Source: Guillardia theta CCMP2712 (taxonomy: Eukaryota > Protista > Cryptophyta). Taken from it: a stretch of 64,000 nt of DNA. The notes under the pieces were generated by a model. The model saw only the letters and a program-made list of their open reading frames with translations, was not told where the DNA came from and did not search any database. The stretch covers positions 73,413 to 137,412 of the forward strand of contig NW_005434570.1 of assembly GCF_000315625.1 (NCBI RefSeq), in the 5' to 3' direction. The translations under genes and the position numbers were made by a program. Below are positions 1 through 64,000 of the stretch, piece after piece (positions within the stretch are counted from its first letter, which is position 1; every line of letters begins with the position of its first letter).

Positions 1-155
1 GCTCTTGAATGCCCAGACACCTTCGCCCGGTCTTCATGAACTCAACAGATTCTTCTCACACCGCTCTGGTGGTTTCGAAAGTGTGAAAACGCAGAGGCGG
101 AGCAAAGACTGCTCCATGAAAGTAACAAAACAAGTCTTCACTTTTCACACGATAA

Positions 156-899
156 TCAGCCCAAACCTCGCTGAGCTTCTCTTGGTTGTAGGCACCACTC
201 ACTTGTGTCTTCAGGCATACAGAATTCCATCGAGCCAACCGCAATCTCCTCCATCTCGTTGGGGCCCTCTTGGCTGGATTGATCCAAGCACTCGCAAGTG
301 CTCTCCTCCCGTGACCACCGGGTGGGTCCGAAGCTTGCATCACTCTCGTCGCAGGAGGAAGAGCTCCGCCGCACATTTGATCTCGACAAACAAGATTCGA
401 CGTAAGGCGCGCTGGAGCATGCAGACTCGCCTCCTCCTTCACCTTGCTCACATTTTTCGCTCACCAAGAACCGCATGCAACTATCCTGAGGATTCTCGTG
501 GGTCTTATCCGTTTGCGACGGCGACGGTTGGTTGGGCTCTGATTTCTGCCTTTGTGCCTGCGGAAGCTCCTTGAATGTATGAACCAAGTTCTTTGTGTGT
601 CTTGCCCACGATTTCCTATCCCATACGTCACGGACGGTCTTGGAGCTGATCCCATAGAACTTGGCGATCACCTCGCTCTCCACATACTTGCTCGTTGGAT
701 CGGATGTTCTTTCTTGAAAGATTTTTGCAGCCAGATCGGCACTCAGTTTCCGTTGACGCACCTGGATGTTGCGTCGTCCTGCAACCGTCCCGGTCAAGGG
801 GCCAGCGACTGGATAGGCAGATTCTTCCTTCGCCACCTGCTGGTCGAAAAAGACCCTGCGATAGGGGAAGAAGTGGGGCCCCGATAGTCTCTCGCTCAT
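156..899 (-). CDS. Helix-turn-helix domain protein (putative DNA-binding), acidic tail
   Basis: Intronless ORF from ATG 899 (MSERL); RKLSADLAAKIF...IAKFYGISSKTVRDVWDRKSW has an HTH-like pattern; acidic low-complexity C-terminus. Confidence 0.55.
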   Translation of the reverse strand: MSERLSGPHFFPYRRVFFDQQVAKEESAYPVAGPLTGTVAGRRNIQVRQRKLSADLAAKIFQERTSDPTSKYVESEVIAKFYGISSKTVRDVWDRKSWARHTKNLVHTFKELPQAQRQKSEPNQPSPSQTDKTHENPQDSCMRFLVSEKCEQGEGGGESACSSAPYVESCLSRSNVRRSSSSCDESDASFGPTRWSREESTCECLDQSSQEGPNEMEEIAVGSMEFCMPEDTSEWCLQPREAQRGLG

Positions 900-1569
900 A
901 TCGCAAAGAATGCTCTTCGACAGACCGGCTGATCGCTGTAGACGACGCTGTAGGGAACAGAACCGGGTCGAACGAAGAAAGTTGCCGTGGAACAAGAAGA
1001 AAGATGTTATGAGAAGATGGAAGCTCAGCAAGAATGAGAGAAGAGGGAAAGTCAGTAGTCAAGGCGATCAGTGGAGGGCGGGGAGGAGCACATACAAGGG
1101 ATGCGTGGCGTAGTTGTATACTTATTATTGCTTCAGGAAAGAGCCCCCAGAGGGGGTCCTCAGTGTCTCATGAGTGGACGAAGCTCAACGAGATGGAATT
1201 GGTTTGTGACTTAGGTCGGGACTTAGGAAATCGACGAGCCTGGCTCAGGGGTCAGGCAGAGAAGAGGGGTTTAGGGCTAATAACCGCTCGAGGTCGCGCC
1301 TGCCATGGGTATAATTGTAATTGGATATTTGATGTTTTATATTTATTTACTCACCTGCGAACTTCATGAAAGCTTGTTCTGTGCAACTACACCGACAAAA
1401 ATTTCCACACCCAAGACAGCCAGGCAGAAATTATCGAGAGCAGACAAGGAAGTGTTTTACTTCGAGACAGAGTTGATCTCTGCTTGAATGATGATTGACT
1501 CGCTGTTAATGATTGTGACCAGACTGAAAAAGCCATTCCATCGGAACGAGTAATAGATCTCAAAGCATT

Positions 1570-2465
1570 TCATCCTTGCGCAGGGCTTTTCCTTGAAAAC
1601 CCCCCGGAGAAGTACGGGATGGTACGTTCACAAGCATCTTCTAGCCTCGTCGGAGCATTCTGCAACTTGTTTACTTCCTGTCTGTCAGCATTCATTCGAG
1701 CTGTACTCTTGTCGTCCCTTGTACTATGACGTTCGTCGTTTAAGTCATCTATATTCACTCCGCTGTACTTCAATATCTCAGTCTTCACAATCTCTCGCTG
1801 ATTCTCTGCAACCAAACTTGGTCACATGTTGATGCATACTTGGCTCTCTGTCTGCGTTGTCAGAGTGAGAGGCTTGAGGTCAGACATTCTGAATCACCTT
1901 CAACGCTGCCATTTGTGACATGTTGAGGAAGATCATGAGGGTGATCTTGATGGTCGCTTACAATGGTGATGTTTGCTTCAGAACGTAGAGAAACATCGTC
2001 GCTGCCTATCGATGAAAGTATAGATGCATGAGGCGACAAACTTGTTGTCGCGTCGTCACTAGGACTATCTTTATGGTCGTATTTGTCAAGATGCTCATTA
2101 TCATCATGATCTTTCATCGCTCGTTCTCTTCTTCTCCTCTGACGCTTCTTCTTCTCTTCTTCTTGTTTGTCACAAAGTGATAAGGCTTTGACTATTTGGA
2201 CATGGATATATATAAGAATATACATCTTCACAAAGTGACAACAATTCATGCAACAAGAGATGCATCGTTCAAAGGCGGAGAAGTTCAAACATGATGTGAA
2301 CAAGTCATGTGGCAGAGTGAAACATCTCTCATAAATATGACATTCCATCCAGCATATGACGATCCGGGAGGTCTTCGTGGAAAAACGTCTTGGTCCCGGA
2401 ATCTTCCGATTCAACACTGTATTAGAATACGCTTCAGCTGCAACCATGCAGAATCTAGTTCGCAA
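1570..2465 (-). CDS. Hypothetical spliced protein (boundaries approximate)
   Basis: Minus-strand ORFs 1860-2465 and 1570-1815 can be joined by a plausible ~46-nt GT..CTGAC..AG intron (~1897-1852); charged, Ser/Asp-rich; no recognisable domain. Confidence 0.3.
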
Positions 2466-2617
2466 TCACTCAGGGCCAGGCTTATCATGTGCTACCTGTT
2501 CGCAACGATTGGAAAATGAAAAATCCACAGAAGAATTCTCTACCTGTGTGATGGGATGGCGGGGTGACTCAGAGTCAGCTGCGAGCCGCTCCGAGTCAGT
2601 GCCGGAGAGCCTGATCC

Positions 2618-2840
2618 GATCAGTACACGAGGACAATCAGCTCGGAGAGTCGAGGAGGCTCAGTGACCTTGACACTGTCGCACATTCCATGCGTGATAGT
2701 ATTGAGCTCCGGAGTCCGGCCCGGGCCGCAGACCGTATCGGAGTGACGAGGCTGGCCGGTCCCCGGGCCGCGGGCCCGGGCGGCCGGCGGGGAGGGGCTT
2801 GGACCTCGTACTGATTTTTAACTTAACATTGAGTAAAGAG
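2618..2840. repeat. Two opposite-orientation partial copies of a dispersed ~80-bp repeat flanking a GC island
   Basis: 2618-2684 GATCAGTAC..GAGGACAATCAG..TGACACTGTCGCACA; 2804-2840 CCTCGTACTGATTTTTAACTTAACATTGAGTAAAGAG. Confidence 0.7.
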
Positions 2841-3274
2841 ACTATGAGAGCCATGTTTTGAAGTTGGTCGGGCACTCGACTCGAACGAGACGCAATGGCT
2901 TGCAAGTTGCGACCATCCACGAGCTGCTCCCCTGCTTGCGCTTGCGCCCTCCCCCCCCCCCCCCCTTCTCCCATCTCCCCTCCTCCCTCTCCCAACCATC
3001 CCTCCTCATCTCCATGCTCAATGTCGCTCTCTTCCTGCACCACTTGCTCTTGCTCCTGCTCCGGCTCCGTCCTGCTCCTGCTCCTGCTTCCTTTCTCTCC
3101 TCCATTACTACCTTCTGCTGCTTCTGCTGTCTCAGTCTTTTCATCTGCATCTCATCATCAAAAGCTGCTTCCGTGTGCCTGCATGTTGACTGGGATGGCC
3201 GTCAACCGCATAACATGCTCGCTTCGCCACAAAAGTGTTTTCCTACTTGACGATTGCACCAGGGACCAGCTGCA

Positions 3275-6107
3275 ATGATGTCGCAGAGGCGCTTATGTGG
3301 CAATCTTTTGTTCCTCCTCCTACTGCCCAAGATCGCACTTGCCTTCGTCCCGGTGGTGGGGCTGCAACGCGCGATGCCGGGTCATCGCTCAAACCTCTCC
3401 CCTTCGAGGGATGCAGCGTTCCTCAGGGTTTTGAGCAGCAGAAATCCTTCTGCTCCTCGAGGATGGAGGACGAAGGTTCCTGTTGCCATGTCGGGATTTT
3501 CCCCTCCTTTCGTGGGATCCATCGACGATGGAACACAGAGCTGCAGATGCATCATCTTCGACCAGAAGGGGAAAGTTGTCACCAAGGCGCAGAAGCAGAA
3601 GCAACAAATCTTTCCTCAGCCCGGATGGTGCGAGCAGGATCCCCGTGACATCATTGACAACGTGAGATTCTGCATTGAGGAAGCTGTGAAAGACTTGCAG
3701 CGGTTGGGCCACAGCGTGGAAGAGGTGAAGGGAGTGGGAATTACAAACCAGCGAGAGACGACGGTGATCTGGGACAGGAAGACTGGCAAGCCACTACACA
3801 ATGCCATTGTTTGGTTGGACACCAGGAACTCTAAGACCTGTGAAGATCTTGCCAACGCACACGGAGGTAGAGACGCGTTTCGAAGGAAGTGTGGTCTGCC
3901 TATCAGCACTTATTTCTCAGGTGAAGGTTGGGGTTGCCAATCGTTGTTTCTCACTGTGTTCGGTCTAAGGCGTAAAGCTGAAATGGCTTTTTGATACCTT
4001 TCCTGAGATCTTGGCAAAGGCAGAGAGAGGAGAAGTGATGTTCGGAACGGTTGACTCTTGGTTGATCTACAATCTCACGGGCAAACATGTTACTGATGTT
4101 ACCAACGCATGCCGTAAGACGCGTGCCTTGCTATGATTTGATTCTCCTTCTACAAAATGATGAGATACAGACGATTTATATTAAACTCCTTGCCTTGAGC
4201 ATCATGTGATGCAACTACATGCAGTGCCTCTAAAGTTTTGGGCAGGTACTATGCTCATGAACCTTGAAGCTCTCAAATGGGACGAAGAGGTCTGCTCGAA
4301 GGTCCATGCAACATGTCAGCCCCGAATTCATGCAACTGATGTTTCGATAGTTCGGAGTGCCAATGTCCATCCTTCCTGAGATCAAGAGTTCTGCCGAGGT
4401 TTCTCTCCTGAATCCTGTCGCTTTTTCCTGAGTTGCTGAAAAGATTTACGGCGACATTCTCGATGGTCCATTGAAGGTGACAATGCTTGGCTTTGCTTAC
4501 CTGTCCCGATATTGGAGGATCAGGGGATTCCTGTTGCTGCCTGTTTGGGCGATCAGCAGTCCGCATGCGTTGGGCATTGCGCTTTCAATCCTGGCGATTC
4601 TAAGAACACGTAAGATCATGGGATGCTAATTTCTTGAATCTCCGTTTTGGTCGCAGTCTTGGTGATGCTTATGTTCCATTGACTCACCTGATCAGGTACG
4701 GCACAGGGTGCTTCCTGCTGATGAACACGGGAGAGAAACCTTCATTTTCCAATAACGGCCTCCTGTCCACGGTTCGAGCCCTTTCAGTCCAAGTGCTGAT
4801 CGCTTCTCATTTCCCTGTTCCTCTCAGGTCTGCTATCAGTTGGGAGCAGACGCACCAGCCATCTACGCACTTGAAGGCATCCATTCGGCCTTCCCCAACA
4901 GTCCTTTGTGACCTCTTGGCAGGCTCCGTCGCTATTGCTGGAGTTGGCGTGAGCTGGTTGCGAGACAACATGAAGTTTCTCGAGCACGCGGAAGAGAGCG
5001 AGGTAAATCTCTTATATCGACCTTGGGTTGTCCGGCTCTGATATAGCTGGACATCAGAAGGTCGCCCGGAGCGTCCCCGACACAGGCGGGGTTTACTTCG
5101 TCCCAGCATTCTCAGGCAAGTCTGTCAACCATGTCAAATTACTTCCTCTGCTTCCGAGTCTCATTGTTGCCTTCAGGCTTGTTTGCTCCATACTGGAAGG
5201 AAGGCGCCCGTGGTGCGATTCTCGGTCAACTTGTTTCATGAACAATGCCTGGAAGGCGCTGAACTCTTTCTGAAAGGTCTTACTCAGTTCACCACATCTG
5301 CTCACATTGTCCGCGCGCTCCTTGAGGCCGTTGCCTTCCAGGTGAAGATACCTTGCGCTCTCCCTCCCCCTCCCTCTCTCCCTCCTCCCCTTCCCTCTCC
5401 TCCTTGGGCCCCTTACTCTACGCAGACCGCAGATGTGGTTGATGCCATCATGAAGGGTTCGCTGCCAAGTCTGCTGCCATCGCAACGCTGACAAGTAACA
5501 GACTCAGGAATTCAGCTGACCCGCATGAAAGTCGATGGTGGAATGACAGCCAACGACGTCCTCATGGAGTTCCAGGTAATCTTTCCAACCTCCCCTCCTC
5601 TCCCAAACACCCTCAACCTCGTCCTCTTGCCCGGCTCTAGTGCCGCAGCTCTCTCCTCACCCTCAAACTCGTCCTTCCTTTCGTGTTATTTCTCCAGCTC
5701 ATCCTGTCATACTACAAGGCTGATGTGCTCGGAGCCACCGTGATGCGGCCAGCCATGCGGGAGGTTATCAGCTGCTGTGACGTTCGAGTGTCAGAGCCTG
5801 ACGGGTGTACAGGTCACTGCTCTGGGTGCTGCGTTGGCAGCTGGACTGGCAGTTGGTAAGGAAAGGCTCACTGCTCATGCTGCATCTCACTTTCTCCTCT
5901 TAGGCGTGTGGAAGAACATCCAGGAGCTTGAGAAGGTTCAGAGCGACACCTGCGACTACACCTTCTTCCAGTCCAAGGTGGGACTGGGAGCGATGCTGAC
6001 GTCATCAGAGTTTGCTGAGTGGCCAACAGATGGACACGGAGACGCGGAAGATGAAGAAGATGAAATGGGAGGACGCTGTCAAGAGAACCTTCGATTGGGT
6101 TCAGTGA
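3275..6107 (+). CDS. GK: Glycerol kinase, multi-exon, with bipartite plastid-type leader
   Basis: FGGY motifs [69 protein letters not shown]; ends FDWVQ-TGA at 6105-6107; N-terminus [16 protein letters not shown]. Confidence 0.93.
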
Positions 6108-6144
6108 CGCGATGGGGCCGAGGTGGTGGCTTTTACCATGTCCT

Positions 6145-7299
6145 TCAATCGTTGATATGAAAATCTCCCTCCCGCAAAAACTGCTCATGCCCCTCCGTCT
6201 CCTTGTACCATTGCACCAGGTGCCTCAGTCCCTCCTCTATCCCCGTCCTGGGCGCCCACCCCAGCAGCGCTCCAGCCTTGCTGATGTTTGCGTACGTCTC
6301 CTCTACCTCGCTGGGACTGGAACCTGCGTCAACCAGCGTCGCGTTCTTGCCCAGAATCACCTCTAGGAAGCGGATAAAGTCGCGGACGGGCACAGGATGG
6401 CTGTTGCCCAGGTTGAAAGTCTCTGGCCGGAAACAGCCGTTAGCGTCTCGGTGGCTCCTGAACTGGCAGGCGGACAGGATGCCTGAGACGATGTCGTCGA
6501 TGAAGGTGAAGTCCCTTGCCATCCTCCCTCCTTCATACAGCTTGATGGGCAGCCCCTTGTCAATGTTGTGAGTGAACATGTAAGCTGCCATGTCCGGTCG
6601 ATTCCATCTGCCGTACACTGTGAAGATCCGAAGGGCGGTGGAGTGTAGGCAATAGGTGTTGTAGTAGGAGAAGGCCAGGAGCTCGTTGCTCTTCTTTGTG
6701 GCTCCGTAGAACCCAGCTGGCATGTCCGTCCGGTCGCTCTCGGAGAAAGGTTTCTTTCTGTTCAGCCCGTAGACGCTGCTGGAGGAGGCGTACACGAGGT
6801 AGCACTTGGGGCACTGCTTGCGAATGGTCTCAAGCAGGACGGCGAAGCAGTCGAAGTTGTTGCTGACGTACTCGTAGGGCTTGTAGTAGGCGTAGCGAAC
6901 CCCAGCCTGAGCTGCAAGATGTACAACATGCGTGAAGTTGCTGCTCGAGAAGATGCGCTGAAGCAGCTCCTCGTCGCAGAGGTTGCCATGGTGGACTATG
7001 ATCCCCCCTTGCTCCAGGATCTCCTTCCGTGCCACCTTGAGCGTCTTGCTGTAGTACGTGTTCAGGCTGTCTATCCCCACCACCTGCTTCGGCGACAACC
7101 CTCCTCCTCCGCTTGCCTTTGGCAGGATCATCCCTTGTATCAGATTCATTCCAATGAAGCCCGCGGCTCCGGTCACTAGGACCCTGTCTTGCTCGGTGAA
7201 ATCCACCCTCCTCTCGCCCTTGTTGGGACAGTCATCCACACAGGAGACGCGACAAGTCTTGAGCAGCAGCATGCAACACACGACCAACCATGCTTTCAT
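6145..7299 (-). CDS. GAE: UDP-glucuronate 4-epimerase-like extended SDR, intronless
   Basis: VLVTGAAGFIG, HLAAQAGVRY, YASSSSVYG, YGATKK, FTVYG, RDFTFIDD; hydrophobic N-terminal signal/anchor from ATG 7299. Confidence 0.88.
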   Translation of the reverse strand: MKAWLVVCCMLLLKTCRVSCVDDCPNKGERRVDFTEQDRVLVTGAAGFIGMNLIQGMILPKASGGGGLSPKQVVGIDSLNTYYSKTLKVARKEILEQGGIIVHHGNLCDEELLQRIFSSSNFTHVVHLAAQAGVRYAYYKPYEYVSNNFDCFAVLLETIRKQCPKCYLVYASSSSVYGLNRKKPFSESDRTDMPAGFYGATKKSNELLAFSYYNTYCLHSTALRIFTVYGRWNRPDMAAYMFTHNIDKGLPIKLYEGGRMARDFTFIDDIVSGILSACQFRSHRDANGCFRPETFNLGNSHPVPVRDFIRFLEVILGKNATLVDAGSSPSEVEETYANISKAGALLGWAPRTGIEEGLRHLVQWYKETEGHEQFLREGDFHIND

Positions 7300-7825
7300 C
7301 TCGCTAGTTGGCAGGAGACTGGTGGAGCAGATCCGAGCCTCAAGCAGCGTCAACGGGGCAGCAGCTGGACCCGCGTGATGCCATGACGACTCTGCCTATC
7401 GCTCCTGCCGCATCATCTTCCCTCCTCCCTCCTCTTCCTTCCTCCCTGCATCCCGTCACCAGGGAAGCGATCCTGGTAAAGATAAGGAAACTGCGCAGGG
7501 GGTCATGCGAAGGGCAACGGAGAGCAAAAGAGGGCATATACCTGCATATTTATTATTACCTCTGCTATAGAATATACCAGCCTAGGGTGGGGGCCCCAAA
7601 GAAGGGGGACACGAGATTTGTGGGGTAAGTCAGGCGCGCAGACGGAGACAACTGAAGAGCAAGCGGAAGGAACGAGCGAAGGATAGAGGGTAGAGGAGAG
7701 GAGCAAAGACAGGACAGGACAGGAGAGAACAGGAGTGAGGATAGGAAGAGCAAGCAGAGGAGGGGGCAAGTGAAGGGGAGGAGGTAGTGGAGAAGGAAAG
7801 CTACGGAGGAGGAGATCGCTTGAAC

Positions 7826-8854
7826 ATGTATCATCCCAGGTACTCCCTCTTGGTATTGCTCTGCTCTCTGTTGTGATGTCGATGCTGCTCAGGAAGGAGA
7901 ACGCTTGCTACGACACCACAGAGTGGGACGAGCTGCAGAAGAAGTATGGAAACCTTGATACTGAGCTGGGGAGCGATCGCTACTTGAAGGATCTGGAGGA
8001 GGAGACGAGAGCGATAGGAGATCTTCTGAAGAAGCAGGAGAAGGAAGAGGAGAGGAGATGGAATCAAAGGGCGATGGAAATGGGTGATGAAGACGACGAA
8101 GCTGACGAAGACGAGCAGACATTCATGGAGAACTACAGGTTGCGATTGGTTTGCGTGCAGGGCGGGTCTGAAGATGGATCTTGTCCTTTCAGGCAGCGCA
8201 GGCTCGAAGAGATGAAAGCTGCAGCCAAGGCAGCCAAGTTCGGTGAAGTCTACAACATCTCGGCAGACTCCTTCCGACAGGTCAGCGATGTCACCATGTT
8301 GCTCGTCTCAATTGGCTGTCGCAGGAAGTGACGGATGCGGCAACAGAGAGTCTGTTTGTGGTTGTTTACCTGTATCGCGATGGAAGAGCCGACTGCGAGC
8401 TTGTGAATGAGATGTTGACCGAGATGGCGAAGAAGAACCCCAACACAAAGTTCACGAGGATATACTACTCGAACGCGGTCAGCATGATTTTCAATGAGCC
8501 GTCCAAATTGATGTTGCTTGAAGATCCCCAACTACCCTGAAGCACATCTGCCGACCATCTTGGTATATCATAAGCATGACATCGTCAAGCAGGTATCACA
8601 ATGCCTCGTGCGCATTGAATCTTTTCTGCAACTCAAACTTGTTGCCGTTTGGCTGATACCAACTCTCAGATAGTAACTCTACGAGAATTTGGAGGTTACG
8701 AAAGAATGGCAAAACCAGACGGCAAGAAACTGCTCGCTAAAGCTCTCAGGTTTTTCAACAACAACTTGTCACACGCCAATGATCTTTGAACCTTCTTAGA
8801 TCCGTTGGTGCCCTGCAACCATTGGAGGAGGATGAAGAAGAGGATGGTGAATGA
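7826..8854 (+). CDS. Phosducin-like protein (PhLP2/PDCL3-like), multi-exon
   Basis: DTTEWDELQKKYGNL, ENYR|QRRLEEMK, KFGEV, VVVYLY, IPNYPEAHLPTILVY; short introns; ends EEDGE-TGA. Confidence 0.8.
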
Positions 8855-8994
8855 GGCATTCCATCATTACTCGAGCACAACACAATGAAATTGCTATGGG
8901 GTGCCAACTTTTTCTCAAATCAGGTTTACTTCCTACAGGCATGATCAAGTGCAAAGTGAAAACTCTCCTGCTAGCAGGACCATCCCATCTATAT

Positions 8995-9765
8995 TCACAC
9001 CGCCGACTTCGCCTTCTCAGCGATGGACTGCTCGCCCCCCTCAACAATGGGACTTGGTCCTACCAAAAACAAATTCTTCTCTGCGATCTTCGCCTTCACT
9101 TTCGTCAAAACCTCTCCCAGCTTCTTGAGCCCTTCTTCTCTGTCCTGACCTTCAGCTAGGCCGTATGCAAACTTGGCCTGTCCCAAGAAGCCCATTGCCC
9201 TGTCACACGCATTCTTCTTCATGGCCTCAAACGCCCTATGGCAGCAAAGATCGCCAAATTGCTTGTGGGGGACCACACTGACGGTGAACTGCTTCCTGAG
9301 CCCACCCCACACGAAGCGTACGTTGCCGCTAGTGAGAGCAAAGATCGTGTGATCCCTCCCAAGACCGACGTTGTCTCCTGGTCTGAACTTGGTCCCCCGC
9401 TGTCGGATAATGATGTTGCCTACCGTTACTTGCTCTCCTCCTGAAGCAAACATGAGCGGGCAAGGGATCATAGGAGTGAAGGTACACACCTAGTTTCTTC
9501 ACTCCAAGCATCTTTGGTTGAGAGTCTCTCCCGTTCCTCGAGGATCCTCCTGCTTTCTTCGTAGCCCACCTAACAGCACGAATCAAACTATGCTCAATCG
9601 ACGGCGAAGCTAGTATGCCGAGCGACACAAGGCATACCTTCGGCTGATCATGCTCAGGGCAGACATGGCAATGTTCACGGGGGGCGCATGAGGGGTCGGA
9701 GGAGCTTGCAAGGTCCTGCCCATCATCCGCAGCATAGGCGCAACGCACTGGCTCAGCCGCTGCAT
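8995..9765 (-). CDS. MRPL27: Mitochondrial ribosomal protein bL27 with C-terminal extension
   Basis: [21 protein letters not shown]|[36 protein letters not shown]; Arg-rich, acid-free presequence from ATG 9765; two introns. Confidence 0.88.
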
Positions 9766-9870
9766 GCCGCCGACGACAATTGCAGAGACGGTTCCTTCTG
9801 TCAGAAATTTCTTGCGGTTCCTTAAAAATCCTGGTATGAGAGGGGATGCGGGGTGCGGGTTATTCTGCCC

Positions 9871-11321
9871 ATGGAAGAGAAGCTCAAGGAAGCGGGTTGG
9901 GGTGCCGCAACTTCCGCCGCCATCGGCAAGATAATGTGAGGAGGAGGAGCAGGAGGAGGAGGAGCAGGAGGAGGAGCAGGGGGGAGAGGAGGAGGAGGGA
10001 GAAGGATGGACGGAGGAAGGTTGGAGGCATGCAGGTAGTTAGGTGGGATGGAGGGAGGAAGAAGCGAAGAAAAGAGGTCAATAGGATGAGTAGGTGAGGG
10101 ACAGAGCAAGGATTGGAGACTGGGCGAAGCGAAGACAAAGCCTTAAGAGTGCAGCATGGTGGATGCGAATGTGCGTGCTGGATGGGCATGCAGTGGTGGA
10201 TTTGAGCACGGGTAGCTTCGAAGGACTCCTAGACTGAGCTAAAGTTGGATGGAGAGGAGAACTGGAGGGCTGATAACGGTATTTCCTTCTAACTTCTTCT
10301 GCAGAAGCCATTCGTTCAACACCCCCGTCTCCTACCCAAAACTTGTAAACTCTTGATGGGCCCATTGCTTCCCTTGTCCCAAGCTGACTGCCAGCTTACA
10401 GGGTATGACCGGCGCAGCCATAGCCACTCTCGTGTATTGCCCGACCAAGGTGGATCATTACTTGTTGCCTCCTCCTCCTGACGCTGGCATGCAAGAATTA
10501 CTTCGCGCAGCAGCGTCAGACCGAGGACGCGCTGAACCATTTCTTTGCGGGTTGTGAGTTGGAGGGAACAACGTGAGCCTTACATCGCACCAGGAAGCAT
10601 CAGTGGATACATCCTGGGCGCAATGCTGTCGACAGGAAAGTTCCACTTCAGTGTCGTGCAGAGGCTCACGCTTCACTGCAGCCAAGAACTTGACAACTCA
10701 CGGGTTGGTGGTTGGAGGGGTCGGCGGTGAGGGAGGTACTTCGGGGTTCACGGTTCCCTGACAAGGCAGGGCAGGAATGGGGTTATTCTTTGGGGGGGGG
10801 CTCCTGGATGCTCTGAGATTACGAGTGGTGATGAGAGGAAAAGGCGATGGAGTGTTTGAGAGTCCTGACGGGAAGGGCAGGGAAAGAGCATCTACGAGAG
10901 GAGAAAGAACGATAGGCCGATCCAAGAGCTGCAGAGTCTTTATGAAAGGGGAAGCCTGACGTACAACGAGTACCTCGACGAGCTAGCAAGCCTGAAAAGG
11001 AAGAAAATCCTGACCCTGAAAGGTGCTGCTGCTGGCGTGCGTGTGGTGACTGTGGGGGGAGGAGGAGGAGGAGGGAGGGAAAGGGACACGGCTGGTCAGG
11101 GAGAAAGAACAAGAGGGAGAGGCTTGTTGACTTTCCTTCTTCCACTTGCTCCTATGGAGAGGATGATTGCTTTCTTCGCAGAGGAGCTGAAAGAGGAGGA
11201 GCCTTGGTGGATGACGTACCTGCCTGTGAGGAAGATGACAGAGGAAGAGATTGAGATGCATGCGGAGAACTGCCGGAGGATAGAGGTAAGGGAGTTTGAA
11301 TCCGTGGGGGACTGGGTTTGA
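9871..11321 (+). CDS. Tim17/Tim22/NDUFA11-like membrane protein (exon structure approximate)
   Basis: Spliced reading GMTGAAIATLVY..|..QRQTEDALNHFFAG|SISGYILGA..HGLVVGGVG matches the Gly-rich Tim17-family TM pattern; starts MEEKLKEAGWGAATSAAIG. Confidence 0.5.
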
Positions 11322-11389
11322 CTTGTAGAGCAGCTCGCTAAGACGCACGTTGACCGAGAGAAAGTCAGGCTAAGTTTCGAGCAAAGTTT

Positions 11390-14300
11390 TAAAAACTAAC
11401 GAACTGAAGCCTCTTCTTCTCCCTCGCGCTCCTCCAAGTGCTCGTACTCGCTCGCTGCTCGACTTTTACTCCTTCCCCTTTCACTGGAAACTTCATATCA
11501 GACGAAAGAGAAAGTATTGATCCGGCAATTGCCAACACCTTGGCTCCTGTCAGGATGTGCTTGCGCAGTAGCAGTCGCTCAAGCTGCTTTCTCTCCTCCT
11601 CCGCTCCGACCTAAGGAGTACTGTCATCATTCGAGCGCATTCACGGCTGGAAAAACAGCAAGATGCCGATAGCGCTGGAACTGGAGCTGGAATTGTTGTG
11701 GAGGTGGGTAAAAGTGGTGGTGATCATTGTCATGTGAGGAGGAGGGGGTGGAGATGGAGATGGAGGAGGAGATGGAGATGGAGGTGGTGGAGGAGAAGGA
11801 GGATCAGCAGCAGCAGCAGGTTCTTGCGGTTGTTTTGTGGTTTTGGTGTAGGAACAGGAGCAGTCGGAGGTCTGGAAGCACCACTCTCGTTGTCGTTACT
11901 GTCTCCATGCTCGCTTCTTCGTCCGTCTGTGAAACGTCACCGTGATCTTTGAGATCAGGACGCACTCGAAAGAAGATGAATGTAGGAGGAGGAGGAGGAG
12001 GAGGAGGAGGAGCATGGGAAGTGGGGAGTGAGAAGAGGGGAAGAGCGGGAAGAGCGAGGGGAGACGGGAAGAGGAGGAGGAGGAGGAGGAGGAGGAGGAG
12101 GAGGAGGAAGAGGAGGAGGAGGAGGAGGAGGAGGACAGAACCATTTGATGCTCCGCGGGACGCTGAGTGTCGACAGTTTCCCACCGCTCCTTGTGACGTA
12201 TGGCTTCTTCAACCTGAACCGAAGCTGAGCTGCATGAAACAAGAAAATTAGAGCAGCTCACCGCTGATATCTCTGCTTCCAGCTCTTGGAGAGCTGCGCT
12301 GGCCACGACCATGCTGCGAGTGTTTGCGGGTCAGGAAGAGTTGCAGCCGCAGACCTGCAAGACCTGCTGTTCATGATGGTGTTGTTGACAGCAGAAACAG
12401 CTGACAGCCAGGAAGAAAGTCAGACAACTTCTTTCATCGTGCAGGTCGTGCATTGAAATTTATACATGCCCCTTCCCCCTCACCTTCTCCGAAACGTAGT
12501 GACTCTATCGTCTCCGCCGCATTCTGATTCTCGCACGCACAAGTCACTATCACCTGCAGTCCCAAGTCATGAAAGGCTTTTTACACGTGCAGCATGATCT
12601 CACTGAAGTCACGCAGTTGCCGCCCAGGGCACGTCGGAGGAGGAGGGTGAGTTTTGAGTTGGAGTAAGGGACGTAGGGGTCTTGGTTCACCAGCGCCCGA
12701 ACACAATTCTGCATTCTCAACTGTCAACGAGTCAAACTATGGTCAGACTGCTGGGAAACCTTAAGCGCCAATAGGCCAAGATTGATGTAAATAGCCTCTT
12801 GAATCCTGTCTCCTTTGTTTGGAACCTGCCAGTGTGTGAACATGTGGCAACAGGGGAGAGCTCAAGGGTCATACGTTTCGAGACCCGGATGCTAGAACGG
12901 ATTTTGAAACTGATACAGCGCAGAAGGAGGGTCAGAAAAGTTCAATACGCTAGTAAGAAAGCAGCATGGCATCGAATTTTCGGGGATGGACATCGCAACA
13001 TTAGCATAGACATCAAGTCATGGAATTTCACACTTGTGATCACAGGCTGCATCGTCAAGCTCATCATGTAAATGGAATGGGAGCATCGAGGATGAAGAGA
13101 GAAGGAGCAACGAAGACAACACCTTGCTCTGCTCCGCCGAGGTCAACTAAGCACAGAACGTTCCTGCAGGATGAGCCATCATTCATTTCATCCTGAGCTG
13201 CCCTTGACTGATGCACTATGATGACGGTGTGGGCCCTTGAAGACTTGAGATTCATTGCCGTCTCTGGATGAGAACAACAATAAACCCGAGATGAGAAACT
13301 GTTATCGCATCTCACCTGCTCTCGTTTTTCTTTGCGAGCCCAGCTGAAGCAATCTCGCACACTCGTCGAGGTTCTGGACACGCCTGGACCCTTGTCCACT
13401 TGTGAAGCAAACAATCTCAGTACCCTGGAGTGGTGTCCTTGAAAGAGTTTACCGGAGTACAGCCACGTGAGACAGAGCCTTCTTCTTGGCGTCTTTTGCT
13501 TCTTCTTCTCCAAGAAGATCGATGATCTCATCTCCATACACCTCTACCATCGACAATGAATATTCTAGCAATCCTCCGCCTGTTGCTAAATTTTGTTCTC
13601 TGGCTTTGAAAATCTTTGAAATTTGTATCACTAGGTGTCAAAGTCCTTTGACGGTAAACCTGCTGTATTGCTCGGGGAACAACACCAGAGGAATCAGAAC
13701 AGCCGAAAGGATCGACGTGTTCATCCTCAGGGCCAAAGATGGTGAATGTCTTGCCTGTCGTGAGATTTGCATGTGAGACGTCAAAGTCCACCCACCATCA
13801 TCGATCAGGGATAATGCGAAGACATGAAACTTAAGAGACAGAAGATATCAGATTTAGAGAAGAGGGGATATGAGATTTGACATGAATGTCACTTAAGATC
13901 ACATGCGTCAGGGCTCAACATACAATGAAATCTGCATCGATCAAGATGTGGAGAACAAAAGTGGGTGAATTCAACTCATCATGGAAGAGAACCAGGTCCC
14001 ACACTACAACCAAAGCTGCGGAGCAGGCAGCGATTGCAGTCAAGGAAAAGTTGTTAAAGTTCCCACCAGATCCAGTCTGTCCATACGCCATGATGCAAGC
14101 GTCTTGACCTGACAGTGTTGTTGTTAGATAACATCGCAGAAAGCAGAGGCTCTAGACCTTGCAGGAAGCGATCAACGAATGGTCGACCGGAGACCTCGTA
14201 CACCTCCTCCTGCTTCGACTTCTCCCCGTGCACCTTTGCCATCGTCATTACTGCTTAGCTCTCGGTGCGAGCACTGCCAGCAATCGAGTACATGGTCAAG

Positions 14301-14927
14301 GGAGAAGGGACGAACTCCTGATCCTGGAAGGAATGTCAGACTTTCCCGTGCAGAGTAAGCACGCGTCTAGACGTGCCTGGACAGCACATAAGAACGCTCC
14401 CGTTCCTTCCATCTTGGACCTGAAGTTGGTATCCCAGCCTCATCAACCCAACAGCCCTCTCCACTGAAAGCTACTTCTCACCCATAGCATACACGCTTCC
14501 ACTCTGCGATCAGCCTGCCCTGCGATCAGACGCCAGGTAGGACATCACAGTCTCTGACCTCATTGGGAATGAAGCCTTCGCTCCTGTTGGTGCACATACT
14601 CCCCTCCTCTTCCTGCGAAGAAGTTACCTCTGCATCCCTTCCTTCCTCGCAGTCAGCACAGAAATCTCAGCGTCTTGCCATGGGTCTTCTTTTCCTCCCC
14701 GTGACTCCCATAACAATCGCTTTGCCTGCAGAGTGTCACAGGCATCAGTGCAAGCAAACGAGCAGAGAGGGAGAGACAACTTTCTAGTGACGCAAACGGA
14801 AGAAGGGGAGAAACGATAGGATTGGGAGGAAATGCAAGAGGGAGAGGGGGCGGGGAAGGAGACAGGCAGGCAGGCAGGAAGGCAGGCAGGAAGGCAGGCA
14901 GGCAAGCAGGAAGGCAGGAAGGCAGGA

Positions 14928-14971
<44 letters not shown>

Positions 14972-15011
14972 AGGCAGGCAGGCAGAAAGGCAGGAAGGCA
15001 GGAAGGCAGGA

Positions 15012-15046
<35 letters not shown>

Positions 15047-15566
15047 CAAGCAGGAAGGCAGGCAGGCAAGCAGGCAGGAAGGCAGGCAGGCAAGCAGGAA
15101 GGCAGGAAGGCAGGAAGGCAGGAAGGAAAGAGGGAGGGAGGGAGGGAGGGAGGAAACCTCTAGAGGACTACAGGCCTCGCTACTTTGTATCAATTTGAGC
15201 CTCTGCACAAATCTCTCAGCTGTCAGTTGAGAGCAACAAGACATTCCTGGTGGAGCGGCAGAACGACGGACTTTCCCGCTAGCCCACCACCGTCACAGCA
15301 GAGCGTTGCAAGAGAATGTACAAGAGTATACCTACTGAAGCTGCTCTGCCGACCATGGGCCTTATCCTGGCAGCCACCAGAATATGATAGCTTTCCTTCC
15401 CTCCACCTCCTCGGAGAGCAACTGTGCGGGTGAAGAAGGAGACTTCCCGGCCATGCTGACAGCAGCAGGCGGCTCGCATACAACGGCCCTCCTCCATCCT
15501 CGCGAAGCCTCCTACCGCCATCGCCATCCCCAAACCTAGCATGAGCTTGAGAAGCCCTCCCACCAT
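11390..15566 (-). CDS. Kinesin motor protein with N-terminal signal peptide and LRGG leader (3' end approximate)
   Basis: ILVAARIRP, AYGQTGSG|KTFTIFG, VEVYGDEIIDLL, MNLKSSRAH, LVDLGGAE, INLGLLAL, YVPYSNSKLTLLL; ATG 15566 MVGGLLKLMLGLGMAMAVGG. Confidence 0.85.
12070..12134. repeat. (GGA)n microsatellite, intronic
   Basis: Direct reading. Confidence 0.9.
14863..15125. repeat. (GGCA/GGAA)n tetranucleotide microsatellite in a kinesin intron
   Basis: ~260 bp of GGCA with GGAA interruptions. Confidence 0.95.
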
Positions 15567-15953
15567 TGTTAATCTGTGTTCCGCGAACACCGGCAGACCC
15601 GAAAGTGACTTTGCAACGAGGCACTGGCAGGATTCAGCCTCCGAGCGCCGCCCGGCCCGGCGGCCGGGCGGCCGGGCGGCAGGGAACGGCCCACGCCGGG
15701 TAGCTTGAACTGAGTCAGTGACGGTATCATTAAGGGGGCCAGCCAGCTTTAGGCGGCCATTCCCCCATCAGACTCTGAGTAGGCCATTCCTCCATCTGAC
15801 TATCAAAAATCAACGGTTCATGTCGATCACATGTCATCCTGATGACTGTAAGAACTATGAACAAACTTCTTTTCGTATCCCCCGAATACGCCCCACCACT
15901 ACTGTGGAGTGCTTTTAAGACATCTTCAGCTTCGTCCTCCACTGCTAACGTGT

Positions 15954-16455
15954 ATGCACATGACTTCAACACGCCTTCCTGCTCCTCCCTCCGTCCTCAT
16001 CCAAGCTCGCCCTCGTGCCTCCGACCAACGTGATCAGATCCGCCTGGACCTCCTCACCATCTCCTCCCTCTTCCACCTCCGACAGCTCGAGGCCGCTCGC
16101 ATCCTGGTAAGATGTCGCTTGCTGAGAGTGGAGGAGAGGCGGAGAGGTGGAGAAGAGAGAGGAGGGCAGGAGCTGACGGGGAGGGCAGGGGATCTCGCTG
16201 ACGTCCCTGAAGAGCGCGTGCCGGAGGCTGGGGGTCGAGCGATGGCCGTACACGCGGGAGGCAGTGCAGGAAGCTAAAGGAGTAGCTAGGGAAGAGGAGG
16301 GCACGGGGCAGGGATTGACAAGTGAAAAGCAAGGGCAAGACGCAGAGTTGGAAGCAGAAGAAGAGAGGGAGCACAGGTGGATGGATTGGTACCTGTCCTT
16401 TCCACTGGAAGAGACCTTAGAGGAAGGGGAAGGGGAGGTTAAGATGTCTCCATGA
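15954..16455 (+). CDS. RWP-RK domain protein, type A copy 1 (exons 15954-16106, 16189-16455)
   Basis: Spliced: ISSLFHLRQLEAARIL|GISLTSLKSACRRLGVERWPYTRE...WMDWYLSFP; GTAAG donor, CTGAC branch point, CAG acceptor; frame checked. Confidence 0.9.
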
Positions 16456-17602
16456 AGCATTCCCCTATCAATCGGGTTAACTTTCGACGCAAGTAAAGAA
16501 GATGACAAAGAGACATGCTGTAGCTCAATCTGCCACCGTGCGAAATCAAGCATCGTGATAGTACAACAGCTGCCTTACAAGCTGCGCAGCCTGCCTATGA
16601 TCACGAGCTGGAAGCGTCGATCCTCACTCACCCGCAACAAACGACATTCATGTGTTTGCATCCTCAGTTGTGCTGGAGTTCTCCTCTACCTACCTCTCAG
16701 CCTGTCAGCCGGTGGTTCCGACTGGCCCGGAGCTTCAAGGCTCCGGGATGAGATTGCTCACAGCAGCAGGAAGATCATCAGCGACAAGGACCGTCCGGAG
16801 GAAGTTAGATGACCAGCACGTATCTACAACCTCCTAGGTACTGGCCAGTGCGACATTTGGCCTTTGAATGAGACTAGACAGGAAGATAGCTGCGTATATG
16901 AAGACACTCATCCTTGACTCTACCGAGACATCCGCGAAATCACAAATACAACTATGACTAGCACAGGCTGACCTGTCAGCTGCTCTATCGTGAATGCTGA
17001 GAGATAGTCTCACCCAACACCCACCTGATCATATCCCGGCCTAGCACCTACTGGCTGACTACTTCCTGGTCAAGACATGGTTTGCTGATCCAGACCCTTT
17101 CCTTTCCCATGTGTACTCAGTCACTGCAATTTGGTTGTCTTGACATCTCACTGGGCTCCAGCCCACTGGGCGCATGCCCTCATGCAGTGAAGCGCATCCG
17201 ATCAGCTGCGGTGGACTTTGAAGACAGCGATGCTCGTCAGACCCTAGCAGCCAAGACATTCGTCCGCAAGTATCTCGGTGGAAGGGTTGACAATCTTCAA
17301 CCCTTCCACTTGCACTGCGTTGAGATGTCATTGGATTACTGTCAAGCTAGTTTGCCAAGAGTCCATGCCCTAGTTGTCCCCATGTTGACGACAGTTGTAT
17401 ATCCTGCCGTCGGCGTTGAGCTCCTATATCAAGGACGCGCGGTTTGTCGTCGGACCGGCAAGACAGCTGGCCACCCAATCACTTTGGTAGCCCAGATGAC
17501 TTTGCTTCTTCGCATGTACGACACCTGTCTCTGCCATGCTCTACAGGGCAGACGCTGTGGCGTTATTGTGTTGTCTCAGACCATGTAAGAGTAGAGTCTA
17601 TA

Positions 17603-18218
17603 CTACGAATATTTTACATTCCCAATGCTCCACGGATCGTTCACATCTTGATCGTGGGCGTCATTGTGGTGTGCGTCCCAACTGGGCTTGCGGGGATTGC
17701 CCTCAAATCCTTCGCCGTCCCAGCTAGAGGCCTTATCATCCACAGGAAACGACAGATACCAGTCCATCCACCCTCTCTCTATCTTACTCTCACTCGCTTG
17801 CTGCAAACCATATCCTTGCTCGCTCGGAGATGCTCCAAGTGCGGCGACGTCTGGCTCTGATCCTGTCACGTGTCGCGCAGGCGTTTCAAAGACATCTGTG
17901 CGGTCAGGAGATGTTGCATCCCGCGTGTACGGCCATCGCTCGACCCCCAGCCTCCGGCACGCGCTCTTCAGCGACGTCAGCGAGATCCCCTGCCCTCCCC
18001 GTCAGCTCCTGCCCTCCTCTTTGTTTCCCCTCCTCTCCTCCTCTCTCAGCAAGGGACATTCTTACCAGGATGCGAGCGGCCTCGACCTGTCGGAGGTGGA
18101 AGAGGGAGGAGATGGTGAGGAGGTCAAGGCGGATGTACCTGCGTTGGTCGGAGGCACGAGGGCGAGCTTGGATGAGGACGGAGGGTCCTGTAGCGTGAGG
18201 AGGCTGTTGTGTCGCCAT
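17603..18218 (-). CDS. RWP-RK domain protein, type B copy 1 (exons 18218-18066, 17989-17603)
   Basis: MATQQPPH...FHLRQVEAARIL|GISLTSLKSACRRLGVERWPYTRD...WMDWYLSFP; intact frame. Confidence 0.9.
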
Positions 18219-19053
18219 GGGACCTGTATGCTTGAGGGACTGATGGTACTGAGATGGGGTTTTGGAGACGGCAACGAGCAAGGTAGTGCTCTGGTGGAGC
18301 TATCAAGTGGGAGCACTTGCCAAGATTGGAGCGCCACCGTATACAAATCTCAACGTGCGACTGGGCTCTGATCAGAGCAGGGGCAAACAGACTCCGCCGG
18401 AGCCTTCGTGCATGATTTCCGCCGGAGCCTTCGTGCACGGACTGCTGTCCCCCAAACTTAACTGATACGGAGGCTTCACTTCCTCGCCTCTCCTGATTGT
18501 CCTCGTACTGATTTTTCACTTAACTTTGAGTAAAAGATTGCACCCGGACGGCGACGCGCGGCCCCCGGGCCCCCGGGGCTCCGAGGCCGCGTGCCACAGG
18601 CACGGTGACACATTGAAAAGAGTCTCGGTGTCCGGACCGTGACCCGGACTCCGGATCTAAAGCAGCGGCCCGGCCCTGCCAGTGACTCCGAAACCTGACC
18701 CGGAGAGGGCACTATCAAGTAACCGGGCCAGCCTTCAACTCAGTGGCGGTCACGGTAATATTAAGGGGGCCAGCCAGCTTTAGGTGGCCATTCCCCCATC
18801 AGACTCAGGCTGAGTGGGCCATTCCTCCATCTGACTATCAAAAATCAACGGTTCATGTTGACATGTCATCCTGATGACTGTAAGAAAGTAAGAAAGATGA
18901 ACAAACTTCTTTTCTTCATTTCATATCTCCCCGAATACGCCCCTCAGCCGCTACCGTGTCACGGGAGAAAGTTTGTTTGCTCCGGTTTGCACGTCTTTTT
19001 CAGTCAATAAAAGTTTAAGACATCTTCAGCTTCGTCCTCCACTGCTAACGTGT

Positions 19054-19545
19054 ATGCACATGACTTCAACACACCTTCCTGCTCCTCCCTCCGTCCTCAT
19101 CCAAGCTCGCCCTCGTGCCTCCGACCAACGTGATCAGATCCGCCTGGACCTCCTCACCATCTCCTCCCTCTTCCACCTCCGACAGCTCGAGGCCGCTCGC
19201 ATCCTGGTAAGATGTCGCTTGCTGAGAGAGGCGGAGAGGAGAGGACGAGAGGAGGGCAGGAGCTGACGGGGAGGGCAGGGGATCTCGCTGACGTCGCTGA
19301 AGAGCGCGTGCCGGAGGCTGGGGGTCGAGCGATGGCCGTACACGCGGGAGGCAGTGCAGGAAGCTAAAGGAGTAGCTAGGGAAGAGGAGGGCACGGGGCA
19401 GGGATTGACAAGTGAAAAGCAAGGGCAAGACGCAGAGTTGGAAGCAGAAGAAGAGAGGGAGCACAGGTGGATGGATTGGTACCTGTCCTTTCCACTGGAA
19501 GAGACCTTAGAGGAAGAGGAAGCGGAGGTTAAGATATCTCCATGA
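19054..19545 (+). CDS. RWP-RK protein A copy 2 (intron 19207-19278)
   Basis: Same structure as A1, intact RWP. Confidence 0.88.
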
Positions 19546-20949
19546 AGCATTCCCCTATCAATCGGGTTAACTTTCGACGCAAGTAAAGAAGATGACAAAG
19601 AGACATGCTGTAGCTCAATCTGCCACCGTGCGATATCAAGCATCGTGATAGTACAACAGCTGCCTTACAAGCTGCGCAGCCTGCCCATGATCACGAGCTG
19701 GAAGCGTCGATCTTCACTCACCCGCAACAAACGACATTGAAGTGTTTGCATCCTCAGTTGTGCTGGAGTTCTCCTCAACCTACCTCTCAGCCTGTCAGCC
19801 GGTGGTTCCGACTGGCCAAGGCTCCGGACTGAGGTTGCTCACAGCAGCAGGAAGATCATCAGCAACAAGGACCGTCCGGAGGAAGTTAGATGACCAGCAC
19901 GTATCTACAACCTCCTAGGTACTGGCCAGTACGACATTTGGCCTTTGATTGAGACTAGACAGGAAGATAGCTGAAGAGTATATGAAGACACTCATCCTTG
20001 ACTCTACTGAGACATCCGCGAAATCACAAATACAGCTGTGACTAGTACAGGCTGATTTGTCGGCTGTTCTGTCGTGAATGCTGAGAGATAGTCTCACCCA
20101 ACACCCACCTGACGATATCCCGGCCTAGCACCTACTGGCTGACTACTTCCTGGTCAAGACATGGTTTGCTGATCCAGACCCTTTCCTTTCCCATGTGTAC
20201 TCAGTCACTGCAATTTGGTTGTCTTGACATCTCCCTGGGCTCCAGCCCACTGGGCGCATGCCCTCATGCAGTGAAGCGCATCCGATCAGCTGCGGTGGAC
20301 TTTGAAGACAGCGGTGCTCGTCAGACCCCAGCAGCCAAGACATTCGTCCGCAAGTATCTCGGTGGAAGGGTTGACAATCTTCAACCCTTCCACTTGCACT
20401 GCGTTGAGGTGTCATTGGATTACTGTCAAGCTAGTTTGCCAAGAGTCCATGCCCTAGTTGTCCCCATGTTGACGACAGTTGTATATCCTGCCGTCGGCGT
20501 TGAGCTCCTATATCAAGGACGCGCGGTCTGTCGTCGGACCGGCAAGACAGCTGGCCACCCAATCACTTTGATAGCCCAGATGACTTTGCTTCTTCGCATG
20601 TACGATACCTGTCTCTGCCATGCTCTACAGGGCAGACGCTGTGGCGTTATTGTGTTGTCTCAGACCATGTAAGAGTAGAGTCTATACTACGAATATTTTA
20701 CATTCCCAATGCTCCACAGATCGTTCACATCTTGATCGTGGGCGTCATTGTGGTGTGCGTCCCAACTGGGCTTGCGGGGATTGCCCTCAAATCCTTCGCC
20801 GTCCCAGTTAGAGGCCTTATCATCCACAGGAAACGACAGATACCAGTCCATCCATCCTCTCTCTATCTTACTCTCACTCACTTGCTGCAAACCATATCCT
20901 TGCTCGCTCGGAGATGCTCCAAGTGCGGCGACGTCTGGCTCTGATCCTG

Positions 20950-21307
20950 TCACGTGTCGCGCAGGCGTTTCAAGGCAAAGAGATCTGTGCGGTCAGGAGA
21001 TGTTGCATCCCGCGTGTACGGCCATCGCTCGACCCCCAGCCTCCGGCACGCGCTCTTCAGCGACGTCAGCGAGATCCCCTGCCCTCCCCGTCAGCTCCTG
21101 CCCTCCTCTCCTCTCTGCCTCTCCGCTTCGGAGTCTCAGCAAGCGACATCTTACCAGGATGCGAGCGGCCTCGAGCTGTCGGAGGTGGAAGAGGGAGGAG
21201 ATGGTGAGGAGGTCCAGGCGGATGTACCTGCGTTGGTCGGAGGCACGAGGGCGAGCTTGGATGAGGACGGAGGGTCCTGTAGCGTGAGGAGGCTGTTGTG
21301 TCGCCAT
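20950..21307 (-). CDS. RWP-RK protein B copy 2, C-terminally truncated by a +5 nt frameshift
   Basis: TTTCAAGGCAAAGAG versus TTTCAAAGA in B1/B4/B5; reads ...RWPYTRDATSPDRTDLFALKRLRDT-stop. Confidence 0.8.
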
Positions 21308-22472
21308 GGGACCTGTATGCCAGGCTTGAGGGACTGATGGTACTGAGATGGGGGTTTGGAGACGGCAACGAGCAAGGTAGTGCTCTAGCGAAGCTATCAA
21401 GTGGGAGCACTCGCCAAGATTGGAGCGCCACCGTATACAAATCTCAACGTGCGACTGGGCTCTGATCAGAGCAGGGGCAAACAGACTCTTTATTGACTGA
21501 AAAAGAAAAAAGTGTTGAAGTTGAATCGACGCGAGAAGAGCCCTGCTTTACTACGCTAGTCGAGGAAAAGCTCTTTACTCAAAGTTAAGTTGAAGATCAG
21601 TACGAGGACAGCACTAGTTGAGAGGGGGAATAGCCCTCTGCAGCAAGTCCCGGAGGCCAGTCTTCCATGTCAGCATACTTGACTGAGTATCTTTACTGCC
21701 GGGCTCAATACAGTCACGGCGGCTTCCCTCCGGATCTCCGTCGAGATCGTGACAGTGACCGCCAAATGCTCCGACGCGACAGTCGTGAAGTTTTGACTTC
21801 TTGCTGTGACAGAGCAGCACAAGCCTTGAAGGCCGCTTTCAGGCTTCAAGTTCAATTCCAACTTCCGTTGGCGAGTCACAGCGCCGGGTCGCCGCCCGGC
21901 CGGAGTCCGGCGTGTCGGACTAGCCTGGCAACCAGGTCATTCAAGCCTTGATTGACCGGAGCGTCGGCGCCGCCGCAGGCCCCGGGGCTCGCCGGTGCCT
22001 CACGGTGCCACATTGAAACGCCCGGCCGCCGGTCCGATCAGGGTCGGCCCGGACTCAGTTAGGCTTGAAAGACCCGGATCAGGATAGACAGCCTGACTCG
22101 CCGGAATCTCGGACCCGCCGCCGAGAGACTCTGAGATGACCGGCCCGGCGGGCCGGGCCGCCGCCCGGCTGGCCGCGGCCGTTCCGGGCCCTGCCGCCAA
22201 GGTAACCTTGAACTCAGTGACGGTCACCTGCGGTATCATTAAGGGGGCCAGCCAGCTTTGGGCAGCCATTCCCCCATCAGACTCCAGGCTGAGTGGGCCA
22301 TTCCTCCATCTGACTGTCAAAAATCAACGGTTCACTGAGTCATGTCGACATGTCATCCTGATGACTCTAAGAACTATGAACAAACTTCTTTTCGTATCCC
22401 CCGAACACGCCCCTCCACTACTGTGGAGTGCTTTTAAGACATCTTCAGCTTCGTCCTCCACTGCTAACGTGT

Positions 22473-22996
22473 ATGCACATGACTTCGACACACCTTCCTG
22501 CTCCTCCCTCCGTCCTCATCCAAGCTCGCCCTCGTGCCTCCGACCAACGCAGGTACATCCGCCTGGACCTCCTCACCATTTCCTCCCTCTTCCACCTCCG
22601 ACAGCTCGAGGCCGCTCGCATCCTGGTAAGATGTCGCTTGCTGAGAGAGAAGGAGAAGCGGAGAGGCGGAGAGGCGGAATGGCGGAGAGGAGAGGACGAG
22701 AGGAGGGCAGGAGCTGACGGGGAGGGCAGGGGATCTCGCTGACGTCGCTGAAGAGCGCGTGCCGGAGGCTGGGGGTCGAGCAATGGCCGTACACGCGGGA
22801 GGCAGTGCAGGAAGCTAAAGGAGTAGCTAGGGAAGAGGAGGGCACGGGGCAGGGATTGACAAGTGAAAAGCAAGGGCAAGACGCGGAGATGGAAGCAGAA
22901 GAAGAGAGGGAGCACAGGTGGATGGATTGGTACCTTTCCTTTCCACTGGAAGAGACCTTAGAGGAAGGGGAAGGGGAGGTTAAGATATCTCCATGA
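22473..22996 (+). CDS. RWP-RK protein A copy 3 (QWP variant, B-type RRYIR patch; intron 22626-22729)
   Basis: CAA at 22781-22783 replaces the CGA Arg codon; frame intact. Confidence 0.85.
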
Positions 22997-24397
22997 GGTA
23001 TTCCCCTATCAATCGGGTTAACTTTCCACGCAAGTAAAGAAGAGGACAAAGAGACATGCTGTAGCTCAATCTGCCACCGTGCGATATCAAGCTTCGTGAT
23101 AGTACAACAGCTGCCTTACAAGCTGCGCAGCCTGCCTATGATCACGAGCTGGAAGCGTCGATCTTCACTCACCCGCAACAAACGACATTGAAGTGTTTGC
23201 ATCCTCAGTTGTGCTGGAGTTCTCCTCTACCTACCTCTCAGCCTGTCAGCCGGTGGTTCCGACTGGCCCGGAGCTTCAAGGCTCCGGACTGAGGTTGCTC
23301 ACAGCAGCAGGAAGATCATCAGCAACAAGGACCGTCCGAAGGGAAGTTAGATGACCAGCACGTATCTACAACCTCCTAGGTACTGGCCAGTGCGACATTT
23401 GGCCTTTGAATGAGACTAGACAGGAAGATAGCTGACAGGTATATGAAGACACTCATCCTTGACTCTACTGAGACATCCGCGAAATCACAAATACAGCTGT
23501 GACTAGTACAGGCTGACCTGTCGGCTGTTCTGTCGTGAATGCTGAGAGATAGTTTCACCCAACACCCACCTGACGATATCCCGGCCTAGCACCTACTGGC
23601 TGACTACTTCCTGGTCAAGACATGATTTGCTGATCCAGACCCTTTCCTTTCCCATGTGTACTCAGTCACTCTTGACATCTCCCTGGGCTCCAGCCCACTG
23701 GGCGCATGCCCTCATGCAGTGAAGCGCATCCGATCAGCTGCGGTGGACTTTGAAGACAGCGGTGCTCGTCAGACCTGAGCAGCCAAGACATTCGTCCGCA
23801 AGTATCTCGGTGGAAGGGTTGACAATCTTCAACCCTTCCACTTGCACTGCGTTGAGGTGTCATTGGATTACTGTCAAGCTAGTTTCCCAAGAGTCCATGC
23901 CCTAGTTGTCCCCATGTTGACGACAGTTGTATATCCTGCCGTCGGCGTTGAGCTCCTATATCAAGGACGCGCGGTCTGTCGTCGGACCGGCAAGACAGCT
24001 GGCCACCCAATCACTTTGATAGCCCAGATGACTTTGCTTCTTCGCATGTACGATACCTGTCTCTGCCATGCTCTACAGGGCAGACGCTGTGGCGTTATGG
24101 CGTTGAGTCAGACCATGTAAGAGTATAGTCTATACTACGAATATTTTACATTCCCAATGCTCCACAGATCGTTCACATCTTGATCATGGGCGTCATTGTG
24201 GTGTGCGTCCCAACTGGGCTTGCGGGGATTGCCCTCAAATCCTTCGCCGTCCCAGTTAGAGGCCTTATCATCCACAGGAAACGACAGATACCAGTCCATC
24301 CATCCTCTCTCTATCTTACTCTCACTCGCTTGCTGCAAACCATATCCTTGCTCGCTCGGAGATGCTCCAAGTGCGGCGACGTCTGGCTCTGATCCTG

Positions 24398-24755
24398 TCA
24401 CGTGTCGCGCAGGCGTTTCAAGGCAAAGAGATCTGTGCGGTCAGGAGATGTTGCATCCCGCGTGTACGGCCATCGCTCGACCCCCAGCCTCCGGCAAGCG
24501 CTCTTCAGCGACGTCAGCGAGATCCCCTGCCCTCCCCGTCAGCTCCTGCCCTCCTCTCCTCTCTGCCTCTCCGCTTCGGAGTCTCAGCAAGCGACATCTT
24601 ACCAGGATGCGAGCGGCCTCGACCTGTCGGAGGTGGAAGAGGGAGGAGATAGTGAGGAGGTCCAGGCGGATGTACCTGCGTTGGTCGGAGGCACGAGGGC
24701 GAGCTTGGATGAGGACGGAGGGTCCTGTAGCGTGAGGAGGCTGTTGTGTCGCCAT
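24398..24755 (-). CDS. RWP-RK protein B copy 3, same frameshift truncation as B2
   Basis: Same 5-nt insertion at ~24420; coordinates offset 3448 from B2. Confidence 0.8.
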
Positions 24756-25808
24756 GGGACCTGTATGCCAGGCTTGAGGGACTGATGGTACTGAGATGGG
24801 GGTTTGGAGACGGCAACGAGCAAGGTAGTGCTCTAGCGAAGCTATCAAGTGGGAGCACTCGCCAAGATTGGAGCGCCACCGTATACAAATCTCAACGTGC
24901 GACTGGGCTCTGATCAGAGCAGGGGCAAACAGACTCTTTATTGACTGAAAAAGAAAAAAGTGTTGAAGTTGAATCGACGCGAGAAGAGCCCTGCTTTACT
25001 ACGCTAGTCGAGGAAAAGCTCTTTACTCAAAGTTAAGTTGAAGATCAGTACGAGGACAGCACTAGTTGAGAGGGGGAATAGCCCTCTGCAGCAAGTCCCG
25101 GAGGCCAGTCTTCCATGTCAGCATACTTGACTGAGTATCTTTACTGCCGGGCTCAATACAGTCACGGCGGCTTCCCTCCGGATCTCCGTCGAGATCGTGA
25201 CAGTGACCGCCAAATGCTCCGACGCGACAGTCGTGAAGTTTTGACTTCTTGCTGTGACAGAGCAGCACAAGCCTTGAAGGCCGCTTTCAGGCTTCAAGTT
25301 CAATTCCAACTTCCGTTGTCACAGCGCCGGGTCGCCGCCCGGCCGGAGTCCGGCGGTGTCAAAGCCTGGCAACCGGGTCATTCAAGCCTTGATTGACCGG
25401 ACCGTCGGCGCCGCGGCCAGGCCCCGGGGCTCGCCGGTGGCCTGACTCGCCGGAACCTGACCCGCCGCCGAGAGACTCTGAGATGACCGGGCCGGGCCGC
25501 CGCCCGGCTGGCCGCGGCCGTTCCCTGCCGCCAAGGTAACCTTGAACTCAGTGACGGTCACCTGCGGTATCATTAAGGGGGCCAGCCAGCTTTGGGCGGC
25601 CATTCCCCCATCAGACTCCAGGCTGAGTGGGCCATTCCTCCATCTGACTGTCAAAAATCAACGGTTCACTGAGTCATGTCGACATGTCATCCTGATGACT
25701 CTAAGAACTATGAACAAACTTCTTTTCGTATCCCCCGAACACGCCCCTCCACTACTGTGGAGTGCTTTTAAAAGACATCTTCAGCTTCGTCCTCCACTGC
25801 TAACGTGT

Positions 25809-26340
25809 ATGCACATGACTTCGACACACCTTCCTGCTCCTCCCTCCGTCCTCATCCAAGCTCGCCCTCGTGCCTCCGACCAACGTGATCAGATCCGCCT
25901 GGACCTCCTCACTATCTCCTCCCTCTTCCACCTCCGACAGCTCGAGGCCGCTCGCATCCTGGTAAGATGTCGCTTGCTGAGAGAGGAGGAGAAGCGGAGA
26001 GGCGGAGAGGCGGAGAGGCGGAGAGGCGGAGAGGCGGAGAGGAAAGGAGGGCAGGAGCTGACGGGGAGGGCAGGGGATCTCGCTGACGTCGCTGAAGAGC
26101 GCGTGCCGGAGGCTGGGGGTCGAGCAATGGCCGTACACGCGGGAGGCAGTGCAGGAAGCTAAAGGAGTAGCTAGGGAAGAGGAGGGCACGGGGCAGGGAT
26201 TGACAAGTGAAAAGCAAGGGCAAGACGCAGAGTTGGAAGCAGAAGAAGAGAGGGAGCACAGGTGGATGGATTGGTACCTGTCCTTTCCACTGGAAGAGAC
26301 CTTAGAGGAAGGGGAAGCGGAGGTTAAGATATCTCCATGA
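25809..26340 (+). CDS. RWP-RK protein A copy 4 (QWP variant; intron 25962-26073)
   Basis: CAA at 26125-26127; frame intact. Confidence 0.85.
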
Positions 26341-27490
26341 GGTATTCCCCTATCAATCGGGTTAACTTTCCACGCAAGTAAAGAAGATGACAAAGAGACA
26401 TGCTGTAGCTCAATCTGCCACCGTGCGATATCAAGCATCGTGATAGTACAACAGCTGCCTTACAAGCTGCGCAGCCTGCCTATGATCACGAGCTGGAAGC
26501 GTCGATCTTCACTCACCCGCAACAAACGACATTGAAGTGTTTGCATCCTCAGTTGTGCTACAGTGCTCCTCTACCTACCTCTCAGCCTGTCAGCCGGTGG
26601 TTCCGACTGGCCCGGAGCTTCAAGGCTCCGGGATGAGATTGCTCATAGCAGCAGGAAGATCATCAGCAACAAGGACCGTCCGGAGGGAAGTTAGATGACC
26701 AGCACGTATCTACAACCTCCTAGGTACTGGCCAGTACGACATTTGGCCTTCGATTGAGACTAGACAGGAAGATAGCTGACAGGTATATGAAGACATTCAT
26801 CCTTGACTCTACTGAGACATCCGCGAAATCACAAATACAGCTGTGACTAGCACAGGCTGACCTGTCGGCTGTTCTGTCGTGAATGCTGAGAGATAGTCTC
26901 ACCCAACACCCACCTGACGATATCCCGGCCTAGCACCTACTGGCTGACTACTTCCTGGTCAAGACATGATTTGCTGATCCAGACCCTTTCCTTTCCCATG
27001 TGTACTCAGTCACTGCAATTTGGTTGTCTTGACATCTCCCTGGGCTCCAGCCCACTGGGCGCATGCCCTCATGCAGTGAAGCGCATCCGATCAGCTGCGG
27101 TGGACTTTGAAGACAGCGATGCTCGTCAGACCCCAGCAGCCAAGACATTCGTCCGCAAGTATCTCGGTGGAAGGGTTGACAATCTTCAACCCTTCCACTT
27201 GCACTGCGTTGAGGTGTCATTGGATTACTGTCAAGCTAGTTTCCCAAGAGTCCATGCCCTAGTTGTCCCCATGTTGACGACAGTTGTATATCCTGCCGTC
27301 GGCGTTGAGCTCCTATATCAAGGACGCGCGGTCTGTCGTCGGACCGGCAAGACAGCTGGCCACCCAATCACTTTGATAGCCCAGATGACTTTGCTTCTTC
27401 GCATGTACGATACCTGTCTCTGCCATGCTCTACAGGGCAGACGCTATGCGTCATGGCGTTGCCTCAGACCATGTAAGAGTAGAGTCTATA

Positions 27491-28102
27491 CTACGAATAT
27501 TTTACATGCCCAATGCTCCACGGATCGTTCACATCTTGATCGTGGGCGTCATTGTGGTGTGCGTCCCAACTGGGCTTGCGGGGATTGCCCTCAAATCCTT
27601 CGCCGTCCCAGCTAGAGGCCTTATCATCCACAGGAAACGACAGATACCAGTCCATCCACCCTCTATCTATCTTACTCTCACTCGCTTGCTGCAAACCATA
27701 TCCTTGCTCGCTCGGAGATGCTCCAAGTGCGGCGACGTCTGGCTCTGATCCTGTCACGTGTCGCGCAGGCGTTTCAAAGAGATCTGTGCGGTCAGGAGAT
27801 GTTGCATCCCGCGTGTACGGCCATCGCTCGACCCCCAGCCTCCGGCACGCGCTCTTCAGCGACGTCAGCGAGATCCCCTGCCCTCCCCGTCAGCTCCTGC
27901 CGTCCTCTCTTCTCTGCCTCTCCGCCTCTCTCAGCAAGCGACATCTTACCAGGATGCGAGCGGCCTCGAGCTGTCGGAGGTGGAAGAGGGAGGAGATGGT
28001 GAGGAGGTCCAGGCGGATGTACCTGCGTTGGTCGGAGGCACGAGGGCGAGCTTGGATGAGGACGGAGGGTCCTGTAGCGTGAGGAGGCTGTTGTGTCGCC
28101 AT
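27491..28102 (-). CDS. RWP-RK protein B copy 4, full length
   Basis: Exon 2 starts at 27877, in frame with ORF 27491-27757. Confidence 0.88.
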
Positions 28103-29220
28103 TGGCCCTGTATGCTTGAGGGACTGATGGTACTGAGATGGGGGTTTGGAGACGGCAACGAGCAAGGTAGTGCTCTGGTGGAGCTATCAAGTGGGAGCAC
28201 TTGCCAAGATTGGAGCGCCACCGTATACAAATCTCAACGTGCGACTGGGCTCTGATCAGAGCAGGGGCAAACATACTCTTTATTGACTGAAAAAGAAAAA
28301 AGTGTTGAGGTTGAATCGATGCGAGAAGAGCCCTGCTTTACTACGCTAGTCGAGGAAAAGCTCTTTACTCAAAGTTAAGTTAAAGATCAGTACGAGGACA
28401 GCACTAGTTGAGAGGGGGAATAGCCCTCTGCAGCAAGTCCCGGAGGCCAGTCTTCCATGTCAGCATACTTGACTGAGTATCTTTACTGCCGCGGGCTCAA
28501 TACAGTCATCACGATCTCGACGGAGATCCGGAGGGAAGCCGCCGTGAGAGCGGCCTTCAAGGCTTGTGCTGCTCTCAGGCTGTCACAGGCTTCAAGTTCA
28601 ATGCCAACTTCCGTTGTCACAGCGCCGGGTCGCCGCCCGGCCGGAGTCCGGCGTGTCAGACTAGCCTGGCAACCGGGTCATTCAAGCCTTGATTGACCGG
28701 ACCGTACGGTCGGCGCCGCCAGGCCCCGGGGCTTGCCGGTGCCTCACGGCGGTGGGCCACATTGAAACGCCCGGCCGCCGGTCCGATCAGGGTCGGCCCG
28801 GACTCCGGGACTCAGCCTTAGGCTTGAAAGACCCGGATCAGGATAGACAGCCTGACTCGCCGGAACCTCGGACCCGCCGCCGAGAGACTCTGAGATGACC
28901 GGGCCGGGCCGCCGCCCGGCTGGCCGCGGCCGTTCCCTGCCGCCAAGGTAACCTTGAACTCAGTGACGGTCACCTGCGGTATCATTAAGGGGGCCAGCCA
29001 GCTTTGGGCGGCCATTCCCCCATCAGACTCCAGGCTGAGTGGGCCATTCCTCCATCTGACTGTCAAAAATCAACGGTTCACTGAGTCATGTCGACATGTC
29101 ATCCTGATGACTCTAAGAACTATGAACAAACTTCTTTTCGTATCCCCCGAACACGCCCCTCCACTACTGTGGAGTGCTTTTAAAAGACATCTTCAGCTTC
29201 GTCCTCCACTGCTAACGTGT

Positions 29221-29752
29221 ATGCACATGACTTCGACACACCTTCCTGCTCCTCCCTCCGTCCTCATCCAAGCTCGCCCTCGTGCCTCCGACCAACGTGA
29301 TCAGATCCGCCTGGACCTCCTCACTATCTCCTCCCTCTTCCACCTCCGACAGCTCGAGGCCGCTCGCATCCTGGTAAGATGTCGCTTGCTGAGAGAGGAG
29401 GAGAAGCGGAGAGGCGGAAAGGCGGAGAGGCAGAGAGGCGGAGAGGAGAGGACGAGAGGAGGGCAGGAGCTGACGGGGAGGGCAGGGGATCTCGCTGACG
29501 TCGCTGAAGAGCGCGTGCCGGAGGCTGGGGGTCGAGCGATGGCCGTACACGCGGGAGGCAGTGCAGGAAGCTAAAGGAGTAGCTAGGGAAGAGGAGGGCA
29601 CGGGGCAGGGATTGACAAGTGAAAAGCAAGGGCAAGACGCAGAGTTGGAAGCAGAAGAAGAGAGGGAGCACAGGTGGATGGATTGGTACCTTTCCTTTCC
29701 ACTGGAAGAGACCTTAGAGGAAGGGGAAGCGGAGGTTAAGATATCTCCATGA
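29221..29752 (+). CDS. RWP-RK protein A copy 5 (intron 29374-29485)
   Basis: Intact RWP, frame checked. Confidence 0.88.
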
Positions 29753-30902
29753 AGCATTCCCCTATCAATCGGGTTAACTTTCCACGCAAGTAAAGAAGAT
29801 GACAAAGAGACATGCTGTAGCTCAATCTGCCACCGTGCGATATCAAGCATCGTGATAGTACAACAGCTGCCTTACAAGCTGCGCAGCCTGCCTATGATCA
29901 CGAGCTGGAAGCGTCGATCTTCACTCACCCGCAACAAACGACATTGAAGTGTTTGCATCCTCAGTTGTGCTACAGTGCTCCTCTACCTACCTCTCAGCCT
30001 GTCAGCCGGTGGTTCCGACTGGCCCGGAGCTTCAAGGCTCCGGGATGAGATTGCTCATAGCAGCAGGAAGATCATCAGCAACAAGGACCGTCCGGAGGGA
30101 AGTTAGATGACCAGCACGTATCTACAACCTCCTAGGTACTGGCCAGTACGACATTTGGCCTTCGATTGAGACTAGACAGGAAGATAGCTGACAGATGTCT
30201 GAAGACATTCATCCTTGACTCTACTGAGACATCCGCGAAATCACAAATACAGCTGTGACTAGCACAGGCTGACCTGTCGGCTGTTCTGTCGTGAATGCTG
30301 AGAGATAGTTTCACACAACACCCACCTGACGATATCCCGGCCTAGCACCTACTGGCTGACTACTTCCTGGTCAAGACATGATTTGCTGATCCAGACCCTT
30401 TCCTTTCCCATGTGTACTCAGTCACTGCAATTTGGTTGTCTTGACATCTCCCTGGGCTCCAGCCCACTGGGCGCATGCCCTCATGCAGTGAAGCGCATCC
30501 GATCAGCTGCGGTGGACTTTGAAGACAGCGATGCTCGTCAGACCCCAGCAGCCAAGACATTCGTCCGCAAGTATCTCGGTGGAAGGGTTGACAATCTTCA
30601 ACCCTTCCACTTGCACTGCGTTGAGGTGTCATTGGATTACTGTCAAGCTAGTTTCCCAAGAGTCCATGCCCTAGTTGTCCCCATGTTGACGACAGTTGTA
30701 TATCCTGCCGTCGGCGTTGAGCTCCTATACCAAGGACGCGCGGTCTGTCGTCGGACCGGCAAGACAGCTGGCCACCCAATCACTTTGATAGCCCAGATGA
30801 CTTTGCTTCTTCGCATGTACGATACCTGTCTCTGCCATGCTCTACAGGGCAGACGCTGTGCGTTATTGTGTTGTCTCAGACCATGTAAGAGTAGAGTCTA
30901 TA

Positions 30903-31514
30903 CTACGAATATTTTACATGCCCAATGCTCCACAGATCGTTCACATCTTGATCATGGGCGTCATTGTGGTGTGCGTCCCAACTGGGCTTGCGGGGATTGC
31001 CCTCAAATCCTTCGCCGTCCCAGCTAGAGGCCTTATCATCCACAGGAAACGACAGATACCAGTCCATCCATCCTCTATCTATCTTACTCTCACTCGCTTG
31101 CTGCAAACCATATCCTTGCTCGCTCGGAGATGCTCCAAGTGCGGCGACGTCTGGCTCTGATCCTGTCACGTGTCGCGCAGGCGTTTCAAAGAGATCTGTG
31201 CGGTCAGGAGATGTTGCATCCCGCGTGTACGGCCATCGCTCGACCCCCAGCCTCCGGCACGCGCTCTTCAGCGACGTCAGCGAGATCCCCTGCCCTCCCC
31301 GTCAGCTCCTGCCCTCCTCTCTTCTCTGCCTCTCCGCCTCTCTCAGCAAGCGACATCTTACCAGGATGCGAGCGGCCTCGACCTGTCGGAGGTGGAAGAG
31401 GGAGGAGATAGTGAGGAGGTCCAGGCGGATGTACCTGCGTTGGTCGGAGGCACGAGGGCGAGCTTGGATGAGGACGGAGGGTCCTGTAGCGTGAGGAGGC
31501 TGTTGTGTCGCCAT
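30903..31514 (-). CDS. RWP-RK protein B copy 5, full length
   Basis: Offset 3412 from B4, no frameshift. Confidence 0.88.
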
Positions 31515-32776
31515 GGAACCTGTATGCTTGAGGGGCTGATGGTACTGAGATGGGGGTTTGGAGACGGCAACGAGCAAAGAAGTGCTCTGGCGAAGCTATC
31601 AAGTGGGAGCACTTGCCAAGAACGGAGCGCCACCGTATACAAATCTCAACGTGCGACTGGGTTCTGATCGGAGCAGGGGCAAAATGTGGCCGTTAAAGTT
31701 GAATCGATGCGAGAAGAGCCCTGCTAAGTTACTACACGAGTCACTGAGTCGAGGAACAGCACTAGTTGAGAGGGGGAATAGCCCTCTGCAGCAAGTCCCG
31801 GAGGCCAGTCTTCCATGTCAGCATACGTAGTATCTTTACTGCCGGGCTCAATACAGTCACGGCGGCTTCCCTCCGGATCTCCGTCGAGATCGTGACAGTG
31901 ACCGCCAAATGCTCCGACGCAACAGTCGTAAAGTTTTGACTTCTTGCTGTGACCTTTACTCAAAATTAAGGAGGCTGAGTTGAGGAGGCTTGACCCTGAC
32001 ACTGTCGCACAGGCCACACTTGCGAGGCCCGGCTGAGGCCGAGAGGCGGCCCGGGCCCATCCGGGAGTCCACAGGCTGACTCGGCCGCCGCCGCTACCGT
32101 CACACATTTCCTTGTTCCCCGTGCGATCCGCCAGCTAAGTGACAAAACTTGAAAAGCCCAACGCATCATCGGGCCGGGCCTGCAAGAGTTTATCACTGCT
32201 GGCGATGATCGGATACTACGGAACAAGCATTCAGGATGTTTGGCCGCATCGGATGATGCCAGGGGAAGAAGCACTGCCAGGCTTCCGTGGCAGCTGGCAC
32301 TCCCGAGTCCCGGTCCGCACCCCGGGGCTAGATTCTTACTGCCATTTCGGAAACCGCCCCGGCCCGGGCCCCCCCCGCCCCCCCCGCCCCTGCCACGGGA
32401 CTCCGGGACCCGGTGACCGTTAGATGGGCCCGGCCGGCCGTCCGCCGGCCCGATCAGGGCCTGGCACTGAGGCCCACTCCCGCGCGGGCCGCGCCGACTT
32501 CCTGACGTACGGTACACGGCGTACTAGTGCGTACGGTACACGGCGTACTAGTGGGGCTCGCTCGCCTCAGGGCCCGCGGGCCCTGGGCTGGCCCTGGGCC
32601 GCCCTGCGGGGCCCGGCCCCCCCAGCGGCCGGGCTGAAGGGCCTCAGCTCAGTGCGGCGGCCCGGCCGGCCGCAGTGAAACTAATGCCAGGCAGCACCGT
32701 GACAAATTAGCGGCTAGACGGGGCCATCAAGTCAAAGTGAAGTGTAGCGGCATGTTGGGGCCATGAACCTATCGCC

Positions 32777-34830
32777 ATGGCTCGAGAGAAGGCGCTTGCT
32801 CCTGCCACGAGTACCATGAGCCAGGAATCGAAGGTTGACAGGGTTGCCACAACGACAGAAGTTCGGGTGGTGGAGGAGGAAGTGGACGAGACTGGAGTGA
32901 CGATCCGAATTTCGAGGAGGGGAGACGTGGAGTTGGATGAAACCCTGCTAACAGACTCGGACGAGGACAAGGAAAGACGATCGGAAGAAGATGAAAGGTG
33001 GAGCAGGGCGCCATGGCTTCATGGGAGCGCTACCTTGACGCAGTTCGTGAAGCCAACAACCAAGGCAAGAGCCAATCTACAGCCTGCCCCTCCTCCGGAG
33101 CTCAAGGATGTTGAGACCTCAGATGAGCTCGACATCAGCCAGGATCTAGCAGAGCAGGAAGATAGGAACACAAGGCTGCAGCGTCACAGTCGCATCTGGT
33201 CGGTGCAGGATGAGCTGGGATTTCTTGAGGAGCAAGAAAGACCGCCAGCTATCAGCTTCCTCCGACCGTCAACAGCACGCCAGGTTGCGAGTCTGATCTT
33301 GTTTGTGGCCATGTCGATGCTTCTTTCCCTGGCTCTGTTCCTCTCCGCGATCTGGTTCCTGTAAGTTGCTAAGGATTGCTGTAACCTCGCGGACCGTCGG
33401 TAAGGGGATGTGCAGGATCAACCAGAGGGGAGAGGAGAAGTATTCCTTCTTCTGCATAGCGGGCATCTTGATTTCAGTCACGTTCCCACTGATAAGCATC
33501 TCGATGCATTGCCATGTAAGGCATCAAAATTCATCCTCCTCTCCTCATGCTGCCCAACTTCAGGTGATGCAGTGGAAAAGCAGCATGCAGGGTTTCAACC
33601 TGCTGGTCCTCGCCATGGTCCATGTCCATGCGATCTGCTATGACAGAAGTCTCAAGGGTGTCTTGCTCGCAGATTCCAATCTACCACCTCGAGATCATCA
33701 TCGGGACCTTTGTCCCGTCCTTCATTGTACACTTCACCTTCGCCGCACCTTCTCTTGACTTCGCTCTTACAGAGGTTCCTGGAGGTTATCAGCGGCGCGT
33801 GCGAGGCCATCTGCTACGCCTCCTTCCTGTCTCTCACCCTGCCGGCCATGAGAATTCGCTTCTCAGTCCGGGAGAGAAAGAACCATGACATCGAGAGGCT
33901 GCCTTACGACCCCCTGTCCCAGCTGCCCATCGCATGGTATCTTTCTGCGCTGGTACTGGTTGCGTTTCCCCTTCTTACTAGGCTGATCTTGTGTACAGTG
34001 GCCTCTGATCCGACTGGCTTCAGTCCTGTACGCAGCTGTCAAGCAACGAAAGTATGAAATCGTGGTCAGAGCATCCTTTCCGATCGCTTCAAGCTGTGAT
34101 GGTTCTACAGCACCTGCTGCCCATGTTGTCGAGCGTCTGCCTTTTAATCACAACTTTCTCCTTTGTCCTGCAGAACCAACAAGTCCTGCAGCTGCTTCCT
34201 TGCACCGCCAGGGTTGTGCCCAAAGGCGCTTCTTTGCTGGTCAGAAGCTCTCGGGAACGTGACCTTGTTGTTTTGCCTGATGTGAGATCGCCAGGCACTG
34301 ATTCTGCTGAGCTCAATCAACCGAGACGGCCTGTTCACTCTGACACATTTCAAGATGTTCCCTGTTAGCGCAGGGGAGGACGAGGCCACAGGCTGGTCGA
34401 AACGTTACCTGCTCGTCCAATCTGTTGTCTGCCTCGTGACCGGTGGGCCTCTTCCCCCTCCTTCGTTCCCTCGCTCCCTCGCTTCTCCCTCTTGCGCTCC
34501 TCCTTTGCTGACTGAAGGGTGTCCAGTCTATCCCCTCGCGGCTTCCTTCTCCTACATGGACTTCCTGGCACTGGACAGGGTCCCACAGCAACGGCCAAAG
34601 AGAACACAGAGGCAGCGGCTGAGGAGGAGGAGCAGTTTGATTCGATGAGGCAACCATTGGCAATCTTTTCAAAATCTTTCTTGTACACATGTAACATCCT
34701 GATTTCTCAACAAACTGACAGAACATCGCTCTCCTCACATGATAGCGCACATCTCCTAACCGACAACAGCGTACAACAGCTTCTCTGCCTCCTTCTCTTA
34801 CTGCCCGAGCCCCGGCAGCCAGCCCAGTAG
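32777..34830 (+). CDS. Multi-pass membrane protein, TMEM184/Ost-alpha-like (approximate)
   Basis: Acidic N-terminus followed by several hydrophobic exons; FLEVISGACEAICYASFLSL resembles the CYEA..FL motif of the solute-transporter-alpha family. Confidence 0.45.
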
Positions 34831-34852
34831 CACTCAAGACAGTCGGCAGCCG

Positions 34853-37800
34853 CTACTCGATCTCTTCAGACTCGAACTCCTGCCGCACAGGCGGCCGTCC
34901 CCCCTTCAGCCCCTCGAAGTCCAGGACTTTGCTGTTCCTCCCTACCGGGGTCAAGGAGGAGGCCGTTCGCATGCGGGGAAAAGCCAAAGTTCCACTGCTC
35001 CACTCGTGCTGGGACCCTTCCTGGAGCCTCCTGCCCACCTGCATCTTGTCGTAGTGTCGCTGCTTCGCGCCGGCTCGTCCGCTGAACGACACCGCCCTTT
35101 TCCTGCTGGAGGGTCAGCAGCGTCCCAGCAGGAGTTTTCAATATGGCGAGGACCAGAGGAAGGGTCTGTTGGGGAGGTTGGACGGGAGGATCTTTCTCAG
35201 CTGGGCCTTCAGCTCGGGGCAGCAGTCCATCGTCGAGGGCCGCAAACACGTCTGGAGAGAGCTGGTGAGCAGGAGCAGAGCTGGGTAGGGGGAAAGTGGA
35301 TACCCCAGTCTCCTTCCATGTCAGGTTGAAACCTGAAGAATCCGAAAAAAATGAAGGGCTCATGCTGCTCAGAGGAAGTGTGAGGTGCAGACGGAGGGAA
35401 GAGGTCGGGAGGGAGGAGGAGACGGGAGGAGAGGGGAAGGAGAAGGAGAGGATAGAGGCAGAAGGAGGAAGGAGGAAGAGGACCACAACATAAGAGTGTC
35501 AGGCAGAATGAGGAGGAGGCGTTGGACCTTTGCTGGGTCAAGAGTCGGGATTCCCGCAAGTGGTCCTGAAGGTCGTGAGATGGAGTCTGCTGAAAAAAAG
35601 ACGTCAAACATGGTCAGGTCCGACGTCACTGATGTCAACCAGACTGTCCATTCCCAGCTCGTCCATGAAAAGATCCTCGCAGAGCGCGACGACCTGCAGT
35701 TGTCAAACTGAGTTTTGAAAAGCAGTTCGGGCAGGTTGTCACCTCAGCAAAACGAAGTTTGTTGGTGGGTGAAAGCTCTGCACTTTCCTTGATTGTAAAC
35801 GTTCTGTCCTTGTCACCAGAGTCCTCGGCCCCCTTGTCCTCTTTCTGACCCTTTCCTGCCTCTAGAGAATCTGTCTTGATCTTGTCCCCTTGCGGTGTAG
35901 CCCCCGATACAATCGTTTTGCTGACCCCCGGCATGATCTCTTGCTCCTGCTCGTTCAGACTTGTCACGCGCAACGTCGATTCTTCAGCTTTCCTCCACCT
36001 GATGCCCGTCGTTGGGAGACCAGGAGGAGACGGACCCGCTGAGGTGCAGAGGGACAATCTCAACATTCACATCATCGTGCATTCCCTGCCGCCGGCATGT
36101 CAGGTCATGAGATCTAAGGGAGAGGCTCGTTGTGCAGTTTGAATGGAACGACCTCCTTCTACCTCAAGACATGCAGAACTCCAACTCTACAGCAGTCATG
36201 GAGCTCACCGGAATCACGAAACCAACGTAGTTGTTCAGCCTACGTAGCTCCTCAACTGTCTTCGGCAGGTCTTTCTCCACCAGCTTCTGAGAGGACGACG
36301 TGGCCGCTCTGTCCCGCAGGCTCCTTGCCCGGGCCCCGTCGAGGCTCGAGGAAGTCCTCGAGAGGCTGCGAGTGAAGTCCGCAGAGCGAGCACCAGTGCG
36401 AGGAGGAGGAGGAGTGCGATGAATATTCCTCTGGCTCCTTCCCTCCACGATCTTGGTCCAGACATCCACAGGGAAAAGGACGGTAGGAGGGAGCGCGGAG
36501 ACAGAAGGGATGCGAATCTGGAGAGGAGATAAGGAGAGAAAGAGAGAAAGAGGATAGCGAGGAAGCGGGTCCAACGGTCACCTGCACAGTCCCGGCAGGG
36601 ATGTTGGAGCTGCCGTCTGTCCGTTCCCCACGCTTCTTGACAATCACATCGGAGAAAGGACAAGACGATACCTGAGCGACGAGTTCAGTTCACGCTCGAG
36701 ACGAGAATGAGAGAATCTACTCTCTTCTCCCTCCCTTCCAGTAAGTCCTCCTCCTGCTGCTCCTACTCCTGCTCCTCATTTTCTTTGACTCTCCTCTGCT
36801 CTGCTCTGTTCTTCTCTACACTGCCATCTCGGACCGATGCGGCTCATACCTCGGAGATGGACTCTCCCCACACAGAGAGGAGGGTGACTTTGTCTGTCAT
36901 CGGCTGATACACCAAGAGGGCATAGGGGAACGAGATCTGAGACATCTTCGTGCTCAGCGTCCGGATCTTCTTCTTCCAGCCCGTCCTCTCCTGCTGCGCA
37001 GAGTCGTAGATGTGGGCGAGGTTTGACCTGCAAAAGTCGACACAGGATGAGCAGAGAAAGGGAAGGGAGAGGGAAGAGGAGGTGAGAGAAGTCGAGTGGG
37101 GGGAAGATGAGATGAGAGGGGAGAGGAGGGGAAGGGAGGGGAACCGGGAGATCTGAGCCTTGAGGTCATGGAGTTGATAAAGCTCCGTCAATGCAGACTC
37201 GACTGTCAGCGCCTTTGTTCCGCTCTGACCCGCTGACTGTTTCATAGAAGTCAATGTTGTCTCGTAGCTCAGAGCCACCACCTCCACATCGCTATCACAA
37301 CAACCTTATCATCACCACCACCATCACCACCATCGTTGTCTTCATGATCAAATTCATCGTCACCTCAACAACAACTCATCATCCTCATCCTCATCATTTC
37401 CATCATCATCTCCATCATCATCATCTCCATCATCATCATCTCCATCATCATCATCTCCATCATCATCATCTCCATCATCATCATCAACAACAACAACAAC
37501 TCACCGTTGCGATCTCTTCGAACACCCCTTGACTTCTGCCTTCGGTCGGCTCTATGTCATGCTCCACCACAAGTCTGTCTAAAACAGGAGCTTCTGCCTT
37601 CCTCTCCTCCTGCTGTGTACGTTGTCGACTCCCGCCCACCAAGCTCTGCTCCTCCTCCTTCTCCAAGTCTGCGGCAGTTTGCGTTTCGACATTGCCCTCT
37701 TCGAACTGCTGACTTTCTCCACCCGTTTCTATGAGTGGACTTGCTGCTGCTGCCTGTGCCGTTACAACCTTCTCCTCAACATTTACAGTCGTCTCCTCTG

Positions 37801-38740
37801 CTTGAGAGGATGATGGAATCTTGCTCTGAAAGGTGTCTCGCGACAACCCGTCTTGCACGATCTCACGAGAGTTATCCCCAACATCAGCATTGAACACACT
37901 TTTCTGATCGATAGATCTCTGTATGCTGCTCAGCACGATCGAAGTCTTCCTCCGCACTGATGCAAATTTCGACGCAAAGTCCTCGGCGTTCTCAACCTCA
38001 GTGAGGAAAAACTCGTTGGCCGACGACGCCGTTGAGGTCTGACTTCCGGTCCTCGAGAAGAGCTGGGAGCTATTGTCTTCCCCGCTATCATGCTTCCCAG
38101 TGAAGTTGCTCGCAAGGTACTCGGCCCTGATCATATTCTCCTTCATCATATTCTCCTTCATCTGCACGTGCCCTTGCTGTAGCTCGTCTATCTTGGCCTT
38201 CACCTCAGACTGCGCATGCGCCCTCAGGTTATCTCTGTGCTCGGAGATGTTCGAGGTCTGAGCAGACATGCCAGGGGAGGACAAAGCGGGGGAGTCATAG
38301 ACGTCAGATGCTGAATCCTCCTGTAGACTGGGATGATGGTGAATGCCAATGAGGGACAGAGTGAGAGGTAGTAGAAACTCACTTAGGAGCGGGGCGAACA
38401 GTCCTTCCCTCCTCAGGGATGTATGGCACGAGACTGGACCTGTCCACACTTGCTCAGTCTCAAGTCGTTGAGCATGCCAGGCTTGACCTGTCAGATGACA
38501 GCGTCATGGATGTTCTCTTGCCATCCGCCTGCTTTCATGTCAGTACACGACAGCGCAAACGTGGGCTTGTTCAACCTTGAAGCTCACGATGAGCCCCTTG
38601 GGAAAGATCGGAGGAAGGTTTCTTGCCTTCCTAGCCGACAGAGGACCGCTGTCAAAGCTGCTCTCTGTCACTGCTCGCGTGCAACGTCAAAGATCGGACT
38701 ATCACAAGACGACATCCACGGCACCTTGCAGTCTTTTCAT
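34853..38740 (-). CDS. Large hypothetical spliced protein, low-complexity/coiled-coil (start uncertain)
   Basis: Consecutive minus-strand exon-like ORFs (37484-38449, 36844-37287, 36164-36574, 35635-36066, 34853-35092) separated by pyrimidine-rich introns. Confidence 0.45.
37378..37499. repeat. (CAT)n/(CAA)n microsatellite with a 15-bp sub-period
   Basis: CTC(CAT)4 repeated, followed by a CAA run. Confidence 0.9.
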
Positions 38741-39025
38741 GCTGGGCTGTCCAGTCAGGATCCGATCCGATCTCCATCGACGAAGGAGGCAGGGAGAGAG
38801 GCACTGGAGGTATCTTCCATCTTCTTCCCAGACCAATGCTCCGATGTCTTGTACGTCCTCCTCCTCCTCCTCCTCCTCCTCCTCTCCCTCAACGCCCTTT
38901 TCCTGCCATGTTGTCGCCGCAAGTCAAAGATCGTTAGATATTGACTACAGATCCACACAGTTCAATATTGACTATAGGTGAGACATTTCAACAAACCCGC
39001 CTCAGGATCTTGCGTCCGGTCCGTG

Positions 39026-42000
39026 ATGGCGGTGGGGGCTGGGAAGGCATGGCTGCTGCTGCTGCTGCTGTCCATGGCCGGAAGCTGCTCCATCGCCTCG
39101 CAAGGAGGGCAGACGGTTGAGACGATCCGGCAGCAAGACATGGCGCCGCAGGGGATGACCCATCTGAGGGATGCGAAGAAGGGGAAGAAAGTCAAAGTCG
39201 CGAAGGTCCCGACGGAGCCTCCTGTCGGAACCAGGGACTTCTACCCGGACGAGGTACCATGATGAGAGTTCGATGATCTCTGATTGATCTCGGTTGTCCA
39301 TGTTGTCCCTTTGTGTACTGGGTGCTACAGTTGAACATGTATCTGCTAGATGTGAACATGTGCCTTCTGATTGTTGGTCTTGACACAATCTGGATACAGT
39401 TTGCACGCCGGTCGTGGCTGTTCGAGAGCTTCCGCCAGGTATCTAAGAGATTCAACTTCCAAGGTGCACCCTATCACGACAACTATCATGAGATGTCTGA
39501 CACTCGTGTAGAGTATGACTCTCCTGTGTTGGAGCATGAAGTTCTTTACACCCGCAAGTCCGGGGAGGAGATCACGGGGCAGATGTACAACTTTGTCGAC
39601 AAGGTGATGCAAGAGAGTCCTGGCACGTGTGCAGGACCTGACGAGGCTGCTAGGATGGGTACAATGTGACATTGAGGCCGGAAATGACTCCCAGCTTGGC
39701 TCGGATGGTCATATCGAGGGAAAAAGAGCTGTTCTTCCCTCTCAAATGGTTCTCCATCCCTCAGGTCAGTCCGTGTCTCCCATCTGCTCCTACACTCACC
39801 CTCGTCCTCGGCAATGCCAGTGCTGGAGGTTCGAAAACGTGCAGGCAAGACCGTGACTGACCTTCCTTGCTACTTCGCTCTTACCCAGAAGGCACAGAGG
39901 GGGAGGAAGCGGGAGCACTATCAGTGGAACATGGACATTGTTGGAGTGAAAGTGATATTGCTCTATCGAGCATCGACGTCTCCTCCGCTCCTCTCAGCTC
40001 CTTGTTGCAGAACGTGGCAGCTGAAGCTGAGCTGATCGCAGCTACCGTCAGTCTCTTCCAGTCCCTCGGCCTGGGCTCGGGGGATGTAGGCATCAAGGTA
40101 TGTGAGGACAGGAACTCTGCTGCTCTGACTTGGCTTGTAAGGTGAACTCTCGTAAGATCCTCAACTCAGCGTTGAAGATCATGGATGTGCCCGATGAAAA
40201 CTTCTCGTCAATCTGCATCATCCTCGACAAGATAGACAAGGTTGGCTCGCAGTTTTAGCGTTCGATCCTCCACTGATCTCCCGGCAGATTGGAAGAGATC
40301 GAGTTGTAGAGGACCTGGAGAGCGCTCATAGCTTGCAAGTGATCGTTCAGCCACCCACGTGTTCCCTCGTTGACATCCTTACAGCATGATTGTTCTCTCA
40401 ACATTGTCAAGATCGCCTCGTGCACTTCGCTCGAGTCGCTCGAAGAGACGATCCGGTCAGTCGATGACGAGGAGAAGATTGAAGACTCATGTGCTTCACC
40501 TTACAGTGACTTGAAGAGAGAAACGCATGCTGCTGTCCCTGAGCTCCGCGCTGCCATTGACGAGCTCCGCCAACTTTTCTCCCTGCTAGACTCGCACGGA
40601 GTGAGTTTGTCGTGCTGTTCGAGCCTGTCAATTACTCGGCGTCTCTTCTAGGTCAAGGACTATGTCTCCTTCGATGCCAGCGTTGTCCGAGGGCTTGCGT
40701 ACTACACAGGAAGAGGAGGGAGTGGAAGAGAAGGAGGAGGGGGGGGGGAGGGGGAGGCAGGATCAAGAGGAAAAGGGAAGGGCCGGGAGGGAACAAGGGG
40801 AAAGAGAGAGGGTATGGGAAGGGGAAAGCCTGGAGCCTAGATTGTATCTCATCTCTGGGAGCGGGGGCGGGGGGTTGAAGAGAAACTCACAGGAAGGAAT
40901 GAAGAGTGAGTTCATCCTTCTGACATGCTGACGTGCAGGGATCGTATGGGAAGGGTTTGACCTCTCAGGAGAGTTTCGAGCGATCTGCGGGGGAGGGAGG
41001 TGGAGTTCCTTCTGGTTGTCTGGTGGTGGGAGGAGGACTGATTGAAAGCTGAAGATATGACAACTTGATGAAGCTTTATGGAGCACAACACGAGGTAACA
41101 AGAAGTCATGGTTGCCCATGATGACAAGGGCTCGTAGATCCCTTGCGTTGGGTTTGGATTCGGGGATTGTGTGATCATGGAAGTTCTTGCAAAGAGGTAC
41201 TCGCATACCTTAGCACATGCATGCATGATCAGCTCCATTTTTGTCAGCTGAAGATCGTGTTTTGCTCTTTGTCTTCATGTGCAATAGCTGCAACCTTGTG
41301 CTGAGTAGTTTGTATTTGATCACAGGAACTTACTGCCTAAAACCATGAAGACTTGCGATGTTGTGGTTGCTGCTTACAATCAGGTCTTCGAACTTCGATG
41401 GAATGAGTCATGTGACGTAGGAGCTCAACAGGAAATGCTCGGCCATGCTTGCAGCATCACATCGCAACTCCGTCAGGTGCTGGGCGCCAATTTCTATCTG
41501 GGTCGAGCTAAAGATTGGACAGGCGAATGTGATTGTAGACTTGTCTCTGCAACCAAAGAATCGCATCGGAAATGTGGGCGGCAGGTTGAGGGAACGAAGA
41601 CCTCTAACGCATCTTCCTTTAGATCTTCGACTATGCTGATCGATCGGGAGCATATCATATGATCTTCGTCGCTCCTGACGAGATTGCAAGAGGTCTGAAG
41701 CTGATATTATCTCGTCCCTTCAACATCCTTCCTTTTGCCGACCAACTCTTAGCTCCAGCCATCGTTCCTTGACTTCTTCTTTACAGGGAAAGTGCGGATC
41801 AAAGCGTTGAGAGGATCTTTCAGTGAGATCAATCTCAGTACTTCCCCTCATTCTTCCCTTTCCACATCTTGACAGTCATCGCAGGAGGTTTCAAGAGCCT
41901 GGGGGGTGAGACGTATGAGATCTCAGGTGAGTGCGGAGCTATTGCGATTGCGATCGCTTCAAGCTGACGGGACTTCAGAGGATGGAAAGCAGATTGACGT

Positions 42001-42055
42001 GCCTATCGGGAGCATACGTCACTTTATCGAGGAGCTCTATTCCTCTCCTTCCTAG
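39026..42055 (+). CDS. HARS: Histidyl-tRNA synthetase with N-terminal signal peptide, multi-exon
   Basis: PPVGTRDFYP, LRPEMTPSLAR, LKWFSIPQ|CWRFE, RGRKREHYQWNMD, VRGLAYYTG, RAICGGGR, VGFGFGD; ends YSSPS-TAG. Confidence 0.93.
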
Positions 42056-42759
42056 CATTTCGTTGTCACTCATTTCTTCTATCTAGTTAATCTTCAATTG
42101 CTTCCTGTCATGTTTGCCCCTTTTTCACATTATCCCCTTCAAAATCCCACCTGAAATTATGTATTCGAAGTTGTTTCAAACCACATAGGACTTTGTCGAG
42201 GGGCTGAGCCGATGCAGCTCCTTCAGAACAGGTTTCTGCTGGAACCCGACCGCCCCCCTCCTGCTCGTGGAACGCCGGAAGAAGACTGCTCGGTAGATGC
42301 TCTCCTCGTCGTCCCCCGCCGTCCCATTGCAAGCGAGCTTGTCCCATGAGCGCTCCTGGGCATGAGACGCTCCTGCTCTCTTGAGGAGCCCGCGGTCTTG
42401 CTCCTGACTCCGCCCGGGCCGCCTGTAGGGCCACCTGGTGACTGTCGGAACCAGCCGCTGAGCGGTCAGGACTTTGTCGGCGCAGCCGATCCTAGCTTGA
42501 GTCGGCGACTCATCACAGCCTCGGACTCAGATCGGACCGTCCGGGACCGGGCCGCCCGGCCGCGACCACTGCCACGGATCCGACTCCCGGCGACGCCGCC
42601 AGTGCCCGGCGGCCGAACCCGGCGCCGGTCTTCCGACTCATGACGGCCCGTTGAGATAGCCAGATGCGGCTGTAGTACTTGCCGGCAATGGGCAGGAGGG
42701 TTGGAGAGAAGACTTGAAAGAGATAGAGTTAGAAAGTGAGAGGCAGGAGTCATTGATCT

Positions 42760-44640
42760 ACATGATAGTAACCAACACCGATACCAACTTGCATCTCTGA
42801 TCTCATGATCCTCACTCGCATCCTTTCATGCGTATCATTCAGAGATAGATCAGGAGCCTTACGACCTGAGACAGCGGGATGGAGCCATCGTCGAGCAGAG
42901 CTCGCACGAGACACTCGATCTACTCAGAGGTGCTTGTAACTTTGCTCAGCAACATCTGACCGACGCGTGAAGGGAGGAGAAACGTCAGCCGGAGAGAGCG
43001 GGCAAGAAGTTGCAACAGCAAGACCAGTCGAGGTTGCTTATTATGCTTGCTGCGAAGCAGCAGCATTCGCTCATGGATGGTTTTGGTAGGCTCCTTCTAA
43101 TGGTGACTTTCATGCTGCAAACTCCATGGTTCACTCCAAGAATTTCTTTCCGTGGGCTGGACAGGTTGTCGATCTGTTTTTGCCGCGGTTTGACGAGCTG
43201 GAGCAGGCAGAAGTGATACGAGCAATGCAGAAAGATGATTATTACACCACACACTTGAAGGCTGGTTGCTTTTGTAGCTGAGTCCCTTCTCATCTCTCTC
43301 CATAGAAAGCTTTGGCTGATGCCATTCAAGCTGTCTTGGGGGCGAGGGCGATTACCAGGTGGTCCGAGGCGAATCAAGAGCTGAACTTACAAACTTTTGA
43401 GGCATCAAAACGCCATTGAGAACATAGCAGGCCTAGTGTACTTCGGTTTGACCACAGGAAGGTCGCATCACAGATCCCTTGCTTTGGTCAAGACCCGGCT
43501 GACTGAACTTGACTCGTTTTAGTGCCAAACCTACGCTGGGAGAAGAGTACTGCGAAGTTCGACAGGTGTGCAATCATAGTCAACCACCTCACTATCTTTT
43601 GATGGACTTGATCAGCTTGCTGCTGATACTGAGACCTCTGCCTCGAGAGCTCAAAGGGCAGCCTTGATAGTTTGGAAGCTCGTCGTTCCCTACGTTTCCA
43701 AAGTGAATCGTGCACTAGGATCTTTGTTCATACACTGACAGAGGAGCGAAGATAGCTCAAATGCGAATCATTCGCCAGAACAACATGAGAAATCTCGAAG
43801 GGAGTGATGGGAGGACGAGGGCTCGATGGCTGCATATGGCTGCCCAAGCGCTTCCGATGTGCAATGAAATATTCGAGGCGGCAAACCGCCTTCACCTTGC
43901 AGCATTCTACATGTATGGAATGTTTTACAGCCTTCCTCATAGGTTTGTTCTTTGATCTTACGCTTCAAGCTCAGTTTGAAAGCAGATTTGCTGAAATTCG
44001 ACACATCTCGCTTCAAGCAAATCGCGGTCATCGAGACTTCAACACGTTGTAGGTTGCATTTTGAAACGAGTTAGTGATGTGAAGTTTGTCTTGTTTTCAA
44101 GGTACTCTATCTTGGCGAAGCTTCTTGTATTCAAAGAAATTGTGATCTTAGCCGATTATTTAGGTACTAGAGTGAAATCGCTAGGGTCAGTCCATTGGTT
44201 GCATGCGGCACTCAATTGTAACACCTTTCCATCAGCAAGGCGGATGTGCAAGTATTCCAGCAGGAGGCTGACAGCGATGATGTGAGCTCAGCAGATCCAT
44301 CGAATACCCCTGGAGCGTCGAGCAACAAGAAGAAGTGCATGCTTTGCTTGAGTTCACGGAGACATCCGACGGCTACGCAATGCGGTAGTCTCGAGAGAGA
44401 GAGAGAGTGCTGCTGTATGAAATCACATGTTTTGTGTATCAGGGCACGTATTCTGCTGGACTTGCATCTCAGAATGGTGTGCAAATAAGCCGGAATGTCC
44501 CTTGTGCAGGTGCTTAAACTTGCTCTTGAACGCTACAGTGCATATCTTGATTGCCCTGATCTATTGGTTTGCGACGCAGGCAGCGAATATCTCTTTCTTC
44601 ACTCTTGCGACTTTATCATTACACACCTACATCAGAGTAA
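42760..44640 (+). CDS. PEX10: Peroxin 10 (RING peroxin); 5' end uncertain
   Basis: FPWAGQ|[22 protein letters not shown]-terminal C3HC4 RING CMLC..PTATQC|[21 protein letters not shown]; TAA at 44638-44640. Confidence 0.88.
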
Positions 44641-44764
44641 AGCTAAATGGAAGAACATGCGCAGGAGTTGGGCGATGATATCAGAATCCTTCACACATTT
44701 ATTTCAATCATTTAAAGATCATCTTTCTCAGTCTTTTCTACAAAGCTGGATACTATGGAAACTG

Positions 44765-45483
44765 TTAAACTATGATAGTCATGTCGAGAGGGCGGATGCT
44801 TTGCCTCGATAGGCCCCCGACCTTGTTCTGTATTTCCTTGACGTTCAACAATCTCCTCCTCATCAAGATCGGAACGTTCTCTTCTCCTCTTGACACAAGG
44901 ATCTCCACTGATGTCCCTGCTGGACCGAGCATCTTGGACGCGATGTTGTACACGTTGCTATATCTTTCACACTTGTCAGCTTCATCTGGCATCACAGCAG
45001 CTCCACCGACCTCACAGACACCCCGTCGATCTCTAGGAGTACATCTCCTACCTTCGGGCATGGCGAGACGAGATCTGCAGGATGATCAAGACACGGGACA
45101 ACGCATACATCCTCCGAGTTGTTCACCGTGCTCGTTAGGACAGAATATTGCCGTGAATGTCGGGCGATCAGATTTTGGGTCCATGCTTATCATCGCACCT
45201 ATCCCAGCACTAGCATCCTGGGATCCGGTTTCAAGTCAAGTCTTTGATTCGTGGTACAGCTTCTGACCTGAGATGGAGATGTATGGTTTGGAGATGATGG
45301 TTGACCACAGACTTTGATGATAACATTCATGTAAGGCAGTGATTCCACCACTCGAACAATCGCACCTGGCGAACGAACGAGTCTTGCATTCAATGGCGGG
45401 GTTTCCTGCTCGCAACAGAAATTGCCACAGACCCGCAGACTTTCCTTTCGTTTCTCTAGCCCAGACTCTAGTACATTCCCCAT
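44765..45483 (-). CDS. Small PDZ-domain protein, possibly myristoylated/palmitoylated
   Basis: AGIGAMI, KVGDVLLEIDGVSV, MLGPAGTSVEILVSR across introns; N-terminus MGNV..CGNFCC. Confidence 0.6.
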
Positions 45484-46359
45484 GGCTTGAAGCTAAACTT
45501 TGGCCAACAAAATCTGTGACGGATAACGGGTAAACTTCCCAGATCGAGAAATCCAGCCAGGTCTTGAGAGGAAGTGCGAGCGGAATGAAGGGGAACGGTG
45601 AAGACGGTAGAGACAGAGGAGCTGGTCAAAGCTTGGTGCCGAGAGGAGCGAGGCGCGGGATGCTGTCGAGGAGCAATCGCTCAGCCCTCCACAGCTTCAT
45701 TGCGCCACAGTCCCCTTCTCCCAGCCGCCGGGCATCTGAAGATCGAAAGAAAAAGTTTGGTTTGTTGCAAAAGTTCCCCCACATGGGAAGGCAGCCCTTG
45801 CTGATGCACGACCATGGAGACGATCTTTGTCTAAAGTTTTAGTACCTTGAGATCTGATGACTGAAAACTCTTGGCTATTCGTTCCGGGCTTCTCGAGGGC
45901 TCACTGACCGGCTCCGTGGCTCATGGTTTTCAACACCGCCTCAGAGAGGAAGGGGGATAAAGGGCAGAAATGAACAATTAAGAAATCTTAATAAACTTTT
46001 TGTTCACGGGGTACTTACGCCTCCGAGGCGAGCTTGTTCTCTGGTCAAACTTTGTTCTTGAAAACCTTCGAAACAATTCGGGCAACCAGCCATGCTGTCA
46101 GACGCCGGTGAGCAAGCAGCAGCAACTCCCCTGGTCTCTTCTCCTGCCCCTTCCTTCTCTCTTCACTGATCTTCCTTGCCCTCTACTCTTTCTACCTCCT
46201 CCAACTCACCCTTCGCCGCTCCCTCCCCTCGCTGGATCACCTCGCCCTGAGGCTCTTGACTGCCCCTTCATTCCGCCCAATCCCCTCCTCGGGCCGAAAA
46301 AGGACGAGAGGCATTGCCCTGCTATCCCTCTCACTGCAACAAGTAGCACAGTCAGCCTA

Positions 46360-48486
46360 TGATCATGTGCTGGAGGAGAGCGAGAAAACCGTAGACGACG
46401 TAGATGACTAAGTTGAGGCAATGCCAGGTGTTTGTTTGCAGGAACTAAAACAATCTCTAATGCAAACAAGTCTGAATGAAGACCCGGAACATTGCGTCTG
46501 GAGTCTGGTTGAGCAGGTTGATAGGCCATAACTCATGGTTTCAAAAGAGTGCTGTGTTGTGATGCTCTGTTGAATCAGGCTGTCCAGTTGATTGCAGATC
46601 GAGAATCTGCAGCGGAGCGAGATGAGGTGATTACTTGATGTGTTTTTTTGGTGTGACTGATGAGAACGTATCATCAAAGATTAAAGTTCGGAGAGAGATT
46701 CTGGATCTTCAAGGTAGACTCCGATGAAAAAAGTATATTTTCTTTCTTGTAACATTCCGATCAGCGAAAGTTGTAGAGTGGCAGGGAAAATACTCAGAGT
46801 CTGAAAGTAAGTCAATGTCTTAGCCTCAGGGCAAGTATGATGCAATACTACTGCAGGCTATGTTGTTCAATCGCTAGACTTGCACAGGTGATTGCTTCGT
46901 TGAGGTTGATAGCGCTGAAAACTGCTTTTTCAGAGAGATCGAATGTTGCAAACAATTGCTTGATGACAGTCAATGTGAACTGTATACATTTGTTATGTTT
47001 AACCTGATGCTTGACGAGAAGTGTATAGCGAGCAGCAAAGATTGAAATACGAGATAGCTTTATCGGAAAATTGTGTCCTGTCAGAAAGGCAAAGTACCAG
47101 GATTGATTCAGCGTTAATGATAAGATTTCAAGGATACAATGTGCTTTCGAGTATGCAGAGCTTCTCGTTCGCGACCTTCGGTATAACTGACCGAGTCAAA
47201 GCTGAATGACTGACAAGCTCTCTTGAAAGAAAGCTAGAAGCTTACATAAAGTCACAAGTATTGGTTGTTCAAGATGAAAGGCATAATGTAGATCGGATCA
47301 TTGCGTTGAAGAGAGGAGTTTGTAATTTAGCGTTCTGTCAGAACAAGACGAATGACGCCCCGTATAAATCACACCTGAAGACGATCGAGGAAAGAGATCA
47401 AGTGTCAAGATCCTTGGATCGGGATGATGAATGTTAGTGCAGGCTCAGTACAGGGCAGCCGAACGTGCTATCAATCTTCTCAACATAGAGCAAGCCAAAG
47501 GTTTACAGCAACTTCAGGAAGCAGATTCGAGGTGAGGAGCTTTTGAAGGTGCCAAATGAGTTCGAATGATATGTGCCTGCAAGGATCTCCGAGCTCTTGA
47601 GGTTCCAGCATGCCTTGCAGGTATCTCTCCGCTCGCTCCCACATGTGACGGGGCTGCGATATCAAGGAACTGACGCTGCTGGGACGTGACCGCTCGTCGT
47701 TCAGGGAGACCTCCAGGAAGCTCGTGAGCTGATAGCTCAACTTCAGAATGAAGTGAAAGTTTCCCAAGACAAGGTTCTGCGTCTTCTCGCTAGAGTCTCC
47801 GTGGTGAGATGACAGCAGGTAAAAGAGAAGGAGCACATGGTAGAGGTCTTGAGGAGGCAGCTTCATGGGTCGTCGGTCAAGGGGTCTGCACCAAGACTGA
47901 ACCATGGTCGCTCCTGGCGGTCTAGTGCACGATGCGGGCTCACTGACAGAGCAGAGATCATCCGAGGGCTTGAGAGTCAGCTCAAGGTGGCGAGGGAGGA
48001 GGTGAGTGGTGTAATGGGGAGTCGAGGGTGACGATGACCAACCTGCGAGCAGATATCAAGACTTTCGCGATCGAAGCAGGACGAGGCAGATATTTCTCAG
48101 CACGCATCCTTGGACTGCTGAATGCTAACTGGTGGTCCCAGAGTCCGTGGTTGCCCATGATCAACTTCGACGAGCTGCTCTTCGGCAAGGCCTCGGCCCT
48201 GGTACACTCGGGGTCTTCCCTCAAAGTAGCAGAGCCCTTGGCGATCCCCAAACATAAAGGAAGCGGCCAGGAGGGGGATGGGAGTATCTTGGGGTGTAGC
48301 GACTTCACGCTTGTCTCTCTGAGGGAGCACAACTCGTACTTGCAAGGAAAGGTAAGCTCGTCGCTGTCCAGTGCAAGCGACTATTGACGGACGGGGGGTT
48401 GACTTTTCCTGAGAACAGGTCAAGGCGCAGGAGGTTCTAATTGCTGAACTCAACGCCAGATTAGGGCTTCCGGCCAAGAGCAACTA
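46360..48486 (+). CDS. Hypothetical multi-exon coiled-coil protein (start uncertain)
   Basis: Many short introns; last exons 48028-48351 and ..QEVLIAELNARLGLPAKSN-TAA. Confidence 0.35.
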
Positions 48487-48694
48487 AGCGGGGAACTTCG
48501 GAAGCCGGAACCGTGACTGCCAGGCATCATGGCATTGAAACCGTCCCAATTGTCTACATCCGACTGCCACGTCGGATCTCGGGCACACCACTGACTGCAA
48601 TGACCGTACTATGGCGTGACTTTCAAGCCGGAAGTTCTCCTGGCCGCGTAAAGCCTTGAAAGCGCGGCCTGCCGCCCGGTGCCTCTCGTGCCGC

Positions 48695-48909
48695 AGTGTC
48701 AAGGGCAAGCCTCCCTCTTCGACTCTCCTGCCAGATTGTCCTACGGTACTGAGTGTTTGACTTAACTTTGAGTAAACTCCAGACTGTAACCGAGTCACCG
48801 GGCCGGCGGCCCGGACCGTACGGTCACAGTCAAGTGGCCGAAGGCTTGTGTAAAAGGGGCAGACTCGGCATGTCACTCAACCTCTATCTTTACTCAAAGT
48901 TAAGTTAAA
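48695..48909. repeat. Dispersed ~80-bp repeat plus an inverted partial copy (17-bp perfect IR)
   Basis: ACTTAACTTTGAGTAAA 48760-48776 and TTTACTCAAAGTTAAGT 48889-48905. Confidence 0.75.
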
Positions 48910-49372
48910 ACCTCTATCTATTTGCCCCAACAAAAAGAGATCTTTGTCCTTCCAAGGGTGGGTAGTTGAAGGTCAAATAGAGGGTAGTCAATTCCAGAGA
49001 GCTGGACGGGTGGTCCCTTTTTTGCCCAACTGGGGTAGTACCCGATACCACTGGGCGCGGGGGGCCGTAAAGATCAATTCAGTCGTAGGGTGGGTTATAA
49101 ATGTGGGGTGGGTGGTACACTGTACTTACAACGATGAGACAAAGGGGGCGGTACTGAGATAAAAGAAAATAGAAGGGGTGGGTAGTCAAATCCAAACATT
49201 ACCGAATGGGGTAGGGTGGCCTTTTTAGGCGGGTAGTTGAGATCAAGATTTGAGTTTGGACGGTGAAAAGGAATAATGGTGGAGAGAAAGGCAGCAGAGG
49301 AAAGGAGGGAAGAGGTGAGGAGAGGAGAGATAAGATAGCTGAGAATGAAAGACATAAGAAAAACAGTTGCAG

Positions 49373-52300
49373 ACATGTTGCAGGTGATCTTATAGAGTGA
49401 TACTGATTGATCACGCTTGAAAAATGATCAGAACGGGAAGGACTGAAGGTCTCGATCCAAAACAGGAGCGATAAAGATTTGATGATTATGACGTGAATGG
49501 ATTTGTATTGAAGATTCAAAAGGTCTTGAAGTCCAGGTGTATATTCAGCAGCGTCGTAAGTTTGTTGCTTTCAGACAAGGACAGAAGGGATCGGGCAGTT
49601 GTCCACGATTTTTCAGCAAAACATGTTAACAGAGATATGTCGAAGAGTAGGTGTACTGATTAGGGGAGACGATCGTCGTGGTATGACTAGATACGTCGTG
49701 TGATGAGAAAAGCGAATCAGCCCTGGAGCAGAACATTGTTGGAGGAAGGGAAAAATGATCAGAACAGTCAGCAAACTTCGAACCTACACGCATCGCTTGC
49801 TTGACGCAGCTGTTCTCGCAGGACATTTTAAGCGCTGGTTGACATCCTGCAAGGATGAGCATGTTGGATCCTTGCAACCCAAACTCACCCTACCAAGGAG
49901 TGATAGCAAGCGATAGGCCCACGATCTGCATGTGGGACTCCAAGAACCCTGCCCTCCACCACCATGCTCGTCTGACAAGCCCGAGCTCGGCAGGGCAGGA
50001 AGGGCAGAGGCAGCACCTGGGATGGAGGGAGGCGAAACTTCGGATAACAGACAAGATGCATCTTGACACCAGTGACTTCATTCCCTCTGGAAAAGCCTCT
50101 CCCATCTCCTTCAGCGCCTCCTGCTCCCCTCTGATACATGGCTCCATGAGGAGTGTGATGGTGGAACCGACATGCTCTGCCTTACATCTGGAGAATGGCT
50201 GTTTGCGAGCTGATGGTGGTCATGAAGCTGTTGATCAAAGATACCTTTGGCACCTCGCTCCTCAGTCTCCGTCTTCTGTCATGAGCTATGAGGTGAACAT
50301 CCTCGAAGTCATCAACGACTACACGAGGAAGAAGTGTATGGAAACGACGGCTGTGCCCCCTCTACAGTTCCAGAGCGAACATCTCAATGCGGTAAACAAT
50401 TGTTATTGACTTGCGCTCTGTTCCCTACCTTTCCGAGTCATGACATTCGCGACATTTCCAGATGCAAGATGTTGCTTCTTGTGAACTTCCCGATCTAGAC
50501 TACAACGCGACGTCGAGCAGCATGTTGGATGTAACGCAAGACAGATCTCAACACATGATCAACATGGCTGCCTTGCCTGAACCAGCTGGGCATGTGGGCG
50601 ATGGTCTGGTCAGACGACTTCGGGCAGCCTATGAGGCTGTCATGGAGGACGGAGCAGAAGATTGCAGAGAAGCCTGTCATCTGATTTGTGAAGATGTTGT
50701 CTGCAGAACTCTCTTGTCCCCTGTTGTGGAGACTGTCAAGAGAGCTGTTGAGGTTGCTGATCGCGACATCAGCAGCTCTTGCGAGCTGGGCGGTATCGAT
50801 GTCTCAACTTGCTCGGCACCTCCCGAGTGCTATGACGGGATGGTTGGATATCTGAAGAAGATCGTGACAAGAAGCATCGATCACAAGGTCGGAGTTTTCT
50901 TGCGTTCTAGAAGGACTGACATGTCAGATTCGCAGAGCAAGATCACGGACGAGCTGAAATCAGCCGACCGAGCACACAACGGGACTGACCGGTTCGAGGT
51001 TGTCAGCCTTTGGCACTCTTTGCTTCTCCTCCTTATGCAGTTCCTTCAGTCCTTGTTGATGCAAGCTAAGGCGTATCGCAAATCCATCGATGTCTTGTCA
51101 CAAGATATCATGTCAAAGAATCAGGTAAAAAGATTCAATCGGCTGCACGCCTTTTCCTATTTTCCCCTCATTTCTTCTATCGCCTTCACCGCCACCTGGG
51201 CTCACTCCTTTTCTGCTGTAAACTCCCTCAGCCTGCCACTTCATCTTTGCTCTTAAAATCACCTTTGGACTCCCAGCAGAACCTTTCTAGCCCCCCTCTC
51301 ACTGTTGAGCAGGAAAGAGAAAGCAGGCATGACGATCTCTGCACGAAGATCTCCAACATCTTCGGAGCTCAGGTTTGCTCGTACCCTCCTACCCTCCAGT
51401 GGAAATCGCTGACGTCTCTGGGCAGGGGCATGCAAGCAGGAAGGAGCAACTTGACCTCCGGGCAACGAGGATACACAAAGAGACGGTGGGATGATATTGC
51501 CGTCCTCCTTGCTCTTGCCCGATCGTTTCTGCTCCTGCCTCCTGCCCCTACATTTCACTCACTGTACTTTCCCTCCCACTTGCCTTCTCTTGCAACTTCG
51601 TTTTCCTTTTCCTGACCTGTCTTTTAGATTCGCTCTCTGGAGGCTCTAGACCAGATGGAGAAATCTCTTGTTCAGGTGATATTTATTGCTCGCCCACTCT
51701 CGCTCTCGCTTTCTGACTCTTTCTCAGTCCCAAGAAACTCTCCATGATCGTTGCAGGTTGTACGGAGCAACATCTTTGCCGATTCTCTTTGCTTTCTTTC
51801 TTGCTTTCTTCTGTCGAATCCACTGTCTTCCGGTTCCTTCCCTGCTCTGCCCTGGTCTTGTATTGTCTTGTCTGTTTCAGCTACATCTCACCATATTTGG
51901 TGTCACATTGAAAGTACCGTTCCTTACACGTCGCTGCAGAGATTCTGAAGAATACATCTCCTCTGAGGTTTCTTCCTCGATGTAGATTTTTGTTTGACAT
52001 TTGACACTCGTCATGCAAGTTGTTGAAGACTGCTGAGTCAAAATCAAACTGCGAGGTTGAGGTATGGAGCCTTTGATATCTCATATCTTGCAATGAAGGT
52101 GAATTTTCAGATCAAAGATATCCTCCAGACCATTCAAAAGAATGTGAGAACGTCAATCGCTCATTTTGCGTTATAAGTTGTTTTGCTGCTGATATTCATC
52201 ATTGTTACTACGAACACTTTCTTTGGATTGATGACTCTGGTTTTGTATGTTGTCACGTATAGCTGGTCTTCGACTTTGTGACTTGCGATGTGACTTGCGA

Positions 52301-55300
52301 TGTGACTTGCGATGCCGATGACCGTTTTCCAACAACCTCAGATCCTCGAACTGGAGACATGGCAGAGGTGTTTTCATCTCAACATTTCAAACTTTTGTCA
52401 CTGAACCCTGAGAGCAGCAAGTTGTTGTCGGCTGAGAACATGGAGACCCAGCTCAAGGATTGCAAAGTGGATTCTCTGCCGTCCAAGACGAGTCTCTGTT
52501 GATCTTGATTGCAAACAGGTCAAGTACGAGGAGTCGAAGATGATGGGGATGCAAGAGCTGAAGAACAAGTGAGATTTACATCTTCTTTCCCCGCGCTCAT
52601 CGACTTGTCAAGGTTGGATGAAGTTCGAGAGGCGAAAGCTCGCATGCAGAAACGGTTGAGAGCAATAGACCTCGCAAACGACAGGTGGTGTAGTGTCATG
52701 TGTGATGTGATGTGATGTGATGTGATGTGATGTGATGTGATGTGATGTGATATAGGATGTGATATGTGATCTGCAATGTGATGTGATCAATGTTCTTTTC
52801 ATTGCAACCATGAGCAATTAATTCTTACACTACTTGCCTCTTGCAGGGCCTCCGCTATTCTTGACACCATCGAGAGGATTCAGAGCAGCAAGTCACGAGA
52901 AGTGAGTTGTAATGTTTGCTTTCTCAAGGATTCCTTCGTGTTATTTTCTTAGTTTTATCCTCATGTTGTCTTCTCTACAGGTCATTGCGTTGGAATTCAG
53001 TGAACGACTCAAACATTATCAAGACGTTTCTCTACTCAACAGGAATCTTCAAGTATTTCTTTGTTGTTACTTTCCTTCGTACCTCTCCTCTCCTCCTCCC
53101 TCCCTCTCTCTCTGTCTCTCAGCTATCCCCACTCCCCACCCCCCCCCCGACACGTTCTCCTTCCTCCCTCAACAACGGCGCAGGTGCAGTACATGCGAGC
53201 TCAAAGGATGCACTCAGACTGGGAGGCTGCAGGTGAGAAACGTGGCTGAGAATCAACACACTCATCAACATTTCTCAATGAACATCAACGTTTGCATTAC
53301 ACGACCATCACAACATACATTCATAACATGCATCCGTAACATACATCCGTAACATACATTCATACATTCAGTGCTTGCATTCACTACATCCTGTCTTGCA
53401 ACTTTTGCCCCCTTTCCCTTATGAAATTTTCTTGCAGTCAAGTCAACTTCAACCTCCTCTGTCCAACCTTCTTGCCCTCCGACCGCTCCGCCACCTCCCG
53501 CCCCGCAGGAAACTGCTGTGTCTCATCCTCGTCCTCGCCGTGTCTGGAGCTTGTGGCGGAGGACGGCAAGTTCTCCAACATCATCGGCGACGGAGCACCG
53601 CTCAGCATGCAAGCTGTTCTGGTTGAAATCGATCCAGTGCGAGGTAAGGACAAGGAGGAGTGGAGGAGCCGCTGACGCTGCTGAGCAGGAGGAAAGTGAG
53701 AACGAGTCCTGGGAGGAGATGATGGAGAGGTGGAGCAGTTATGCTCAGAGATGCTTCGCGACAATCTTGACGTTTGCAAGGAACCACTCAAGCTCGATCA
53801 AGGTTGTCATCAGTATCAATCTTGTCTGCTGGCTGTCCGTGACATTCTTTTGATGGTCCACTGAAAATCTTCACGTCGACTTGTCGAGACAGATCAGACA
53901 TGCTGACGTCAGATCTTACTGTTCTTCTGTTCAATCATCTCACCTCCGTTCTTCAGAATTCCTTCGAGTTCGAATGGTTGGGAAATAATTTACTCTGGCA
54001 GCCGCCTTACAACACCATAGGTTCCCCTGCCGCCTACTGTCCTACGTCCTCTCGTCCCTGCCTGCCCTCCTCCTCCTCCTCCTCCTCCTCCTCCTCCTCC
54101 TCCTCCTCCTCCTCCTCCTCCTCCTCCTCCTCCTCCTCCTCCTCTATGCTCTCCTTGTCTCATCATTTCTCAGAGGGGGACATGGATGGGCTCATGGATG
54201 TCTCAAACTGCATGGGCTTGCAACTCGTAAGACCTCCGAGCTCGACTGCGCATGCCGCTTTCGCCTCCTTCCTCCATGTCTTCCCCGGCTACCTCTGTTC
54301 CCCTCTCCCTCCCTCCCTCCCTCCGTCCGTCTGTCTCCCTACAAGCTCTCTTTTCCTAGCTCCCTACCTACCTCCCTCCGTCTCTTCCCCCTTCAACCCT
54401 CGCTCCCTCCTCTTACCACTTCTCTTCTCAGTGCCTTGTGGACAACGCGTGGGCAGCCTCCAAGTCGCTCGAGTACGCTGCCTCCGATTCTTCCCTCATC
54501 ATCCTCTCCACCGCCGACTCTTCCTGCGAATGGATCGCACAGGTCAACAGAGCACGCGCTCCCTCCTCCCACGTCCATGCATCCTTCTCGTCTACTCTTT
54601 CATCATCCCCTCCTCCAACCCTTCTTCCTGCTGTCTTTCTCCCCTCCTCCGCCTCCTCCTCCTCCTCCTCCGCCTCCTCCTCCTCCTCCTCCTCCTCCTT
54701 TCTCCTCCTCCTCCTGTTCCCCCCTCTCACCACGAGCGCGAGCAGGAGAACGTGCGCGTGGAGGAGACCCGCGAGCATCTGCTGTGCCTCCGAGGCCTCA
54801 AGGTAGATCAGAACATCAGCACCACAATCCGCATCCTCTCCTCCCGCACAGGCGAGGTGCTGTCCGAGCATTCGATCAGGGGCCAGAGGCTGGCAGGGAT
54901 GGACGACCCGGATCTGTACAAGGAGGAGGAGAGGAGAGACGAGAGGGAGGAGGAGGCGCTGGTGGTGTACAGGAAGACAAACTTGCGCGCTAACTGCGGG
55001 AAGGCGATAAGGGTTGAGTTTGTTGCTAATTGCACATCCCTGTCCGTCAAGATCATCTTCTGTCCTGTTCGAGCTGGGCAGCAGGTGAAGAAACAAAGTG
55101 TTGGTTCTGCCTGGCCTTATTTTTGTTTCGTTGGTTTGTGTTGAAATGTTGTCACTTCTTATGTTCTTCTGTCTTCCCGGTCTTTGTTGTTCTGGATTTT
55201 GTTCCTCCTCATTGTTGTATGTGTGTTGAAGAATGTTTCTCTTTCCTCACTGCTTTTCTTCAATTTTGATTCTTGTCACCCTGCTCAGATTCACATCGGC

Positions 55301-55360
55301 TCGATCGAGCTGAGCCCGAAGATGTCGTCGGGGCTCGAGTGTGATCTGGACTTGTTGTAG
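49373..55360 (+). CDS. Large hypothetical multi-exon protein (may be more than one gene)
   Basis: Long plus-strand exons 49855-50391, 50462-51124 and 54746-55084; last exon IHIGSIELSP..DLL-TAG; no domain recognised. Confidence 0.45.
52697..52750. repeat. (GATGT)n pentanucleotide microsatellite
   Basis: Direct reading. Confidence 0.9.
54067..54143. repeat. (TCC)n microsatellite, intronic
   Basis: Direct reading. Confidence 0.9.
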
Positions 55361-55732
55361 ATTAGAGATGACCAAAACTTTATTTGCTATGTCGTAAACA
55401 TGTGATGAAAGGTGGATCTTTGTTTTGAGATTAAGCACATCTATTGCAAACAGAAGAACATGTTGCGTTCTCAAACAGCGATGCCTTTAGATGTGAAAAT
55501 GAGACACCACATGAGATCTCAAGATGCAAGTTGTTGAAAGAGCATCAGGTATCTGTTGTATTCTTGTTCGCACTTGCTTCTTGTTGCTTCAAGTAATCGT
55601 TTACTTGTCCGACTTGTCGTGGTCCTCGTGCTATCCTCCTCCTCCTCCTCTCCTCCTCCTCCTCCTCCTCCTCCTCCTCCTCCTCCACCACCACCACCAC
55701 CACAACCACCAACACCAACACCAACACCTCCT

Positions 55733-55832
55733 NNNNNNNNNNNNNNNNNNNNNNNNNNNNNNNNNNNNNNNNNNNNNNNNNNNNNNNNNNNNNNNNNNNN
55801 NNNNNNNNNNNNNNNNNNNNNNNNNNNNNNNN
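55733..55832. other. Assembly gap (100 N) inside a TCC/CCA microsatellite
   Basis: N run. Confidence 0.99.
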
Positions 55833-56066
55833 CACCACCAACACCACCACCTCCTCTCTTCCTCCTCCTCCTTCTCCTCCTCCTCCTCCTCCTCCTCCTC
55901 CTACCCACCGCCGCCACAACCACCACCACGACCACCTCCTCCTTCTCCTGCTCGGCTCAACTTCGGTCTGCTACCAACAAAGACGATTGACATTTGCAAC
56001 GCAGCAGACTGTTTTGTAAAACAGGATGAACTGACTTGTGTCTAAACGTTTGATATGCTTCAAATC

Positions 56067-57546
56067 TCATGCCATGGCAAACTCAGTCCCATCTTTTCTT
56101 GTCACCCGCTGGAAGTATCTGAATTCAACGTTGTCAGCGCAGACATCATGAGCATATGTAACTTCAAAGATCAAAACACAACATGTGAATTCAGAGATCA
56201 AAACACAACATGTAAATTCAGAGATCAAAACACAACATGTGAATTCTGAGATCAAAACACAACATGTAAATTCAAAGTTCAAAGCACCAGTACAGCCAGC
56301 CAAACGCAACTCCATCACCTTGCGGGTATAACTCCATCAAATCCTTCTGTAAGGATCACCCCATTGCCCGATCGATAAAACTTACATCCATCTTGCATCG
56401 CCTGTGAAACATTCATCACATGTCAGAACCCAACCTTACTTCTATCACCTTTGCTGCATCTACGAATATCAACAATTCGCAGTTTTCTCTGAAACCGCTC
56501 ACTTTCTCCTGGCCTGACCTCGGCTGATAGGAAAGAAACAAACGTGAGTTACAAAATGTGTTTGTTAGATCGACGACTTGGCTGACCTGGAGGTCTGTTA
56601 AATGAATGTGTTGTCTGCTCATTCTCTTCAATCCGTCTTGTCTGATCCTTCACAATGCTCGCACTTCACATCTAACTTGTCATGTCGAGAAAACTCACAA
56701 GTCCCAATGCTTCAAATAAGTTCCATGAATGCAAACTTGTGGCGGCTGATAGTTTCATCGTCATCGTCATCGCCGCAACAAACAACATCCCCACCTCTCT
56801 CATCGCTTCCAACAAGTTCTCCTGCTTCACATGTGCTGCAACCTTGCAAGTGACATCAGCAACGTGTTCGATCAGTACATGAGATATTCACAAGCTGCCC
56901 GTGCCCTTGTTGTGCTCGCACTCTCAGTTGAGCCCCAGCCATGATCAACTGAGCACGTCCGAGTCACAAGCACGCAAAACAGCAAGTTAGGAGGAAGGAG
57001 AGGCTAAGTAGGAAGGGAAGAAAAATGCAGGCAGGGAGGGAAGAGAAGGCAAGGCAAGGCAAGGGGGGGGGAGGGAGGGAGGGGAGGGGGGGAGGGAGGG
57101 GAGGGAGGGGAGGGATGGATAGCTGGAGAGAGCTGGGGTACGAGCGTGAAGAGTGAAAAAGAGAGCAAGAGGAAGGAGGACATGTTTATCACCACAAATC
57201 GTTTCTTGTCATTGTGTTCTACCACCTTACGGACATCAGCAACGGTGTATCCTGCTGGAGATCAGTTTCTCCCCTTGCTCCTCCCTTCCTTCTCCTGCTC
57301 GTCCTGCTCGTCCTGCTTGTCCTGCTCGTCCTGCTCGTCCTGCTCCTCCCCTCCCCTCGTACCTCGGAAACTCGCATGCCTCAGCATTTCCTCCACCGAT
57401 ACAGTACCATCATCCTCCATTGCGACCCCTGCCATCACAACTCGTCATGGGCAGGCGTCCCACCCTAACTCCTCACCAGCTGAGATCGCGCCATGGCGGA
57501 GAAGCCAGCTCATCTTCTTGCTGAGACCCACCAGCCGCCCGTCCAT
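56067..57546 (-). CDS. TPT1: tRNA 2'-phosphotransferase (Tpt1/KptA), multi-exon
   Basis: LSKKMSWLLRHGA, NDKKRF, VRAQQGH, GLKRMSRQHIHL, SGFR..CELLIFVD, FYRSGNGVILTEG. Confidence 0.88.
56169..56274. repeat. 27-bp minisatellite x4 in the last TPT1 intron
   Basis: GATCAAAACACAACATGTRAATTCWGA at 56169, 56196, 56223, 56250. Confidence 0.92.
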
Positions 57547-58154
57547 CTTGAAGGATGAGACGACCGTCTCCTGCGATCTGCATGAGGAGGTTCGCGAGCG
57601 GTCGGGGCTGCCATGCTGACCTTGCCCGACGGCGGTAGGGTCGATGCCGACGATGAGCAGAAGAACGATGCAATGCACACGAGGAGAGAGAGAGAGGAGG
57701 TCGTGATGGATGATGGGAACACAAGGCAAGACCAGGAAAGAACGGGAGCGGGAGCAGGAGGAGGAGCAGGAGCAGGAGCAGGAGCAGGGGCAGCAAGAGC
57801 GAAAATTCGGAGTGGAGGCCGAAACGGGGGCAGGGCGAAGCTTGAGATAGGGAAGTATATCCATATTACTTAATACCATACTTAAAGGATATTACACCTT
57901 GAAGGGGTGGGAGGGAGGGAGCGAGGGCCAAAGTCAGTATCCCGTTGGTATGACAGGGTGGACGCCAGCTCCAGGGACTCGCATCCCATAAGAGACTCCT
58001 CCTCCTCCTCCTCCTCCTCCTCCTCCTCCCTTTCCTCTATGCTTCTCTGACACTCCCTGCACTCGGATCCCTTCCTCTCACTACAGCTATCCCTTCCGTC
58101 CTGTCCCGATCCGTCCGTTGACTGCCATGCCTTGAACGTGAAGAAGCTCGCATC

Positions 58155-59060
58155 ATGAGGAAGAGGCTGGACTTCGAGCTCTGCATGTACATTGCGATAT
58201 GGTATTTCTCTTCCGTCGTCTGCACCAACACCACCAAGACCGTGAACTTACACTGGGCGCTCCTGACCCTGACGCAGCTGAGCCTGTCGGCCCTGTGCGG
58301 GTTCCTCATGATCTTCGTCTTCGGGTTCATTCCCTACAGGCCGCTCACGAACTTCTACCAGCTCCGCTACACAGCCTTCGTCTCCTTCTGGTTTGTGGTT
58401 GGCTTCGTCACCCTCAACGAGTCGATCCGCATGATGAGCATCTCGATCGTGATGACGTATCGCGCCGCCGAGCCTCTCTTCACCATGGTCCTCTCCTTCT
58501 ACCTCAACAAGAAGGAGAAGCTGTCTTGGCTCAAGATCGTGTCTCTCGGGCCCATCATTGTGGGAGCGATCTTATCCTCGTTGTCACAGAAGCAGGCTAC
58601 ATACAGGGGCATTCTCACCGTCACTCTCTGCAACCTCTCGTGGGCCCTGATCAGGATCTACACGAGGAGGCTGAAGCAGGAGTACTCGCTCGATGCCTGT
58701 AACTTCTTCTTCCAGATCTCGTACCTGGGAGCTTGCCAGCAAGCTCTTGTCCTTTTGCTCCTCTCTCCTCGCATCAACCAGCTCGACGAGGTCAGCGGTC
58801 ACTTGCACGCAGACGCTGGATTTGCGCTTCACCTTCTCATCAATGGGCTGACGTTCTTCCTTTACCTTCAAATGTCGTGGCTCGTTCTGGCCAGAGTGTC
58901 GGCGGTGACTCACTCTATCATCAACTCCCTCCGCCTCCCCTTCCTGTGTGTGTTTGGGTGGTTGCAGTTTGGAGAGAATCTTTCTAGTATCAACATGCTG
59001 GGGATAGCATTGGCATCAGTTGGAGCAGTGCCATTCTTTGTTATCAAGGACAAGAGGTAA
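58155..59060 (+). CDS. Triose-phosphate/nucleotide-sugar transporter family (DMT, SLC35E-like), intronless
   Basis: IWYFSS, RAAEPLF, LGPIIVG, VSAVTHSIINSLR; about 9-10 TM helices; C-terminal KDKR. Confidence 0.82.
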   Translation: MRKRLDFELCMYIAIWYFSSVVCTNTTKTVNLHWALLTLTQLSLSALCGFLMIFVFGFIPYRPLTNFYQLRYTAFVSFWFVVGFVTLNESIRMMSISIVMTYRAAEPLFTMVLSFYLNKKEKLSWLKIVSLGPIIVGAILSSLSQKQATYRGILTVTLCNLSWALIRIYTRRLKQEYSLDACNFFFQISYLGACQQALVLLLLSPRINQLDEVSGHLHADAGFALHLLINGLTFFLYLQMSWLVLARVSAVTHSIINSLRLPFLCVFGWLQFGENLSSINMLGIALASVGAVPFFVIKDKR

Positions 59061-59193
59061 GAACAAGCAGCTGAAAGGAGCAAGCTGGTGGCGTTCTCAA
59101 CGAACAGGATAAAACAATAAACAAAATCTACAGGGCACCACAATGCTCCCATAGCACTAGGACACAAATAGCGGAAATGAACGACTGTATCCA

Positions 59194-60273
59194 TTACGTG
59201 CTTGACTGTAGGCAACGGTAGTTTCTCAGAGCTTTCAGATGCGCCAGGACCCCACTGCCCAGAGACTCATCCGCGGTACCTGAGTCTGACCATCTTGAGC
59301 GTCGGCTGCAAGTTGCAGCATCATAGCTCTCAGAAGACTTTTTCTTGTCCTTGGATTCATCCTTGTCCACCTCGTGCAGCAGTATGATCATCATGTGCTC
59401 GTCCTTGGTTACATTTACATTCATGCTGCACAGGATCTGCGTGCCGTTACGATCATAGAGGGTAGCAAGATGGTTCACACTCCCTGTAGCAGTGCTTGCT
59501 TCCGTCAGAGCCTTTGAGAGGCTCGCAGCATTCGTAAGAGGCCCATAACAGAGACGCAACGATCTCCCTAACACCTCGTCGGCATGGAATCCAAAACGAT
59601 CCAACCAGGTTCCGCTAGCACTGATGATCTTGTAAGGGGGACAGCAATTCACTGTTATGTAATAGCTCGTCTTGGTTGGAGCAGCATTGTCCTTGGGGGG
59701 CGATACATTCAGCGAAGATTCAGACAAGCTTTTCCTGTCCGGGATCTGCTTATTCACTGGAGAATCGCCTGCTTGTTCCTGCGGCTTCACTTCATGTGGC
59801 ACGAGGTCATCTTCTTCACCATCCAGCTGTATCTGGACATTTTCAACCTCATCTTGGATCGACTTATAAGTCTGCACAAAGGCCGGTCCATTCACACAAG
59901 TGGTATCTGTTGAATATGTCACAAGACGTACAGAAGCCGATCTCGGTGAACCTGACTTAGCGTCATCGTTCTTCACTTGATGACATTCAGAAGGAACAGG
60001 TGCCGCATTCGAAGAAGGAGAGTCGTCGGAAACCTTGAAGTGAATCAACTTTTCCTTCTGCTGTAACTCAGACTCCATGAGCTTCTGCTCGTATAGTCTG
60101 TCTATGCTCTTTTCGAGGTTCATCTTTTTGCGAAACACAGAGAGCATGTTGTCAAAGACTGAGGATGTCTCGAGCTTTTGATTTGAGTCATTGAAAAGAT
60201 CGAACTTGCGTTCTCGATGGTCAAACGATGAAGAGCTCCAGCTTTTGGATCGTGTCATTGAATGCCTGACCAT
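59194..60273 (-). CDS. PAS-domain protein (LOV-like fold without the photoactive Cys), intronless
   Basis: PPYKIISASGTWLDRFGFHADEVLGRSLRLCYGPLT...LYDRNG. Confidence 0.7.
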   Translation of the reverse strand: MVRHSMTRSKSWSSSSFDHRERKFDLFNDSNQKLETSSVFDNMLSVFRKKMNLEKSIDRLYEQKLMESELQQKEKLIHFKVSDDSPSSNAAPVPSECHQVKNDDAKSGSPRSASVRLVTYSTDTTCVNGPAFVQTYKSIQDEVENVQIQLDGEEDDLVPHEVKPQEQAGDSPVNKQIPDRKSLSESSLNVSPPKDNAAPTKTSYYITVNCCPPYKIISASGTWLDRFGFHADEVLGRSLRLCYGPLTNAASLSKALTEASTATGSVNHLATLYDRNGTQILCSMNVNVTKDEHMMIILLHEVDKDESKDKKKSSESYDAATCSRRSRWSDSGTADESLGSGVLAHLKALRNYRCLQSST

Positions 60274-61206
60274 ACCTGAATCAGAACCTGCAAGCTCACG
60301 TCACTTTGATTTGTCTGAAATCTATCACATCAGCTTATTTTCGATGTTCTGCTTTCGAGTTGCCCGTACTACTTCGTCTGGATTGATTGCAACTTCGACT
60401 TGCTGACCTTGAAACTTCTTCTGTATACTCTCGTCGTGTCGTTATCAGGTCCTGAACTTTTCAACAAATTCCTCTCTTCATTCTCTCTTGGCCTCGCTGT
60501 TCGCAAAACTGTCTTTTTCGTCATCCCTATTCTCCTCTCATCTTCCTCTAGCTAATCTCTGAGAGTGGTCGCATGGCCCGTTTCGATGGATGGCGCCTCC
60601 TACGCAGCGACGAGGGGGGTAGTGCTGCCAGGTGGAGTATGGTGGGTTGTTTTGTTTCGGGTCCGTTGACCAATATTGAACAGCACGAGGTAGGGTGTAC
60701 TACCCCACCTGTTCTTGAAAGCCATAGATAGATGGAATAAACCGGTACTTTGTGAATTAGTGCCGTCTATCCTCAACAATTGAGGGGTCGGAGGGTTAAC
60801 AGATCTTGCTTGAGGAGATACTTTGAGATTCAATCTCGCTCAATCTCCTCGCAGTTAAACTTGACCGATGGGTCAGTGGGGCCTGAGAGGGGCTGAGGCA
60901 ACCTGGCACGCACCGCCGGGCCGGGCCCGCCGCCACCGCCGAGCCTACCGACTCTCAGCCCCACACACTCAGCCTCCGGGACTCGGGAGGGCGGCCGCGG
61001 CAGCCGCGGGCGGTGGTCCCGGAGTCCGGCCCCTCAGCGGCGGCCCGTCCCGCCCGGCCCCCCGACAGGCTGCCGGATCGGACACACTTTTGCCGGACGA
61101 AGGCTGCCACCGTCACCGGACACCGGGCCCCCGGGCCAGCCCCCGGCCCCGGGCCCCCGGTGTCTGCCGGCTTCCGTGGCTCCCGATACCGCAAGTGATT
61201 CCTCCA

Positions 61207-63257
61207 TGGCCGCCTCCATGGCGCGAGCATGGCTTGCTTGTGCTGTGATCTTGGTGGAGCTACAGGTAAGAGGAGGAGAGATGATCCGAGATGCGACGAG
61301 CCATCTCACACTCGGATGCGACGATGTCGGAGTGAGCCTGTGCTGCAGTGTGGGGCGTCATTTTGTTCAGTTCCTTTGGAGCACTCCGTCAAGTCCGGGA
61401 AGCCGCAACGAGGGGAGGGGATGAAGCTTCCAGCTCTTCGATCCTGTTTAGCTCCAGCAACGATCCTCCTGGTCCGTCATGGACAGACGGAATGGAATGT
61501 TCAAGGCCGGTATCAGGGGCATATGGACTCTCCCCTGACTGCAAGAGGGAGGTAAGCGAACGCTGGGGCTGCTGCGCTGTTTTGATCCGTTGCTGCAAGA
61601 CAAGAAGCACAGCTCCTCGGAAAGGTGAAGCCATGTCATGCGATGTGATGGGTGTTGAAGAGCTTGCCGAAGCGCTTGAAGGAGTCCAACAAGATGATAG
61701 ACAACGTGTTCAGCTCCGATCTTGAGAGAGCTCGGTGCTGTTGAAGTCTTGTCGCACCCCCGGTGTGCTGATGCTGACGTAGGGATACGGCAAAGATCAT
61801 CTCGGCAGAGATCGGCATTGATACGATCCACACAGATACGAAACTAAGAGAGAGAGGATTCGGTGAACTAGAATCTCCTCCAGAAAGACATTGATTGACC
61901 TGGGCTCCTCTGCAGGGATCTTCGAGGGACTGACGAGGGAGGAAGTGAAGTCAAGATATCCTGAGGAGATGAGCACGTTTGCGAAGATGGATCTTGATTA
62001 CAAGGTAGGGAGAGGAATTTTTGGTGACGAGGGTGTGGACGTCAGTGATGGTGATGGTGATGGTGAATGTGGTGATAGTGATGGTGGTGATGACGATGGT
62101 GATGGTGATGGTGATGGCGGTTGTGTTGGTGGCATATTTACGACGACGTGACGAGGACGATGAGTATGTAACGGATAATCGCAGGTACCAGGAGGGGACT
62201 CAAGACGGGAAGTGCTGGACAGGACGATGCAATGTTTGCAGGATGTAAACTTGTTCGTTTCAATGTCGACAATGATGCATAGGCTCATGAAAGCTCGTGT
62301 GTTTCAACACTGATTGAAACGAGACATCAGATCTATCTTCTTGTTGTGTTCTATGAGATGACACACCATCTTATCCTTGTTGGCTCACACATTTGCTCAA
62401 GGTTGCTCAGAACCATCCTGGCAAGGTCTCGCTGGTGGTGAGTGCCAGAGATTTTTAGCGTGTGAGTGCCAAGGTGTTGAGAAATGTCGTCAGGTTACCC
62501 ATGGAGCGGTGATAAGCTTGCTCATGCGATGGATGCTGGGAATTCCGTTCAGCCCTCAGGTTTCAGTCTCCCATCGACTTGCTCCCATTTCCGCTCGCCC
62601 CTCTTAAACTTGATTTCCCCTGCCCCAGCCTTTTGCTGCTTACCCCAAGTGTACTTGTGCTCATCATCCTAAGATACATTTTATCACCCATGTACCTCTC
62701 CTCTCCTGTCCTCTCCTCTCTACTCTGCTCTCTCCATGTCCTTATTGCTTCATCTCTCCCCATCATTACAGTCATGACGAACTTTGCTTGCAACGTACCT
62801 GACGAGCTTCACTAGTCGCAAGCGCACGCGGACTTCAAGATCAGGAACTCATGTGAGGCGGAGGCTTGCCGCAGCGAGATTCCTTCTCACTTTGGTTCAG
62901 GCCTGTGCGAGTTGAGATATGTTGGGACCAAGTGAGATGAGAGTTGGAGGATGACAGCATGTCCTTGTAGTGTTATCAAGATCATGCCGTTGCTGTCATA
63001 TCAAGACAATGCTGTTCTTGTGATGATTGAGATCATGTTGTTGTGATGATGAAGACCATCATGATCATGATCCTGATCATCATCATCATTGTTGTGTAAC
63101 CAAGATCGTCCTGTTGTTGGTTGATGCAGCTGTTTCTTGACCAGGTGGGAAGTGTTGTCATTCGGAGATGTCGCTCACTGCGAACTCGACCACATCCTGG
63201 TAGACATGTTTTGCTCAAGAACTCTCCTCTCTGACCCGCTCTCAGCAAAGAGTTTGA
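61207..63257 (+). CDS. Histidine phosphatase / phosphoglycerate mutase family protein with signal peptide
   Basis: LVRHGQTEWN..YQGHMDSPLT, FSSDLERA, LRERGF|GIFEG, PGGDS, VTHGAVI. Confidence 0.88.
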
Positions 63258-63399
63258 CTAGAAACAACCCGAGCGAGCGGGTCGGAGGGACGTCTTTTCC
63301 TCCGGAGGCTCGCAGCATGCAATTTTTTTCCATCGCGTTTCCTGTGAATATCAATTTCCTTGTTGCTATACGTGTGACAAACTCGTCTACACTTCTCCA

Positions 63400-63460
63400 C
63401 TCCTCCTCCTCCTCCTCCTCCTCCTCCTCCTCCTCCTCCTCCTCCTCCTCCTCCTCCTCC
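63400..63460. repeat. (TCC)n microsatellite
   Basis: Direct reading. Confidence 0.9.
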
Positions 63461-63506
63461 TTCCCAGCTCCCATCATCACCGCGGGTACAAATTGCTCTC
63501 CATGTT

Positions 63507-63782
63507 GTCATCCCAGAAGCTCAAATCCCCGCTGACCCCGTGCACTCCCGTCGATCGCTTCACTTTCGCCCTCGCGTTCTTGAGCGGTGGCGCTTGTGAG
63601 AAGCCTTGGGATGTGGCGGACAAACCTCGCAAAGTTCGCTCGGGTGTGAAAGTCACCTGGTGAGCAGGAAGTGCGGGACGAAGAGGGGAGGAAGTGAAGG
63701 AGAGAGAGATCGGAGGAGGAGGGGGAAGGAGAGAAGATGAGGAAGAGAGAGGAAGAGGCGAGGAAAACAGGAGGAGATCAGG

Positions 63783-63818
<36 letters not shown>

Positions 63819-64000
63819 CAGTAATGAGCGACAGCTAAGAATAACAAGACTAGACTCATCACCGTGTTGCCGATGGAAACAACATAATCTTCTTTCAGAA
63901 TTTCCGTTCTGCTCCTCATAACCCTGTGCGCCTCCTTCTCAAGATTGCTTGCAAAGATGTCCGCTGCCACGAGGGCAACATATCAGCTCTAAGTGTACTC
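63507..64000 (-). CDS. 3' part of a hypothetical spliced gene entering from the window edge
   Basis: Exon ..AADIFASNLEKEAHRV..SIGNT, a pyrimidine-rich intron, then VTFTPER.. Confidence 0.3.

What the first reader, a model, noticed from the sequence alone, without database searches (positions are those of the whole stretch)
15705..31952. Hidden cassette array of ten RWP-RK transcription-factor genes in five convergent pairs
Seen: five tandem units, each with a + strand gene (A) and a - strand gene (B). After removing one GT-AG intron both encode LFHLRQxEAARILGISLTSLKSACRRLGVERWPYTR, so the domain is invisible in the ORF track. Established: this fits the RWP-RK DNA-binding domain pattern (NIN/NLP, RKD, Chlamydomonas MID). 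Short RWP-RK proteins without PB1/GAF domains control gamete or mating-type fate in green lineages. Inference: an amplified two-gene regulatory module, possibly dosage-based or switch-like and linked to nitrogen response or sexual differentiation in a cryptophyte. I know of no description of this paired, tandem-inverted arrangement.
Basis: partly seen in the sequence, partly recalled or inferred. Interest (0 to 1): 0.9.

Follow-up and report, generated by a model that had tools for sequence, protein, structure and literature searches.

The report
Tandem array of paired RWP-RK genes
The cryptophyte alga Guillardia theta carries five tandem copies of a two-gene unit encoding small RWP-RK transcription factors; the array is real, but it is one of dozens in a genome with hundreds of RWP-RK genes, and its role is unknown.

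Summary
Window 15729-31953 is five tandem units of 3.1-3.4 kb. Each has a + strand gene A (139 aa) and a convergent - strand gene B (179 aa). Both are split by one GTAAGA...CTGAC...GGGCAG intron inside the RWP-RK domain. The spliced domain hits Pfam PF02042 at 56.9 bits (cut-off 29.3).

The genome is Guillardia theta CCMP2712. My spliced B4 is identical to the public model GUITHDRAFT_117053 (UniProt: RWP-RK domain-containing protein). I found no public model for the other nine.

An RNA run shows polyadenylated sense transcripts from several distinct A copies and essentially none from B. No junction read was recovered. B2 and B3 are truncated by a shared 5-nt insertion, and A3 and A4 read QWPY instead of RWPY.

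The array is not unique. The genome has at least 150 RWP-RK loci above threshold (571 candidates), about two thirds clustered and many in opposite-strand pairs. The scan's first readers noted other RWP-RK arrays elsewhere in this genome.

An older A/B-like convergent pair on another contig has arms homogenised within that locus, which indicates gene conversion. The family shares a conserved C-terminal W-x-x-W-Y helix.

Nothing tested links the array to nitrogen response or sex.

Verdict: a real, mostly unannotated instance of a large cryptophyte RWP-RK expansion, of moderate interest.

The parts
15729..31953 (.). Tandem array of five units. Units start at 15729, 18760, 22238, 25572 and 28984. 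Each unit runs: A promoter region, gene A (+), a 1.14-kb array-specific intergenic stretch, gene B (-), then a variable spacer of 0.54-0.93 kb.
15954..16455 (+). Gene A1, 139 aa. Exon 1 is 15954-16106, the intron 16107-16188 (82 nt), and exon 2 is 16189-16455 including the stop. It carries RWPYTR and a W-M-D-W-Y-L-S-F-P motif at 16378-16404.
16511..16513 (+). Poly(A) addition site of A transcripts, about 55 nt after the stop codon.
   Evidence: table 7: 7+7 reads with A-runs behind 16511 and 16513. Sense-strand depth reaches 59 in 16305-16504.
17603..18218 (-). Gene B1, 179 aa. Exon 1 is 18218-18066, the intron 18065-17990 (76 nt), and exon 2 is 17989-17603 including the stop. The motif lies at 17744-17770.
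19054..19545 (+). Gene A2, 139 aa. The intron is 19207-19278 (72 nt, with an in-frame TGA).
20950..21307 (-). Gene B2, truncated to 93 aa. The intron is 21079-21154. A 5-nt insertion within 20972-20978 shifts the frame just after the RWP-RK domain. The tail motif is still readable out of frame at 20828-20854.
22473..22996 (+). Gene A3, 139 aa. The intron is 22626-22729 (104 nt). It has QWPY in place of RWPY, and a B-type 7-nt patch at 22550-22556 (RY in place of DQ) that looks like a gene-conversion tract.
24398..24755 (-). Gene B3, truncated to 93 aa by the same 5-nt insertion (within 24420-24426). The intron is 24527-24602.
25809..26340 (+). Gene A4, 139 aa. The intron is 25962-26073 (112 nt). 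It has QWPY.
27491..28102 (-). Gene B4, 179 aa. The intron is 27878-27949 (72 nt). The spliced product is identical to the public protein GUITHDRAFT_117053 / EKX36755.1 / UniProt L1ILT1.
29221..29752 (+). Gene A5, 139 aa. The intron is 29374-29485 (112 nt).
30903..31514 (-). Gene B5, 179 aa. The intron is 31290-31361 (72 nt).

Best explanation
The locus is a recent fivefold tandem amplification of an older convergent two-gene module in Guillardia theta CCMP2712. The module encodes minimal RWP-RK transcription factors of a subfamily seen so far only in the cryptophytes Guillardia and Hanusia and in unnamed environmental or transcriptome sequences.

Shown:
- A (139 aa) and B (179 aa) share an N-terminal module that is almost the same in both. 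It is predicted to be a beta-hairpin plus a three-helix RWP-RK helix-turn-helix, spanning residues about 12-74 (this fold is an AlphaFold2 prediction, not an experimental structure).
- After this module they have unrelated acidic tails.
- Both tails contain one conserved short helix, W-M-D-W-Y-L-S-F-P.
- The shared 5' arms (exon 1, intron and the first 70 nt of exon 2) are kept alike between the inverted partners by gene conversion, while the tails diverge.
- In the one culture sample examined, several A copies are transcribed and polyadenylated and B is silent.
- B2 and B3 are truncated, and A3 and A4 carry R-to-Q in the signature motif.

Inferred:
- The proteins bind DNA through the RWP-RK module, with the same specificity for A and B.
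- The aromatic/acidic tail helix acts as an activation or partner-binding motif.
- The array arose and is remodelled by unequal crossing-over. This is part of a genome-wide expansion of RWP-RK genes, not a one-off device.
For: - Array anatomy.
- Pfam PF02042: 56.9 bits for the spliced A domain and 53.1 bits for B4 with no other domain.
- Intron: identical splice signals in all ten copies. The introns differ in length (72-112 nt), partly through different numbers of 8-nt GGCGGAGA-type units, and the exons stay in frame.
- Independent support for the splice: the public model P0001 equals my spliced B4. The paralog model P0002 splices at the same point. Transcriptome-derived Hanusia phi proteins have the domain contiguous.
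- Transcription: sense reads and poly(A) ends for A. Copy-specific variants appear in the RNA: 16241 G>A in 7/19 reads (the QWPY copies), 16344/16348 in 18-19 of about 115 reads (A3), 16395 in 13/44 and 16486 in 24/57. At least three distinct A copies are therefore expressed in a study independent of the assembly.
- Selection: 11 nonsynonymous against 10 synonymous variable sites, where 76% nonsynonymous is expected. One-sided p = 0.015; pN/pS is about 0.4.
- Gene conversion: A and B arms differ at 3 or fewer of 186 sites outside one 7-nt block. A3 carries the B-type block, and site 105 is polymorphic in both gene types. The C42 pair has arms 96.6% identical to each other but only 80-81% identical to the C104 arms, although C42(+) has a B-like tail.
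- Family architecture and motif: alignments A1 and A2. In the AlphaFold2 model, mean pLDDT per 10-residue block is 84-96 across residues 11-70, and the block holding helix 123-130 averages 81.
- Genome-wide expansion.
Against: - No splice-junction read was recovered. Exon 1 depth was only about 2.5 in a 3'-biased library of 60-nt reads.
- B genes showed no RNA at all in that run. Two older transcriptome runs held no A or B contigs.
- Only one of the ten genes is in the public protein sets, so most models are mine.
- The selection test rests on 21 sites and ignores mutation bias and conversion.
- DNA binding, activation and nuclear localisation are untested.
- Copy number rests on the one assembly. 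The DNA run that holds the region is probably the assembly's own data.
Confidence: 0.8

Rival explanations
1. The array is a neutral by-product of segmental duplication and is now decaying. Only one or a few copies matter, and the rest are on the way to becoming pseudogenes. It is not a dosage or switch device.
For: B2 and B3 are truncated by a shared frameshift. A3 and A4 have lost the signature Arg. B transcripts are absent. Copies are only 1-8% diverged, so selection has had little time to act. The genome is full of similar arrays, which suggests a high duplication rate.
Against: There is an excess of synonymous over nonsynonymous variable sites (p = 0.015). Eight of the ten reading frames are intact, and all ten copies have intact splice signals. 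Several A copies are transcribed, including the QWPY ones. The tail motif is conserved in paralogs only 40-55% identical.
Confidence: 0.25
2. The A/B pair is a switch-like regulatory module for gamete or mating-type fate or for nitrogen response, analogous to MID/VSR1 or RKD/NLP. B would be induced only in a sexual or starved stage, and the array would provide dosage.
For: Short RWP-RK factors control gametic differentiation in the green lineage. They act as homo- and heterodimers (VSR1-VSR1 and MID-VSR1; PMC10629530). A and B share one DNA-binding module but have different tails. They show opposite expression states in vegetative culture: A is on and B is off.
Against: No orthology to MID, VSR1, RKD or NLP has been shown. 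There is no expression series. The homodimer prediction gave no verdict. With hundreds of paralogs in similar arrays, this locus has no special claim to such a role. No sexual cycle is described for G. theta (from my own knowledge).
Confidence: 0.1
3. The five units are an assembly artefact, that is, an over-expansion of one or two real copies.
For: The units are 92-99% identical. The only DNA runs holding the region come from one 2011 study of the same strain and are probably the assembly's own data.
Against: The units differ by unit-specific indels: intron lengths of 72, 82, 104 and 112 nt, different spacer lengths and a 5-nt insertion. They also differ by substitutions. An independent 2026 RNA run carries at least three distinct A haplotypes at roughly copy-proportional frequencies. 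There is no gap (N run) inside the array.
Confidence: 0.04
4. The unit is, or is carried by, a mobile element.
For: The spacers contain a dispersed repeat of about 55 nt with at least 944 candidate copies in the genome. The RWP-RK family is very large.
Against: The 1.08-kb core between A and B occurs only five times in the genome, all in this array. No transposase or other Pfam domain is present. Apart from the two shared gene arms, which face each other inside every unit, the 25 longest of the 48 inverted pairs listed show no other inverted repeat that could frame the array. The related pairs on C42 and C76 share only the genes.
Confidence: 0.03

Closest known systems
Other annotated RWP-RK genes and arrays of Guillardia theta CCMP2712 (for example GUITHDRAFT_121454 on C229, and the nine consecutive genes EKX44892-EKX44900)
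   Same: They share the Pfam domain and the short size (130-190 aa). They have the same layout of N-terminal basic strand, RWP-RK domain, acidic linker and W-x-x-W-Y motif. They are also arranged in tandem or inverted arrays.
   Different: This array is built from a two-gene convergent unit with two tail types (A and B). The domain is split by an intron, and nine of its ten genes have no public model that I could find.
Chlamydomonas/Volvox MID and VSR1 (RWP-RK regulators of mating type and sex; PMC10629530)
   Same: They are RWP-RK transcription factors without PB1 or GAF domains. The idea of two RWP-RK proteins cooperating or competing is shared. MID is a similarly small protein (from my own knowledge).
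   Different: No orthology has been shown. The MID and VSR1 dimerisation domains are volvocine-specific and are absent here. The W-x-x-W-Y tail helix is not reported for them in what I read. MID is single-copy and sex-linked (from my own knowledge), whereas this is a fivefold array within a family of hundreds.
Plant RKD proteins (egg-cell and gametophyte RWP-RK factors)
   Same: They have a minimal architecture of an RWP-RK domain plus variable regions (from my own knowledge).
   Different: This subfamily comes from a different lineage and has its own intron position and C-terminal motif. Its function is untested.
NIN / NIN-like proteins (NLP)
   Same: They share the RWP-RK DNA-binding domain.
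   Different: NLPs carry a GAF-like N-terminal region and a C-terminal PB1 domain. Pfam finds neither in B4.

Membership tests
RWP-RK domain family (Pfam PF02042) | Match to the Pfam model above the gathering score (29.3 bits) | tested here: met
   The spliced A domain scores 56.9 bits, E 1.9e-15. Exon 2 alone scores 33.3 bits (A) and 32.5 bits (B). Full-length B4 scores 53.1 bits.
RWP-RK domain family (Pfam PF02042) | Signature R-W-P-x-R-K motif | tested here: inconclusive
   Eight copies read RWPYTR: RWP is kept and RK is replaced by TR. A3 and A4 read QWPYTR. Paralogs read RWPYQR, RWPYKR and RWPYRR. The HMM still matches, but the literal motif is degenerate.
RWP-RK domain family (Pfam PF02042) | Helix-turn-helix-like DNA-binding fold | tested here: inconclusive
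   The AlphaFold2 model gives strands 13-17 and 28-32 and helices 33-37, 44-51 and 55-64 at high confidence (mean pLDDT per 10-residue block 84-96 across residues 11-70). No solved relative was found by sequence. Foldseek found nothing at E<=0.001 and gave only weak RpiR-, Hin- and Fis-type HTH rows.
RWP-RK domain family (Pfam PF02042) | Sequence-specific DNA binding and transcriptional regulation | not testable with these tools
   This needs DAP-seq, EMSA or reporter assays.
NLP subfamily | GAF-like N-terminal region and C-terminal PB1 domain | tested here: not met
   Pfam finds only PF02042 in B4 (179 aa) and in P0002.
RKD/MID-type minimal RWP-RK factors | Short protein with RWP-RK as the only recognised domain | tested here: met
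   A is 139 aa and B is 179 aa, with a single Pfam domain.
RKD/MID-type minimal RWP-RK factors | Orthology to, or a clade with, MID, VSR1 or RKD | not tested
   At E<=1e-5, the relatives that carry an organism name are all Guillardia or Hanusia; one further hit, from a Logan assembly, is unnamed. No tree with green-lineage sequences was built.
RKD/MID-type minimal RWP-RK factors | Gamete-, sex- or nitrogen-starvation-specific expression | not testable with these tools
   Only one RNA run could be laid. Its culture condition is unknown.

The most novel reading that the evidence does not exclude
A and B form a two-state regulatory pair. Gene conversion keeps one DNA-binding module identical in both partners, so they compete for the same sites. 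Their different tails give different outputs, and the truncated B2 and B3 act as tail-less competitors. A is on and B is off in vegetative cells, and B is induced in an as yet undescribed sexual or nutrient-triggered stage of the cryptophyte. This array would be one of many such pairs in what may be the largest RWP-RK complement of any sequenced eukaryote.
Probability: 0.1. Interest if true: 0.8.

Novelty: new variant of a known kind. Interest (0 to 1): 0.45.

Why it matters
RWP-RK factors are master regulators of gamete identity and nitrate signalling in the green lineage. Cryptophytes have no described sex-determination system.

Three points make the finding useful:
- G. theta holds several hundred RWP-RK loci, against 15 Nin-like genes in Chlamydomonas and 56 reported for Rhodomonas salina. 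Many carry a shared, undescribed C-terminal W-x-x-W-Y helix, which gives a defined family to test.
- Nine of the ten genes here are missing from the public protein sets because the domain is intron-split. Published counts of transcription factors for this model cryptophyte are therefore probably too low.
- Inverted pairs whose DNA-binding arms are homogenised while their tails diverge offer a clean natural case for studying concerted evolution of a domain.

None of this shows a function yet.

Tried and rejected
- Homolog search with A exon 2 (88 aa): no hit among proteins of 48-154 aa. No A model is therefore on record in that size range.
- The look-up of encoding contigs for P0001: nothing on record. 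Records of the window's own genome may be left out of that look-up.
- Splice junction as a DNA pattern: 0 matches in JGI metagenome contigs and 0 in the organism's own genome with up to 2 mismatches. There is neither an environmental transcript nor a processed copy.
Coverage of exon 1 was too low to decide.
- Homodimer prediction for B4: 'no answer', score 0.07. This is not evidence either way.
- PDB sequence search: no relative.
- Foldseek against PDB: nothing at E<=0.001.
- Rfam on 14000-34000: nothing.
- The 195-200-codon open frame in the A-B intergenic stretch: no Pfam hit, no RNA, broken in unit 3. Rejected as a gene.
- Mobile-element origin: rejected, because the unit core occurs only in this array.
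- Literature: no paper in the searchable library describes the G. theta RWP-RK expansion or this locus. Curtis et al. 2012 and its supplement were not in the library, so I could not check them.


Full report
**Observation**

The repeat search finds five direct copies of every segment between about 15.8 and 31.9 kb, spaced 3084-3461 nt apart and 92-99% identical. It also finds 141-267-nt inverted arms between + and - strand segments. A conserved anchor places the unit starts at 15729, 18760, 22238, 25572 and 28984. Similarity between spacers stops at about 31953, and the stretch upstream of 15729 is unrelated.

Six-frame translation finds ten copies of GISLTSLKSACRRLGVE[R/Q]WPYTR, five on each strand.

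**Gene models**

- Each A gene has a 153-nt exon 1, an intron of 72-112 nt and a 267-nt exon 2. It encodes 139 aa.
- Each B gene has a 153-nt exon 1, an intron of 72-76 nt and a 387-nt exon 2. It encodes 179 aa.
- All ten introns begin GTAAGA, carry CTGAC about 14 nt before the end and end GGGCAG.
- Seven of the ten intron lengths are not multiples of three. The other three contain an in-frame TGA.
- The A introns differ in length, partly through different numbers of GGCGGAGA-type 8-nt units, while the flanking exons stay aligned and in frame.
- Three things support the splice independently. My spliced B4 is letter-for-letter the public protein GUITHDRAFT_117053 / EKX36755.1 / UniProt L1ILT1. 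The paralog GUITHDRAFT_121454 is spliced at the same point. Transcriptome-derived proteins of the sister genus Hanusia phi have the domain uninterrupted.

**Identity of the genome and the domain**

The genome is Guillardia theta CCMP2712, at 87.1 Mb in 669 contigs, and the window is C104:73413-137412.

The spliced A domain scores 56.9 bits against PF02042 (cut-off 29.3). Exon 2 alone already passes at 33 bits. Full-length B4 scores 53.1 bits and has no other Pfam domain.

The genes are therefore minimal RWP-RK proteins, not NLPs. The literal RK of the signature motif is TR here.

**State of the ten copies**

- A3 and A4 have CGA changed to CAA, giving QWPY.
- B2 and B3 share a 5-nt insertion just after the domain. 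It stops the protein at 93 aa, and the tail is still readable out of frame.
- The remaining six copies are intact.
- Across the intact copies there are 11 nonsynonymous and 10 synonymous variable sites, where 76% nonsynonymous would be expected under neutrality. The one-sided p is 0.015 and pN/pS is about 0.4. This is a modest sign of constraint from few sites.

**Expression**

One call of read laying was available.

- An RNA run from 2026 and a different study gives sense-strand coverage of A, up to depth 59 over the 3' end. Poly(A) tails start at 16511 and 16513.
- The same run gives essentially nothing over B, at depth 0-0.24.
- Copy-specific letters appear in the RNA: 16241 G>A in 7/19 reads (the QWPY copies), 16344/16348 in about 16% of reads (A3), 16395 in 13/44 and 16486 in 24/57. 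At least three different A copies are therefore transcribed.
- These variants also show, independently of the assembly, that several distinct copies exist.
- No junction rows were reported. Exon 1 depth was about 2.5 in this 3'-biased library of 60-nt reads, so the test is uninformative.
- Two older transcriptome runs held only a dispersed repeat from the spacers.

**Context in the genome**

- PF02042 searched in six frames gives 571 first-look candidates. All 150 that were scored are above the cut-off, at 49.5 bits or more.
- By my hand count, about 100 of those 150 lie within 10 kb of another hit. At least 15 loci have opposite-strand neighbours.
- A protein search with A exon 2 gives 148 matches. 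Many extend through the tail motif.
- NCBI already names nine consecutive genes of another array as RWP-RK domain-containing proteins.
- The scan's first readers noted several other RWP-RK arrays in this genome.
- In contrast, only B4 of this array is in the protein collections.
- I found no paper that describes the expansion. A Rhodomonas salina preprint mentions 56 RWP-RK genes, and a survey of algal transcription factors lists 15 Nin-like genes for Chlamydomonas.

**Age of the pair, and gene conversion**

The closest paralogs are on C42, C76, C229 and C13. They have the same intron position and the same W-[LM]-[DEN]-[WL]-Y-[LM]-S-F-P motif.

C42 holds a convergent pair whose + copy has a B-like tail (PDRT..., DD.AS.W.G.GFE.N). 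Its two arms are 96.6% identical to each other over 321 nt but only 80-81% identical to the C104 arms. The arms therefore group by locus while the tails group by type. This pattern indicates concerted evolution.

Inside the array, A and B arms differ at 3 or fewer of 186 sites apart from one 7-nt block. A3 carries the B-type block, and site 105 is polymorphic in both gene types.

**Protein architecture**

A profile of exon 2 translations finds 423 representatives at E<=0.001. Those I looked up are from G. theta, Hanusia phi, an MMETSP transcriptome or unnamed environmental and Logan assemblies.

An alignment of 34 of them shows four elements:
- a basic V-x-V-x-x-R-x-R strand;
- the RWP-RK core;
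- a variable acidic linker;
- a near-terminal W-[ILMV]-x-W-Y-[MLV] followed by acidic residues.

AlphaFold2 with this alignment models a beta-hairpin plus three helices, with mean pLDDT per 10-residue block of 84-96 across residues 11-70. It also models an isolated helix at 123-130, in a block averaging 81, and the rest is disordered.

I infer that the tail helix, aromatic and set in an acidic context, is an activation or partner-binding motif. This is not tested. No solved relative or significant fold match was found, and the homodimer prediction gave no verdict.

**Other contents of the unit**

The 1.14-kb stretch between A and B occurs only in this array. It has no Pfam hit and no RNA. The spacers between B and the next A vary in length and hold a dispersed repeat of about 55 nt with at least 944 candidate copies in the genome. 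Nothing suggests a mobile element or an RNA gene.

**Verdict**

The array and the domain assignment are confirmed. Four of the ten copies are altered, B is silent where tested, and the proposed link to nitrogen or sex is only an analogy with MID/VSR1, RKD and NLP.

The features I could not find described are these:
- the subfamily architecture, with its tail helix;
- arm-restricted gene conversion in inverted pairs;
- the scale of the expansion;
- the gap in public annotation.

I rate the finding as a new variant of a known kind, of moderate interest.

Noticed in passing
window 18481-18536 (also 21574-21610): A dispersed repeat of about 55 nt is 95-98% identical at 944 or more candidate loci in the genome. 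A partner piece (window 18440-18481) often lies in inverted orientation about 100 nt away, which looks MITE-like. The repeat also sits inside many transcript contigs at high depth.
   Followed up: partly
window 14785-15172: A long 8-nt microsatellite, seen as more than 30 overlapping copies of a 144-nt register, lies just upstream of the array. It gives AGRQ/CLPA-type repeat reading frames on both strands.
   Followed up: no
window 15757-15800 and the same place in units 2-5: Two direct copies of GGCCATTCC[C/T]CCATC[A/T]GACT lie about 160-200 nt upstream of every A start codon. They are conserved in all five units and could be a cis-element.
   Followed up: no
window 17001-17585 (+) and the homologous places: An open frame of 195-200 codons lies in the A-B intergenic stretch. 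It is open in units 1, 2, 4 and 5 and broken in unit 3. It has no Pfam hit and no RNA coverage, and it is probably not a gene.
   Followed up: yes
G000:C9:533053-534256: Three RWP-RK domain matches lie close together. Two of them fall in open frames of 548 aa, which suggests a multi-RWP-RK protein.
   Followed up: no
Public paralog model P0009 (GUITHDRAFT_111328) and the ENA protein P0015: These models read straight through the intron at the same L|G position inside the RWP-RK domain. They therefore appear to be mis-spliced annotations.
   Followed up: no
L002 (G000:C76:120500-129500), 3867-4118 (-) and 5206-5478 (+): This is a divergent pair of near-identical RWP-RK genes of the same subfamily, 93.5% identical over 508 nt. 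It is an inverted duplication of the whole gene, not of the arm only.
   Followed up: partly
window 55733-55832: A run of 100 N marks an assembly gap, well outside the array.
   Followed up: no
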